The notes beneath the pieces are model-generated. The model did not search any database, was not told the DNA's origin, and worked only from the letters and a program-made list of their open reading frames with translations. Below, in pieces: positions 1-64,000 of a stretch of 64,000 bases of DNA; position 1 is the first letter of the stretch, and each line of letters starts with the position of its first letter. The stretch is from an uncultured Desulfobacter sp. (GTDB lineage Bacteria; Desulfobacterota; Desulfobacteria; Desulfobacterales; Desulfobacteraceae). The stretch spans positions 2,208,001 through 2,272,000 of the forward strand of contig OY762069.1 in assembly GCA_963665095.1 (NCBI GenBank), read 5' to 3'. The translations under genes and the position numbers were made by a program.

Positions 1-1260
1 CAACGGCTTAAGGCCATAAGCCAGGCCATTGGCACGTTAAAACTGCCCCTTCCAAAACCTGAAAATTTAAAGATTCCTGAAAATATTGACCCAATAGAAA
101 TCCCTTTAGAGACCCTTGTTAAAAAATTTGGTCTGCTGAATGGGCAATCTGGAAAATCATTTCACTGGGAATGGAAAGGGCGCAGTCTTATGGCCCGGAC
201 AAAAACAGAAATCTGTGGCGTTATTAAATTTGCCACTAGCAGTAAAAACATCAGGGATCTTTATAAAGAAGCGCTCTGGATGAATCGGTTGAATGAAACA
301 CCATTGTATTCACAGTGCCTTGTGCCTGTCCCTGTCAACATTGAGCGTCAGTATATTTTCACCGTCAAAAATCCATTGCCTCAAGGGAGCCCTGACACTC
401 TTTTGGGAGCTGCCTGCATGGCATTCATTCCCTGCCCCGGGTATTATGACTACCCCAACCAGAAAGGTTCGACCCCGGACCAGGCAAAGGCCGCGTTTTT
501 CAAATCCGCGGAAATCCTTGGACTTCTGTCATCCCATGGCATTTTCCACACAGCCCTGATTCCTTTGTTCCATAACCGGGTTCAGCAGGCCCGAAGAAAT
601 GACAACGGCAGGTATCTCTGGGAACATGCCGGCCGCCTTGACCAGTGGCTGGATTCCAGTAAGTTTCCCAACTTCGCCGCCTCAGGCCTGAGAGACTTTG
701 AACATATGGTTCAAAAGGCTGACTTAAAGGACCTTGGACATTATACAGGAGAGTATCTGCTCAGCTTCATTCTTTCGGCCGGGGCCTTTTTCAGAAACAA
801 AGCGCCCCATCGGAGAGGCAAAAATGATCAGCAGCCCCATGTGGATACCCGGGACCTTTTTTCAAAAATCCTGTTTCAAGATTTTGTAACAGGCATATGC
901 CAACACTATTTTAAAGGACTCACCGGTTTTGATCTGTGCGATCTTCCGCTTTTTAACATCCCTTTGCTTATTGACAGGCTCATTGAAAGGATGGGATCAG
1001 ATGAACATATGGAAGAAGTCCTAAGAGTCCGTGATCAGCTGGATATGAACGATGAACAATTTGAAAAATATCTTAGGGCCAAAGGCGTCGGACAGATACC
1101 GGTCAGAGGTGAAAATGAGATTGTCCTGTTTACCGGCCCCCACCTTGGCGGCTTCAACCAGGCTATTTCCATACCGGATGTGATTGATTTTCTTTTTAAA
1201 TTTTCTGCCTGCTGTGTGTCATCCTGCTTTACGCCCCATGGTCTGCAGGATAGCGCCTGA
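1..1260 (+). CDS. SidJ-related pseudokinase (5' partial; frame is open from base 1)
   Basis: Frame 1 has no stop from base 1 to 1260. Motifs LFHNR..RR.D.G.Y.W, GRLD.WL and PNF..SGLRDFEH are recalled from SidJ-like proteins. Confidence 0.7.
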   Translation, partial: QRLKAISQAIGTLKLPLPKPENLKIPENIDPIEIPLETLVKKFGLLNGQSGKSFHWEWKGRSLMARTKTEICGVIKFATSSKNIRDLYKEALWMNRLNETPLYSQCLVPVPVNIERQYIFTVKNPLPQGSPDTLLGAACMAFIPCPGYYDYPNQKGSTPDQAKAAFFKSAEILGLLSSHGIFHTALIPLFHNRVQQARRNDNGRYLWEHAGRLDQWLDSSKFPNFAASGLRDFEHMVQKADLKDLGHYTGEYLLSFILSAGAFFRNKAPHRRGKNDQQPHVDTRDLFSKILFQDFVTGICQHYFKGLTGFDLCDLPLFNIPLLIDRLIERMGSDEHMEEVLRVRDQLDMNDEQFEKYLRAKGVGQIPVRGENEIVLFTGPHLGGFNQAISIPDVIDFLFKFSACCVSSCFTPHGLQDSA

Positions 1261-1285
1261 ACGGAAACTGTGTCCGAAAAAAAAT

Positions 1286-2422
1286 TCACTGCACCTTCAG
1301 CCTGTCTCCTGGATGGATCACATGTTTACTGGATAATTTGTTGAGCTTAAGCAGGGCAGACAAAGACATGCCATACTTCTTGGCAATGGATGTCAGGCTT
1401 TCTCCAGTTCTGACCACATGGATTTTGGCCGCATGGGCCTTGTTTGTTTTTTTCCCCTTCTCCCATGTATTATGCAGTGCTGCAAACCGTTTCAGGTACC
1501 CTTTCTCCTTGCCACTCGGTACCATAAGGATGTTCGTCCCTTTTGCCAGATAATATCCGCGGATCTCAGGATTAAAGTCCTTGATGGTTTTGAACGATAC
1601 CCCGCAGGCTTTAGCCACAAGGGATATGGGGATCTCATGATTCAGGGAAAACTTAACTTCCTTGTATTCAAACACCGGATAAAGATCCTGGGGGCTTAAA
1701 TCAAAACCATATGCTTCCGGGGAGGCCATGATCAGCTTCACTGCAGCAATTTTCAATATATATCGCTGGGTTTCCAGGGGCAGATAGAGGTCAAAAAAAT
1801 CCTTGGTGTCCTGAAGCTCAATGGCCCGGCTGAGACCATACTCCCCCATGTTGTAGGCAGACATGGCCAAAAGATAGGAGTCGAACTGATCATGCAGTTT
1901 TTTTAAATACCGGCAGGCCGCCTTTGTTGAAAGAAACAGGTTGCGGCGTTCATCTATTTTTGAATCAATGCGAAGGCCATATCGTTTTCCGGTGCTTTTG
2001 ATAAACTGCCAGTATCCCACCGCTCCTTTTGAGGACTGGCTATATGGCAGAAGTGCGCTTTCCACAATTGGCATAAACTTTAAATCCAGGGGCAGTTTTT
2101 CCTCTTTTAAAATTTTTTCAATGTGCGGAAACCAGCGATGGGCCCGTTTCAACCACAGCATCACCTGGGGCCTGTTCCATACTGAAAGCATCATCTCCTT
2201 TTCAAATCGTTCCCTCACCTCGGTATCTGTAAACGGTATCTTTTCACCACAAATATCGATATCGCCGGAAAAACGGACGGTTTCTGCAAGGGTTGGGATA
2301 TGCGTCCGCACAATGGGAGGACCCGCTTTTTCCTCCTTAACTTCTGATATTTCTTCAGTTGCCTTAATGTAGTCCGGTGCCAGAACAGCCAGAATAATTG
2401 CCAATAAAAAAAAAGATCTCAT
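1286..2422 (-). CDS. MltD-like lytic transglycosylase with C-terminal LysM
   Basis: Signal peptide, SLT motifs IVES, GAVGYWQF and AYNMGE, and LysM segment HVVRTGESLTSIAKKY. Confidence 0.9.
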   Translation of the reverse strand: MRSFFLLAIILAVLAPDYIKATEEISEVKEEKAGPPIVRTHIPTLAETVRFSGDIDICGEKIPFTDTEVRERFEKEMMLSVWNRPQVMLWLKRAHRWFPHIEKILKEEKLPLDLKFMPIVESALLPYSQSSKGAVGYWQFIKSTGKRYGLRIDSKIDERRNLFLSTKAACRYLKKLHDQFDSYLLAMSAYNMGEYGLSRAIELQDTKDFFDLYLPLETQRYILKIAAVKLIMASPEAYGFDLSPQDLYPVFEYKEVKFSLNHEIPISLVAKACGVSFKTIKDFNPEIRGYYLAKGTNILMVPSGKEKGYLKRFAALHNTWEKGKKTNKAHAAKIHVVRTGESLTSIAKKYGMSLSALLKLNKLSSKHVIHPGDRLKVQ

Positions 2423-2777
2423 GATGCCCTGCTTTTGGATATTATCTCTTAGATGACGCCAGGCCTGAAAAAATTATATTTAACAATTGAATCCCAGGGC
2501 CGGGCTGCAAGATTTCAAAAACAATGATGACATTACAAACTCTAAAAATCAAGACCGCTCCGACAGGCGGGTCCCGTATGGGAAACAACAGACTGGCAGG
2601 ATTTTTGACCACTGCTGTCCGCACCGCACGCACAACCATATAATTTTTTATAGGTACCGCACTGCTGGAATCGCGACCTTTACATCACAGTTTACATAAG
2701 AGACGGACACCGGGTATTTTCAAATGACATCTAATGTGCCATAATAGCCGATCTGTATTTCACAGGTCTTTACGAAC

Positions 2778-3584
2778 ATGGATGAGAACACGGTTGATAT
2801 CTTGATTTCTTTTATAAAAGACTTGGCCATTGAAGCCGGCAAGATCTGTATTGACGGACAGAACAATCTGACGTCCGGCGATCTTGAATTCAAATCAGCA
2901 AAAGATATTGTCACAGTAGTTGACAAAAAAGTGGAAGATTTCCTTATCAGGGAAATTCAGAATCACTACCCGGATCACGGCGTACTCGGAGAAGAGCGGG
3001 GAGCCATCCGGACGCAGGGCCGTTTCAGATGGATCATTGATCCCATCGACGGCACCACCTCTTTTGTCCACAGGCTTCCCTTTTACAGCATCAGCATTGC
3101 ATTGGAAGCGGATGGAGAATTCATTTTGGGATTGGTACATGCACCCGCTTTAGGACAGGTGTTTTATGCGCAAAAGGGCAAAGGGGCGTTTGTGAATGAC
3201 ACCCCTGTCCGGGCGTCTGAAACAAAAACGCTGGATTGCGCGGTTATGGCCACTGGATTTGCCTGTTTAAGATCAGGATGGAAAAATAACAATCTGCCGG
3301 TTTTCAACCATATAGTTCCCGAACTCAGAGATATCCGGAGGTTCGGATCCGCAGCCATTGACCTGTGTTATGTGGCTTTGGGCAGCCTGGACGGATTCTG
3401 GGAGATGAATCTCAATATTTATGATATTGCTGCAGGTGTGGTTATTCTCAAAGAAGCCGGCGGCGTGGTCAGCGATTTTACAGGCGGCTCAAGTTTTCCC
3501 CAAAACGGAATTGCAGCTGCAAACAGACATCTGCATCCGGAACTGCTCCGTCTGCTGGCACCGTTTTCTGCGGCAGCATCCTGA
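2778..3584 (+). CDS. suhB: Inositol monophosphatase family protein
   Basis: GEE, WIIDPIDGTT, RRFGSAA, YDIAAG motifs. Confidence 0.9.
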   Translation: MDENTVDILISFIKDLAIEAGKICIDGQNNLTSGDLEFKSAKDIVTVVDKKVEDFLIREIQNHYPDHGVLGEERGAIRTQGRFRWIIDPIDGTTSFVHRLPFYSISIALEADGEFILGLVHAPALGQVFYAQKGKGAFVNDTPVRASETKTLDCAVMATGFACLRSGWKNNNLPVFNHIVPELRDIRRFGSAAIDLCYVALGSLDGFWEMNLNIYDIAAGVVILKEAGGVVSDFTGGSSFPQNGIAAANRHLHPELLRLLAPFSAAAS

Positions 3585-3593
3585 AAAACATAC

Positions 3594-3860
3594 ATGACTA
3601 TTATTTTTTCCATCATATTTATTTTGAGCATGGCCGCAGGCGTGGCCGTTGGATATTATCATCATTATACCTGGGTGGGGTATACCATCACTTTGGCCAT
3701 CAGTGGGTTTGTTGGTTCGAGCATCATTGCCGTTCTTTTCTCCTGCTTGTATTTATTTCAAAAGGATGCTGACGTACCGAATTCACAGGATGTAAATCCG
3801 GATATGAATCAGGATAAAAAAATCAGCCAGGATCAAGGGATAAAAAAAATCGAACAATGA
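3594..3860 (+). CDS. Small hypothetical membrane protein
   Basis: Two hydrophobic segments; stop overlaps the rbgA start (ATGA). Confidence 0.6.
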   Translation: MTIIFSIIFILSMAAGVAVGYYHHYTWVGYTITLAISGFVGSSIIAVLFSCLYLFQKDADVPNSQDVNPDMNQDKKISQDQGIKKIEQ

Positions 3861-4711
3861 CAATCCAGTGGTTTCCCGGACATATGCTGGAGACAAGAAA
3901 TCAGCTCAAAGCATCCATTGCCAGGGTGGATGCGCTGCTTGAGGTGGTGGATGCGCGGCTGCCCTTTTCCAGCTCAAATCCTTTTGTGGATAAAATTGCA
4001 AAAGGCAAGCACCGTCTGAAGGTGCTGAATAAGGCAGATATTGCCGACCCCGACGTGACCCAATCCTGGCTTGATTTTTATAATATCGATCTGCAGCAAC
4101 CTGCGGCAGCCATCTGTGGGACCAGTGCGGACATGGCCAACAAGGCCCTTGAGACCCTGGTATCCCGGGTCAGCAGAAACCAGGCCAGAAAGGCGAAAGT
4201 GATGGTGGTGGGCATTCCCAATACTGGAAAATCCACTATTTTAAATACGCTGGCAGGGAAAAAAGTGGCCAAAACCGGCAATGTCCCGGCTGTCACCAGG
4301 CACCAGCAGCGGACCAGTCTTTCAGATAATATTGATATATATGATACTCCCGGCATCCTGTGGCCGGTGATTGAGCCACAACAGCGGGGCCTTGCCCTGG
4401 CTGTGTCCGGTGCCATCAGTGACACAGCTGTTGACTATCACGAAATTGCCTTTTTTGCGGCACGGCTACTTTTAGAAAAATATCCGGTCGGACTTGTGGC
4501 GCGCTATCCGTTTCTGGACCCTCTAATTCATGATCCTCAGATGTTGATTGAATCAGTGGGAAAGGCCAGAGGGTGCCTTAAAAAAGGTGGACATATCAAT
4601 TACCAGAAAGCATCCGAGTTGATCATCAGGGACTTAAGATCCGGAAAACTTGGCCGGATCAGTTATGAAACCCCAAAGGACATAGATTTAAACCATGACA
4701 CAGACGAATAG
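3857..4711 (+). CDS. rbgA: Ribosome biogenesis GTPase RbgA/YlqF
   Basis: IQWFPGHM N-terminus; circularly permuted NKAD ... GIPNTGKS ... DTPG. Confidence 0.95.
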   Translation: MTIQWFPGHMLETRNQLKASIARVDALLEVVDARLPFSSSNPFVDKIAKGKHRLKVLNKADIADPDVTQSWLDFYNIDLQQPAAAICGTSADMANKALETLVSRVSRNQARKAKVMVVGIPNTGKSTILNTLAGKKVAKTGNVPAVTRHQQRTSLSDNIDIYDTPGILWPVIEPQQRGLALAVSGAISDTAVDYHEIAFFAARLLLEKYPVGLVARYPFLDPLIHDPQMLIESVGKARGCLKKGGHINYQKASELIIRDLRSGKLGRISYETPKDIDLNHDTDE

Positions 4712-6749
4712 ACCCTTCCACCTGTTCCGGGCCGCACTTATCATTGCTATATCCCTTTATTACATCCCTTTGTGCAGGGCAGCCATACCGGAACTGTCTT
4801 ACCAGGCGGACCAGTCCAGGCGGTGCGTTGACATCGTCAATGCCCTTGAACGGGATCATTTTACAGGAAAAACCCTTGATAAAAAGATGTCAGATCAAGT
4901 TTTTGACACCTATATCAAATACCTGGATCCGGGAAAGCATCTGCTTACCCAGACCGACCTTGATGCATTTGCGCCATTGAAACGACTTATGTATATGTAT
5001 GTGAAACGCGGAGATTTAGGACCTGCTTTTGAGATTTTCAACCTGTACCAGTCCCGCAGCAGCCAGCGCCTTGAGTATATTCTGTCGCTGATTGAGAACT
5101 GGTCCACGCAGATCGATTTTACAAAAAACGACACCATTGTTATTGATTATAAACACAAACCCTTTCTCAAAGACGTCAGCGAGCTTAAACCGTTATGGAA
5201 AAAAGAGCTTAAAAATCACATCATCAGCCTGAAACTGGACAGCACGCCCGAGGAGGAGCTGACAGATACTTTGAAAAAGATCTACTCCAACCGACTCTCC
5301 CGCCTTTCCCAGACAGAGTCCAGGGATGTTTTCCAAATTTTCATGAATGCGGTGACCATGTCCTTTGATCCCCACTCCCAGTATTTTGCCCCCCGCCTGT
5401 CTGAGGATTTTGACATCCACATGAAGCTGAGCCTGGAAGGCATCGGAGCAGTATTGCAAAATGAATATGAATACACAAAGGTGGTACGCCTGATTCCCAA
5501 AGGTCCGGCAGACAAATCTCAGAAACTGGCCCCGGGAGATAAAATAATCGGGGTCGGCCAGGGAAAAGACGGGGAGATCAAGGACACCATCGGCCAGCGC
5601 ATTGATGATGTTGTCAAACTGATACGGGGACCCAAAGATACCTATGTGCGGCTGAAAATCATTCCGGCCAGAAAATCCAGCGTCACTTCAACCATCAGCA
5701 TCAAGAGGGATAAGGTTAAATTAGAGGAGCAGTCCGCCAAGAAAAAGGTGGAAGAAGTTACAGTCAGCGGCCATACCTATAAAATAGGCATTATAGAAGT
5801 TCCCAACTTTTACATTGATTTTGACGCCTTTCACAGAGGTGACATGGACTATAAAAGTACCACAAGGGATGTGGAAAAACTTTTACAGGAGCTTAAGGAA
5901 GAAAACATTGATGCACTGATCATGGATCTGCGGGACAATGGGGGAGGATCACTTAAGGAAGCCAGTGATCTGACGGGCCTGTTTATTAAATCAGGACCTA
6001 CGGTTCAGATTAAAACCAAAACCCGGATATCCCGCCTCTATGATGAAGACCCAAGAATTTTCTACACCGGGCCGCTGATTGTGATGATCAACCGGATGAG
6101 CGCCTCTGCCACAGAGATCTTTGCAGGGGCTATCAAAGACTACCACCGGGGAATCCTTGTGGGCACCCAAAGTTTTGGCAAGGGAACGGTTCAGGAACTA
6201 AAACCCTTGGGGGATGGCCGGTTGAAAATGACATCGGCCAAATTTTACCGGATTTCAGGCAAAAGTACCCAGCATCAAGGGGTTGAGCCGGATATCTGGT
6301 TTCCCAAGATATATAAGACCCTGGACACAGGCGAAAGCGCACTGGACGGCGCCCTTCTCTGTGATCAGATCAACGCCACCCGGTATGCGGCATATATCTC
6401 TTTACAGCCGGTCATCTCCAGTCTTGGCAATGCGTATAAAAAACGGGCGGCAACGTCCGCCGGCATCAATTACCTTAAACAGCGAATCCACATGGCAGAA
6501 ACTTTAAGCGGGAGTAAAAGCCTGTCACTGAACCTTGAGGAACGTATAAAAGAGGATAAGGCCCAGGCTACTGAAGAGCTGGCAGTGGAAAACCAGTACC
6601 GCAAACAAACAGGGGAAGCGACTTTGGAATCTTTGGATGATATTGATCCCGAACGGGAAGAGATCAAGGATATCCTCACAGACCAGGCCAAATACATTGC
6701 GGCGGATTTCATCACCCTGAGCGGTAAACTTGGATACAAGTGGCGGTAG
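4695..6749 (+). CDS. prc: Carboxy-terminal processing (tail-specific) protease, S41
   Basis: DPHS, PDZ GIGA, DLRDNGGGSL, SASATEIFAGA, FGKGTVQ. Confidence 0.92.
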   Translation: MTQTNRPFHLFRAALIIAISLYYIPLCRAAIPELSYQADQSRRCVDIVNALERDHFTGKTLDKKMSDQVFDTYIKYLDPGKHLLTQTDLDAFAPLKRLMYMYVKRGDLGPAFEIFNLYQSRSSQRLEYILSLIENWSTQIDFTKNDTIVIDYKHKPFLKDVSELKPLWKKELKNHIISLKLDSTPEEELTDTLKKIYSNRLSRLSQTESRDVFQIFMNAVTMSFDPHSQYFAPRLSEDFDIHMKLSLEGIGAVLQNEYEYTKVVRLIPKGPADKSQKLAPGDKIIGVGQGKDGEIKDTIGQRIDDVVKLIRGPKDTYVRLKIIPARKSSVTSTISIKRDKVKLEEQSAKKKVEEVTVSGHTYKIGIIEVPNFYIDFDAFHRGDMDYKSTTRDVEKLLQELKEENIDALIMDLRDNGGGSLKEASDLTGLFIKSGPTVQIKTKTRISRLYDEDPRIFYTGPLIVMINRMSASATEIFAGAIKDYHRGILVGTQSFGKGTVQELKPLGDGRLKMTSAKFYRISGKSTQHQGVEPDIWFPKIYKTLDTGESALDGALLCDQINATRYAAYISLQPVISSLGNAYKKRAATSAGINYLKQRIHMAETLSGSKSLSLNLEERIKEDKAQATEELAVENQYRKQTGEATLESLDDIDPEREEIKDILTDQAKYIAADFITLSGKLGYKWR

Positions 6750-6869
6750 GAATGGTACAAGGGGAAATAATATGATCCGCCAGCAGTGCTGAGGCAAAAT
6801 TTTTTAATCCAGTAATCAATAAAACAGGATAAAAGAAACCGTATTTATACGGGAACTGCTAAAAAATGT

Positions 6870-9800
6870 ATGGGCACCAAGCAAAAAGTCATATGGGGCA
6901 TTACCATTTTTACGGTACTATTTTTTATGGCCTGCACTGTGCTTTTAGCTTTTGCAATCACGCCCCTGGTTAATACAAAGGCAGTTAAAACCCGCCTGAT
7001 CCGGACCATTGAAGACCGATTTGACACCCCGGTCCTGATGGGCCGGATTCAATTTTCCCTGCACCCTGTACCTGGCATAAGTGTCACTGACATCGGGGTG
7101 GAGTTAAATGAACAGACCCGTCTTAAAATTAAAACGCTTGAGATTGATCTTGACCTGAACCGTCTTTTTAAACTTCAACCGGCTGCTGCACGTATCAGAA
7201 TTCTATATCCCGAGCTGATTCAATCTGAAACAGGACCTTTGTCAGGCCGGAAGACACAAGGTGCCCATGGAAATTTCCTTTCCCTGCTGCCTGAAATCCG
7301 AAGCAGACTGCTTGCCCTGGTACCTGCTGCTGGAGATACTATAGAGATCATTATTTCCAATGCCAGATCTTTTTACTTTAAATCCATGGACAGCAGGCTT
7401 TGCCTTTCAAGAGATACAGACGCCATTGATTTCCAGGCAAAGATAACAGGTGTCCGGGTAAACTTTGACCAGTTTTTCATGCTCAACGATGCCGTCAGGG
7501 ACCGTATAACAGGGGTTGATGCCAAAGAACTGCACCTAAGCTGTTTCCATGATAAAGATACAGAGTTGTCCTGCAAACTCGATATATGTGCTCCTAAGAT
7601 CCTTCTTTCGGCGCCTGATTCCCGAGGCCTTGAAGCAGAAAAGCTACAACTTGAATTCTTTTGGGCAGATCAACTTTTGCATGCCCGTCTTATCCCATGT
7701 GACGTTACATTTCCAAAAAGCCATGTGGGGATCAACTTTTCACGAAATTCTGAAAATAATACTTCCCAAATCAAATTTACCGGGGATGATATTGATATCA
7801 GCCAGGCAAGAGAGGTCTGTTCCTCTTTGCTCAAAGGTGTCACCATCTCCGACACCCTGTTCGATATTCTTAAATCAGGTACCGCCAGCCATATTACAGT
7901 AGGATTTAAGGGAAATGAACTGAATCACCTGTTCACGGCTGAGAACCTGGTGCTGCAGGGTATTGCCCATTCTGCTACGGTTAAAATCCCCCAAGTACCT
8001 GTTGTCGTAACCAATGCATCAGGCTGGGCCAAAATGGAACAGGGGATACTCAGTATCTTTCCCCAATCCGGTCATGTGGGCAACTCCGTTGTATCCGGCG
8101 GCACCCTGAATTTGAATCTGCTCCATCACCACATCAATTTTTCAGGCAGTTTTCCCATAAAGGTGGATCTGTCTGAACTGCCTGGGGCACTCATGCGTAT
8201 TCTGCCGGGAACAAAACTGGCCCGGGAGCTGTCTAAAATTTCCCAAATCAGCGGGAAGGCAGATGCAATGCTGGAATTGTACAGAGACCAGAAGCTTCAC
8301 ATACCTGAGGTAAAAATTACTGCAACCAACATCAAAGCTGACGGCTCCTACCAAAGGATTCCACTGCCACTCCAGGTTAACGGCGGCAATTTTTTCCTGG
8401 ACCACGACACCGTTACACTGAAAAATTTGTCTGGGAGAATAGGAAACAGCAAAATATCAAATCTTGATGCAACTGTGGAAATTAATGACCCTGTTCCCAT
8501 GACCATACAAAACATGACAGGAAATATTATTCTGGAGGAGATCCAGCCACTGGTTGATATGTTCCCCGGGGCAAAAGAGATGCTCTCAATTGTACATAAA
8601 TGTTCCGGCCATTTGGGGGTGTCGCATCTTCAGGTCCAGGGTCCCATGTTTAAGCCCTTGCAATGGCGGGTTGATATGGCAGGTCAGGTACAAAACGCCG
8701 CGTTGATATTTACAAACAATTCTTCCGGCATCACGGAGATGTCAGGCAGGGTTCAGGTAACATCCACGGCACTGGGTCTCTCAGATATTTCATGCAAAAT
8801 TAATGATCTGTATTTCCTTGACAATACAATCTCCAAGCAATACACCCAAAGCATAGATCTGCCGTTGAGTCTATCAAATGGCAGACTTAACATAGAAAAA
8901 AATAACTGTCTGATTGAAGCCTGCCTGCAGCCTCCTTCCGGGGCGTTGATATGGTTTGAAGCTGACGGCCCTGTCCTGTCAGAATTAAAACCTTCAAAAC
9001 TTCGGATAACAGACGGAAAACTTTCCAATGCCGATATTGTTTTTCACCATAACCCGGACATGCCAAGACTTAGATTCTCAGGGAAACTGGATACAACCAC
9101 ATTGGACAACCTTTTGATCAGGAACTCGCTTCTGCATAAAAATCTTCTGAAGGTCACAGGAAATAACTCTTTAAACATTTTTACCGACCAGAATTCATTC
9201 ATCACCATAAAGGCGCAAAAACTGAATCTTGACCCCCTCATATCCCCCCGAAACAAACCAGCAACAGGTGACAGAGTCCGGCCCTGGACAGAACAGAAGC
9301 AAATTTTCTTTGAAATTGACGAGTTGAACTTTAGCAACCATCTGTTTCATGATGTCCTGGCAAAGGCGAGTGCATACCAGTCAACCACCCGAATCGACAT
9401 CAAAGAGGCGTTGTACTGCGGCCTGGATTTTTCAGGGGAGATATCCATAGACCATGCAGCACATGAACAGGGGGTATCCACACACTTTTTTTTTGAAACC
9501 AAAACGCAAAACGATGTTTCAACCACCTTTGGATGCCTGACAGGCACTCAAAGCGTTATTGAGGGGGTTTACAATTTAAAAGGCGAGCTAAGTGGGACAG
9601 CAGACACCCTGGAACAGGTTAAATACAAACAGAACGGATACCTGAATTTTCAGGCCCGGTCCGGCCGTATCTACAAAGCAACAGTTTTGTCCCGGCTTTT
9701 GTCTGTTTTGAATATACTCAGTGAACCTGACCTGCAGCAACAGGGATTCGGATTTAAAACATTTACGGCACAGACAGAGGTTAAAGACAGCGTTATTCAC

Positions 9801-10130
9801 TTGAAAAAGGCGTTTATTGATGCCGATAATATGGCCATAATTGCAGATGGCTGGGCAGCCCCGCTCAATGATGCACTGGATGTCACTTTTCTGGTTGCAC
9901 CGTTTAAAACCCTTGACATCATCATTCAGCATATACCCATTGTCAACACGATATTAAAAGGAAACCTGGTCTCTTTTCCTGCCCAGGCCAATGGGAAAAT
10001 TTCCAATCCCACGGTAATCCCCCTTCACCCGTCTGCTGTAGGCAAAGGGTTGCTCAATCTGCTGGAGGACCTGGTTAAAGCACCTGCCCGCCTTATGGAA
10101 GGAGTTGATCAAAATGACAAAAAGCCCTGA
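6870..10130 (+). CDS. AsmA-like/YhdP-type envelope protein
   Basis: 1086 aa, single N-terminal TM, beta-rich body, AsmA_2-like C-terminus. Confidence 0.7.
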   Translation: MGTKQKVIWGITIFTVLFFMACTVLLAFAITPLVNTKAVKTRLIRTIEDRFDTPVLMGRIQFSLHPVPGISVTDIGVELNEQTRLKIKTLEIDLDLNRLFKLQPAAARIRILYPELIQSETGPLSGRKTQGAHGNFLSLLPEIRSRLLALVPAAGDTIEIIISNARSFYFKSMDSRLCLSRDTDAIDFQAKITGVRVNFDQFFMLNDAVRDRITGVDAKELHLSCFHDKDTELSCKLDICAPKILLSAPDSRGLEAEKLQLEFFWADQLLHARLIPCDVTFPKSHVGINFSRNSENNTSQIKFTGDDIDISQAREVCSSLLKGVTISDTLFDILKSGTASHITVGFKGNELNHLFTAENLVLQGIAHSATVKIPQVPVVVTNASGWAKMEQGILSIFPQSGHVGNSVVSGGTLNLNLLHHHINFSGSFPIKVDLSELPGALMRILPGTKLARELSKISQISGKADAMLELYRDQKLHIPEVKITATNIKADGSYQRIPLPLQVNGGNFFLDHDTVTLKNLSGRIGNSKISNLDATVEINDPVPMTIQNMTGNIILEEIQPLVDMFPGAKEMLSIVHKCSGHLGVSHLQVQGPMFKPLQWRVDMAGQVQNAALIFTNNSSGITEMSGRVQVTSTALGLSDISCKINDLYFLDNTISKQYTQSIDLPLSLSNGRLNIEKNNCLIEACLQPPSGALIWFEADGPVLSELKPSKLRITDGKLSNADIVFHHNPDMPRLRFSGKLDTTTLDNLLIRNSLLHKNLLKVTGNNSLNIFTDQNSFITIKAQKLNLDPLISPRNKPATGDRVRPWTEQKQIFFEIDELNFSNHLFHDVLAKASAYQSTTRIDIKEALYCGLDFSGEISIDHAAHEQGVSTHFFFETKTQNDVSTTFGCLTGTQSVIEGVYNLKGELSGTADTLEQVKYKQNGYLNFQARSGRIYKATVLSRLLSVLNILSEPDLQQQGFGFKTFTAQTEVKDSVIHLKKAFIDADNMAIIADGWAAPLNDALDVTFLVAPFKTLDIIIQHIPIVNTILKGNLVSFPAQANGKISNPTVIPLHPSAVGKGLLNLLEDLVKAPARLMEGVDQNDKKP

Positions 10131-10923
10131 TATCTTTTCACATGAATTTTTCCTACCTTACTCTGCTTTGACTGTGGGGGGCAGGGTTAAGATGGACTGG
10201 CTGCTAAATATATTCCAGGACGCGGCATCAACCCAATGCCATAATATGGGGGTTTCCGGCTTTGACATGGCCAGAAAGCAGCTCAAATGGGTTGTAGTGC
10301 AATACCGCATTCAAATCCATCAGCCTATTGACTGGATGATGCCTCTGGTTTTAAAAACCTGGCGGTCACCCTGGAAAAACCTCTATGAAGTCAGACATTA
10401 CACATTGCATGCACAGGGGCCAAGTGCACAGGAAAATGATCCCCCAGTGGTATCAGCAACCAGTGTCTGGATATTGATCAAAGCGGCAAATAATCGTCCT
10501 GTCAGACTTTCCCCTAATATGCCGCCCGATCTTATGCAATGCGAACCTGAACCAACTGAACTGCTCAAATCCGCCCCTGACATCACCAGGGTTGACCATG
10601 AATGCACATTTCCGGTTCATTTTTTAGATCTGGATCTGAACCAGCACGTCAATAACAGAGTTTATATCAGGTGGGCAATAGAGAGCCTTCCCGGCCAGCT
10701 GAATTTTGAATACAACCCGGTCACATGTGATGTGGTTTACCAGAAAGAAGCTTTGGCAAACGACACTGTACAAAGCTGTGTATCAATGGAGTCTTCCGGC
10801 AGCAGGTTAACCACCAACCATGTTATTATCAGGCAATCTTCCCAGGAAAGGCTGGCACATCTGACCCTGACCTGGGAAAAAATTGCCACAGGCAGCCTCT
10901 TTCAGTCCCGTCATGACCTGTGA
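10114..10923 (+). CDS. Acyl-ACP thioesterase
   Basis: DLDLNQHVNN motif, double hot-dog size; GAAGGAG RBS before ATG 10114. Confidence 0.88.
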   Translation: MTKSPDIFSHEFFLPYSALTVGGRVKMDWLLNIFQDAASTQCHNMGVSGFDMARKQLKWVVVQYRIQIHQPIDWMMPLVLKTWRSPWKNLYEVRHYTLHAQGPSAQENDPPVVSATSVWILIKAANNRPVRLSPNMPPDLMQCEPEPTELLKSAPDITRVDHECTFPVHFLDLDLNQHVNNRVYIRWAIESLPGQLNFEYNPVTCDVVYQKEALANDTVQSCVSMESSGSRLTTNHVIIRQSSQERLAHLTLTWEKIATGSLFQSRHDL

Positions 10924-11365
10924 AAAAGCATATAATCAGGCACTTGGCTATTTATCCAGGAGCCCTAAGACGATTCTGCAGATGAAGCAATACCTTACCG
11001 GCAAAGGATATGACCAGGCTATTATTGAACAGGTGATTGGCAGGCTGCTCTCATACAGTTTTCTGGATGATGACGCCTTTACCCGTCAATTTATTGACAG
11101 TCGTGTCCGCAGCAAACCCAAATCTATTTTTGCGCTGAAGTATGAGCTCAAACAGAAAGGGATTCCAGCGGAGCTGGCCCAAAAACACCTGTTGTCTTAC
11201 AATGACGAGGATCTGGCATTGAAAGCAATTCAGCCTAAAATAAAATCCTGGCGTCAACTGGAAGAATCTGCCCGGAAAAAAAAGGTAATGAATTATCTTA
11301 GATACAGAGGTTTTGACTATAGCGTGTGTCAGGTTATCTGGGAGAGGGTCCTGATGGAATCTTAA
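10913..11365 (+). CDS. recX: Regulatory protein RecX
   Basis: ALGYLS..., FLDDDAF, ELKQKGI, YLRYRGF. Start taken at ATG 10913. Confidence 0.85.
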   Translation: MTCEKAYNQALGYLSRSPKTILQMKQYLTGKGYDQAIIEQVIGRLLSYSFLDDDAFTRQFIDSRVRSKPKSIFALKYELKQKGIPAELAQKHLLSYNDEDLALKAIQPKIKSWRQLEESARKKKVMNYLRYRGFDYSVCQVIWERVLMES

Positions 11366-11380
11366 TAAAATTCCCATCAA

Positions 11381-11424
11381 TTAAATAAAGAATTTCTTAA
11401 TTTTAAATAAAGATTTTCTTAATT
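11381..11424. repeat. 22-bp tandem direct repeat x2 (1 mismatch)
   Basis: TTAAATAAAGAATTTCTTAATT / TTAAATAAAGATTTTCTTAATT. Confidence 0.85.
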
Positions 11425-11569
11425 TGACACCTTATTTTCATATTTTATTATTGAATAATACTTTTCATGGCAATATTACAGATTAAGAACATAAAAAATT
11501 ACTTTAAATTATTCGCGATTATAATCGTCGGAAATTATTTTACGATCAAAAATCATTTATGGCCAAATA

Positions 11570-11585
11570 TGGCACAGATACTGCA
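11570..11585 (+). promoter_or_regulatory. Putative sigma-54 (-24/-12) promoter of the PilZ gene
   Basis: TGGCAC-AGATA-CTGCA matches TGGCAC-N5-TTGCW with one mismatch. Confidence 0.65.
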
Positions 11586-11637
11586 TATTTTCCATAAAGC
11601 ATATTACAAATAGTGGCTTAACATTTTCATTTTAACC

Positions 11638-11667
11638 AGTTAAGGACTCAATAGTTAAGGACTCAAT
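11638..11667 (+). repeat. Perfect 15-bp tandem duplication containing the RBS
   Basis: AGTTAAGGACTCAAT x2 immediately before ATG 11668. Confidence 0.9.
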
Positions 11668-12084
11668 ATGGTTGGCAGGAAAAGAACAATTGAGCGTCGC
11701 AGAAACAAGCGCTACAAAGCTGTTGAAGGCGCCTATGCAGCCATCAGCCCGAATTCACACAAATTAGGCCAGATTATTGATATCAGTATGGGAGGGCTGT
11801 GTTTTAAATATATCGATACCGCTACCAATTCAGATATGACAGAACAAACCCGTGAAGAAGCCATTTTTTTAAGCAGCATGGGATATTATGTTGGAGACCT
11901 GCCGTTTCAGACTATTGCCGATTATGAAGTGACAGATGCTCCCTCTTTTAGTTCAATGAAAGTCAGGAAACGCCATGTTAGATTTACGGATCTTTCATTC
12001 AAACAGTTGTTTGATCTGGACTATTATCTAAAAAACAATGTTTCAGAGCAGGTGGAACCGCTTCCGAAACAATATAAATCCTGA
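11668..12084 (+). CDS. PilZ domain protein (c-di-GMP receptor)
   Basis: RRxxxR (ERRRNKR) and DISMGG motifs. Confidence 0.85.
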   Translation: MVGRKRTIERRRNKRYKAVEGAYAAISPNSHKLGQIIDISMGGLCFKYIDTATNSDMTEQTREEAIFLSSMGYYVGDLPFQTIADYEVTDAPSFSSMKVRKRHVRFTDLSFKQLFDLDYYLKNNVSEQVEPLPKQYKS

Positions 12085-12432
12085 CAACTAATTATTCGAA
12101 CAACCAGCTCATTTTAACCATTCTTAATTGTAACAGATCTAAGCGGGATTTTTGATCTGTTGTCCTTTAGTTCCCGACTTCTGCCATCCAACCGTTAAAG
12201 CCTGCCATAATTCTGCCGATCATCGGATAATTCAACCCAAACCGGTTGCCTGCCAACCCAAGCCGTTTGTTTTAAGTTTTCTGCCAGGAAAACTAAAAGA
12301 AATTTATTCCTGTTTAAAATGATGATTTCTTTAGTCTGCAACCTGTCACTTAGGGTCTATACAGTTAATCCGGATCTATTTACTACATAATAATCACAAG
12401 ACGATATTTAAGACGATAATGGATTTGATCAC

Positions 12433-12468
12433 CTAAGGCACTATAATTCTATAATTATAGTGCCTTAG
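12433..12468. terminator. Perfect 16-bp inverted repeat between convergent genes (possible bidirectional terminator)
   Basis: CTAAGGCACTATAATT-CTAT-AATTATAGTGCCTTAG. Confidence 0.55.
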
Positions 12469-12595
12469 AAATAAAGAAGTCATATTTGTTCACGCCGTAT
12501 TTTTTACTGATATTATCGCAAAATCAGCAAAAAGTATATCAGGTTAAAATTTAATAAACTCTTAACAAAAAATTATAACGCTGATAATGGTACCA

Positions 12596-14497
12596 CTAAT
12601 TGATAATATCTGTATTAATACGAATATCGGCTTTTGTCTTTAAAGCACCCAGCCAGGCCGCATAATGGGCCTGTTGTTTCCTGCCCTCAAGTTCCTGTTT
12701 CACTGTGTCAAGGTTATTGGCAACAGCATCTGCATCCGGAACAATCTTCTCCTTTAAGCCAATAATATAGAAACTTCCCCCGACTTCAAGGGCCTCAGTG
12801 TATACCGGTTTTTTATCATCCAGGGTAAAGGCAGCTTCGGCAAGAGCTCTGGAGCCGGAAATTCCAGGGACTGCATCATTACGGGTAAACAGGTCACTGG
12901 AGTTGACATCAAGATTATTGGCCTGGGCAATTTTTCCTATGCTTGGCATATCTCCAGCCTTTTCAAGCATTGACGCAGCAGCCTTTTGGGCAGCGACTTT
13001 TTGATTTTGAGCTAACAGAGTCTTTTCAATTTGCTGTTTAACATCACTAAAAGGCTTTAGTTGCGGGGCAATTTTATCAACCACCTGCATCAGATAGTAT
13101 GTGTTTCCAATTTTTTTCACCTCGCTGATTTCTTCATCAGTCAGGGAAAATGCTTCAGAGGCAAACTGTCCTGGATCTGATACCCCCATACCGGCCAACT
13201 GCGCGCCAGACGCAGAAAAGGCCGGCGTAGTGACTGCTTTTTTACCGGCCACCAGGGCAACCTGCTCAAATGCATCTCCGTCAAGGACCGCATCAAAAGC
13301 CTCTTCCGCTTTGTTATAGGCAAGGGTTTTGGCTTCAGTAATGGCCATCTCCTGCTGAATCTGTTTTTGAGCGTCTTCAAAGGATGTCACAGTTTCATCG
13401 GTTTTATCCGTGACTTTAATAACATGCCAACCAAACTGTGTTCTGACCGGCTCGGAAACATCACCGGCTTTCATTGCAAAAGCCGCGTCTGCAAATGGCT
13501 TTACCATACTTGATTTTTCAAAACGACCCAGATATCCGCCACGGGAAGCTGACGGGCCCTGGGAATAGGTTTTGGCAAGTTCAGAAAAATCCTCTCCCTT
13601 GGAGGCTTTTTCGTACACCATCTGTGCCTGCTCCCGGGATTTTGCCACGGTCTGCTCATCAGCATCCTCATCCACTTTAATCAGGATATGGCTGGCCTCT
13701 ACCTGTGCGGACTTGGTAAACTTCGCTTTATTCTGTTCATAAAACGTCCGCACGTCCTCCATGGGAATTTTAATCTGATCTTTATAATCTTCCGGAGCGA
13801 ATATAAGACATGCTACTTTACGCATGGGTTCTGACATATACTGGTCATGATGGTTATCGTACTGAGTACGGATCTGTTCATCAGTAGGGGCGACGTCAGA
13901 GAACGTATCAGGATCAATCCGGATATACTCAATGGCTGCTTTTGTATTATTGAAAATATACCAGGCACTGGCTTCCTGATCACCTACTGTTATACCATTG
14001 AGCACCATACGCTGAAGTTTGGTATTTTTGATGGCATTACGCTGCATGACCTCAAAGGTCTCAGGAGTCATGGCATTCTGGCCCAGCACCCGTTTATAAA
14101 GTTCCATATCAAAAGCGCCGTCTCTCTGGAATGCTTTAACAGACATAAGGCTTTTCTTAAGTTCGTCATCCGTCACAATAATTTTCAGCTTCTCCGCTTC
14201 AAGATCCAGAATCTTTTGATCGATAAGGGTATTCACAGCCTGCTGTTTTACATTAAACGCTTCTATCATATCTTCATCAAGAGACCTGCCAAACTGCTGC
14301 TGAAGCCGTTGAACCATATTCCGATATGCATCCCGGTACTCACCAAAGGTGATGGGCTGGTCATTGACTGTAGCAACTTCATTGCGCTTACTGGCGTTCA
14401 TACTGCCCACGCCCAGGAAAATAAATACAATAACAATGATGCCCAGAAAAAATTTTATAATCCAATTTCCGGTATTCTCGCGAAGATAACGCAGCAT
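12596..14497 (-). CDS. ppiD: PpiD/SurA-family periplasmic chaperone, parvulin PPIase
   Basis: N-terminal TM, SurA_N region, rotamase motifs ASHILI ... GGYLG ... TQFGWHVIK. Confidence 0.88.
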   Translation of the reverse strand: MLRYLRENTGNWIIKFFLGIIVIVFIFLGVGSMNASKRNEVATVNDQPITFGEYRDAYRNMVQRLQQQFGRSLDEDMIEAFNVKQQAVNTLIDQKILDLEAEKLKIIVTDDELKKSLMSVKAFQRDGAFDMELYKRVLGQNAMTPETFEVMQRNAIKNTKLQRMVLNGITVGDQEASAWYIFNNTKAAIEYIRIDPDTFSDVAPTDEQIRTQYDNHHDQYMSEPMRKVACLIFAPEDYKDQIKIPMEDVRTFYEQNKAKFTKSAQVEASHILIKVDEDADEQTVAKSREQAQMVYEKASKGEDFSELAKTYSQGPSASRGGYLGRFEKSSMVKPFADAAFAMKAGDVSEPVRTQFGWHVIKVTDKTDETVTSFEDAQKQIQQEMAITEAKTLAYNKAEEAFDAVLDGDAFEQVALVAGKKAVTTPAFSASGAQLAGMGVSDPGQFASEAFSLTDEEISEVKKIGNTYYLMQVVDKIAPQLKPFSDVKQQIEKTLLAQNQKVAAQKAAASMLEKAGDMPSIGKIAQANNLDVNSSDLFTRNDAVPGISGSRALAEAAFTLDDKKPVYTEALEVGGSFYIIGLKEKIVPDADAVANNLDTVKQELEGRKQQAHYAAWLGALKTKADIRINTDIIN

Positions 14498-14681
14498 GCT
14501 TATGATGTCTCCTTAACCCTGTTAAGTTTTTGGTTGATTTAAATCAAAAAACACGGAATATTATCGTCTCAAACTCATCTGTGTCAATAAATTATTCTTC
14601 CTATTCTGTCTTTATCTTAAAGAAGCCATTTTTTTTATTGACACACCACACAGTTTCGATTATACATCTACCCACTCTTGT

Positions 14682-14757
14682 GGGGCTGTAGCTCAGCTGG
14701 GAGAGCGCATGGCTGGCAGCCATGAGGTCAGGGGTTCGAGCCCCCTCAGCTCCACCA
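14682..14757 (+). tRNA. tRNA-Ala(GGC)
   Basis: GGGGCTG acceptor stem with G3:U70, anticodon arm CATGG-CT-GGC-AG-CCATG, GTTCGAG T-loop, encoded CCA, 76 nt. Confidence 0.97.
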
Positions 14758-15170
14758 AAAATAATTTAGCTGCTGAATTTCAGTGGCTTTTTTATTGCCC
14801 CAATATTCTAAGTTATCCTTGCCCAGCAACAATCCTGAATTTTCCACTGCTATTTGTTATTATCGGCTTTCAATAATTCCCAATGAAAGTACCTGCCGGA
14901 ATTATGTTTAGGCGTTTTATTGTTACTGGTATGCGTTGACTTCCACGCTGATACCAAAACAGGCCCTTCCCAAAAGGGAACGGCCTGTTTTGAAAAAGGA
15001 GGGAGAGTTTCCACCGGTTGTTGTTTACTCAGCAACTACTATTTTCGTATTCACCGCAATGGCAAACTACCCGGTGTTGATTATCATATTAGCATCGGAA
15101 TCTAACCTGAACATGACACCAGAATTACCAAATGGTAATCGTCCGATGGTCAGGTCAAATATCTGTCAAC

Positions 15171-15431
15171 CTAATCTGCCACAACCCCGATTTTTTTCAG
15201 ATCACTGCCCAGTTCAACAGGATTAAATACCTTTCCAGGACGCCACTGGCCGTCATTTTCCAGCGTCGGGACCACCCAGTCGTCGCCTCCGTTAACCTCA
15301 ATCACCTTCCGGACAACCTCATCCGGGGCAGATTCAATATCAACGTATTGAAATTCAATATTCTTTTGCTTTAGATATGACGTAGTTTTGACACAATGGG
15401 GACACCAGGATGCACCATACACTGTCAGCAT
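15171..15431 (-). CDS. Glutaredoxin/NrdH-like protein
   Basis: WCPHC and VVPTL motifs; AAGGAGG RBS before ATG 15431. Confidence 0.88.
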   Translation of the reverse strand: MLTVYGASWCPHCVKTTSYLKQKNIEFQYVDIESAPDEVVRKVIEVNGGDDWVVPTLENDGQWRPGKVFNPVELGSDLKKIGVVAD

Positions 15432-15455
15432 TATTTCCTCCTTCTTTATAATAAG

Positions 15456-15492
15456 GTAACGATGCACACAGATCTTGTGCGTGCATCGTTAC
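15456..15492. terminator. 12-bp stem hairpin between degP and the glutaredoxin gene
   Basis: GTAACGATGCAC ... GTGCATCGTTAC. Confidence 0.45.
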
Positions 15493-15550
15493 GGTAGTTA
15501 GTGTGTTTAATATGAGAGAAAAGGCTCTTGCAGCTCCTTTTCAGGGTTAA

Positions 15551-16972
15551 CTATTTTTCAAATCGGACCACAAAAATCTGGGAACTCCCCCGCCTGAACA
15601 GCATGTGGGTGGTATTACCTTTGCTGATTTTATTCATCACTTTGGAATAATCCCCAAGGCTTGTAATTTTATGATGGTTGATTTCCACCAGCAAATCACC
15701 GGTCCTCACGCCGGACATGGCAGCTTTTGATCCCTGTTCAATCTGGGTAACCACCAGGCCTTTAGCAGTGGCAGGCAATTCAAGCTGCTCAGCGATCTCC
15801 TTGTCAAGGGGTTTAAACATAAATCCAAGGTCATCAAACTCATTTAAAGCGTCCCCGTATTGACCACTATCCGTGTCATCAGGCCGTTCGCCCAGTTCCA
15901 CCGGTATAATTAAATTCTTACCTTCCCGGATCACTTCAATATTCACCTTACTGCCCACCTTAAGACGCGCAATGGTCATGGTCAAATCCTTGGAGGAACC
16001 AATTTCTTGACCCTGAACGCCAATAATCACATCGCCCTGCTGGATACCGGCCTTATCGGCAGGATTGTCCGCATATACCTTGGCGACATAAACCCCACCA
16101 TCCTGATCCAGCTTATAATATTCGCTCATCTCCTTGCTCACATTCTGAATGGCCACACCCAGCCAGCCCCGGGAGACACGTTTTGAACTTTTAAGCTGAT
16201 CAATAATATTAATGGCAAGATCCGATGGAATCGCAAAACCGATCCCCTGACCGGATTTAACAATGGCGGTATTAATGCCCACCACTTCGCCGTCCATATT
16301 CAATAGCGGCCCGCCGGAGTTGCCCGGGTTAATTGACGCATCGGTCTGAATAAAGTCATCATAGGGCCCGGAACCGATAATTCGACCTTTAGCGGAAACA
16401 ATACCGGCCGTAACGGTTTGTTCCAGTCCAAAAGGGGAGCCGATGGCCACCACCCAGGAGCCCACCTGTGCCCCTTTGGATGATCCGAATTTTAAAGGTG
16501 TCAGACCCTTTGCGTCAATTTTGATCAGGGCAAGATCTGTTTCAGGGTCTGTACCGATAATTTTAGCGTCATACTCCTGGTCATCATGCAGAATCACCTT
16601 GACCTGGTCTGCATCTTTGATCACATGGTTATTCGTGACAATATAGCCGTCTTTATCAATAATAAAGCCCGACCCCAGGCTTCGTTCCGTACGGTTTTGC
16701 GGAGTCATTCCGGAAAAGGGGCCAAAAAAATCCTCAAGCCCAGGCTGATTGCCAAACGGACTCCCGAAAAAATGCCGGTAAACCCGGCCCCCGCCTTTGA
16801 TGGTTTTCACAGTCTGAATATTGACCACGCCGGGCTTGGCCTGTTCTGCCAGTTTGGAAAAGCTTGCCGGTATCATCTGGGTTTTAGCCGTTGACAGTGC
16901 TGGCAACCCCAAAAGCCCGAAAATCATCAGACATGCGGCAATAGTGTTTAATTTTTTATCCATTGGTCTCAT
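15551..16972 (-). CDS. degP: Do/DegP-type periplasmic serine protease with 2 PDZ domains
   Basis: GSGFII, TNNHV, TDLALIK, INPGNSGGPL. Confidence 0.93.
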   Translation of the reverse strand: MRPMDKKLNTIAACLMIFGLLGLPALSTAKTQMIPASFSKLAEQAKPGVVNIQTVKTIKGGGRVYRHFFGSPFGNQPGLEDFFGPFSGMTPQNRTERSLGSGFIIDKDGYIVTNNHVIKDADQVKVILHDDQEYDAKIIGTDPETDLALIKIDAKGLTPLKFGSSKGAQVGSWVVAIGSPFGLEQTVTAGIVSAKGRIIGSGPYDDFIQTDASINPGNSGGPLLNMDGEVVGINTAIVKSGQGIGFAIPSDLAINIIDQLKSSKRVSRGWLGVAIQNVSKEMSEYYKLDQDGGVYVAKVYADNPADKAGIQQGDVIIGVQGQEIGSSKDLTMTIARLKVGSKVNIEVIREGKNLIIPVELGERPDDTDSGQYGDALNEFDDLGFMFKPLDKEIAEQLELPATAKGLVVTQIEQGSKAAMSGVRTGDLLVEINHHKITSLGDYSKVMNKISKGNTTHMLFRRGSSQIFVVRFEK

Positions 16973-17052
16973 TTTCTACCTCCTTTAGTCATGTTATATT
17001 CAAAGGTCATACCTTTCTGACGTAACTAAAGAATAAAACATAAAGTTAATTT

Positions 17053-18480
17053 TTAAATGATCCCAAAATTACGATGTGGTAATGTGACAACAAACAAACT
17101 GCCTCCATTTTCAGCAGGTTGCACAGAAATTTGTCCTGAGTGCTGCTCAATTATGGTCTTGGCCAGACTCAACCCCAACCCTGTTCCCGGTGTGGTCCTG
17201 GAGGTTTCCTCCCTGAAAAACCGCTCAAAAACTTTCTCCCGGTTGGCAGGGTCAATACCGGGACCTGAATCTTTGACCTGAACTTCCACACCATCTTTTC
17301 CCATGGCCTTGAGTGCCACAGCCACCTGCCCTTTTCCCGGCGTATATTTAATGGCATTATCAATCAGATTGGCAAAGGCGCGCTGGAGCATGGCTGCATC
17401 TCCGTCAATCCACAGACCAGGGGCCACATCTTGGGTAAAATCGATCTGCTTATCTTCGGCCAGGGGCACAAACAGTTCCCAGGCATTTTGGATCATGCTG
17501 CTTAAATCCACCGGAGCATATACGAACCCTACTTCGCCTCCCTCTGCCCGGGAGATCACCAGCATGGTGTTGATCATATCCAGCAGACGGTCAGACTCCT
17601 CAATGGTGTTGGCAGCCATGGCCCGGTAGGCATCCAGATCGTCCGGTTTTTCCTGAATCAGGGCCAGCTCCGCAAATCCGCGGATACGGGTCAAAGGGCT
17701 TTTCAGGTCATGGGCAATGTTATCCGACATCTCTCGAATGCTCTTAACCAGAGCAGAAATCCGGTCCAGCATCCGGTTAAATGTGACAGCAAGCAGGTCC
17801 AGTTCATCCCGGCTGCCCGATTCAGGCACCCGCTCCTCCAGATTGGATCCGGTAATGGAACCGGCGGTATGCCGGATGGCCGCCACCCCGGCAAGCGCCT
17901 GCCGGGAAAGAAACATGCCGGAGGCTGCTGAAAACAGCACCACAAACCCCATGGAGATGGAGAAAATACGCTTGAATCCGGTCAGAAAACGGGAATAGGC
18001 GTTCATGGCAAGACCGGTATGCAGAATAACGTTGGGCGCCACAAAAGTGTACATCATCCTTGCTTTAAGTTCCTGCCCGGCAATGTGTACGGTACTGAAG
18101 ACCGGCACCCGAGAGTGCATCAACTGGTCCACCATGGCACCATCCAGACTGATATCTTTCCAGTAGGACATGGAAGAGGATGCAAAGACCTCCCCTGTGG
18201 GATAGAGCAGCCGGAAAAAAATCTGCTTTTCTCCTGCGGCCTGGGCTTCGATTACAGCAAGCTTCTGGGCGCCGACAATCCCGTTGCGCTTGATAACAGT
18301 GCGAAAATACCCGGCCTTGTCCATCAACTCCTGGTCCATCTGGTTCATGATGGTTTGAACGGCAAGAAAATAAAACAGCCCAAACGCCACACATGAGGAG
18401 ATGGAAAAAATCCCCGCATACCAGACTGTCAGGCGGAAGGCAATGGTGCGCAAAAAACCGGTGCGAAGAAATTCAAGCAT
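17053..18480 (-). CDS. Sensor histidine kinase (HAMP-HisKA-HATPase)
   Basis: Two TMs, IAHDLKSPL, NLIDNAIKY, DSGPG, GTGLGL. Confidence 0.93.
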   Translation of the reverse strand: MLEFLRTGFLRTIAFRLTVWYAGIFSISSCVAFGLFYFLAVQTIMNQMDQELMDKAGYFRTVIKRNGIVGAQKLAVIEAQAAGEKQIFFRLLYPTGEVFASSSMSYWKDISLDGAMVDQLMHSRVPVFSTVHIAGQELKARMMYTFVAPNVILHTGLAMNAYSRFLTGFKRIFSISMGFVVLFSAASGMFLSRQALAGVAAIRHTAGSITGSNLEERVPESGSRDELDLLAVTFNRMLDRISALVKSIREMSDNIAHDLKSPLTRIRGFAELALIQEKPDDLDAYRAMAANTIEESDRLLDMINTMLVISRAEGGEVGFVYAPVDLSSMIQNAWELFVPLAEDKQIDFTQDVAPGLWIDGDAAMLQRAFANLIDNAIKYTPGKGQVAVALKAMGKDGVEVQVKDSGPGIDPANREKVFERFFREETSRTTPGTGLGLSLAKTIIEQHSGQISVQPAENGGSLFVVTLPHRNFGII

Positions 18481-19153
18481 CTTCTGCCTTCAGCACATAA
18501 CCGGCACCCCGGACCGTATGGATCAATTTGCTGGCATATCCCTTGTCAATTTTATCCCTCAGCCGGCAGATCCGTGCCTCCACCACATTGGTCATGGGAT
18601 CAAAGTTATAATTCCACACATGCTCCATAATCATGGTTTTGGAGACCACCCGTTCGCGGTTGCGCACCAGATATTCAAGCAGGGAAAACTCTAAGGGCTG
18701 AAGTTCAATGAAATCCTGGCCTCTTTTTACCTGGCGTTTGACAATGTCCACATTCAGGTCTGCATAGGACAGGGAGACGGGCTCAGTGTTGTTCCCGGCC
18801 CGCCGGATCAGGGCCTGGACCCGTGCCAGCAGTTCGGAAAAGGAGAAGGGTTTGGTCAGGTAGTCGTCGGCACCTGCCTCTAGCCCCTTGACCCGGTCCC
18901 CTACCCTGTCCCGGGCACTGAGCACAATAATGGGGGTATTTTTCCCCTTGGCCCGCAGTTTTTCAATCAGGGTCAGCCCGTCCATGCCCGGCAGCATAAT
19001 GTCGACAATCAGGGTGTCGAAATCAGCACCCATGGCCATGTCCAGCCCATCGGTACCGGTAGTGGCCACATCCACAGCAAACCCGGAAGATTTCAGCCCT
19101 TTTTCCACAAAGCCGGCTATTTTTTCATCATCCTCCACAAGAAGCAGTCTCAT
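18473..19153 (-). CDS. OmpR-family response regulator
   Basis: LVEDD, DIMLPG, KPF, wHTH ending in HTVRGAGY. Confidence 0.95.
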   Translation of the reverse strand: MRLLLVEDDEKIAGFVEKGLKSSGFAVDVATTGTDGLDMAMGADFDTLIVDIMLPGMDGLTLIEKLRAKGKNTPIIVLSARDRVGDRVKGLEAGADDYLTKPFSFSELLARVQALIRRAGNNTEPVSLSYADLNVDIVKRQVKRGQDFIELQPLEFSLLEYLVRNRERVVSKTMIMEHVWNYNFDPMTNVVEARICRLRDKIDKGYASKLIHTVRGAGYVLKAEDA

Positions 19154-19162
19154 GATCTCCTC

Positions 19163-19579
19163 CTATTCTCCTATAATTTTTACCAGAACCCGTTTTCTTC
19201 TACGGCCGTCAAACTCCCCGTAAAAAATCTGCTCCCAGGTACCAAAATCAAGCGCGCCGTCAGTGACAGCCACCACCACCTCACGGCCCATGATCTGGCG
19301 TTTCATATGGGCATCGGCATTGTCCTCGCCCACATTGTGCCGGTACTGGTCCACGGGAGCATGGGGAGCAAGCTTCTCCAGCCAGAGATCATAATCATGA
19401 TGCAGGCCGGACTCGTCATCGTTAATGAACACAGATGCTGTAATGTGCATGGCATTGCACAAAAGAAGGCCGTTCTGTATTCCGCTTTGGGCAAGACAGG
19501 CTTCCACGTCCGGGGTAATATTGATAAATGCCCTGCGCTGGGGCACCTCAAACCATAACTCTTTTCTAAAATGTTTCAT
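19163..19579 (-). CDS. yjbQ: YjbQ/UPF0047 family protein
   Basis: [25 protein letters not shown]. Confidence 0.9.
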
Positions 19580-19979
19580 GAATTATTCCTTGAATGTTTT
19601 AACCGTCCTGTTTTAGGAGGAGCGAAACCTTTATCCGGGAAGGACACACTGTCCGGCTGGAATAGTATTATACCCCATATGAAATAATCAATACTGCTGA
19701 CAATTTTTACCTCTTTAATATCATTACCATTTTATAATAGGTGTTGCCTGAACATAATTAGGTATTGCCTGAGCGAAAAACCCGTGTTTGGTGTTTGGAC
19801 GAAAGGTTATACCGCATACGGGCAGTTCCTTTCCTTCAGGCACTAAATACCTGAACAGGGTTTGATTTTTTTTAAAAGAACCTGTATTTTCACAACACTT
19901 TTGAATTGACACAAATCTGACAACCACTTTTTGACGGACAACATCTGCCTGGATTGCAGCGTAATTTAAGGATGGTCAA

Positions 19980-20225
19980 ATGAAATATTTCTGGTGGGGG
20001 GTACAGGGCATCTGCCTTATCATCTCCCTTTTTTTCCTTGTGTTCGGCATTGACCTTATCCGTGGCGCCTACGGGTTGAACGATCCATTCAGCTTTATCA
20101 TGACCTTTTTTGCCGCATCCTTCATTATCCTGATCAGTCTTTCCCTGGCCCTGGTATTTATCATCAAAATGGTCCGGGTATACCGCCATGTCAACCCCGC
20201 CGGACCCAAGGGGGGCAAAGCCTGA
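19980..20225 (+). CDS. Small two-TM hypothetical protein
   Basis: Hydrophobic; stop overlaps the next ATG (TGATG). Confidence 0.7.
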   Translation: MKYFWWGVQGICLIISLFFLVFGIDLIRGAYGLNDPFSFIMTFFAASFIILISLSLALVFIIKMVRVYRHVNPAGPKGGKA

Positions 20226-22060
20226 TGACGGTACTGGTTTCTGTCAGGGAACTGTTCAAAGCCTATGGTGATGATACCTTGTTCACCGATTTAAGCTTTG
20301 ATGTCAAACCCGGGGAAAAACTTGGGCTGATCGGGATGAACGGTTCAGGAAAATCCACGCTCTTAAAAATCATCTGCGCTTTGAGCCTGCCCGATGAGGG
20401 AGAGGTCTATGTCCAGCCGGGGGAACGCCTGGTCTATCTGGCCCAGGAAGACCTGTTTGACCCGGAGCTTTCCATTGAGCAGACCCTGTTTCAAAGCCTT
20501 TCCGGCCAGGATCTTCAGGAAAAAGAGCGCCACCGGCGCGTCAGCAAAACCTTGGGAAGTGGCGGTTTTCCGGATCCCGCCATCAAAGTGGATGCGTTAT
20601 CAGGCGGCTGGCGCAAACGGCTGGCCATCTCCAGGGCATTGTGTCAAAATCCTGATCTGCTGCTGCTGGACGAACCCACCAACCACCTGGATATTGCCGG
20701 CATCCTCTGGCTTGAACAGCAGCTTGTGCAGGCACGGTTCTCCTTTGTGGCGGTTTCCCATGACAGAGCATTTTTAGAAACTGTCAGCTCCCATACCATG
20801 GAAATTGCACGGTATTACGAAGGCGGGGTATTCAAAATTCAGGGGCCGTACAATAAATTTGAACAGGAGCGGGACAAGTACCTGGAGGCCCAGACAAAAA
20901 AGCAGGCCTCCCTGGCGTCAAAAATGCGCAGGGAAGATCAGTGGTTACGCCAGGGTGCCAAGGCAAGAACCACCAAAGCCAAATACAGGATTGACCAGGC
21001 TGAAGAATTGCGCCAGGAGCTGTCGGAAGTCAAAACCCGGAACCGCCAGACCGCACGGGTGGACATTGATTTCTCCGGCACGGGACGCCAGACCAGGAAA
21101 CTGCTCCGGGTCCACAACCTTGCCAAAGGTTTTGAAGGCAAACCACTTTTTTCCGGCATCACCTTTGAGTTAGGCCCCGGATTCTGCTTAGGGGTTGTAG
21201 GGGACAATGGTTCAGGCAAATCCACCTTTCTATCCCTGATTGAACAGGCTGAGGAACCGGATCAGGGTACAGTCAAGTGGGCAGAAAATCTTAAGGTTGC
21301 CGTGTATCACCAGGATCGTACACAGCTGGATCCGGACATGACCCTGCGGGAGGCATTGAACCCTGCCGGCGGAGATGCCATCACCTATAAAGACAGATCC
21401 ATCCATGTGGTATCCTGGGCCAAACGGTTCCTGTTCATGCCCGACCAGCTGGACATGCCTGTGGGCCGGCTTTCCGGCGGGGAAAAAGCCCGTATTGTCC
21501 TGGCAGACCTTATGCGCCAGCCCTGCGATCTGCTCCTTCTGGACGAACCCACCAATGACCTGGATATCCTCTCTCTTGAAGTACTTGAAACCTCCATTAA
21601 AGAATTCTCAGGGGCCGTGATTATTGTCTCCCATGACCGGTACCTCATGGACCGGGTCTGCCACCGTATGCTCTATCTGAACAACACGGAAACGCCACAA
21701 TTTTACAAGGATTTCAACCAGATTCTCAAGGCAAGAGCAAGCAAAGAGGCCCCCGGGACCGCCGGTTCAGATAAGCCCAAACCAAAGAAAAATACAGCAG
21801 CTCCCCGCCAGAAACTGGCTTTTTCATATAAAGACAAATATGAGCTTGAACATATCGAGGAAAAAATCCTGGATGCTGAACAGCTTGTTTCAGATCTCAC
21901 AGAGCAGGTGCAGGCCCCGGATGTACTAAGCGACCCGGCCCTTTTAGCCAAGACCTGTACAGAGCTTGAAAAAGCCCAGGCCAGTGTCCAGGCGTTGTAC
22001 GATCGCTGGGAGACACTTGAAGAAAAGAAATCCCAGGCTGATAAAGAAGACAATACATAA
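20225..22060 (+). CDS. uup: ABC-F family ATPase (Uup-like)
   Basis: Two ABC cassettes (GSGKST, LSGG, LDEPTN), no TMs, C-terminal coiled coil. Confidence 0.85.
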   Translation: MTVLVSVRELFKAYGDDTLFTDLSFDVKPGEKLGLIGMNGSGKSTLLKIICALSLPDEGEVYVQPGERLVYLAQEDLFDPELSIEQTLFQSLSGQDLQEKERHRRVSKTLGSGGFPDPAIKVDALSGGWRKRLAISRALCQNPDLLLLDEPTNHLDIAGILWLEQQLVQARFSFVAVSHDRAFLETVSSHTMEIARYYEGGVFKIQGPYNKFEQERDKYLEAQTKKQASLASKMRREDQWLRQGAKARTTKAKYRIDQAEELRQELSEVKTRNRQTARVDIDFSGTGRQTRKLLRVHNLAKGFEGKPLFSGITFELGPGFCLGVVGDNGSGKSTFLSLIEQAEEPDQGTVKWAENLKVAVYHQDRTQLDPDMTLREALNPAGGDAITYKDRSIHVVSWAKRFLFMPDQLDMPVGRLSGGEKARIVLADLMRQPCDLLLLDEPTNDLDILSLEVLETSIKEFSGAVIIVSHDRYLMDRVCHRMLYLNNTETPQFYKDFNQILKARASKEAPGTAGSDKPKPKKNTAAPRQKLAFSYKDKYELEHIEEKILDAEQLVSDLTEQVQAPDVLSDPALLAKTCTELEKAQASVQALYDRWETLEEKKSQADKEDNT

Positions 22061-22141
22061 TGTTCAAACATAAAGGCCCCACCTGCCGTGTCAGGTAAGT
22101 ATGAAAGATAACCAAGTTTTAAGATAATTTCAGAATCAGAT

Positions 22142-22933
22142 ATGTCCCATTATCAATACAGCTTGTGCAGTGTGCCGGCATGGGTCATCGGCTCCCGAGA
22201 ATTCAATGCCAATCCCAGCCCGTTAAGTGTCCATGGGGTACGCGCTTCCCATGCGCATTTTTTTAACCAACTGGACAATCTTGCCAGTTGGGAAGAACGG
22301 GCAAGAATATTCCAAGACTACATGGAAGTTGCGTTTCATCTTCATCAATGGCGGGAAAAGGATCCTGACGGTAAGCAGCTGAGTCTGAAACACAGTTACT
22401 TAAGATTTCTCAGGGGCTGGCTTTTTAATGCGGATTCCACTGAAGGGGCTGTCTTAAAAGGGTGGGTGGAAAGCAGAATGGGGTTGCCCCCAACCTATCA
22501 TGGCGGCCGAATCCGAGGAAAAGATAGCAAAGCGTATTTATCATACCTCACAGACCGCATGAACGGTTCTGCCAGGACCAACGCTATTTTCTCCCAACTG
22601 GATCTTCTTTATGAATTTGTTCAGTACGAAATGACACGCCGCGACCCTGACACGACTCACATAATCCTTTTCAGAGGGGTTCACGGATTTTACGATCATG
22701 ACATACTTGAATGGGATGGCAAGGGGAAAGGGGTTGTCCGGCTTAATAACCTGAATTCCTTTACCCATGATTTTGAGCGTGCCTGGGAATTTGGAACCTT
22801 CATTATTGAAGCCAGGGTTCCCGTATCTAAAATTTTTTTTGACGGGGCGTTTCTCCATGCAGGCATTCTCAAGGGGGAGGAAGAAGTACTGGTCATTGGC
22901 GGAGAGTACGATTTTTCCAGGCGAGTCATATAA
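22142..22933 (+). CDS. draT: NAD+:dinitrogenase-reductase ADP-ribosyltransferase
   Basis: SYLRFLRGW, EGAVLKGWVESRMGLPP.YH, LNNLNSFT, LKGEEEVLVIGG; adjacent to draG. Confidence 0.9.
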   Translation: MSHYQYSLCSVPAWVIGSREFNANPSPLSVHGVRASHAHFFNQLDNLASWEERARIFQDYMEVAFHLHQWREKDPDGKQLSLKHSYLRFLRGWLFNADSTEGAVLKGWVESRMGLPPTYHGGRIRGKDSKAYLSYLTDRMNGSARTNAIFSQLDLLYEFVQYEMTRRDPDTTHIILFRGVHGFYDHDILEWDGKGKGVVRLNNLNSFTHDFERAWEFGTFIIEARVPVSKIFFDGAFLHAGILKGEEEVLVIGGEYDFSRRVI

Positions 22934-22950
22934 CAGGGATACCATCACTA

Positions 22951-23871
22951 ATGAAATCCGCACAGATACCTGACAGAAAACAAATTGTGGAAAAAGCCAG
23001 GGGAGCATTTGTCGGTCTTGCCGTAGGAGATGCCCTAGGGGCGACCGTTGAGTTCATGACGCCCCAGGAGATCAAACTTCACTATGGCGTCCATAAACAG
23101 ATCATTGGCAAAGGCTGGCTCTATCTTAAGGCCGGCCAGGTGACAGATGACACGGAGATGTCCATTTGTATCGGACGGGCCATTCGAAAATCCCAAGGCT
23201 GGCGTCTGCAAGCCGTTGCACAGGAATTTGCCAACTGGGTGGGAGGCCGACCCGTTGATGTCGGATCCACATGTGCCAGGGGAATCAGAAACTATATTCT
23301 TAACCAGCACCTTGAGGTGGCACCGAGTCGCTGGAGTGCCGGAAACGGGGCCTTGATGCGCATGCTTCCCGTTGCACTTTTCACATTGGGAAATAAAGAG
23401 TTGCTTGCTCAATATGTGGTGGAACAGGCCCACCTGACACACAATAATCCACTGTCGGATACGGCATGTATCTTTTTTGGTCATCTGCTTCATGAAACCA
23501 TGATGGGAGCAACATTGGATCAACTTCGGATCCATACTGACGATTTTGCGGATGACCATTCAGATTTCCGTTACCGTCCCTACCCGGGGAAAAGCTCAGC
23601 CTTTATCGTGGATACGGTACAGACTGTTTTCCACTTTCTGTTTTCAACGACAAACTTTGAAGACTGCCTCATTGGTACGGTCAACCAGGGGGGGGATGCA
23701 GATACGACCGGCGCCCTGGTGGGAATGCTTGCCGGTGCTGTCTATGGGATGGAAGGAATCCCAAAACGCTGGTTGAAACGACTGGATTCCCGTGTTTATT
23801 CAGAGGTCAGTGAGCTTGCAGAATATCTGGTGGACCACTGCCCCGCCCTTTTAAAAAAACATGGGGATTGA
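22951..23871 (+). CDS. draG: ADP-ribosyl-[dinitrogenase reductase] glycohydrolase
   Basis: GDALGATVEF, VTDDTEM, GNGALMR, GGDADTTGA. Confidence 0.92.
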   Translation: MKSAQIPDRKQIVEKARGAFVGLAVGDALGATVEFMTPQEIKLHYGVHKQIIGKGWLYLKAGQVTDDTEMSICIGRAIRKSQGWRLQAVAQEFANWVGGRPVDVGSTCARGIRNYILNQHLEVAPSRWSAGNGALMRMLPVALFTLGNKELLAQYVVEQAHLTHNNPLSDTACIFFGHLLHETMMGATLDQLRIHTDDFADDHSDFRYRPYPGKSSAFIVDTVQTVFHFLFSTTNFEDCLIGTVNQGGDADTTGALVGMLAGAVYGMEGIPKRWLKRLDSRVYSEVSELAEYLVDHCPALLKKHGD

Positions 23872-23911
23872 TGTTTACTCTGATGGAAATATCCTTCAAT
23901 AAATGAGACCA

Positions 23912-25503
23912 TCAGGCATCTAAATCCTGACATTTGTCAAGCACCCTGCGAAGGGTAAGAACAAACTGGTCTGCAGTTACCGGCTTGGGGATCACAGCCA
24001 TAAACGCTGAATGGTCGTCCGATTCATCCGGAAAACCTGAACAAAGAATCAGCGGCATATCCGGACAGTGTGCGTGAATTTTTCTGGCCAGTTCATCACC
24101 TGTTGCGCCAGGCATTTTCCAGTCCAATATGGTCAGGTCAATTTTTTCACCCAGATATCTCCGTGGTGATCCCTGATAATACCATGGCTGATGGAGAGAC
24201 CAAGCCCGGTTCCTTTTCCACTTTTTTTGGTGGAAAAATAGGGGTCAAAAATTCGGCCCAGATGTTCCGGCGCAATGCCCTTCCCTGTATCCGCCACCCT
24301 AAGCATGAAACAGGGCTGGTCAAAGGCTCTATTCAGCCGTTTTTCGGCCAGATCTGCCGGTGCGGGAGACAAAGAAAGGGATAGGCTTTTATCTTTGAGG
24401 CCGGCCATGCTGTCAAACGCCTGAATGCCGTTGGTCAAAAGATTCATGATCACCTGGAATAACTGGTTTTTATCACATAAAACCGGAGAGGGGCCAGGGA
24501 CTATATCAACACTGAAATCAATCTGAGAGGGGACCCCGACTTTAATCAGTGCAACGCACTCCCGGGTAATCGCCCCTAAGTCATTGATGCTTTTAGATGT
24601 CTGGGCCTGTCTGCTGAAGGTCAGAATCCGGTGGGTGATACCCTTGGCCCGTTCGGCTGCCCGGTTGATTCTTTCAAGGTGTGATCTGACTGAATCATTC
24701 AGCTTATTTTCCATGAGTGAGAGTTCGGTAAATCCTGAAATGGCACTGAGGATATTGTTGAAATCATGGGCAATACCTCCGGCAAGGGTTCCCATGGCCT
24801 CCATCTTCTGGGCCTGATGGAGCTTTTCAACAAGAGTCCGGTTCTCTTTTTCCGCCTCAATCCGGCTTTGGATTTCGTGATCAAGCCGTTTACGCCTGAG
24901 GGTTTCATCTCTGGCCAGTTGGGTTATCCGGTTAATAATAAAGCCGGTGGACACGGACAGTATTGCATTAATGGCGATAAAATTAACGCTCATAACAGTC
25001 CAGACAGGGATGACGTCCTTGGAAAGCAGCGCCCAGTGCACCTTTTCCATAAAAATAAGAAGGGTAAGCCCACCAATGGTAATTATATTCAGCCCCAGGG
25101 AAATCATTGAAGGCACAAACCCCAGCAGTACGCCTGCCATAACGGAGAACAGCAGTAACCACAGGAATCCGGCACCTGTGGGACCAAGGACAGTCAGGAG
25201 ACAAGCCCCCAGCACATAAAAAACCATCAGCAACCCCATGGCCCTTGGAAAAAATGCCATCCGTCTTCTCACCAGCAATCCAAAGATCCCCATCAGGGTA
25301 AGGGTATCTAGGAAAATAACAGAGGTGAAATGATAGATATATCCGTAGTATACACTGGGAATATAGGCAACGGTGCAAAACAGACAAAGAGTGAGCAGCA
25401 GGCTGACCAGGAGTCGATGACGAAAATATCCGACGCCTGGTTCAATATGTTTGTCCGGCAGGTCAAACAGGGAAACAACATAATTTTTTATTGTATTGCG
25501 CAT
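23912..25503 (-). pseudogene. Hybrid membrane histidine kinase with internal deletion and frameshift
   Basis: AGGIAHDFNN kinase stops at ...GDIWVKKLT*. Another frame continues with KIDLTILDWKMP (receiver). The end of the HATPase and the start of the receiver are missing. Confidence 0.75.
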
Positions 25504-25791
25504 TCAGCAGCCATATTAGAAATTAAGACAAGCGTTATGATTAGATTCTTTTATCAGAATAATCACTGATCTTCAAATCTGATACACGGCGTTGGGATAT
25601 AATTTTTGAGTGCGGCTTATATTTCCCTGCTCTTGAACAAGGTGCTGACGCTGAGAAACTGGAAACGGGCAGGAAAATTCCAATCCAATGGGACAGTGAT
25701 TATCTCAGGGATCAGAACTATCCTGCCAAAAAGGGTTAAGGGGAAAAAGCAATAATTGAAAAGGCCATAAAATCAGATATCTATAATGGTC

Positions 25792-27084
25792 TTAATCCAG
25801 ATCACCCAGCATGATCCGAATGATCTCCTTGTCTGTCTCGCTCATCCCGTCCCGGCCAAGGCGGCCTACGTTGGTGATTGTATTTTCAACCCCTTTGGTG
25901 ACGATACCGTCGCCGCCGTAGAACTGCTGTCCTTTCTGCCACATTCTGAAACCAAGAATCCCGGCATCCACGGATGCGGCGATTTTCGCCGCGCAGGAAG
26001 GCTTGGCCCCGTCACAGATAATGCCTGACACCATGGCCACACTGTTCACTATAATATGGGCAATCTCTTCAAACCCGCAGCCGTGCAGCCAGGCAATGCC
26101 GGCACCCGCACCAACCCCGGCACTGACAGCCCCGCAATAGGCTGAAAGCCGGCCAATGCCGGTCTTTTGATGAATGGTAATCAGGTTGGACACCACCAGG
26201 GCCCGGTAAAGGTCATCCCGGGAAGCATTGAGATGGGCCGCGTATTCAATCACCGGAACAGATGCTGTAATCCCCTGGTTACCACTGCCGGAGACAATCA
26301 CCACCGGCAGGCTGCACCCGCCCATTCGGGCATCAGAGGCAGCTGCAGCCTTGGCCTTGGCCCGGGTTATGATATCGGCGTTTCCATTTTCCATGAGAAC
26401 GGAACCGATATTGGCCCCCCAGTCACCTTTAAACCCTTCCTCAGCAATCTTCATGTTGCAGTCGATCTGAAACTGCAGCATCTTTTTCACCTCATCCACC
26501 GCAACAGATCCGGCAAAATCAACTATGCCTTCCACAGACATAAATGACCGGTCAGTGAGTCCCTGGCTGGGATCATTAACCTGCCCGTCATCTGCGTCCT
26601 GAAACACCACCGTCCCATTTTTTTCAATGCGCACAATATTGGTGTGGTGCTGACTGATCCGGACCAGAGCACTCTCTTCTCCCTTGAACAGGGTCACTAC
26701 CAGATCAAAGATCAAATCAGAATTCAAGGCCCCTACTTTAATTTCAGTGGCGTCAATATATTGTGCAATCTGTTCGCGCTGACTGTCACTGACCTCAGAA
26801 ATCACCTCAAGCTCTTTATCCGACTTTCCAGCGACAATGCCGGCAGCTGTTGCGGCCCCAATACCTTTAAGTCCGCCTGTGTTGGGGACCACCACACTTT
26901 TTACATTTTTAATTATATTTCCACTGGCCTGGACCTGGACCCGGTCCGGCAGTTCACCTAAAACTTCCTTTGCCTTTGCCGCAGCATAGGCGATGGCGAT
27001 GGGCTCAGTACATCCCATGGCCGGAAGAAGCTCTTCTTTTAATACCTGCAGGTAAGCTGAATAGTTTTTATCTGTCTTATCCAT
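25792..27084 (-). CDS. L-cysteine desulfidase CdsB/YhaM family (serine dehydratase alpha-like)
   Basis: AMGCTEP, NIIKN, SDARMGG, GSGNQG, LSAYCG, CDGAK.SCA.K. Confidence 0.88.
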   Translation of the reverse strand: MDKTDKNYSAYLQVLKEELLPAMGCTEPIAIAYAAAKAKEVLGELPDRVQVQASGNIIKNVKSVVVPNTGGLKGIGAATAAGIVAGKSDKELEVISEVSDSQREQIAQYIDATEIKVGALNSDLIFDLVVTLFKGEESALVRISQHHTNIVRIEKNGTVVFQDADDGQVNDPSQGLTDRSFMSVEGIVDFAGSVAVDEVKKMLQFQIDCNMKIAEEGFKGDWGANIGSVLMENGNADIITRAKAKAAAASDARMGGCSLPVVIVSGSGNQGITASVPVIEYAAHLNASRDDLYRALVVSNLITIHQKTGIGRLSAYCGAVSAGVGAGAGIAWLHGCGFEEIAHIIVNSVAMVSGIICDGAKPSCAAKIAASVDAGILGFRMWQKGQQFYGGDGIVTKGVENTITNVGRLGRDGMSETDKEIIRIMLGDLD

Positions 27085-27112
27085 TTTTTAACCTTCCTTA
27101 CGTATAACTCAA

Positions 27113-27997
27113 TTAACAGGAAGCGCAAGGATCTACATGCACCCTGACTTCACTGATTTTGCTCATATGGGTTTTAATCATCTCCCGGACCTGATCGGAG
27201 ATATCATGGGCCTCTTTCAGGGTAATTTCCGGGTCCACGACAATATCCAGATCAATCAGGTAAAATGCACCGCTTCTGCGCACCCGGATACCGTGGACAC
27301 TGCGTACCCCGTTAACGACCATGGACAGGCTTTTAATCTCATCAATTTTATTCTGGCCCGGTGATTCATCCATGATCTGCCCCACCGCATCCATGACAAT
27401 ATCGAAACTCATTTTGAAAATGAACAACGCGACGACGATGCCGGCCACAGGATCCAGGATCGGATATCTGAATTTTGCACCGAGAATGCCTATCAGGGCG
27501 GCAATGGACGAAAAGGCGTCGGATCTGTGGTCTTTGGCATTGGCAATGGTGGATGGACTGTTTGACCTGACCCCCGCCCTGTAAGTAAACTGGTACATCA
27601 ACTCCTTGATAACGATGGAGAGGACCGCAGCGTAAACCGCCAGGTTTCCCGGTGGATGAATATTGCCATGCCGGATGACGCCCAGAGCCGTCACGATAAT
27701 CTGGATACCGGCCGCCGCCAGCATCATACCCACAATCAGGGTGGAGACCACTTCGGCCTTGCCATGGCCGTAAGGATGGTCTTCATCCGCCGGCTTCTGG
27801 GCAATCTTCAGGCTGATGTAAACAAACAGGGAGGCAAAGATATCAGAGGCCGAGTGAACCGCGTCTGCAATCATGGCACTGGAGTTTGCCAGCACCCCGG
27901 CAATGCCCTTTAATAACGCAAGGACCAGATTACCCAGGAACCCGACAACCGCCCAGTACCGGGCCTGTTTAAATTCACTGTTTGATGACGCTGCTAT
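27113..27997 (-). CDS. Cation diffusion facilitator (FieF-like); start uncertain, possibly ATA at 27997
   Basis: DAVHSASD, HPYGHGKAE, DHRSD, VHVDP. The frame with a first TM is open upstream of GTG 27895 to ATA 27997. Confidence 0.85.
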   Translation of the reverse strand: MAASSNSEFKQARYWAVVGFLGNLVLALLKGIAGVLANSSAMIADAVHSASDIFASLFVYISLKIAQKPADEDHPYGHGKAEVVSTLIVGMMLAAAGIQIIVTALGVIRHGNIHPPGNLAVYAAVLSIVIKELMYQFTYRAGVRSNSPSTIANAKDHRSDAFSSIAALIGILGAKFRYPILDPVAGIVVALFIFKMSFDIVMDAVGQIMDESPGQNKIDEIKSLSMVVNGVRSVHGIRVRRSGAFYLIDLDIVVDPEITLKEAHDISDQVREMIKTHMSKISEVRVHVDPCASC

Positions 27998-29739
27998 TTT
28001 TCCTCTCCCGCATCAATAATCTGTTCCTGAAAAAAGTCCCAGTTGGGGATATACGGCATGCCATGCACCCCAAGTTCCGATGTCATGGACGAAATAATGG
28101 TGGGTTTGAGTTTCAGGTCTTCCAGTTCGTGATAGTGGTGGTTGAATATGTCGTCAGGATCACCGTTAAGGATAATTTCACCCTTGTTGACCACCACCAC
28201 GCGGGTGGCGTACTTGGCCACCACCTCCATGTCATGGGTGACCATAATCAGGGTGCCTTTATGTTTGTATACAATCTCCTCCATCAGGTCCAGAAGACCT
28301 GCCAGATTTTTTTCATCCAGCCCTGTGGTGGGTTCATCCAGCATGATCACCTTGGGGTGGGAGACCAGCATGGTGGCTACCGCCAGACGCTGCCGCTGGC
28401 CACGGCTTAAAGAGAAGGGGTGCTCGTTTTCCCTTGCCTCCAGCCCCACAATTTTAAGGGCGCGGTCAGTCTCCTCCTGGATCACCTCCTCTTCAAAATC
28501 GCGGTTACGCAACCCAAATTCAATCTCTTCCCTGACAGTATTGCAGAAAAGCTGATTATCCGGATTCTGGAACACATAACCAATATCAAGGATGAGATCG
28601 GAGATATCGGTCTCTTTGGTATTATTTCCATTGATGATCACCTCACCTGAGGTCGGTGTCAGCAGGCCTAAAATATTTTTCATCAATGTGGATTTGCCGG
28701 AACCGTTATGGCCCACAATGGCCAGGAACTCACCCTGAAAAATATCCAGGTTCACATCAAAAAGGATCTGCTTGTCTGCACCGGGATAGGTAAAATCCAC
28801 GTGGGAGATCCGGGCGACAGTCTCATCACTGGGGATGGTGTAGTCCCGGTAGCGGATCTTGGGGAACTGAACGGTCTTGCCGTCAAGGGCATGCGCGCAT
28901 AACTGCCTGACGGATTCCTTGGCCACCGGGTATCGGTCCTTTTGTGTCAGGTCGTGGTCTAAAAGAAACTTGCCCAGCCGGATGTGATCCGGGATTCTGA
29001 CCCCGATACTGTCCAGATAGTCGTAATTCTCATAAAAGATCTCAGCAGGTCTGCCGTTCAAAACAATTCTGCCCTCATGCATGACGATGATTCTGTCCGC
29101 ATACTGGGTCAGATCGGTAAGATCATGCTCAATGACAATAAAGGTGGTGTCCACCTCCTCTTTAAGCTCCACCAGAATATCCATTACCTCCTGCTTACTG
29201 ATGGGGTCAAGATCGGTGGTGGGGTCATCAAGGATAATTACCGAGGGCAGCATGGCAAGGTTTGAGGCAATGGAGACCTTCTGCTTCTGACCGCCGGACA
29301 GGGCAAAGGTGATATGGCGTTTGATATCCTCAATGCGCAATTTTTTCAACGCGTAGTTCACCCGCTCCACAATATCTTTTCTGGCATAGCCCTGGCACTC
29401 CACCCCAAAGGCGACCTCATCATCCACCCGGATGGAAAAGATCTGGTCTTCAGGATTCTGGAACACCATGCCGATCTGCCTTGAAATCTCATGCATCTCT
29501 ACGGCCTGGGTATTCAGGCCGTTAATGATCACTTCCCCCTCCATGCGCCCGTCAGCCAGATGTGGAATAATACCGTTCAGGGTCTTGGCCAGTGTGGTTT
29601 TTCCACTGCCGCTGGACCCGCACAAAAGAACAAACTCCCCCTTGGCTATCTCAAAATTCAGATCATCAATGGACTTGGTTTTGGCACTGGGATAGGTGAA
29701 ACTTAAGCGTTTGACCTCTAATATATTTTCGGAACTCAT
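27994..29739 (-). CDS. ECF transporter fused double ATPase (EcfA-A')
   Basis: Two cassettes with VFQNP, LSGGQKQ and LSRGQRQ. Confidence 0.9.
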   Translation of the reverse strand: MSSENILEVKRLSFTYPSAKTKSIDDLNFEIAKGEFVLLCGSSGSGKTTLAKTLNGIIPHLADGRMEGEVIINGLNTQAVEMHEISRQIGMVFQNPEDQIFSIRVDDEVAFGVECQGYARKDIVERVNYALKKLRIEDIKRHITFALSGGQKQKVSIASNLAMLPSVIILDDPTTDLDPISKQEVMDILVELKEEVDTTFIVIEHDLTDLTQYADRIIVMHEGRIVLNGRPAEIFYENYDYLDSIGVRIPDHIRLGKFLLDHDLTQKDRYPVAKESVRQLCAHALDGKTVQFPKIRYRDYTIPSDETVARISHVDFTYPGADKQILFDVNLDIFQGEFLAIVGHNGSGKSTLMKNILGLLTPTSGEVIINGNNTKETDISDLILDIGYVFQNPDNQLFCNTVREEIEFGLRNRDFEEEVIQEETDRALKIVGLEARENEHPFSLSRGQRQRLAVATMLVSHPKVIMLDEPTTGLDEKNLAGLLDLMEEIVYKHKGTLIMVTHDMEVVAKYATRVVVVNKGEIILNGDPDDIFNHHYHELEDLKLKPTIISSMTSELGVHGMPYIPNWDFFQEQIIDAGEEK

Positions 29740-29755
29740 ATCTACCCTTCTTAGC

Positions 29756-30556
29756 TTATGCGGCGGTTACAATGGGGTCAACACCCAGGCCGAAGTAATA
29801 CCGTGCCACCACAGCGGCAATGGAAAAAATAATGGTGAAAATCAACACGGCATAGTCAATTTTGTTCAGGGTGAAATCCTGGTAATATTCGTGCCATGCT
29901 CTGGAACCAAACCCTTTGCTCTCAATGGCCAGCCCCATGGTCCGGCTTTTTCTCAAGGAGTTGATGATCAAAGGCAGGGCCGCCAGCTTAAAGGCGTTTA
30001 AATTGTTTTTTAACCCCTTTTTCTCAATGCCCCTGATGGTCTGGGCCGTGGAGATATTCTGCATTTCATCGGAAACCAGAGGGAACATGCGCAAGGCCCC
30101 GAGCATCATGAACGCCACGGTCAGCGGCAGCTTGATCTTCATCATGGCCTTGGCCATGGCTGCCGGATCAGTGGTGCAGATCAGGATCAGCACGGCAAAA
30201 CAGGGAATGGCGGCCCGAAAGCCTAAAACCAGGCCGGAGACAAAACCGATATCCGTTGCCACAAGGGGGCCAAAGGAGAACAGCACCTGCTGGGTGGGGT
30301 GGTTGTAATTATAAAATGTGGCAAAGACCACTGCGGTCAGACTGAAAATAAGAATTGCCCAGACAAGTCCCATAATTGAAGACAGTTCAATCCTGGCGCT
30401 GAACCACAACGGCAGAATCAGGATGGTAATTCCCAGAAGGTAATAAAAATCGGTGAACAGCAAAGGTACCATTACCAGGGAGAGAATGGCAATCAGTTTG
30501 ACCCTGGGATCCATCCGGTGAACCCAGGTATCTTTTTCATAATTGGAGATAAACAT
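29756..30556 (-). CDS. ecfT: ECF transporter T component
   Basis: DPRVK, AQTIRG and AIESKGF coupling motifs. Confidence 0.88.
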   Translation of the reverse strand: MFISNYEKDTWVHRMDPRVKLIAILSLVMVPLLFTDFYYLLGITILILPLWFSARIELSSIMGLVWAILIFSLTAVVFATFYNYNHPTQQVLFSFGPLVATDIGFVSGLVLGFRAAIPCFAVLILICTTDPAAMAKAMMKIKLPLTVAFMMLGALRMFPLVSDEMQNISTAQTIRGIEKKGLKNNLNAFKLAALPLIINSLRKSRTMGLAIESKGFGSRAWHEYYQDFTLNKIDYAVLIFTIIFSIAAVVARYYFGLGVDPIVTAA

Positions 30557-30777
30557 AAATCATATCCTCGAAGTACAGCCGGAAAACAGGTCTATGTCTT
30601 ATTTGTGCCGTACCCGGTTAAACAGCCATTGGCTTGCAATTTATTCAAACAAGGTGAGTCAGCACCCATCCGGAAACCGCTTGCGATACGCTGGATGAAA
30701 ATCCGCGGTTCCGGACAGGCCCAGGTTTCTCCCCCGGTGAGGCAGCAGTGCGCCGTTCACCGGGGTGTTGCAGGTCA

Positions 30778-31338
30778 TTAATTGATTAGTGCATTAATTT
30801 TCACACCGGCTTTCAGTCCAAGGTAGGTACCAAGGATCATTAAAGCAAGACCGATGACAAATGCAATGATTACCAGGTTCATGGGCGTCGGAATCAGGAA
30901 CACATAGATAATCATAATAAAATTCCAGATAAAGTAGATAATATTATATATCATGGAATAGACGATCAGGTCTTTGAAAGAATGAAAAATATCATCGGGA
31001 TTGTCAAACATCTTGCTTCTGACCGCCATATATAGCTCAGGAATCAGCGGCAGGATCACGATGCAGGCAAAGTAATGGGGGATTTCACCCTGTAAAAAGA
31101 AATTGATGCAGACCCAGCCGATGGTGTAGAAGACACCGGCATATCTTTTCTTGGTCACAGCCAGGCAGATGACCAGAGAAAAGGAGCTGAACAGCATCAT
31201 ACCGGAGTGGTTAAAGGGAAATACCACGCCAGCCATTTTAAACACAATCCACAGTACCCTGAACATGGCGGCAAATACAACCACGGTAATCAGATCCACT
31301 GCATTAAATTTTTTGGGTTTTACAAAACCTTCAGCCAT
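30778..31338 (-). CDS. Putative ECF substrate-binding S component
   Basis: 186 aa, about 6 TMs, directly upstream of ecfT/ecfA; strong AAGGAGG RBS. Confidence 0.65.
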   Translation of the reverse strand: MAEGFVKPKKFNAVDLITVVVFAAMFRVLWIVFKMAGVVFPFNHSGMMLFSSFSLVICLAVTKKRYAGVFYTIGWVCINFFLQGEIPHYFACIVILPLIPELYMAVRSKMFDNPDDIFHSFKDLIVYSMIYNIIYFIWNFIMIIYVFLIPTPMNLVIIAFVIGLALMILGTYLGLKAGVKINALIN

Positions 31339-31537
31339 TTTTTTCTTTCCTCCTTTTAAAAATTATCCAACCTCACCTTGTGATGAATAAATAGTATTTG
31401 AACGGGTCGTTACTAATCATCTGCCTGCAACCGCATCCTCCTGCCCGATGGCAGAAAAGCCAGGGTGCGCCCAAGACGCGTTTCTGATCCGTCCAGACAC
31501 GGGTTTTTCACTGTCATGTGCGTAAACAGCGCATGTT

Positions 31538-32557
31538 TTATTTCGCGTACGTCTCCACAGCCCTTCTGACTGCAGACAGATTCTCGTCACTGGTTTTAGG
31601 ATCTGTCACGCAGCCCGGCCCCACGATCAGGGATTGCCCCTTCACCTGATCTATGGCCTCATGGATATGTTTTTCAATTTGATCCGGCGTGCTGGTCGCC
31701 ATGATACTGTTGTATTTCAAGACATTGCCCACAAAATAGGGAACCTCCTGGATACCGCCCAGAAAACATTTTCCGCAGGTTTCCCGGGCTGTCTTAAAAT
31801 CAGGGTCCGTGTGGCGGTCATGCCAGTTCAGGCAGTTGCCCGGGTACTGGCTCACCTTGTCAAACATGATATTGTCCCCATGGATGTGAATGACGTTGAA
31901 CCAGGTTTCATCCTTGAAAGCATCAAAAAGCCTGAGATCATAGGGCGTGGCAAATGCGTCAAACAACGCCTCGTCATTGACGTCATAGGAGGCATTCTGG
32001 GTGGCAAAGAAGAACCCGCTGACCCCGGCCTCCATATTGGCCCTGATAAAGTTGATGCAGGTCCGGGTGATCACCTCCAAAGCCCCGTGAACAACCCCAG
32101 GGTTTTCTTTGATATCGGTGAAAATCCGGTCTCCGGCCAGTTTTTTGGCAATGGTCAGAGGACTGAAAATCGTCTGGATATAAGGGATGTCTCCCCCTAC
32201 CATCTTTGAGACATACTGGGCGAGCTGGAGCTGTTTGCCCCAGGTACCATAGATGGCCGGCAGTTCAGCCAGCTTTTCCCAGTCACTGATATCATTGATG
32301 CCCGGGGCCTCAACAATGGGTTCCTTGAATTTGTCACAATAAATTTTAATCTTTGCCCCCCAGTCCTGAATGGTATAGGTGCCAAAGGGCATGAGTTTGA
32401 TAAAGTCGTAGTCATATTTTTTAACAAAGGCCACCTGGGTCTCTGCAAGGGACCGGGGATCCTGGTCCACATCAGAATAGTGCATCCACACGGAGACAGG
32501 TATCCTGTCCACATCCTGGCCGTTCAAAGCGGCTTTTATCCGTTCCGGCTTATTCAT
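31538..32557 (-). CDS. Uroporphyrinogen decarboxylase/MtaA-superfamily protein
   Basis: ERI.AAL.G..VDR.PV, TIFSP.T, HIHG, GPGC. Confidence 0.8.
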   Translation of the reverse strand: MNKPERIKAALNGQDVDRIPVSVWMHYSDVDQDPRSLAETQVAFVKKYDYDFIKLMPFGTYTIQDWGAKIKIYCDKFKEPIVEAPGINDISDWEKLAELPAIYGTWGKQLQLAQYVSKMVGGDIPYIQTIFSPLTIAKKLAGDRIFTDIKENPGVVHGALEVITRTCINFIRANMEAGVSGFFFATQNASYDVNDEALFDAFATPYDLRLFDAFKDETWFNVIHIHGDNIMFDKVSQYPGNCLNWHDRHTDPDFKTARETCGKCFLGGIQEVPYFVGNVLKYNSIMATSTPDQIEKHIHEAIDQVKGQSLIVGPGCVTDPKTSDENLSAVRRAVETYAK

Positions 32558-33596
32558 TTCTCTTTCCTGTGTATTTTTTCAGTTGATTTATATCCGGGCA
32601 CACCCCCTGCTCCAAATAATCTTTATTCAGATAGAGGCAGGCCGCAGCCACCACTGCATCTGCGCAGGGGGTCTCTATATCCAGGGCATCTCCCAGATGG
32701 ACGATGGGAACAATTCCATAGGGAATATCCTCGTAAAAATAACGGTGTTCCAGGGTCTGCGGGGCCATCACATTTTCGTAACTGGCATTTTTCACAAGTG
32801 CGTCATACAGGGTGTCGAAGTTATCGGGCCAGAAGCTGTTCAGGGTATCCAGCACCGTATCACATCGCACCCCAAGCCTGTCTGCAATGGCGATTCTTTC
32901 ACTGTCAAGGCGGGTGATGGTCTCAACAACGCCCTGCGACACACCCTGCCCGTAAAACCTGAACCGCTCTTTGTTTTCAACTCTTGCCAGATTGAACAGA
33001 CAGACCGGCACATGAATTACCGGATTTGTGGCGCTGATGGAGGTGGCCACAACATCGGACGCCGGCACAAGTCCGGGAAGAATATCTCCCAGACAGTCAA
33101 CCAGGGAATCGGTCTGTTCAGGCTTCAGGGAACTGATGGTGGTACTTTGCTTAATGCTTTTAACATCTACCCGGCACACAGTGTCAACTGCAGCGATAAA
33201 GGGCATGGCACCTGTTTCCGCCACCACACACCCCTGCCGGCCGGCTTTCGTCTCCAGGATCTGTCCGGCCTGATACGCGCCCCAGTTGCTGTTAAAGACA
33301 ACAAGCGTGTGATTGAGCCCCACAAGAGGTTTGAGCTGTTCAAACACCGTCACATGTGCATCTGCTGTGGTAAAGATAAAAATAAAGGAGACCTGGGGAA
33401 CAGCCTGATCAAGGCGCCAGACAGCGGTGGGATGAAAACGGCCGCTGACCTCGCCTGTGGCCTCAAGCCCGTTCTCATTGATCGTGCCCGCCTTTTCCCG
33501 GCTCCTGGTGTATATCAGCACCTCATGACCCGCCCGGGATAAAAAGGCAGTGGCGGCACAGCCTGTATTGCCGGCTCCGATAACTAAAATTTTCAT
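32550..33596 (-). CDS. NAD(P)-dependent opine (octopine/nopaline) dehydrogenase family protein
   Basis: GAGNTG Rossmann fold, NPVIH, F.FY..G, HRYFYEDIPYG. Confidence 0.88.
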   Translation of the reverse strand: MKILVIGAGNTGCAATAFLSRAGHEVLIYTRSREKAGTINENGLEATGEVSGRFHPTAVWRLDQAVPQVSFIFIFTTADAHVTVFEQLKPLVGLNHTLVVFNSNWGAYQAGQILETKAGRQGCVVAETGAMPFIAAVDTVCRVDVKSIKQSTTISSLKPEQTDSLVDCLGDILPGLVPASDVVATSISATNPVIHVPVCLFNLARVENKERFRFYGQGVSQGVVETITRLDSERIAIADRLGVRCDTVLDTLNSFWPDNFDTLYDALVKNASYENVMAPQTLEHRYFYEDIPYGIVPIVHLGDALDIETPCADAVVAAACLYLNKDYLEQGVCPDINQLKKYTGKRNE

Positions 33597-33663
33597 TGGT
33601 TTAATTTCTGCATTTTTTCCAGTGGTATTGCAACTTCATTTCAATTCTGTCATAAAACTTGTA

Positions 33664-33686
33664 TTGACAACTGGACATGGTGTCAA
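33664..33686. promoter_or_regulatory. Inverted repeat TTGACA-N11-TGTCAA in the divergent promoter region
   Basis: TTGACA ACTGGACATGG TGTCAA; either an operator or back-to-back -35 boxes. Confidence 0.4.
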
Positions 33687-33865
33687 GGATTTTTTTTGAT
33701 GATTCATTTTTTTCGATACTGTGCTAAACAACAAAAATGCTAATAAATATTCATAAAAAATACATACAAAATTGTTATTTAATATTTTGATCATAAACTT
33801 ACTACAACCTTTGCCTTGTGCAGATCCTAAAGTGAATTCAACACTTTGGACAGGACATTTTATTG

Positions 33866-34594
33866 ATGGAAAAGTACACCCCTAAATACATCCTTATCAG
33901 AAATTATATCATTGAAAACATTCAATCAGGACAGTTGCTCAAAGGCGATAAAATCCCCTCTGAGAACAAGTTGTCAGACATGTTTAACGTCAGCCGGGTA
34001 ACAGCCAACACAGCCATCAGAGAACTATCCACCTTAGGCCTGCTTGAACGTATTCAGGGCAAAGGCACCTTTGTAAAAACTGACAGTATTGATCTTGACG
34101 AAAGAGGACATAATATCAGCAAGTCAGCCAAAATCTCCTCGGAAACCGGTGAAACCCGTCACCACAAACTTGAAAAAATTGATGTGGTCCACCCCTGTGA
34201 GGAACTTATCCAAAAGCTGAACCTGGGAGCGGATGAAAAAGTGTATGAGATCATCCGGTTTATGAAAAAGAAAAAAGAAGTCACAGGTATTGACTACAGC
34301 TATATCCCCTATAAATACTTTGAGGACAGGGATATGGACTTCAACCAGCTGGCCCAGACCTACCTGCATGAATTCTTAAACGAGTCCGGTGTTATCCAGG
34401 TGCATAAAATCCATATGCATCTGGGTGCAAAGCTGCCCAATGCCTATGAAATGGAAATTTTTGGCATCACAGAACCCGTCCCCCTGGTGGTATGGGAAAC
34501 AAACGTGCTTGACAGACACGGCCTTTCTGCCGCCATGACCACCACTGTGGCACTCCCTGACCGCTACCGTCCCTATATCAACTTTGAAATTTGA
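33866..34594 (+). CDS. GntR family (HutC/UTRA) transcriptional regulator
   Basis: PSE..L...FNVSR.T ... RIQGKGTFV, UTRA-length C-terminal domain. Confidence 0.9.
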   Translation: MEKYTPKYILIRNYIIENIQSGQLLKGDKIPSENKLSDMFNVSRVTANTAIRELSTLGLLERIQGKGTFVKTDSIDLDERGHNISKSAKISSETGETRHHKLEKIDVVHPCEELIQKLNLGADEKVYEIIRFMKKKKEVTGIDYSYIPYKYFEDRDMDFNQLAQTYLHEFLNESGVIQVHKIHMHLGAKLPNAYEMEIFGITEPVPLVVWETNVLDRHGLSAAMTTTVALPDRYRPYINFEI

Positions 34595-34702
34595 TCATGA
34601 AAGATCTTTTATCGGCATTGAAAAGGCCATCAAAAGGAAAAGTCCATCAAAGGCGGATCATTCCGGTGCTGCCATCATTTTCAAATATATTTCATACTTT
34701 TC

Positions 34703-34730
34703 TTGACAAAAACCGCCATCCTATTATCAT
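34703..34730 (+). promoter_or_regulatory. Putative sigma-70 promoter upstream of the FDH operon
   Basis: TTGACA-N16-TATCAT. Confidence 0.5.
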
Positions 34731-34932
34731 AGGAGACATATGGCTGAACTGCTGTTTTCCCCTGCAGAAGACTGCACCCACCCCTTTTTACCCACGCTGA
34801 ATTTACTGCGTTAAGCACGTATAAAATGTATTGACCAGAATATCTGCCCCGCCTTCCCCACACTGAGATCCCCTGTCTGTTTTGATCATGAAGCGTTAAA
34901 ATTTTTTAACCTTTACGAATCAGGAGGGTTTT

Positions 34933-35400
34933 ATGGAAGAGACATTACACGCCCTTTTTTCGGAATTTAAGGGAAGAAAGGAGGAGCTGATCCCATTGCT
35001 CCAGGCTGTCCAAGGGCGCTTAGGTTTTTTGCCCAAAGAGGCGCTTCTCGAAGTTTCCCGATTTATCCAGCTCCCTGAAAGTCAGGTTTTCGGAGTGGCG
35101 ACCTTCTACACTCAGTTCAGATTTTCACCTGTCGGCAAAACCCATATCATGGCCTGCCGGGGCACTGCCTGCCATGTCAGAGGAGCACCGCGCATTCTCA
35201 AGGCCTTTTCCGAAAACCTGGGAATAAAAGAGGGGGAAACCACTCCGGACCTGGAATACTCTCTTGAAACAGTGGCCTGTATCGGCGCATGCGGTCTTGC
35301 GCCATGTGCCACGATCAATACAAAAGTCGAGGGGCAGCTGACCCCTAAAAGGGTCGCAGGCTTTTTCACCAGGAGAGCAAAAAATGAGTTCACTATTTAA
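34933..35400 (+). CDS. NuoE/HydC-like [2Fe-2S] subunit
   Basis: VATFY, CRGTACH, CIGACGLAP. Confidence 0.92.
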   Translation: MEETLHALFSEFKGRKEELIPLLQAVQGRLGFLPKEALLEVSRFIQLPESQVFGVATFYTQFRFSPVGKTHIMACRGTACHVRGAPRILKAFSENLGIKEGETTPDLEYSLETVACIGACGLAPCATINTKVEGQLTPKRVAGFFTRRAKNEFTI

Positions 35401-37261
35401 AAAACAAATAAAAAAGGCCGACCTTGAATGGACGGCTCTCCAATCCAGTCAAAGGCCTGTGATACGGGTAGGAACAGCGACCTGCGGCAGATCCGCAGGA
35501 TCCCTTCAAACCCTGACCGCCTTTAAATCAAGCGCCGATGCCCTGGGCGTGGATTGCAGTATCATAGAGGTGGGATGTTTGGGGCTTTGTTTTGCTGAAC
35601 CGGTGGTAAGCATCTCCACATGGCCCAGCCCTGCAGTACTTTACGGAAAAATAGACGAATTCAAGGCCAGGGAGTTGATGGAAAAAGATGTAATAAAAAA
35701 CGAACCGATTGAGGAATATGCCCTTGGCACACTGAATGGACAACCAAGGGGGAATATCCCTGAACTATTAAAAACCGATGTTTTTAAACACCAGATCCGC
35801 AGAATACTGAAGCGCTGTGGCCTTATCAATCCTTCAAGCATTGAGCATTACCTTGCAAACGGCGGATACTCAGGGCTTGAAAGGGCCGTAACCATGTCAC
35901 AGGGAGCCATCATCGACGAGGTTACGGCCGCAGGCCTTCGAGGCCGGGGTGGGGCTGGGTTTACCACAGGTGTGAAATGGGGGTTCTGCCGCAAGGCACC
36001 GGGCGAGCCTAAATACCTGATCTGCAATGCCGATGAAGGAGACCCGGGCGCCTTTATGAACCGTTCACTGCTGGAAGGGGACCCCCATTCCCTGATTGAG
36101 GGCATGGTCATTGCCGGCATGGGCATAGGGGCATCCAGGGGCTACATATACTGCCGTGCGGAATACCCTTTGGCCCTGGAACGGCTGGAAACAGCCATCA
36201 GGCAGGCCGAAAACGCAGGCTTTTTAGGCCGAAATATCATGGGCTCAGGGTTTAACTTTGACATTGTTATTAAAATGGGGGCCGGCGCATTTGTCTGCGG
36301 AGAGGAGACCGCGCTCATCTCATCCATTGAAGGGAAACGGGGTATGCCAAGACCACGCCCCCCCTTCCCTGCCATATCAGGATTGTGGGGAAAACCCACC
36401 ATTATCAATAATGTGGAAACCCTTGCATCAGTGGCCCTGATCTTTCAACATAATGCCGGATGGTATGCCGGTACAGGAACTGAACGCAGCAAGGGGACAA
36501 AAACCTTTGCCCTGGTGGGAGAGGTCAAACGGCCAGGCCTTGTGGAAGTGCCCCTTGGGACCACCATCCGTGAAATGGTTTTTGATATCGGTGGTGGCAC
36601 CCGGGGGGATAAGGCGTTCAAGGCTGTCCAGACAGGCGGACCTTCAGGCGGCTGCATTCCGGGAACACTGATAGATACGCCTGTTGACTACGACTCCCTG
36701 AATGCCGTGGGCAGCATTATGGGATCAGGCGGCATGGTTGTGATGAGTACGGATTCGTGCATGGTGGATGTGGCAAAGTATTTCCTGGAATTTACCCAGA
36801 AAGAGTCCTGCGGGGGATGTGTTCCCTGCCGTCTTGGCACAAAACAGATGCTGGACATCCTGGAGGATATCGCGGCCGGGAAAGGCAGCCTTGAAGATCT
36901 GGAAATTTTAGAAGAACTTTGCCGGACAATCCAGAAAAGTGCCCTGTGCGGTCTTGGCCAGACAGCCCCGAACCCTGTCCTGTCTACAATCCGATATTTC
37001 AGATCCGAGTACCTGGCCCATATCATTGAAAAAAAATGTCCGGCACGGGTATGCAGGGAGCTGATTTCATATTTTATTGACCCTGAGAGATGTTCCGGCT
37101 GTGGCAACTGCTCTCGATCCTGCCCTTTAGAGGTCATTTCAGGGCATAAAAACAGACCCCATGAAATTGACCAGTCAAAATGTATCAGGTGCGGAGCCTG
37201 TATGGAAAAATGCTCATCCAAATTCAGTGCGGTCAAATGCATTCCAGGAAAAATTTCTTAA
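35384..37261 (+). CDS. NuoF/HydB-like NADH/FMN subunit with extra Fe-S domains
   Basis: GLRGRGGAGF, NADEGDPGAFM, GGPSGG, ESCGGCVPCR, two C-terminal CxxCxxC clusters. Confidence 0.93.
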   Translation: MSSLFKKQIKKADLEWTALQSSQRPVIRVGTATCGRSAGSLQTLTAFKSSADALGVDCSIIEVGCLGLCFAEPVVSISTWPSPAVLYGKIDEFKARELMEKDVIKNEPIEEYALGTLNGQPRGNIPELLKTDVFKHQIRRILKRCGLINPSSIEHYLANGGYSGLERAVTMSQGAIIDEVTAAGLRGRGGAGFTTGVKWGFCRKAPGEPKYLICNADEGDPGAFMNRSLLEGDPHSLIEGMVIAGMGIGASRGYIYCRAEYPLALERLETAIRQAENAGFLGRNIMGSGFNFDIVIKMGAGAFVCGEETALISSIEGKRGMPRPRPPFPAISGLWGKPTIINNVETLASVALIFQHNAGWYAGTGTERSKGTKTFALVGEVKRPGLVEVPLGTTIREMVFDIGGGTRGDKAFKAVQTGGPSGGCIPGTLIDTPVDYDSLNAVGSIMGSGGMVVMSTDSCMVDVAKYFLEFTQKESCGGCVPCRLGTKQMLDILEDIAAGKGSLEDLEILEELCRTIQKSALCGLGQTAPNPVLSTIRYFRSEYLAHIIEKKCPARVCRELISYFIDPERCSGCGNCSRSCPLEVISGHKNRPHEIDQSKCIRCGACMEKCSSKFSAVKCIPGKIS

Positions 37262-37274
37262 ACAGGAGTGTACA

Positions 37275-39950
37275 ATGAGAAAAATAACCCTGACCATTGA
37301 CGGATTTGAGATTCGGGCCAAAAATACCAGCACCATTCTTGAGGTGGCGCTGGAAAACGGCATATATATCCCCAACCTTTGCTATCATGAAGATTTAAAG
37401 CCCTCTTCCGTCTGCCGCCTGTGCCTGGTGGAGGTGGACGGCCGCATGATAACCTCGTGCAACACAAAAGTTGCCCAGGACATGAAAGTCAAAACGGAAA
37501 CCAAGGAAATTGATAAAACACGGCGTATGATCGTGGAGCTTCTTCTTGTCAATCATGAGCTTGATTGCTTTGAATGCAATCAGAGTACCCTTTGCAAGCT
37601 TCAAAAAGCAGCCAACTATGTCGGTGTCGACGAAGAACGGCTCACCCGCCTCCGGCAATCGAGACACGACAGGCCTGTGGACCGGTCTGATCCGTTTTTT
37701 GACTTTAATCCCAACAAATGTATTCTTTGCGGAGTCTGTGTGCGGACCTGTGATGAAATAGCATCTGTCCATGCCATTGATTTTTCCCAGAGAGGATATG
37801 CCACAAGGATCTCAACCTTTGACGACAACCGGTTTAAGGATTCCAGGTGTTCCTCCTGCGGCGAATGTCTGACCCGCTGTCCCACCGGCGCTTTAACCAT
37901 AAAAGAACGAAGGGGTGTATCCCGGTGGGCGCCATCCATCTGCCCATACTGCGGTGTCGGATGTGCTGTAGAGTTAGGTGTCCGGGGGAACCGGATCATC
38001 TCTGTCAAGGGCAGCAGGGAAAACCCGGTGAACAAAGGCCAGTTGTGTGTAAAAGGCCGATTTGGCCTTTCTTTCGTTAACCACGAAGAGCGGTTGAAAA
38101 TGCCCTTGATCCGGAAAAATGGACGACTGGAAGAGGCCTCCTGGGACGACGCCCTGGATCTTGTGGCCAGGGAATTTAAAAAGGTGACAGGGGACCAGTT
38201 TGCTGTTTTCACCTCGGCCAAATGCACCAATGAAGAAAACTATATTATCCAAAAATTTACCCGGGCTGTGATGGGGTCAAATAATATTGATCACTGCGCT
38301 CGACTGTGACATTCCCCTACTGTGGCAGGTCTTGCCACAAGTTTTGGCTCCGGGGCCATGACAAACTCCATCAATGAAATCCGTGATGCCGCCTGCCTGT
38401 TTGTAATCGGCAGCAACACAACTGCAGCACATCCCATCATCTCCCGTCAGATGAAATATGCTGTCAAAGACGGTGCAAAACTAATTGTTGCAAGCCCCCT
38501 TGAAATCGACTTAAGGGAGTATGCCACAATCTTTCTGCAGCACCTGCCTGGCACAGATGTGGCCCTTGTCATGGGGATGATCAAAATCATTGTGGATAAC
38601 GGCCTGATAAACCGGGACTTTATCCGCAACCGATGTGATGATTTTGATAAATTTGCAGCATCCCTTGAAAGCTTTGATCTTGATTTTGTGGAAAAGACCA
38701 CACGCGTTTCAAAAAATGAGATTAGAAAAGCTGCCGCCCTGTTCGCGGAAAACAGCCCGGCAGCCATTTTTTATGCCATGGGCATCACCCAGCACACCCA
38801 CGGCACCGACAATGTCATGGCCCTGGCCAACCTGGCCCTGGCCACAGGAAATGTGGGATGCCGGTCCGCCGGGGTCAATCCTTTGCGGGGCCAGAACAAT
38901 GTACAGGGGGCCTGCGACATGGGCGGACTTCCCAATGTCTTTCCAGGATACCAGAAAGTTGATAATCCGGAATGCCGCAAAAAATTTGAAAGCGCATGGG
39001 GCACCACGCTTCCTTCGTCTCCCGGCTATACCCACACCGAGATCTTTGACTGCATCCATGACGGAATCATCAAGGCGTTATATGTCATCGGTGAAAACCC
39101 CGTGCTTAGCGAGGCTGATGCCGGCCATGCCGCAAAGGCCATTGAAAACCTGCCGTTTCTGGTGGTACAGGATATTTTTATGACCCAGACCGCCCAAAAG
39201 GCCGATGTGGTGCTGCCAGCAGCCACCTTTGCCGAAAAGCAGGGCACGTTCACCAATACAGAACGGCGGGTGCAATGGTTTAAAAGGGCTATCATGCCCA
39301 GGGGCCAGTCAAAACCTGACCACGAGATTGTCTGCGACATAGCCCGGCGTATGGGGGATAGAGGCTTTGAATATACCGGACCTGAAAAAATCATGGAAGA
39401 GATCGCCTCTCTGGTTCCCCAATACGGCGGGATTTCCTATAAACGGCTTGGCAGACATGGCCTGCAGTGGCCATGTCCGGGTAAAAACCACCCGGGAACC
39501 CCTTATCTATATAAAGAAAAATTCTCAACCCCCAGTGGCCGGGCAAAGTTTGTGCCCCTGGTCTACAAACCATCTGCAGAACTTCCGGATGATGAATACC
39601 CTTTTATCCTGACCACAGTCAGGAGCCCCTATCACTTCCACACCTCAACCATGACAGGACGGATTGAAGGGCTGAATCTTCTTCACCCGGAGGAACGCTT
39701 GGAAATGAATGCATCAGATGCAAAAGAGCTTGGCTTTGAAACCGGCACCAGGGTTACAGTGACCTCGAGAAGGGCCAGGGTCAGGGCCAGGGTGCTGATA
39801 TCCGCCAACTGCCCAAAGGGTGTGACCAATATGACATTTCATTTTGCAAAAAACCCCACAAATCTTTTGACCAGCAGAGCCCTTGACCCGGTTGCAAAAA
39901 TCCCTGAAACAAAAATCTGTGCAGTTAAAATCAGCCCTATAGCGCCTTGA
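37275..39950 (+). CDS. fdhA: Formate dehydrogenase alpha subunit, selenocysteine-containing (TGA 38307-38309), with N-terminal NuoG-like Fe-S domains; about 891 aa
   Basis: ORFs 37161-38309 and 38322-39950 are in the same frame across DHCARL-U-HSPTVAGL; CPYCGVGC, LRGQNNVQGACD. Confidence 0.95.
38310..38339 (+). promoter_or_regulatory. Bacterial SECIS element of fdhA
   Basis: 11 nt after UGA: TGTGGCA-GGTCT-TGCCACA; loop GGU at +22 to +24, as recalled for E. coli fdhF. Confidence 0.85.
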
Positions 39951-40154
39951 CTTACAAACTGTTATGACAAAAAGCATTGACACTCCGCCTTGTCAAGCAA
40001 CTCAATGCCTTGATTGTCCAAAGAAAAGCGACCCGGACCGATTGAAATATTTTCTTTTTGCATACACGCTTACATTCGCTTCTGATGAGATACTGGTAAT
40101 CAAGGACTCCCGAAAAAATATAACCCCATGGAAATCAGATAGCTGATTTCAAAT

Positions 40155-41090
40155 TTAACAATGGTGCGGATGAAGCTTATGATCCGAACAGCAGTGCTGA
40201 CTGCTGTCCCTGTAAAAAGGAGTCATGCGCACCAGGATTATCAGCACAGATCCGATGATGGCTGCCAGCACAAGGGTGCCATGGAACCTGTCACTGAACA
40301 AGGAACTGCCAAGGGGCAGGACAAACAGGATAATGCCGTAACTGACCCGGCCGGCAAGGCTCTGGAGGGACATATAGGTGCTCCGCTCAGACTGGGCCAG
40401 CAATGGTGCCAGTTCAGCGTTGATCAACGGCATGCTGATGGCCTTTGAACAGCTCCGGATCAGAAGCAGTACCACCACTGCCGGATGAATCATCACCGCC
40501 ATGGCATAAATAATCAGAAGTTGAAAAAGTGCTGTGGCCATCAGCATCATCCTCACCCGGCAACGATGGCGAATACCTTTGCCGAAACGGGTGAACCAGG
40601 AGGCGATAAGCATGGTTGCCGCCAGGTGAAGACCCGTAAAAAACGGGGTGGTATGCAATGCCATTCCCATGGCGCCCGCCACCTTCCCAAGATAAGGCTG
40701 GTAAAATTCATAGGGAAAACTGAGCCGTACAGTCATGGTCAGGCTGAAAAGCGTAAAAAAAACGGAACCGTCTGGTCCAGGATTTTTTAATCACTCCGGC
40801 CACAGTGGCCTGCAGGGAGGCCTGAGCCCCTGCCACCGGTGCCGGTTCCGTCATTTTCAGCATCACCCCCAAAGAGGCCATGGATGCCAGAAATGACGCC
40901 GCATAAATCCATTTAAGGCCAAACACAGCCAGGGCTCCGCCACCCAGATATAATACACCGACCCCAGCCACAGGGTCTGGGAAAGGGTTAAAACAGAAGT
41001 AAAATACAAAAAAAGGCCGGCCCCCAGAAGTAGCAGTTTCTGAAAAACTGGCAATAGATAGTACCGGATATTGTCATTTAACGGCGTCAT
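40155..41090 (-). pseudogene. Fragmented MFS transporter
   Basis: Three short TM-rich ORFs in different frames; N-terminal NIR.Y..QFFRNCYFW split by frameshifts; C-terminal RSTYMSLQSL. Confidence 0.7.
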
Positions 41091-41152
41091 GACAGGTAAA
41101 TGCTGGGTATTATTTTTCATGGTGTCAATCAGATGAATAGAAACTGTCTTAA

Positions 41153-42502
41153 CTATCTGGCCTTAAAGGGGGATGCGCCGATACCGGGCCAGATACGCAA
41201 CACGCCGAACAAGGCCCTGATGCCAATCCACAGGATGGTAACGGCCCAGATCCAGGTCAGGGCATGGGCGGATGTCATATCCACCAGAAATAAAAGCCCG
41301 ATGCAGAACAGGGTCCCCAGCAGCATGACATTGCGTAAAAACTTGAAATCTCCGGTGCCCCAGTGGATACCGTCCGTTCCAAAGGCAACCCCGTTCACCG
41401 GCTGAAACAGGCAGGTCACCAGCCAGGCCGGCCGGAAAACCGCCACAGCCGTATCTGGCACAAGCATGGCCTCAATCAGAGGCCGGCCAAGGATCATGGC
41501 CACCCCGATCATGCCCCCGATCATCCCGGCCCAGAAACAGACGATACCGGCCACCCGCCGGACCTGTTCCGGCCAGTGGGCACCGAGAAAATACCCCACC
41601 AGACTCTGCCCGGTAAGGGCGTGGGCATCAAGGAAAAGCGCAGTAAAAACCCAGAACTGCCGGATAGCCTGGTGGGCAGCGCCTGAGTCCGCCCCCACCA
41701 GCGTGGCCTGCCTGGTGGTCAAAAGAATAAACACTGTCAGCATACCGGTGCGGATAAATATATCCCCGCCGATCTGAAGTAGTTTTACAGCATCCTGAAG
41801 CCGGATATTCTTTGACACCCCAACGCCGGTAACAATGGCCCATACTGCCCAGGCCGCCCCGATCCACTGACTGACGCTGCTGGCCACCGCAGCCCCGGCC
41901 GCCCCAAACGCAGGCACCGGCCCCAGCCCGAAAATCAGCACCACATCCAGAAAAACATTGAGAATATTGACCGCCACAGCAATTTTAAACGGCGTTTTCA
42001 TATCCTGCATGCCGCGCATAATGCCAAACGCGGCAATTGAAACCAGAACAGCCGGCCCGCCAAACAGGCGGATGGTAAAATAGGCGGATGCCATGGCATG
42101 CATCTTCTGGTCAGCCCCCATAAACCGCACGATCCCATCGGAGAAAGGATACAGCAGCACAATAAGCGCAAGCCCGATGGCTGCGGCCATGAGAAGTGCC
42201 AGGGAATTAATCTGCCGTATCCGCGCCATATCCTTTTGCCCCAGTGCATTGGCAACCTCGGTCTGGGTACCGACGGTCAGAAAATTAAACACCCACAAAA
42301 TGCTGGATAGTGAGGTGGCACCCACCCCGACAGCAGCCAGGGAGACCGATCCTAACCGGGAAATAAACGAGGTGTCGCATAAACCGGTCAACGGCTCTGC
42401 CACCAGGGAGAGCAAAAGGGGCAGCGACATGGAAAAAAGGGTAAAATGCGGCGATCGCACAAAAGGATGATTCCGGGGGTCTGTTGATTCTGGTGCAGCC
42501 AT
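41153..42502 (-). CDS. MATE efflux transporter (DinF-like)
   Basis: EPL.GL.DT.FI..LG, RGMQDMKTP, NVFLD, about 12 TMs. Confidence 0.92.
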   Translation of the reverse strand: MAAPESTDPRNHPFVRSPHFTLFSMSLPLLLSLVAEPLTGLCDTSFISRLGSVSLAAVGVGATSLSSILWVFNFLTVGTQTEVANALGQKDMARIRQINSLALLMAAAIGLALIVLLYPFSDGIVRFMGADQKMHAMASAYFTIRLFGGPAVLVSIAAFGIMRGMQDMKTPFKIAVAVNILNVFLDVVLIFGLGPVPAFGAAGAAVASSVSQWIGAAWAVWAIVTGVGVSKNIRLQDAVKLLQIGGDIFIRTGMLTVFILLTTRQATLVGADSGAAHQAIRQFWVFTALFLDAHALTGQSLVGYFLGAHWPEQVRRVAGIVCFWAGMIGGMIGVAMILGRPLIEAMLVPDTAVAVFRPAWLVTCLFQPVNGVAFGTDGIHWGTGDFKFLRNVMLLGTLFCIGLLFLVDMTSAHALTWIWAVTILWIGIRALFGVLRIWPGIGASPFKAR

Positions 42503-42634
42503 GGCTCAGGGCTCTTTCACTTCATTGGACCATCCGCATGATGATCGCCTGCTTTCTGGCACAATCATTACCGGACGCGTTGCATGTAAAAGTTTACATC
42601 TTAAGGCCGGACCATTTTTTGTCAAGCTGATCTT

Positions 42635-42664
42635 TTTGAAATCCTTTGAAATCCTTTGAAATCC
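42635..42664. repeat. 10-bp tandem repeat x3
   Basis: (TTTGAAATCC)3 in the MATE/fmdE divergent intergenic region. Confidence 0.9.
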
Positions 42665-42766
42665 CAAGATAAGCCTTAAAACAGTTTTGTAATCTTTATT
42701 GCCGGAATTTTCAAAGGGATTTAATCCTTGACACAATCACTACCTGTATGTTTAAAGGCCTAATCA

Positions 42767-42823
42767 ATGCGCTATGAAAGCGCACCGAGTATTTTTAGTT
42801 CCCCCAGATATTGTGGTATCTGA
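42767..42823 (+). CDS. Candidate leader peptide MRYESAPSIFSSPRYCGI
   Basis: AAAGG 8 nt upstream of the ATG; followed directly by a terminator-like hairpin. Confidence 0.35.
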   Translation: MRYESAPSIFSSPRYCGI

Positions 42824-42832
42824 TCTTAAATC

Positions 42833-42892
42833 AAGCCAGGAAGGCCAGGTAGAAGAAAAATTGTTCTTCTATATTCGGTTCCTGGTTTTTTT
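42833..42892 (+). terminator. Leader (attenuator-like) intrinsic terminator upstream of fmdE
   Basis: AAGCCAGGAA ... TAGAAGAA/TTCTTCTA ... TTCCTGG followed by T7. Confidence 0.6.
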
Positions 42893-43009
42893 ATAAACAA
42901 ATGCTTTAAGTGGCCCGGTTTTGGCTGCCTGGATTTGCATAACATGGCCATACAGCAAATATATTTTAATAAGGCTGTTGATTGAACAGGAATGATAAAG
43001 GAGTTATCT

Positions 43010-43630
43010 ATGTCAGAAAAGCAGATTGATAAAGAAGCGTTGTTTCAGAAATGTCTTGATTTTCACGGTCATCTCTGCCCCGGACTTACCATGGGCTTTC
43101 AGGCTGCCATGGCCGGTATGGAGTTCTTATCCGAAGCAAGGTCCCAGGATGAAGAAATTGTGGCCATTGTTGAAACAGATGCCTGCGGCACGGATGCCAT
43201 CCAGGTGGTGACCGGATGCACCTTTGGAAAAGGTAATTTTATTTACAAAGATTACGGCAAAACCGCATTCACCTTTTTCAGCCGAAACTCAGGCAATGGG
43301 GTTCGTATCGCCAAAAAGCATGACCCCAAACCACTTTTAAGCACCAGGCATCAGCAATTGATCGAAATGATCAGAAAAGGAGAGGCCGGCAAGGCCGAAC
43401 AGGATGAATTCTGGGAAATCCATAAGGCAAAAGCCATGGAGGTTCTGGATCAGGACCCGGAAAATTTGTTTACCATTACAAAGGTCACCATTCCCACGCC
43501 TGCCAAAGCAAAAATAGAGCCGTCGGTGCAGTGCGACAGGTGCAAGGAACCCACCATGGCCTCAAAGCTGACCCAGGTGGAGAACCAGTCTTTATGCCGG
43601 GGCTGCATGGAGGCTATCGAGATGGCCTGA
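43010..43630 (+). CDS. FmdE family protein with C-terminal zinc finger
   Basis: FHGHLCPG, ETDACG.DAIQ..TGCTFGKGN, CDRC ... CRGC. Confidence 0.92.
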   Translation: MSEKQIDKEALFQKCLDFHGHLCPGLTMGFQAAMAGMEFLSEARSQDEEIVAIVETDACGTDAIQVVTGCTFGKGNFIYKDYGKTAFTFFSRNSGNGVRIAKKHDPKPLLSTRHQQLIEMIRKGEAGKAEQDEFWEIHKAKAMEVLDQDPENLFTITKVTIPTPAKAKIEPSVQCDRCKEPTMASKLTQVENQSLCRGCMEAIEMA

Positions 43631-43635
43631 AATAA

Positions 43636-43678
43636 TAAATGGTATCAGGACAGACCCAACACCGCCTGATACCATTTA
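43636..43678. terminator. Bidirectional terminator between convergent genes
   Basis: TAAATGGTATCAGG ... CCTGATACCATTTA (14-bp stem). Confidence 0.75.
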
Positions 43679-43681
43679 AAT

Positions 43682-45775
43682 CTATTTTGCCAGACTGGGA
43701 AAAAGCTTCATATCTGTGTGGGGTAGAAACTGGGCCTGGACAAACTCGTCCATAAACCGGCTGGAACTTGAAAAGTCCACATAGGTCATGGCATTGGAAA
43801 TCTCAATCGCCTTTCTACGGAACATACCGGACATTAACGCCATATATGCCCCTGCAATGGAACTGTTTCCCATGTATCGGAATTTTGCCCGGTCAATATC
43901 GGGCAAAAGCCCGATGCGAACAGCCTTTTCAATATTTAGATACTGACCGAACCCGCCGGTGATAATGAATTGCTCCACCGCGGAAAAATCCATTCCGATC
44001 TGCTCAAGAAGTGAAATAAAACCGGCAAAAACAGCTGCTTTGCTTAGAACCAGGCTGCGGATATCTGACTCCGTGAAAATGATATCCTCGCTTGTTCCGG
44101 CTTTTTCACTGGATTCAATAATAAATGCCGGTTCCTCCTTAAACCATGTCATGCGGGGATGTTCGTCGTCCAGTTTGAATTTGCCGTCCTGGCCGATCAC
44201 GCCCTTGTCCAGCATCTCGGATAAAAGATCAATCATGCCTGAACCACATATACCCCGGGCAGGCCTGTCTTCCACGGTTGCATAGTCGGGGACAAATGTG
44301 GACGGATCCAGGGTAACTTTTTCAATGGCCCCGTCTTCGGCCCTCATGCCCCAGCGGATACCTCCGCCCTCAAAGGCAGGGCCTGCCGAACAGGCCGCAG
44401 TCATGAGAAATTCATTGGAGCCAAGCACAATCTCACCATTGGTTCCTATATCAATAAACATGGTCAGGGGCGTTTTGTCATAAAAGCCTGTATACAAAAC
44501 CCCTGAAACAATGTCTCCGCCCACATATCCGGCAGGCCCCGGCATAATAAATACGCCCGCATAGTAGGCAGCTTTCAGTCCAATTTCACCTGCTTTTAAA
44601 ATGGGGAATTCAGACACCGTGGGAATATAAGGCTCACGGCGTATGTAGGCGGCGTCTATGCCCAAAAGCAGATGAATCATGGTGGTATTACCTGAGATGA
44701 CCACATTTTCAATGTTGTTATGGGTCTCTTCAAGGGATGACAGGGCCCTGGCACTTAAGTTGTTGATGGTGGAAACCGCCATTTTTTTCAGCTTGCTCAC
44801 CCCGTCCCTTTCAGAACAGACAATCCGGTTAATGACGTCATCTCCACAGGCCGCCTGACTGTTATGCCCCGAGGCGCCTGCAATAATTTTTCCTGTGGCC
44901 ATCTCCACCACATAGACTACAATGGAGGTGGTCCCAAGGTCCACGGCAAGTCCCAGCGACCTTGACGCCAGGTGGACCGGCCGAACATCCACGATTTCGG
45001 AAGAACATTTTTTTTCAAGAATCGACGCCTGCACATGCCAGTTATCTTCCCGCACCGCCCGGGTCAGTTGCCGCATGACCCGGATGCCGGTACTCACTTT
45101 TTCAGTATTGATATCCTGCTGCCTTAAAGCGCGCTTCAGGCGCTCAAGGTCGCTCACAGTATCGTCCAGAGTGGGGGCTGACATCTCCAGGGTATATTTT
45201 TTCACCATGGGATCAGGGGTCATGACAAGACCCAGAAGTTTTTCCGTAGCCTGACTTCCCATGCCCACAGCCCTGAGCTTTTTTTCCAGGGTCTCTTCGG
45301 GTATGCGCACCACCACATCCCCGTCCACCCGTGCCTGACACCCAAGAACCATCCCCTGCTTGCGTTCACTGTCACTCAGCAGCGATGTGTGGGTTCCGTT
45401 AAGAACTGTGCCTGATTCCACAATCAGCCGGCATTTGCCGCAGGAGCCCTTTCCATTGCACGAGGCGTTCACGTACACATCCGCATCCAAAGCCGCTTCA
45501 AGCAGTGTGGTTCCCTTTGGTACTGTAACGGTAATATCTTCAGGCTTAAAATGGATTGAACATGTAAGGGCGGCTTTTTCCGGCAAACCTGCTTCATCTG
45601 CCTGGTCTGCATCTTTAAACCCTTTTTTGGATATAAAATGAATGGGGCAGGAAGATCTGAACTTACAGTAGATATCAGGATCCCGACACGCCAGACACTC
45701 CTCACACAGGTAGATCTGATGCTTCATACAAAGGTAACTGGTTTCACGATCCGGATGATTGATGCAATAGCCCAT
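43682..45775 (-). CDS. ASKHA-domain reductive activator of corrinoid proteins (RACo/DUF4445) with [2Fe-2S] domain and extra N-terminal Cys/His domain
   Basis: CNGKGSCGKC, DLGTT, GNTTM.H, DIGTNGE, CSAGPAFEG, GICGSG; AAGGAGG RBS before ATG 45775. Confidence 0.88.
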   Translation of the reverse strand: MGYCINHPDRETSYLCMKHQIYLCEECLACRDPDIYCKFRSSCPIHFISKKGFKDADQADEAGLPEKAALTCSIHFKPEDITVTVPKGTTLLEAALDADVYVNASCNGKGSCGKCRLIVESGTVLNGTHTSLLSDSERKQGMVLGCQARVDGDVVVRIPEETLEKKLRAVGMGSQATEKLLGLVMTPDPMVKKYTLEMSAPTLDDTVSDLERLKRALRQQDINTEKVSTGIRVMRQLTRAVREDNWHVQASILEKKCSSEIVDVRPVHLASRSLGLAVDLGTTSIVVYVVEMATGKIIAGASGHNSQAACGDDVINRIVCSERDGVSKLKKMAVSTINNLSARALSSLEETHNNIENVVISGNTTMIHLLLGIDAAYIRREPYIPTVSEFPILKAGEIGLKAAYYAGVFIMPGPAGYVGGDIVSGVLYTGFYDKTPLTMFIDIGTNGEIVLGSNEFLMTAACSAGPAFEGGGIRWGMRAEDGAIEKVTLDPSTFVPDYATVEDRPARGICGSGMIDLLSEMLDKGVIGQDGKFKLDDEHPRMTWFKEEPAFIIESSEKAGTSEDIIFTESDIRSLVLSKAAVFAGFISLLEQIGMDFSAVEQFIITGGFGQYLNIEKAVRIGLLPDIDRAKFRYMGNSSIAGAYMALMSGMFRRKAIEISNAMTYVDFSSSSRFMDEFVQAQFLPHTDMKLFPSLAK

Positions 45776-45941
45776 TGGTGCCTCCTTGTGGAAGATATCC
45801 GTTTCAATTTGTCCGGTCCCCCTGGGCACCGTCATGGGCACAACAGTGTTTTTCAGGGGGACCGCACATAAGAAATATTAGAAATTCAAATAGTTATCAA
45901 TTAGTTCATAGTCGTTTTTCATCAATTCATCAATACAATTT

Positions 45942-47969
45942 TTACTCTTTTTTGCCATACCCCATGGGCAGCTGCTTAAACCGGCCGCCGTGAATAATGG
46001 GATCGCCTTTATACCCTAACGCTTTGAAGTTAATATAATCGGTTTTATTGATCAGATGCTCAACATCCCTTCCCTTGGATTTCATATAAGAGAAGTCCGT
46101 TCCCTTATGGGCGATCTTTTTAAAATCCACGTTCCGGTTATCCTGGTGACACCGGTTGCAGGTCTGTTCTCCGGTCAGGCTTTCATGGCACTGAACACAG
46201 GAAAGGGCCATATCCGCCGGCATGACTTCGTGTTCCAGGCGCCAGTACATCCAGGTTTCCTTCCATTTATACGACCCAGAATAAGGCAGATTCACAGCAC
46301 TCATACCGTCGACAAAAGCCTTGTCCCAGTCCAGATTTTTCCAGTATGCGGTTTTATCCTCCTTGTTTCTTGGGAAAAGATGGGGCACCAGGATCAACTC
46401 ATGGTCCGCATCCACCGCCTGAATTCCTTTCATGATTTTAAACGGCGTAATTTTGGAAGTCGGATCTTTTATAGACCCCACAGGGGTAGTCAGGTTAATT
46501 ACATCTGCGTTGAGATCCACCTTGTCCCCCATCAGCACCCGGTCCATGTATCCTGAAAACCATTGATAATCAGGTACGGCTGATTCCTCCCATTTAAACT
46601 CGCCCTTTTTCCAGTTATAGTCCGGCTTGCCGTATTTATCCATTTCAGGCTTGCGTTTCTTGTCCCCTGCTTTTGACCAGTCCCAGAACGTCTTGGTGGG
46701 CTTGCATTTGGCAAACACCGGAGAGTGGCAAACGTTGCAGTCCAGAGTTTTGCAGTGGTTGTTCAGGTGGTGATCTAAAAGCTCGCCACTGTAATGGGGC
46801 GCCTTGCCGTGGCAATCTTCGCATGACACAGCACCCTCAGCCGCCGGTACCGAGGTGCTGCGGCCGGCAATCTTGTGATTCCGGGTCTTATGGCACTGGG
46901 TACAGGTAAAGTCATATCCGCCCATGTGAATGTCACAGCTTCTTTCCGGCGTGAGTAACTGCCGGGACATATCTGCGTGCTTAATGGCATCCCCTCCCCC
47001 GCCGTTAAAGTGGCAGGAGCCGCAGGTTGCCCTGCTGGAATGCCCCACATGCTGGGCAACTTTTTTTAAATCAACATCTTTTTCCGGCATACCGGCTGCC
47101 GGTGGTGCTTTTTTATAAGTACCGGTGGTGTCATGACACACCAGACAGTCCATTTTTGTTTTATCTGTAAAATCAAAATTTTCGTCTTTCCAACCATATC
47201 CTGCATGACAGCTTGTGCAACGAGCCTCGTTGCTGATAGGGCTGATTCAGTAGTTGTTCAGGGCTGTGGTGCCCTTGCCGTGAAGAATATCCTTTCGATG
47301 ACCTGTGGTGTACGGAGACGGTCCACGCCACAGCCAGTGGGCCGTGGTCAGCATATCTTCCCCCTGGGTCTCGTGGCAACGGAGACACTCCGCTGTCACC
47401 TGAAATACATCCGCATTGTCAGGCAGGTTGACAAGTTCCTTGTGGTCAGGCACATTCTTCAAATGACACCCCTTGCAGTCTGTGGGGCCTTTGGCTTCAG
47501 CCTGATGGCACTCCATGCACTGCTGGTGGTAGGCGGCTTTGAGTCCGATCCGTTCAGGATGTTCCGGATTAAAGGCGTCCTGATGGCAGGCCGAACACCT
47601 TGTCGTCTCAAGGGCCGCTTCATTCAGGGGCCGGTAATGATGACATTTGGTGCAGTCCTGGATAAGTGCTGCATGCCGTTTGTGAGCAAACCGCACCGGC
47701 TCGTAATGATCTTCCCGTTTTTTGATAATCGGGCTGTCCAGAAGAAAATATACATCCGTGATATCCGACAGGGAGAGCCCTTCTTTTAAGAGCCGCATTT
47801 TTCGTTCAATCTGGTGCTCGTCTTTATATGCTTTAACAAAGGGCACCGCCTCTTTTGCCCTATCCCTGGCCTGCTCCTGGTCCGGGGCTGTCCACGCTTT
47901 GGCGGCAAGGCAGGGAGCCGGTAAAACCAGACCCATACCTGCCAGAATGATCAAGAACTTTTTAATCAT
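45942..47969 (-). CDS. Exported 13-heme cytochrome c (c3-like + octaheme tetrathionate-reductase family), predicted selenocysteine at TGA 47247-47249; 675 aa
   Basis: The two track ORFs share a frame, joined by GKGTTALNNY-U-ISPISNEARCTSCHAGYGW; 13 CXXCH motifs; signal peptide. Confidence 0.85.
47217..47246 (-). promoter_or_regulatory. Candidate SECIS element of the multiheme cytochrome
   Basis: mRNA UGA-AUCAGCCCUAUCA-GCAACGA-GGC-UCGUUGC; loop G at +24/+25. Confidence 0.7.
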
Positions 47970-47980
47970 GGTACCCTCCT

Positions 47981-49165
47981 TTAAGATTTCTGAAGAACCG
48001 GTAAATACGTCACGGCGATCCTGTAAATGAACATCAGTGTTGCGATAAGGCCAAACGTCACCATCATCTCACCGATGGAGGGGAAATATCCCGGATCACT
48101 CAACGGTGGCTTGAATCCCACAATAAAAACATTGATTCTGTTTAACACCACCCCGCCCACAATCAGCGTTGCCGCCGTAAAAAGGCCCTTTCTTGAGGTC
48201 CTCACCTGTCTGAATAACAGCATGAACCAGGGCAGGATAACGCCGAATACCATTTCAGCAATGAAGGAGTTTGTCTGGGCAGTCCCGTCAAAAAGGTAGA
48301 CCCAGGTTCCCCGGACTGCCATGTCTCCGACCTTAAGGGCCATATAGATGCCTAAAAGAAAAATGGTGATCCGGGTCAGAGGTGAAAGGATCTGCATTTC
48401 AGTATCAAGTTTAAATGAGGATGTGGCAATGGTGGTTTCAAATACCACCATGGGATAGCCCACCGCAAAAGCAGATGTTAAAAACAGCAGCGGCAAAATG
48501 GGCGTGTACCACAAAGGATGCAGCTTGGTGGGGGCAACAAGCATTAAAGACCCCAGGCTTGACTGGTGCATGCAGGAGAGAACCACCCCCAGGATAATCA
48601 ATACCCACATGATTTTTCCCACAATGGCATCACCAATTGACAACACCAACTCTACCAAACTGTTCAAGGAAGCAAGGGCCCCCGGCAGGTTCACCCGCCC
48701 TTTGAATTGCTCGGCCACAATGGGAAAAAATTCAAGGTAAAGCACATTGAGGTAGCACATTACGCACATGGCCACTTCAAAAAGCACGGAATTCGGATTC
48801 CAGTTAAACATGGGCTTCCAGATGGCCCAGGACCGGCCGATGTCCACAATCAGCCCCAGAACCACAAAGGTATAGCCAAGTACGGCAGTCAGAAGGGCCG
48901 GGCGGGTGACCGGTTCATAATAGTGCCGGCCGAATATATGGGCCAGGGCTGCTGTGGTAAAACCGCCGGCAGCCAGAGCCACCCCGGTGGCCACATCCAC
49001 CCCCACCCAAAGGCCCCAGGGCCGGGCAGTACTTAAGTTGGCCACATATCCGATGCCGCCTGTAAACCGTGCAATGATCGCAAACGCACCTGCGATCATA
49101 AAAACCAGCATGACCAGAACGCCAGGAGTCCAGAAAGGCGTTTTTAACGCTGCAGGTTTATGCAT
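47981..49165 (-). CDS. NrfD/PsrC family membrane anchor (HybB/HmcC-like)
   Basis: [41 protein letters not shown] before ATG 49165. Confidence 0.9.
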
Positions 49166-50087
49166 CTTTGCCTCCTTTCTCCAAGTCTTTCTCTTTTTCC
49201 GCGCCCGGCTTATTTGAAACGCGCATGAATAGACCCAGGATGCTGAAAAGGGCGATGGGCGACCACAGGTAGCTGAACAGGGAGTGCTGAATGGTTTCAG
49301 ACAGTTTGGGCATGGGTTTTTCCGGCAGCACCGGCAGATTGACCTTTTCAAAGGGCACAGCTGAAATATAGAGCCACGAGGTGCCGCCCACCTCCTTTTC
49401 CCCGTAAATATGATTGATATATTTCCCGGGATTTTCAGTGACTCTTTTTTTCGCCACCTTGAGCAGGGTCTGCCTTTTCCCGAAGGTCAGTGCTTCAGTG
49501 GGGCAGATGGTGGCACACCCGGGAAGTCCGCCTTCCTTTGAGATCCTGTCATAGCAGAATGTGCACTTCATCACCCGGGGGGTGACAGGGTCAAAGTACT
49601 CATAGGCCGGGATCTCAAACGGGCAGGCCACCATGCAGTACCGGCAGCCGATGCACTTGTCCTTATCGTACCGCACAGCACCGGTCTCATCTTTGGTCAA
49701 TGCCCCCACAATACAGGCGGAGACGCAGGCCGGATCCTGGCAGTGCATACACTGGACCTTGGCAAAGGTCGGCACCGGCTTTTGAAACGCATCCACGGTT
49801 CCTGTGAAGTACCGGTTAACCACCGTATAGGCTTTGTCATCAGGCCTTCGTTTGGTTTCAAAAATAGTACACTGGCAGTTGGGTCGTTCCGGAGCCGGTA
49901 AATGATTTACTTCCGCACATGCCTCCTCACATTTCCGACAACCCACACACCGTGTCAGATCCACCAGACATCCGAACGGGTCCGGAGGGGCTTTGGATTC
50001 CCAGGCACTGGCAGAAGAAGGTGCTGCCGCTACTGCAGCACCGGCAGCACCCATGACTTTAAAAAATCTGCGTCTGCTAAGTTGCAT
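49158..50087 (-). CDS. Tat-exported 4Fe-4S protein (HybA/HmcB-like)
   Basis: SRRRFFK signal; [29 protein letters not shown]-terminal TM. Confidence 0.92.
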
Positions 50088-50148
50088 TGAACCTCCTTGA
50101 GAATATTAACCGTTATTTTTTAAGCCACTTATTACCTTCACTGTCTTC

Positions 50149-50388
50149 TTATCCGGACCCTTCTTTTTTAAGGATACCCAGACAGATATAATCCATATGC
50201 TTTTTGTGGTATAAAAGCGCATCATCCGATCGCTGGACGAGCAATTTTAAATTTCTTGCCACCTCTTCATCGTTTAAAATCACTTCGAGCCTCTCTCCTT
50301 TTTTCATGGCATTCAGGCAGTTTTTGAATTGGAGCAGATCCAGGGGAAAAATGATGCCCCGTATATCCAAAACCTTTTTTTCTGCCAT
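50149..50388 (-). CDS. TusA/SirA-like protein lacking the CPxP cysteine
   Basis: LDIRGIIFPLDLL ... MKKGERLEVI.ND; GGAGGAGG RBS. Confidence 0.7.
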   Translation of the reverse strand: MAEKKVLDIRGIIFPLDLLQFKNCLNAMKKGERLEVILNDEEVARNLKLLVQRSDDALLYHKKHMDYICLGILKKEGSG

Positions 50389-50432
50389 ACCTCCTCCACG
50401 GATAAAGAAGAGTTGTAATTGAGGCATTGATG

Positions 50433-50448
50433 TGCAACAGGTGTGCCT
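50433..50448 (-). promoter_or_regulatory. Sigma-54 promoter of the tusA-hybA-nrfD-cytochrome operon
   Basis: Minus strand AGGCAC-ACCTG-TTGCA, about 45 nt before the ATG. Confidence 0.75.
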
Positions 50449-50509
50449 TTGTTTCCGAGAATTGTAACCTGTTCATTTCATGAAATTTTTTTTTAAATTT
50501 ATTGCCCAA

Positions 50510-50580
50510 TGTTAAAGCAAGTGTTAAATTAGTTTAAACAGGTGTTAAATTTTAGGAAGCACTTTAAACACATGTTTAAA
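50510..50580. promoter_or_regulatory. Candidate activator-binding sites (TGTT(T)AAA repeats and palindromes)
   Basis: TGTTAAA at 50510, 50522 and 50543; palindrome TTTAAACA-CA-TGTTTAAA at 50563-50580. Confidence 0.55.
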
Positions 50581-50618
50581 ATGGTCTCTTTTGCCCAACC
50601 TGACTGGAGACAGACCTG

Positions 50619-52016
50619 ATGCAAGAGCAGGAAATAAATGCGTTCTGGAAAAAAATTGTGAATACCATCAATGACGGACTGATGTTCATCGGGCCGGATG
50701 GGTCCATACTAATGGTGAACAAAGCGTTTGAAACCCTGACCGGCTATTCTTCAGAAGAGGCCATCGGTATCTCCTGCCGCACCCTGGAGTGCGATGCCTG
50801 CGAACAGACGTTGAACACGGGGATAAAATCGGCCTGGTGCCGTTTGTTTGAACCGGGTGAATCTGAGATGAAAAAATGCCGCTGCCTGATCCGCCGCAAA
50901 GACGGCAGCTTCCTGCCGGTGTTAAAAAACGCATCTGTTTTCAGAGATGAAAGCAGTAAAGTCCTGGGGGTGGTGGAAACCCTGACCGATATTTCAGAGA
51001 TTGAACGACTTGACGAACAGGTGCATATGCTGGCCAGGCAGTGCAGTCACGACAATGATTTTTTCGGCATGGTGGGGAAATCCAGACAGATGGAATCGGT
51101 GTTTGAGATGATCCGGAAAGCGTCTGAATCCAATGCACCGGTGATTATCTTAGGTGAAAGCGGATCCGGCAAGGAACTGGTGGCCGATGCGGTCCATATG
51201 CTCGGCACCCGGAAAAACGGGCCCTTTATCCGGCTTAACTGTGCGGCCCTGAACCCGTCTGTTCTTGAAAGTGAGATGTTCGGCCATGTGAAAGGCGCAT
51301 TTACAGGGGCGCATTCCAACAGGATCGGCCGGTTTGAGGCCGCACACAAGGGCAGCTTTTTCCTGGACGAAATAGGAGATATGCCCATGCCGCTGCAGAC
51401 AAAACTGCTGCGGGTGCTTGAGTCCGGACAGTTTGAACGGGTGGGGGACATTGCAAGTGTCCGGGTGGATGTCAGGATTATTACAGCCACCAATAAAAAT
51501 CTTCAGACATTAATAGCTAAAGACCAGTTTCGTCAGGATCTGTTTTTCCGGATCAATGTCATTCCCATTCATGTGCCGGCACTGCGTCAGCGCTTGGAAG
51601 ATATACCGCTGCTGATTACCGCGTTTATCCGTGACCTTAACCGGACATCAGGGAAACTGATTAAAGGCGTCAGCCGGGATGTCATGGACCGGTTCATGGC
51701 CTACCAATGGCCCGGCAATGTCCGTGAGCTTAAAAATGCCCTGGAATATGCCTTTGTTACGGCTGACGGCCCGGTTATCAGGCAGGGTCACCTGCCAAAA
51801 ACCATAATGTCAGATTTCGGCAGTGTAGAGAAATCTGTGGCAGAAACTAAAAAAAGCAGTGACACCGTTGATGAAAAACAGCAGTTGATTGATGCGCTTG
51901 TAAAAACCCGCGGCAATCAGACCATGGCTGCAAAACTATTGAACATCAACCGTGTTACTGTGTGGAACCGGATGAAAAAATATCATATCGACTTAAAAAA
52001 AACATTGGAATGCTAA
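50619..52016 (+). CDS. Sigma-54-dependent activator (PAS-AAA+-HTH)
   Basis: GESGSGKE, GAFTGA, FLDEIG, WPGNVREL, Fis-type HTH; Cys-rich PAS domain. Confidence 0.95.
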   Translation: MQEQEINAFWKKIVNTINDGLMFIGPDGSILMVNKAFETLTGYSSEEAIGISCRTLECDACEQTLNTGIKSAWCRLFEPGESEMKKCRCLIRRKDGSFLPVLKNASVFRDESSKVLGVVETLTDISEIERLDEQVHMLARQCSHDNDFFGMVGKSRQMESVFEMIRKASESNAPVIILGESGSGKELVADAVHMLGTRKNGPFIRLNCAALNPSVLESEMFGHVKGAFTGAHSNRIGRFEAAHKGSFFLDEIGDMPMPLQTKLLRVLESGQFERVGDIASVRVDVRIITATNKNLQTLIAKDQFRQDLFFRINVIPIHVPALRQRLEDIPLLITAFIRDLNRTSGKLIKGVSRDVMDRFMAYQWPGNVRELKNALEYAFVTADGPVIRQGHLPKTIMSDFGSVEKSVAETKKSSDTVDEKQQLIDALVKTRGNQTMAAKLLNINRVTVWNRMKKYHIDLKKTLEC

Positions 52017-52107
52017 CCATAAACTGACATAAAAAAAGAAGGGCCGAACCTTATAAAAAGTGCTTTTCATGGCCCTTTTTCACATGATGGGGAGGAGTGA
52101 CTGTTTC

Positions 52108-55100
52108 ATGCGGCGGGCCATTAATTCCATATTTTTTGAAAAACGGGATTCAAAACTGATTGAAATCGTGAATTCCGTATATGATGAACCCAAGTCCCTC
52201 GGATATACCGGCAAACTGCTCTACCCGTTTTTCCATCCCTTAGGCATTAAGGAGCTTGCCGAAACCAGAGGGCTTCGCGCGGCTTTCTCCATCGTCAGTC
52301 TCATGAAATCCATTGAACACGGCAGTATCACCAGCCGCCTTCAGGCCCTTGCAGGGCTTAAGGATGATTTAGTGGACACCGTGGCCGGCCCCATGCCAAA
52401 AAACACAGCCAGGGTTCTTCTGCAGATCATGAAGGACCTTGTAAGGGCCCAGGGGGACCCGGACCGGCAAATCCGACTTGCCCACGATTTCAGGATTGCA
52501 GCCTTTGGCAAGCCCCGGATCATCCGCTATTTTCTCCAGCAGTACCACCTTCTTGAAATGCCTGAAGAGTGGAACCAGATCACCTTTGACGATCATGTCC
52601 ACGATGCCAATACTTCGGGCAGGAAAAGCCCGACCCATCTGATTATGGATGCCTGGATTAAAGGCATCCGCCGCCTGCGGGTGATTTATTACCACTATAT
52701 TGAACCCAGATGTGCCCTGGAACTTATTGAAGCGGCCAGGATCATGGAGATTGATTTACGGATCGGCATCGAGTTCTGGGCCCTCCACAGGGAAAAATAT
52801 GTCTCTTTTATCTGGGTGTCACGGGGCCTGCCAAACCTTGAGGCTTTTTTATCATTTCTTGCAGCCGGGCCTGTGGTGGACTTCATGGAAGAGGGCAAAG
52901 CGCTCTCAAGATATCAGGGCAGCTATCTTCACGGTCTTTTGGAAAAATTTAATCGAAACGACCGAAACGAATTATGTGAAAAGTTTGGCATATGCATGGA
53001 GCCCCTTAAGGCGGAAGAATTCTTAACCTTTATAACTCCGGGTCAGCCAAGCCTTGAGTACCTTGCAGAATTTATCCATACGAAAACCGTTCAGGCCATT
53101 CAATCCCGTCTTTCCCAGACAGAACAGTGCCAGGATCAAAGTCAGGCGGAAGCCGAAGAAGTTGTAAGACTGCATAAAACCCTGAAAAATTTAACGGTAA
53201 AAGAACTGCTCAGGGATTACCTTGATTCAGATAATTTTTTCAGTCGGTTCCGGGACTTTGTCAGACAGGAAGGGGGGCGTGCCCCTGACAGGCTGACTAT
53301 TGGTGTTGTACCTTTGCTTGAACAGATAGACAGGCTTCACCATGATTATCGCATCACCCTGAATCTTGACCGGTTAAGACCCGAAGATGTTCTCGAGCTT
53401 TTATATGAGAGCTGCGGCAGGATTAACCGAATTGAAATTATTAATCTGAAGAAATACAACCCGTTGGATACCCAAACCATTCTTTGCGTAAATGCCCTGC
53501 AGGAGGCTATAAACCAGGGCAGCATCCTTAAATTAAAACGAATTATTTCAAAAATCATCGCGGATGTTTCAAAACAGAAAGATAATGATAAAAACCACCA
53601 GCTTAAATCTCTTTCTTTGATTCTTAACGATATAGACGAACTCAAACACATGTTTGACATCCGTCCCATTGAGTTACGAATCGGATCGGATTCCTCAGGG
53701 AAACCCTATCAGAGCCATGGCATGGGCTTCGCCGTTATAGATACCCTGCCCTGGAAGGTCAGGCGCACCATTGAAAAGGGGAACAACGGACGCCTTATCC
53801 TCCCGGTCAATGCAAAAAGCCTTTTATGCACAACCACGGTTCTGAACCGGGAGCTGCCAGGGATTATTTCATGGATACCCGGCATCAGGACGCTGTTTGC
53901 AGATAAAAAACAGCAGTGGCTGCCAGGCCCATTCCACATGGATAGTGTCACAAAGGGGAATCTTCTGACCCTGGGCAAATCAACCGCATCAAAGAACGGT
54001 TTCACCTCCCATGCCCCGGCATCTGTCCATAAAACACCAGCTGTCTCCTTGAAATACCTGGATACCCGGATCAAAAATGCATGTAAAATTATCATTGGAT
54101 TTATTCCGGCCCAGCTCTGCTTCATGATGACCAAAGATTGGTGGCTGCTGGCCTATTTCGGAGCGCTTATCTGGTTTTCCATTACCGGCATTCGTAATGT
54201 CATCCAATCGGTTCTTGGTGGCGGAGGTATCAAAAGGGCCTCTCTTTTAAAATGGAACGACTATGTCAGCTGGGACCGCCTGGCAGATTCACTGTTCTAT
54301 ACCGGATTTTCGGTGCCGCTTCTCGACTATCTGGTCAAAATTCTCATTCTTGAAAAGTCTTTTGGAATTACCATGGCAAACGGCCCTGTTACCCTTTATG
54401 CTGTCATGGGTCTTGCCAACGGCATCTATCTTTCCAGTCACAATTTCTTTCGCGGACTTCCCAAGGGTGCTGTCACCGGCAATTTTTTCAGAAGCATTCT
54501 ATCCATACCGGTTGCCGTGGCGCTCAGTGCTGCCGCCGGCTCATTGTTAGGGGTTTTTAACCTGGTGGACATCAATGGCATTCTTCAGAAATGGGCCGCC
54601 ATTATTTCAAAAGGCGCATCCGATATTGTGGCGGCATTCATTGAAGGTACAGCGGACCGGACTTCTTATATACACATAAGAAAACACAATATCCGAAAAA
54701 AAATATCTGACTTGTTTGATATCTTTTCTAAACTTGTCATGCTCTTTCCGGAAACCAAAGAGCTTAAAATCCTGGAGGATTCCAGCATGCTTCTTGATAA
54801 CAAAAACTCAGAAGTGAGGGATCTGGCCACCCTGATTATAATAAACGCCCTGGATCTGTCCTATTTCTGGATGTACCTTCCCCGGGCCCAGTCCGCCCTG
54901 GTCCGGATGGTATCGGAACTGACACCGGAAGAAAGAGTGATTTTTTTTCAATCCCAGAACATGCTCGCCCATGAACACCATATCAGCAGACTGTTTGTAG
55001 ACGGAGTGCTTGGAAAAAATTTTTCCCGGCCCCTCTCTTTTTATCTGACCTCTTACAAAACCTACCTTCGCAGCCTTCAAAAGGCAACGGGAATGTCTTT

Positions 55101-55125
55101 ACCGAGAAATCTCAGCAAAGCGTAA
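52108..55125 (+). CDS. Large hypothetical protein with PHP-like motifs and C-terminal TM bundle
   Basis: DDHVHD..TSG..SP, GIEF, GSDS..SHG; about 5-6 hydrophobic helices; GGAGGAG RBS. Confidence 0.7.
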   Translation: MRRAINSIFFEKRDSKLIEIVNSVYDEPKSLGYTGKLLYPFFHPLGIKELAETRGLRAAFSIVSLMKSIEHGSITSRLQALAGLKDDLVDTVAGPMPKNTARVLLQIMKDLVRAQGDPDRQIRLAHDFRIAAFGKPRIIRYFLQQYHLLEMPEEWNQITFDDHVHDANTSGRKSPTHLIMDAWIKGIRRLRVIYYHYIEPRCALELIEAARIMEIDLRIGIEFWALHREKYVSFIWVSRGLPNLEAFLSFLAAGPVVDFMEEGKALSRYQGSYLHGLLEKFNRNDRNELCEKFGICMEPLKAEEFLTFITPGQPSLEYLAEFIHTKTVQAIQSRLSQTEQCQDQSQAEAEEVVRLHKTLKNLTVKELLRDYLDSDNFFSRFRDFVRQEGGRAPDRLTIGVVPLLEQIDRLHHDYRITLNLDRLRPEDVLELLYESCGRINRIEIINLKKYNPLDTQTILCVNALQEAINQGSILKLKRIISKIIADVSKQKDNDKNHQLKSLSLILNDIDELKHMFDIRPIELRIGSDSSGKPYQSHGMGFAVIDTLPWKVRRTIEKGNNGRLILPVNAKSLLCTTTVLNRELPGIISWIPGIRTLFADKKQQWLPGPFHMDSVTKGNLLTLGKSTASKNGFTSHAPASVHKTPAVSLKYLDTRIKNACKIIIGFIPAQLCFMMTKDWWLLAYFGALIWFSITGIRNVIQSVLGGGGIKRASLLKWNDYVSWDRLADSLFYTGFSVPLLDYLVKILILEKSFGITMANGPVTLYAVMGLANGIYLSSHNFFRGLPKGAVTGNFFRSILSIPVAVALSAAAGSLLGVFNLVDINGILQKWAAIISKGASDIVAAFIEGTADRTSYIHIRKHNIRKKISDLFDIFSKLVMLFPETKELKILEDSSMLLDNKNSEVRDLATLIIINALDLSYFWMYLPRAQSALVRMVSELTPEERVIFFQSQNMLAHEHHISRLFVDGVLGKNFSRPLSFYLTSYKTYLRSLQKATGMSLPRNLSKA

Positions 55126-55129
55126 ATAC

Positions 55130-55434
55130 GCTTTCGCCAGCCATGCAACACCACCGCCAATATCCAGATGATCGTTTCTGCCACCGAAGAGATGACCGCC
55201 ACCATCCAGGAAATCTCAAACAATGTCAGTCAGGCGGCCCAGGGGCTTGATACGGTCAATAACAGTGCAAACCAGGCGTCAACCGTTGCCCGGGATGTGG
55301 CCACAGAGATCAGCCAGGTCAGCCAGGCAACAGATGATATGGACACAGGCAACCGCCAGGTAATGACCAGTGCTGAAGAACTGTCCGAGCTTGCCGGACA
55401 ACTGAAACACATGGTGGACCGGTTTAAAATTTAA
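55130..55434 (+). pseudogene. Methyl-accepting chemotaxis protein C-terminal remnant
   Basis: ATEEMTATIQEI / SNNVSQAAQG ... AEELSELAGQLKHMVDRFKI; no signalling tip, no sensor domain. Confidence 0.7.
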
Positions 55435-55544
55435 TCTGGCCTGCAAAAAAATTCTGCGCCCTGCTTTTTGCTTGATAATGGTAACAATTCTGTCATATAA
55501 TCCATGTTCTAGAATTTAATGCTTGTTATTTTAAGGATAAATCC

Positions 55545-55973
55545 ATGGCCAAAATGTTTTACACCGGAAACAGAGAATCAAAGCTTCTTTCCAAGATTGA
55601 ATCTTCAAAGGAGCGGGAGAGAATAAAAACCATCAGCGCCATCCGGGACAACATTGATATGTTCAGTAATAAAGTTTCTATGAAGCTTATAGAAACAGGG
55701 CTTGTTGAAACCGTAAGTAAATCCAGCATTGAGAATCAAATTGTCCGCTGCCTGGATACCCTGTGCCGGGCAGAGGACTTTGATATCGACTATGCGGTTG
55801 CACCGTTCAGAACTCTGGTGTCAAATCCCAATATTGCCAGCCTTTATCTGACCGCGTTCATCGTCGAAACCCTTATTAACCATAAAGATGTAATTGACGT
55901 TTACGGCAGTGATGATGATATTTATTTCTGCATCCAAAAGGAATTAACAGCCCTTATGGAGGGTGACTACTAA
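55545..55973 (+). CDS. Hypothetical protein
   Basis: 142-aa ORF with AAGGA RBS; no family assigned with confidence. Confidence 0.75.
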   Translation: MAKMFYTGNRESKLLSKIESSKERERIKTISAIRDNIDMFSNKVSMKLIETGLVETVSKSSIENQIVRCLDTLCRAEDFDIDYAVAPFRTLVSNPNIASLYLTAFIVETLINHKDVIDVYGSDDDIYFCIQKELTALMEGDY

Positions 55974-56108
55974 TCTGAGCCACTCATTGAAAACCGATAT
56001 TTTTAATTTCCCCTCTTCCTTGAACCGAAGCTTAGACAAAAGATATCTGGTAAACTGATATACGCCAGATATCATCAGGGTGCCGATAGAAATCCACCTC
56101 AAAATTTG

Positions 56109-57083
56109 TTAAATGGCATTTTTAATGTCAACCCGTAAAAACAGGGCGCCGGGCGGACGGCCGGGTATGGATTTTCCCATACCCTTAAGCCGGAGCAGGG
56201 TCCCGTTCCTGATTCCGGGGGGTACCACAACCCTGTAAACAGAACGTTTGAATCCCCAGGGAATGGTAACCAGTTTCTTAGTGCCTGTCAGTGCCTCAAG
56301 GGAAGTCACCTGGATGGTTCCGTACATATCCATGTCAGAATCCCCCGCCACCGGGGTTATGACCTGAAGCCGCGGGCTGTGTTTCTTCCGGGTAAATCTG
56401 TCAATTCTTTCTCTGAGCCCGGTATCAGGCAACTTTTTATTGATACCGATAAGTATCATGCCGGTAAGAAACCCACCCACATGAGCCCACCACGCAATAT
56501 TGGACTCTGAAGACCGTCCTGTGGCATTTATGAACTGCAATAGAAACCAGATGCCTAAAAATACAAAAGCAGGTATCCTGACAAATATCGGAAAAATCAG
56601 AACCGGAATAACGGTTAGTATTTTATTGTTTGGATGCAGCAGAAAATAAGCGCCCATGACCCCGGCAATGGCTCCGGAGGCACCGATGGTGGGTACAGGT
56701 GACGACACATTGAGCAGAAAATGAAACAAAGCCGCCATGATCCCGCAGGCAATATAAAAGACCCCAAACCGGACAGAACCCAACTCCTCTTCTATGTTAT
56801 CCCCGAAAATATAAAAGAACCACATATTGCCCACAAAATGCCAGAATCCACCGTGCAGAAACATATATGTAACAGGTGAAACAAGCTTGTTGAACAAAGA
56901 GAAATAGCTGCCTATCCGGGACACAGTGTATTTTGCAGGGACAAATCCAAACGTATAGACCACCGCCTCATTGTTCAGCCCTTCTGCCAGCTGCCGAAAA
57001 AAAACCAGAGAGGTAATACAAATAATTATATAAGTTGCCACAGGCCTGACAGTGGACACCTGTTCGTCTCTTAAAGGAATCAC
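56109..57083 (-). CDS. Rhomboid intramembrane protease with DnaJ C-terminal-like domain
   Basis: HGGFWHF.GNM, GASG, AHVGG; tail EALTG ... VPPG ... LRLKGMG. Confidence 0.88.
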   Translation of the reverse strand: MIPLRDEQVSTVRPVATYIIICITSLVFFRQLAEGLNNEAVVYTFGFVPAKYTVSRIGSYFSLFNKLVSPVTYMFLHGGFWHFVGNMWFFYIFGDNIEEELGSVRFGVFYIACGIMAALFHFLLNVSSPVPTIGASGAIAGVMGAYFLLHPNNKILTVIPVLIFPIFVRIPAFVFLGIWFLLQFINATGRSSESNIAWWAHVGGFLTGMILIGINKKLPDTGLRERIDRFTRKKHSPRLQVITPVAGDSDMDMYGTIQVTSLEALTGTKKLVTIPWGFKRSVYRVVVPPGIRNGTLLRLKGMGKSIPGRPPGALFLRVDIKNAI

Positions 57084-57916
57084 GTTGTCACCACCCTGAG
57101 TTGAAACTCTTTTGACAGCCTCTCTTTAAGCATTTTAATCATATCCATGACCCCGTCTTCCGGGGTATATTCCTTTAAAGTCCTGCCGTTGGCCAGCAGT
57201 TTAAACAGATGAGACTTTCTTTCATCCAGACCAAGCCCTGTTAAAATATGGTCAAGAAGGCTGAAATAGATGGCACCGATCTGTATATTTTCACTGCGCG
57301 CAATCAGCGTCTTTCCCCTTAATGTCAGTGCCTGTTCAAGAGCACCAAGCCCATGTGCAACACTTGCAAAGGTTTCCGGAAAAATATATGCATGCCTGAA
57401 CATCTGAGCCGGCTGAAACAGCTGTTCATCATCATCCAGAAAATCAAGATAAAAAACAGCCTGTAAAATGGTTCTGACATCAAAATAGATGTCCGGATCA
57501 TGGCTGGCCCGGGGACCTGCCACATTCAGGACCTGAATGTGATGGCTGACAATAAAATCCTGAATAATCAGAGAGGCTTCAAAAATATCCTGTTCCAGCA
57601 GGTCTATGCGGCACAGAAATTTACCAGCCTGCATGGCAATTTTATGGGTGAGGTGTGATCCGCCGGTCAAGGGGCCGCGGGCAATAATAATGGTGCCGTC
57701 GGCATCTATAATATTTTTTCGCGTTCTGGCCGGATAATCCCGTGATGCCATCTCCACCAGATTATAGCACCCGGGCAGAGGCCCTGATTCCGTTCGCCGT
57801 CCCCTTGTAATCCAGCCGCCATGGGGCATGTTAAATTTAATCGCGGTATCCAGGGCCGCACGATCCGCCCCGGTCTGCCCACCGGATATAATTTTATTTA
57901 CAATGCGCATGGGCAT
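57080..57916 (-). CDS. Putative molybdenum carrier / SLOG-family protein with C-terminal extension
   Basis: KIISGGQTGADRAALD, YPART..N..DADGT, LNVAGPRAS. Confidence 0.85.
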   Translation of the reverse strand: MPMRIVNKIISGGQTGADRAALDTAIKFNMPHGGWITRGRRTESGPLPGCYNLVEMASRDYPARTRKNIIDADGTIIIARGPLTGGSHLTHKIAMQAGKFLCRIDLLEQDIFEASLIIQDFIVSHHIQVLNVAGPRASHDPDIYFDVRTILQAVFYLDFLDDDEQLFQPAQMFRHAYIFPETFASVAHGLGALEQALTLRGKTLIARSENIQIGAIYFSLLDHILTGLGLDERKSHLFKLLANGRTLKEYTPEDGVMDMIKMLKERLSKEFQLRVVTT

Positions 57917-58006
57917 TTCCTGTTGAACACATATAATAAATTTAAATGGGGTATCATACCAGCAAACCCAGCGCTAATAAATAAATTGTCCGGAAGAAAA
58001 TAGAAA

Positions 58007-60238
58007 TTATGAAATATTCTTAAAATCTTCAGAAAGAAAAGAACGGCTTAATTCATCAAGACAGGTGCGTATCCGGATAATATCGTCTTTTGCCCTGTGT
58101 GCGGTATAAAGATGCTGTTTTTTTTGTTCCTGCTTAAGAGAAAACAAGGCATCCATATCCTTGTTCAAGGTTTCATACATGGTAAACCGCTGCAGAATTT
58201 TATCTTTAAAGTCCCGGGTCGCCGCATCTATCATGGGAAAGAAATAGTCATTTTTCAAGGAGAGATGCCAGGTTTTGATCTGCCGCCGGATCAACATCAA
58301 TGACTTTTTCTTTATTCCGGCCGCAGCCCTGTCAAGACCTGGAGAAAAGGAAAACCGTGCATGTCTGTCCACCATGGCCGATATAAACATCACCAGGGAG
58401 TGAAGGCTGAAATCCGTCAGTGCATTGGCCCTCATCCCTGATGTATATTCCAGAGAAAAGTCCATGGAGGGAAGGCGCAGTCCGAGGATTTTTTTAATGC
58501 CCTCAAGATCCACGGCTTTTGAGGCCTCTTTCTCCTGTGTAATCATTTCAAGGGAAAACTGTCTCTCTTCTTTATCTGCAGGTGCAGCCATGGTGACATA
58601 ATCAATACGGTATGAATCCAGCAGGGATTTGAAATAGGCTTCTATGCGCCCTTCCTGGGTACTCACCAGCCGCTTGAGCTCCGGTGTGATCTGTTCAAGG
58701 ATAAACAGATCATAATCCCGCTTAAAATCCTGAAACATCAGATAAATAATATGTTTGAGACCCGTCTGGGACACCCCTGCTTTGTAGGGCTGGTAATCAA
58801 TCTTTGCCTGCCTGACAAACCGGGTGACAAGCTTGTTGATATTTTCGCTGTCCTTGAGGAATACATTTTTAAGATTCAACTCAATTTCCCGGCGCAATGC
58901 GGAAACAGCGCCTTTAACAGAATTGTCAACAATCACGCGCAATCGCCTGGCATTATCCTCAAGATCTGTCAGGCGCGTTCTGGCCTTATCCTGATCCAGA
59001 AGACTTTTTGACAAAACGTCAATGAGAAGGTCTGTTTTATTTTCAACATCCCTGGAGACAATTTTAAGCCGCTGAACAGGATTGGCAAAGGACAGTTGAA
59101 ACCTGGCATCTTTAAAAAGGCGGTTGTATGCCATGAAAAACCGTTCATATTCCTTTGTGCAGTATGCTGCCATTTCCCCGTCCTCCTGCCAGAGCGCAAG
59201 CCGCTTTCTGTTTTTGGCAGACAGTTTTGATTCCAATGCATCAAAAAGCACATAAAGGGCGGAAAACGAAAACACCAGCGGGGCCTCAGTTAAAAGGCAT
59301 AAGTCCTGGCAGGTTTTCTCGCGGGTGATGTTAAGACCTGTCAGGTTATCATGCTCGCTTAAATCGCAGTTGTAGATAAAAAGGATGTTTTCCATCAGTC
59401 CCAGGCGTTTGATCTGTTTTAAAAACGCCATATCAGCCTGTCGAAGGCCTGTGCGCGAAGATATGCAGTAGATAATCAAATGGGCGGATTCAAGATAGGA
59501 AAGAATCTTTGCCATGACCGCAGGATCCGTGGAATCAGCCCCCTGGCAATCGGCCATCTCCATATCCGGGCCAATGGTTTTCCCATACACCTCAAGGCAG
59601 ATATCCCGGATATAAAAGGCTTTAGCCGGATCAGCCGTGAACTCCTTGTGATTCTCAAATGCCTTCCCGTCAAAATGGATGGTGTGTTCATCCGATGCCA
59701 CAAGGTCTGCGCACCGGTCATACCCTTCCAGTGCATTTCTGATTAAAAGGGTCTGCGGCCGCACGCCTTTGGATGTAACAGGAAAGCTGTTTGAAAAGGT
59801 ATTGTATATGCTTTTCAGGGTGCTGCGGTCCTTGCTGCGCCTGATATCAAACTGCTGGTCTGCCGGCTTTTCCGGATGCAGGGCAAGACAGCTTCGGATC
59901 TCTTTGTTTATGTCATCCCAGGACTTCAGGTGGACAATCGCCCTGTTTTTTTTCCCCTTCCGGATGCGGGTGGTAATGGAAGTGACAACCCCGGCCCCGC
60001 GCTGAACCAGCTCTTTTCCAGTCAGCGCATTGATAAAGGTGCTTTTCCCTGATTTAATCGCCCCGACTACGGCGACACGTAAAAGGCTTGAATTGATCTG
60101 ATCCGGCACATGACTGCAAATCTGTTTTAAATCATCCAGACTGCTGCCGGCATCTGTTGAAACCGCAGACAGGGTGTCAATAACCGAAATGGTATCAGAA
60201 ACTATATGTTGAATGGAGTCATGGGCGTGTGATGTCAT
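58007..60238 (-). CDS. Dynamin-family GTPase
   Basis: VAVVGAIKSGKSTFINAL.G..L...G.GVVT, DCQG, long helical C-terminus. Confidence 0.8.
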   Translation of the reverse strand: MTSHAHDSIQHIVSDTISVIDTLSAVSTDAGSSLDDLKQICSHVPDQINSSLLRVAVVGAIKSGKSTFINALTGKELVQRGAGVVTSITTRIRKGKKNRAIVHLKSWDDINKEIRSCLALHPEKPADQQFDIRRSKDRSTLKSIYNTFSNSFPVTSKGVRPQTLLIRNALEGYDRCADLVASDEHTIHFDGKAFENHKEFTADPAKAFYIRDICLEVYGKTIGPDMEMADCQGADSTDPAVMAKILSYLESAHLIIYCISSRTGLRQADMAFLKQIKRLGLMENILFIYNCDLSEHDNLTGLNITREKTCQDLCLLTEAPLVFSFSALYVLFDALESKLSAKNRKRLALWQEDGEMAAYCTKEYERFFMAYNRLFKDARFQLSFANPVQRLKIVSRDVENKTDLLIDVLSKSLLDQDKARTRLTDLEDNARRLRVIVDNSVKGAVSALRREIELNLKNVFLKDSENINKLVTRFVRQAKIDYQPYKAGVSQTGLKHIIYLMFQDFKRDYDLFILEQITPELKRLVSTQEGRIEAYFKSLLDSYRIDYVTMAAPADKEERQFSLEMITQEKEASKAVDLEGIKKILGLRLPSMDFSLEYTSGMRANALTDFSLHSLVMFISAMVDRHARFSFSPGLDRAAAGIKKKSLMLIRRQIKTWHLSLKNDYFFPMIDAATRDFKDKILQRFTMYETLNKDMDALFSLKQEQKKQHLYTAHRAKDDIIRIRTCLDELSRSFLSEDFKNIS

Positions 60239-60249
60239 GGGCCGGCAAA

Positions 60250-60777
60250 TCAGATCAGCATCATGGCTTTTTCATATTTCAGTTCCGGGCTGGTATTAAA
60301 CAGGATGTCTTTTGACAGATCACAGGTCAGCCAGGCAGAATCCGCAAGTTCATTGTCCAGCTGCATGGGACCCCAGCCGGCACACCCCAGAATGACCATA
60401 AAGGTATCAGGTCCTTTGCCCACGGCAATGGCTTCCAGTATATCGCGGGAATTGCTCAATGCCAGCCAGTTGTCTATTTTAAGGGTTTCATTCCATTCAA
60501 ACGGCCCACTGTGAAGAACAAACACACCGGATGGCTGAACCGGCCCGCCCAAAAATATATCCATCTTGTCAACAGTATCATCACAGGCAATACCAAGGTC
60601 GTCAAACAGCTCACGTCCGGTGAGCAAGGGATGAACTTTATTGACAATAAATCCAAGGGCGCCTGATTCATTATGCTCGCAAAGACAGGTCAGGGTCTGG
60701 GCAAAATTGGGATCCGGCAGGCCTGGCATGGCCATAAGAAATTTTCCTTTCAGGTTCTGTGAAATCTGGTCGCTCAT
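60250..60777 (-). CDS. YqgE/AlgH family protein
   Basis: AMP...DPNF, GGPV, G.AGW...QL..E....AW. Confidence 0.92.
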   Translation of the reverse strand: MSDQISQNLKGKFLMAMPGLPDPNFAQTLTCLCEHNESGALGFIVNKVHPLLTGRELFDDLGIACDDTVDKMDIFLGGPVQPSGVFVLHSGPFEWNETLKIDNWLALSNSRDILEAIAVGKGPDTFMVILGCAGWGPMQLDNELADSAWLTCDLSKDILFNTSPELKYEKAMMLI

Positions 60778-60866
60778 CTGTCCCTGCCCATCTTGAAGTT
60801 TACATCCTCTCTTTCCAAATTAAGGAAGTAGTTTTAAATATTTTCACTTGATTTGCAATATATTAT

Positions 60867-62327
60867 TTACTTATTACGTCCATAGACATCGTCAAACCTG
60901 ACAATATCATCCTCACCCAGGTAGGGACCGGACTGCACCTCAATCAGTTCCAGAGGAATCTTGCCCGGATTTTCCAGCCGGTGCAGGGTGCCCAAAGGGA
61001 TATAGACAGACTGGTCTTCCTTGAGCAGAATCTCTTCTTCACCCTTGGTGACAATGGCGGATCCCGATACCACGGTCCAGTGCTCGGCCCTGTGGTAATG
61101 CTTCTGCAAAGAGAGTTTGGCACCGGGTTTGACGGTAATGCGTTTGACCTGGTACCTGTCCGCCATATCAATGGTTTCATAATCTCCCCAGGGCCGGTAA
61201 ACCTTGGCATGGGTCTTTGCCTCTTCACGATCGCCGGCTTTCAGCTGTCCCACAATCTTTTTCACATCCTGGACCTGGTTCCTGGGCGCCACCAGCACGG
61301 CATCCTTGGTGTCCACAATAACAAACTTGTCAAGCCCGACAGCTGCCACAAGACGCCCGTCGGAATGAATATAGGTGTCCGTGACATTGTGCACCAGCAC
61401 ATCCCCGCTGGTGACATTGTTCTGCGCATCCTTATCCCCGGTCTGCCACAGGGCATCAAAGGAGCCAAGGTCATTCCACCCGGCATCCAGCGTAATAACC
61501 ACCCCTTTATCTGTTTTTTCCATCACTGCATAGTCAATGGAATCCTCGGCAATGGCCTCAAAAGCGCCTTTGTCCACCCTGAAAAAATCAAGGTCCTTTG
61601 CGCCTTTTTCAATGGCTTTTCGGCACTTTTCCATCATATCAGGGTTAAATTTTTCAAGCTCGGCACTGAACGTACCGGCCTGAAACATGAACATTCCGGA
61701 GTTCCAGCAGAATTCGCCGGATTCAAGATAGCGGACGGCTGTATCATAATCAGGTTTTTCAACAAACCGGTCTATCATGAAAGCCGGATCCGCACAGTCA
61801 AGGGCCTCACCTTTTTTAATATACCCGTACCCTGTTTCCGGGGTTGAGGGCACAATGCCGAAGGTGACCAGTTTTCCTTCAGCTGCCAGCCTTGCTCCGG
61901 CAGTGATAATTTTCTGGAACTCCCGGGCATTTTTGATTTCATGATCTGCCGGCAATACCAGCATGACCGGGTCTTCGCCCTCTTGAGAGGCAACCGGTTC
62001 TGCCGCGCTTTCTGCCTTTATTTTGTCTGTGATGGACAGGGCAGCCAGGGCAATGGCCGGCGCAGTATTCCGGGCCGCAGGTTCAAGGATGATCTCAAAG
62101 CGCTCACTACCGATTTTACGAATTTGTTCGGCAGTCATAAACCGGTGATTTTCGTTGCAGATAATAACCGGGTCAGCCAGGCCGTCCAAACCGGACAGGC
62201 GCAAAAGCGTGTTCTGCAGCATGGTATGTTCATTGTAAAGATTAATGAGCTGTTTGGGATAAAGGGCCCTTGACATGGGCCACAACCGGGTACCGGAACC
62301 ACCGGCCAGAATCACAGGTACAATCAT
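60867..62327 (-). CDS. manC: Mannose-1-phosphate guanylyltransferase / mannose-6-phosphate isomerase
   Basis: LAGGSGTRLWP.SR..YPKQ, FVEKP, WNSGMF, RPWG, LSLQKHYHRAEHW. Confidence 0.95.
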   Translation of the reverse strand: MIVPVILAGGSGTRLWPMSRALYPKQLINLYNEHTMLQNTLLRLSGLDGLADPVIICNENHRFMTAEQIRKIGSERFEIILEPAARNTAPAIALAALSITDKIKAESAAEPVASQEGEDPVMLVLPADHEIKNAREFQKIITAGARLAAEGKLVTFGIVPSTPETGYGYIKKGEALDCADPAFMIDRFVEKPDYDTAVRYLESGEFCWNSGMFMFQAGTFSAELEKFNPDMMEKCRKAIEKGAKDLDFFRVDKGAFEAIAEDSIDYAVMEKTDKGVVITLDAGWNDLGSFDALWQTGDKDAQNNVTSGDVLVHNVTDTYIHSDGRLVAAVGLDKFVIVDTKDAVLVAPRNQVQDVKKIVGQLKAGDREEAKTHAKVYRPWGDYETIDMADRYQVKRITVKPGAKLSLQKHYHRAEHWTVVSGSAIVTKGEEEILLKEDQSVYIPLGTLHRLENPGKIPLELIEVQSGPYLGEDDIVRFDDVYGRNK

Positions 62328-62337
62328 TGTTTCTCCT

Positions 62338-63249
62338 TTATTTCTGCGCAAGATAGAGCGTCAGTGTCAGATCTTTTTCCAGAGGAAATAATTTAAACTG
62401 CTTCAGTGTAAAGCCACTGCGGGCAAGCCAGCCGGACACCTGCTGTTCTGTAAACCCCAGCCACACCCCGCCGATAATATCCTTGACCTGTTCCTGATCA
62501 TGTTTCAAAAAATCCGCCAGAATAAAAAAACCGCCCGGCGTCAAAACCCTGTAAACTTCACTGATGGCTTTTTCCGGTTCAGGCACATGGTACAGGACCA
62601 TGCTCATTAACGCGGCATCAGCCTCCTTTTCCCGCATGGGAAGATTTTCAAGCTCGCCAATGCGAAGCTCAAGGCCCTCTCTTTCAGGCAGCCGGAGCCT
62701 GGCCTGTTCCAGCATCTCAGGAGAAGCATCCACACCGATCAGGGTGGTGTTTTTCCTTTTTAAAAGCCCTGCCAGCATTTCACCGGTGCCGCAGCCGAGA
62801 TCCGCAATGATCTTTGCCCTTTTCAGGTATTTTTCAAATATCGGATTGGGATTAAATTCTCCCAAAACAGTTTTCTTTAACCGGTCCCAGCGCGGCGCAG
62901 CAGATCTGAAAAACCGCCTGGACTTGTTTTTCCTTAAGGCAATGCACTGCTCCGTGCGGACAAGGTCTTCCAGAAGTGCCGGCTCATCCTTAAGTGCCTG
63001 GCAGGCAAGGGTGATCAGCGCCTGGTTCGGACCAGCCTTATCTGTGGAATAGTATATAAAGCTGCCATCTTTTCTGGATACCAGAAGCCCGGCCTCCAAA
63101 AGAATTTTTAAATGGCGCGATACCCCGGACTGCACCATGTTTACCACGGATACAATTTCATTCACATTGAGTTCAAAATGCTCCAGAATAAATAAAAGCC
63201 GCAACCGGGTAGGATCAGACAGCGCCTTGAACTGTTTAATAATTTTCAT
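62338..63249 (-). CDS. ArsR-family regulator fused to a SAM methyltransferase domain (SahR-like)
   Basis: KALSDPTRLR ... VSRHLKIL; DLGCGTG. Confidence 0.88.
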   Translation of the reverse strand: MKIIKQFKALSDPTRLRLLFILEHFELNVNEIVSVVNMVQSGVSRHLKILLEAGLLVSRKDGSFIYYSTDKAGPNQALITLACQALKDEPALLEDLVRTEQCIALRKNKSRRFFRSAAPRWDRLKKTVLGEFNPNPIFEKYLKRAKIIADLGCGTGEMLAGLLKRKNTTLIGVDASPEMLEQARLRLPEREGLELRIGELENLPMREKEADAALMSMVLYHVPEPEKAISEVYRVLTPGGFFILADFLKHDQEQVKDIIGGVWLGFTEQQVSGWLARSGFTLKQFKLFPLEKDLTLTLYLAQK

Positions 63250-63278
63250 TTAAAAAAATGTAAGCCCAGCGTCAAAAA

Positions 63279-63956
63279 TTAAATATCCAGCTCATCTCCA
63301 AATGCCATGGCGTTACACCCCATACCCTGGGCCGTAATTTTGGCACAGAAATCCCGGGGATCAGCCTGAATCACCTCAAAGGTGTTGTAATGCATGGGAA
63401 TGGCCTGGACAGGATTTACAAAGGTGCATGCCATGACCGCATCATCAATGCCCATGGTGAAATTATCTCCAATGGGCACCATCATGGTGTGCACGTCATT
63501 GAGCTGCCCGATCAGCTTCATATCGGAAAAAAGGCCGGTATCACCGGTATGATACAGCGTAATACCGTTGATGGTAATTAGAAAACCTGTGGGCGTACCG
63601 TGGCATTCATTGTCCGGCGTGACAGATCCGTGCAGCGCCTGGGTCAGTTTGACCCGGCCGAAGTTAAAATCAAATCCACCGCCGATATGCATGTTGTGCA
63701 CCCGCAGCCCTTTGCCACCCAGGTAAGAGGCCAGTTCATTTTCACAGATGCAAAGGGAGTTACACCTTTGGGCAATGCTCAAGGTGTCTCCGATATGGTC
63801 GCCGTGCCCGTGGGAAATAAGGATATAGTCGGCATCCACGTCCAGGGCTTTTACCGGTGAGGTAGGGTTGTTGTCCAGAAAAGGATCAATAAGAATTTTA
63901 GTTCCGTCGTCACAGGTGATCTGAAACGCTGAATGGGAAAAATATCTTAATTTCAT
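63279..63956 (-). CDS. Metal-dependent hydrolase, metallo-beta-lactamase fold (UPF0173)
   Basis: IDPF, SHGHGDHIGD, YHTGDT, PMHYNTF. Confidence 0.9.
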   Translation of the reverse strand: MKLRYFSHSAFQITCDDGTKILIDPFLDNNPTSPVKALDVDADYILISHGHGDHIGDTLSIAQRCNSLCICENELASYLGGKGLRVHNMHIGGGFDFNFGRVKLTQALHGSVTPDNECHGTPTGFLITINGITLYHTGDTGLFSDMKLIGQLNDVHTMMVPIGDNFTMGIDDAVMACTFVNPVQAIPMHYNTFEVIQADPRDFCAKITAQGMGCNAMAFGDELDI

Positions 63957-64000
63957 GAATAAAGCCCTCCTTTTTCAAAATTATGTTTTGTTTTATCATA

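Follow-up and report, generated by a model that had tools for sequence, protein, structure and literature searches.

In-frame UGA as a very probable selenocysteine codon in a 13-heme OTR-family cytochrome c of an uncultured Desulfobacter

Gene content of the locus and architecture of the cytochrome

The window analysed here, a 64,000-nucleotide stretch of DNA from an uncultured Desulfobacter sp., carries on its reverse strand a gene for a multiheme cytochrome c of the octaheme tetrathionate reductase (OTR) family (Table 1). On translation, positions 45942-47969 formed a single frame of 675 codons whose sole internal stop was a TGA at codon 241, with the surrounding frame reading GKGTTALNNY*ISPISNEARCTSCH, where the asterisk marks the TGA. 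An ORF finder returned the same frame as two pieces, 47247-47969 (240 aa) and 45942-47153 (403 aa), and the stretch between them was open. The genome carries dsrA.

Table 1. Features of the cytochrome locus (nucleotide positions refer to the window, residue numbers to the cytochrome)
Feature	Position	Strand	Remarks
13-heme cytochrome c gene, 675 aa	45942..47969	-	TIGR04315 match, 1SP3 alignment, structure model
Signal peptide (predicted)	residues ~1-22		judged by eye from sequence
Tetraheme cytochrome c3-like domain	residues ~86-170		likened to HmcA, TmcA and nine-heme cytochrome domains
OTR domain, 8 hemes	residues 176-597		1SP3 alignment, E 1e-115
Additional 13th CxxCH	residues 604-608		beyond OTR domain
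In-frame TGA, inferred selenocysteine	47247..47249	-	codon 241; aligned with Shewanella OTR Cys64; 80 TGA and 28 TGY among 108 loci
SECIS-like hairpin, 7-bp stem and 3-nt GGC loop	47217..47233	-	starts 13 nt after UGA; overlaps codons 246-251
NrfD/HybB/HmcC-type membrane subunit	47981..49165	-	394 aa from ATG at 49165; ~10 hydrophobic segments; PF03916; adjacent in 59/59 loci
HybA/HmcB-type 4Fe-4S protein	49158..50087	-	twin-arginine-like leader (SRRRFFK); 59/59 loci
Small TusA-fold protein without usual N-terminal cysteine	50149..50427	-	PF01206, E 1e-7; 38/59 loci
Sigma-54-type -24/-12 promoter-like motif	50434..50447	-	GGCAC-N5-TTGC; pattern match
Divergent PAS / sigma-54 activator, likely operon regulator	50619..52016	+	present in 53/59 loci

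The cytochrome gene was the last gene of a conserved FeS/NrfD-type operon in 59/59 loci, the number of compared loci, duplicates included, for which at least 3.5 kb of upstream DNA was available. The NrfD-type and 4Fe-4S genes overlapped by 8 bp. The cysteine usual at the N terminus of TusA proteins belongs to a CPxP motif. In 43/58 loci a sigma-54-type motif like that of the window occurred in the 600 nt preceding the FeS gene, compared with 0/58 inside the gene, for a looser pattern that was selected after the window site had been seen; a stricter pattern was found at 16/58 loci within 1200 nt. A scan for sigma-70 promoters and terminators gave nothing clear. Beyond the 3' end of the cytochrome gene lay a RACo/AcsV-like corrinoid activator gene (43682-45841, reverse strand), which was nearby in just 11/59 related loci and is therefore not a fixed part of the module.

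The 13 CxxCH motifs of the cytochrome began at residues 106, 125, 151, 165, 195, 251, 275, 316, 356, 383, 411, 591 and 604; eight of them (195-591) were in register with the Shewanella OTR structure 1SP3, and the other five lay outside the OTR domain. The protein scored 491.3 bits with the OTR profile TIGR04315 (cut-off, 375) and was the only match to it in the genome. An AlphaFold model (pLDDT 85.7) had 1sp3 as its best Foldseek match (E 2.5e-41, TM 0.86 by target length, rmsd 6.1). Counted along the alignment to Shewanella OTR, K232 corresponded to Lys56 and codon 241 to Cys64. Lys56 is described as the ligand of catalytic heme II in OTR (PMC3769277) and its column was invariant in 114/114 aligned sequences; K232 presumably ligates the catalytic heme in the same way. 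The residue at codon 241 would lie beside this heme, to judge from its match to Cys64 and from a published figure legend that names a cysteine among the conserved features of the catalytic site of OTR (bioRxiv 2023.04.20.537704). A literature search on OTR together with Cys64, Lys153 or Asp150 found no relevant paper.

The preliminary description of this DNA, made from the letters alone, had joined the two ORFs into one frame interrupted only by the TGA, assigned the product to the OTR family with 13 hemes and equated the UGA with the conserved active-site Cys, all of which the frame, the motif count, the profile score, the fold match and the Cys64 alignment bear out. It had also set a selenocysteine (Sec) next to the catalytic heme; here the match to the Cys64 column stands, while the proximity itself is read from the alignment and the legend.

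The in-frame TGA, its hairpin and the selenocysteine machinery

Homologous loci (n = 135) were fetched for comparison, of which 130 carried the motif around the column and 108 remained after duplicates had been removed. The column occupied by codon 241 was TGA at 80 of these distinct loci, TGC at 17 and TGT at 11, and no other codon was seen; related loci are not independent of one another, so the counts given here do not have the force of statistical tests. Among the five unmatched loci, L112, L120 and L123 had the TGA in an NSF variant of the motif with the second hairpin type described below, and the matches of L076 and L094 started past the column. A family-wide scan of 161 genomes gave 62 near-full-length matches with E = 0, of which 52 (our own included) held one TGA and 10 none, and a sample of 401 genomes from the phylum gave an OTR above the cut-off in 65, with TGA inside the match in 29 of the 65, its position at the column being confirmed for the fetched loci only. 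At the protein level, 120 database homologues had Cys (104), Leu (9) or Ala (1) at the column and lacked the motif in 6 cases, 4 of them C-terminal fragments; the files write U as C, and "Cys" may therefore include Sec. The Leu or Ala residues in place of the catalytic-site Cys occurred in 13-heme homologues (P0105, P0107, P0110, P0111, P0113, P0114 and P0116-P0119).

The folding energy of the hairpin downstream of the TGA was by itself unremarkable (z of -0.4 to -1.8 against shuffles), so that the evidence for it comes from the comparison of homologues. A full 7-bp stem was present at 80/80 TGA loci and at 1/28 Cys loci. It occurred in two registers among the TGA loci, type A over S-N-E-A-R-C (72 loci) and type B over W-C-R-C-T-S (8 loci), and the type B genes formed one clade in the tree described below. 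A metagenome scan with a pattern that left 27 nt past the TGA free gave at least 120 matches, and among the matches listed all 116 distinct ones had the full stem (90 type A and 26 type B), a count that is not fully independent because the heme-motif codons in the pattern already set some of the 3' arm. Within the 13-heme clade, codons 246-251 were each 100% invariant at synonymous sites in 64/64 TGA genes; the mean top-codon share of 321 other conserved degenerate residues was 0.63 and reached at least 0.98 in only 3, the TGA among them, and in 13 Cys genes the scorable codons at the hairpin positions were variable (0.54-0.92). No compensatory double changes were seen in the stem among the compared loci, only 5 G-C to G-U cells, and an Rfam scan of positions 45500-50700 returned no SECIS, riboswitch or other credible family.

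Several residues near the hairpin differed between groups of genes. Cys genes mostly had Pro two residues before the heme-II motif, where Sec genes of type A had Ala or Ser; this difference suggests that the protein sequence at this site is dictated by the hairpin. Type B genes of 8-heme OTRs had an extra Cys (or Ser) two residues ahead of the heme-II motif (SNWCRCTSCH; L121, L122, L128, L131, L133 and L136-L138, and also L112, L120 and L123), which may be imposed by the hairpin or may be a partner of the Sec. One Cys-form OTR, L127 (genome G290), sister to the type B clade, retained the full type B stem with an altered loop, and its stem may be a relic of a reversion from Sec to Cys.

The genome encoded SelA, SelB and SelD, all above their profile cut-offs, and a tRNA-SeC was found with ARAGORN. 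The window itself holds a second in-frame TGA, at 38307 (HCARL*HSPT), in a formate dehydrogenase alpha subunit gene, and this too is followed at a similar distance by a 7-bp hairpin; the gene (37161-39950, forward strand), split by its TGA and lying downstream of NuoE/NuoF-like genes, appears to encode an ordinary Sec-FdhA. The SelD gene (locus L003, G000:C1:6745510-6746433) also had an in-frame TGA (AAG*AAK) with a downstream hairpin. ARAGORN additionally called a tRNA-Pyl (CTA) at G000:C1:900717-900790, and pyrrolysine may therefore be used alongside selenocysteine in this organism. Across the compared genomes, selA was found in 76/79 that carried a TGA form, with selB in the remaining 3, and in 45/46 that carried a Cys form; because Cys-form genomes also have selA, the correlation of TGA with selA is uninformative.

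Were the TGA a true stop, arising from a pseudogene, a split gene or a sequencing error, the locus would yield two polypeptides or none. Gene callers do list 240-aa and 399-aa products, the form in which a public protein collection stores the gene of this genome, and a relative (P0121) has been called from a start directly past the TGA. Yet the identical TGA recurs across families at 80 loci and alternates solely with Cys codons, the hairpin codons are frozen, a break at the TGA would part the Lys ligand from its heme motif, and the downstream fragment has no visible signal peptide. Moreover, contigs from two other public sequencing runs crossed the region unbroken with the same TGA and no alternative letter, the X9 contig having 3 differences elsewhere and the X6 contig being near-identical and perhaps the source of the window DNA. 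Sequencing error and recent nonsense mutation were ruled out by the TGA in 80/108 loci together with its recurrence in other runs, and termination at codon 241 in any form appears highly improbable. The TGA/TGY-only column, the TGA-specific hairpin, the frozen codons, the match to OTR Cys64 and the sel genes together make it nearly certain, as far as comparative data can, that the UGA is recoded. SelB carrying Sec-tRNA would almost certainly recognise the hairpin 13 nt downstream and insert Sec241, and the existence of this hidden selenoprotein is very well supported at the level of sequence.

Most of what the preliminary description had proposed for the recoding held in the wider comparison. 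Its hairpin proved to have the 7-bp stem, G-containing (GGC) loop and spacing that it gave, and to be conserved in TGA-bearing homologues; the column alternated between TGA (80 loci) and Cys codons (28 loci) as it had suggested might be seen, with the TGA not limited to this strain; the sel genes that it expected from the FdhA parallel were all present, as were the FdhA UGA and hairpin themselves; and the split gene that it foresaw from standard pipelines is what the protein collection contains. For the bacterial SECIS element that it proposed to search for, a conserved TGA-specific hairpin was found, and no Rfam SECIS model matched.

Sec and Cys forms among relatives

The nearest named relatives were Desulfospira (85-89%) and Desulfobacter (82-85%); with the dsrA of the genome they point to a sulfate-reducing host within the Desulfobacteraceae. 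Close relatives at 84-88% identity had Cys at the column, and selA was kept in all 10 of their genomes; given these Cys forms, Sec is dispensable in this enzyme. A quick maximum-likelihood tree was built from 106 OTR domains, with the column and the residues of the hairpin masked and 2 short rows left out; it had SH-aLRT as its only branch support and a midpoint root. It required at least 8 state changes, and well-supported branches forced 5 of these for Cys. Inside the Desulfobacteraceae clade that bears Sec lay ten Cys forms, a nesting that suggests reversions in organisms still making Sec. Both forms are represented in culture, TGA in Desulfocicer vacuolatum and Desulfosarcina and Cys in Desulfobacter curvatus, D. 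vibrioformis and Desulfospira joergensenii.

Possible function and relation to known systems

From its sequence features the cytochrome is predicted to be exported to the periplasm, to receive 13 hemes and to dock on the FeS/NrfD pair, a layout like that described for the Nrf, Ttr, Psr, Mcc and Nhc complexes (PMC8076601). It is probable that the sigma-54 activator drives the operon and that the cytochrome, the 4Fe-4S protein and the NrfD-type subunit assemble into a membrane complex, within which electrons would move among quinol, the NrfD-type subunit, the Fe-S clusters and the hemes; periplasmic cytochromes may be further electron partners, by way of the c3-like domain. At the catalytic heme the selenolate could, in the way proposed for the unrelated MccSep, attack a sulfane sulfur to give a Se-S intermediate cleaved by heme electrons, a step for which the case seems to us finely balanced, with tetrathionate, polysulfide or thiosulfate as candidate substrates. 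MccSep is described as a heme-plus-Sec polysulfide reductase and is thus a precedent for S-S cleavage (PMC13510729). Substrates of this kind are favoured because the exchange of Cys for Sec would point, on the MccSep analogy, to nucleophilic chalcogen chemistry, because a Cys-form OTR from Beggiatoa is reported to reduce tetrathionate far faster than nitrite (PMC6449678), because tetrathionate raised otr transcript levels 36-fold in microcosms of sediment (PMC8528874) and because a TusA-fold gene often heads the operon. Counterpoints are that this TusA-like protein lacks its usual cysteine, that close relatives do without the Sec, that the column is Leu or Ala in 10/114 motif-bearing database homologues, and that an otr deletion is reported to have had no effect on tetrathionate respiration in Shewanella ANA-3 (PMC12949373). 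Taken whole, substrate class included, the proposal that the Sec 13-heme OTR and its FeS/NrfD partners form a quinol-linked reductase of S-S-bonded sulfur intermediates has, in our estimate, about an even chance of being correct.

The same selenoprotein complex could instead reduce nitrite or hydroxylamine at the Lys-ligated heme iron, in ammonification or detoxification, with Sec241 tuning the pocket. These are the prevalent OTR activities reported in vitro (PMC12949373), the operon mirrors NrfABCD (PMC8076601), and the NrfA family (PF02335) had no match in the 97%-complete genome. Iron-centred nitrogen chemistry would, however, offer no obvious reason for repeated exchange of Cys and Sec, and the Beggiatoa kinetics and the TusA-fold gene that accompanies the operon also argue against it, so that we consider this function unlikely. 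Sulfite, which has been suggested for Shewanella OTR (PMC12949373), or selenite would be a further candidate for periplasmic reduction, and it is the one to which we give least credence. Slightly more sulfite is reported to have built up in an ANA-3 ttr/otr double mutant, and MccSep reduces selenite; against this, the host already has dsrA, MccA-type sulfite reduction is described as involving copper, unlike OTR (PMC12949373), and MccSep is reported to have given no sulfite reduction (PMC13510729). The sulfur, nitrogen and selenium oxyanions that the preliminary description had named all stay candidate substrates.

The direction of electron flow may also be the reverse, since the membrane module scored best with HmcBC/HybAB, which are described as passing electrons towards quinone (PMC8076601). 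As in Hmc or Nhc, the periplasmic c3 pool, or a reduced sulfur compound oxidised at the Sec, would then supply electrons that pass through the Fe-S protein to menaquinone. The kinship of the N-terminal domain with those of HmcA, TmcA and the nine-heme cytochrome, the best scores of the partners with HmcB/HybA and HybB/HmcC, the description of Nhc as a TpIc3:quinone oxidoreductase (PMC8076601) and the presence of dsrA in the host all fit such a flow. A mere electron conduit, though, would need neither the invariant catalytic Lys nor Sec, and MmcA, an OTR relative turned conduit, is described as having lost this site (bioRxiv 2023.04.20.537704); we hold reverse flow to be rather improbable, and slightly more so than nitrite or hydroxylamine reduction.

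Relative to Shewanella oneidensis OTR (SO4144, 1SP3; TIGR04315), the protein shares the eight heme motifs, the Lys56 and Cys64 columns and the predicted fold, and differs in having Sec for Cys, in carrying an extra tetraheme c3-like domain at its N terminus and in its 13th heme motif. It also has a dedicated FeS/NrfD operon module; Shewanella OTR, by contrast, is described as a soluble protein to which CymA may supply electrons (PMC12949373). MccSep/ExtKL of Geobacter sulfurreducens (NF040886) is likewise a periplasmic multiheme cytochrome c with a Sec adjoining the active-site heme (PMC13510729), but its active heme is His/Cys-ligated, unlike the Lys-ligated heme of OTR, and the NF040886 profile gave no match to our protein at E 0.001 or better, so the families are different. 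The operon resembles Hmc/Nhc, NrfABCD, TtrABC and MccACD in combining a multiheme or catalytic periplasmic subunit with a 4Fe-4S protein and an NrfD-type membrane subunit. The 4Fe-4S protein scored 281 bits with HybA (cut-off, 263) and 342 with HmcB, under its cut-off of 420; the profiles of the 16-heme HmcA and of HmcC gave 64 and 277 bits against cut-offs of 400 and 550. The partners thus fell short of the cut-offs for HmcB, HmcC and QrcD; the cytochrome, which has an OTR catalytic site, was far below those of HmcA and the nine-heme cytochrome. The Ohc system (ohcBAC) of Desulfovibrio vulgaris is by its description similar in combining FeS, multiheme cytochrome and membrane-protein genes in one operon, next to a sigma-54 activator that is divergent (PMC4641369); it differs in that its cytochrome is described as octaheme and its membrane protein as a heme-b one.

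A Sec-containing TIGR04315 protein, WP_331457571.1, is listed as GenBank-annotated in Table 1 of a 2026 review (PMC13188914), so the protein described here does not represent a new selenoprotein family. By that listing alone the two have in common the family and one Sec; the review entry comes without motif, position, architecture, distribution or experiment. A search of the open-access literature, with most subscription papers outside its coverage, found no experimental or comparative study of Sec-OTRs, and the 13-heme, membrane-wired variant is widespread and apparently unstudied. We tentatively propose, at somewhat less than an even chance, that sulfate reducers have in the Sec-OTRs a second class of heme-selenoenzymes, independent and widespread, with repeated Sec/Cys switching and two SECIS hairpins in the heme-II motif region, and that the 13-heme c3-OTR with its quinol module is an unrecognised periplasmic tetrathionate/polysulfide reductase of the Desulfobacteraceae. 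If this is true, the repeated switches provide natural pairs for finding the physiological substrate of OTR, whose role is described as still open (PMC12949373); Sec at the catalytic-site Cys, a fixed quinone-module operon and cultured Sec/Cys near-twins make that role testable. The fragmented gene record and the TGA in 29 of 65 sampled OTR-bearing genomes also make it likely that Sec-OTRs are under-counted in protein-based surveys of sulfur cycling in sediments.

Other genes of the window were noted in passing. A 1021-aa ORF at 52060-55125 (forward strand) had no Pfam or NCBIfam match; its look-alikes in the Atlas fell into unnamed clusters that were most common in Thermodesulfobacteriota, and gave a weak lead to a PHP domain (0.77). 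A 193-aa ORF at 40155-40736 (reverse strand) matched an MFS transporter profile below the cut-off and over the first half of the profile only, and is possibly truncated. A DraT/DraG-like pair (dinitrogenase reductase ADP-ribosyltransferase and glycohydrolase) at 22142-23871 (forward strand) suggests regulated nitrogen fixation.
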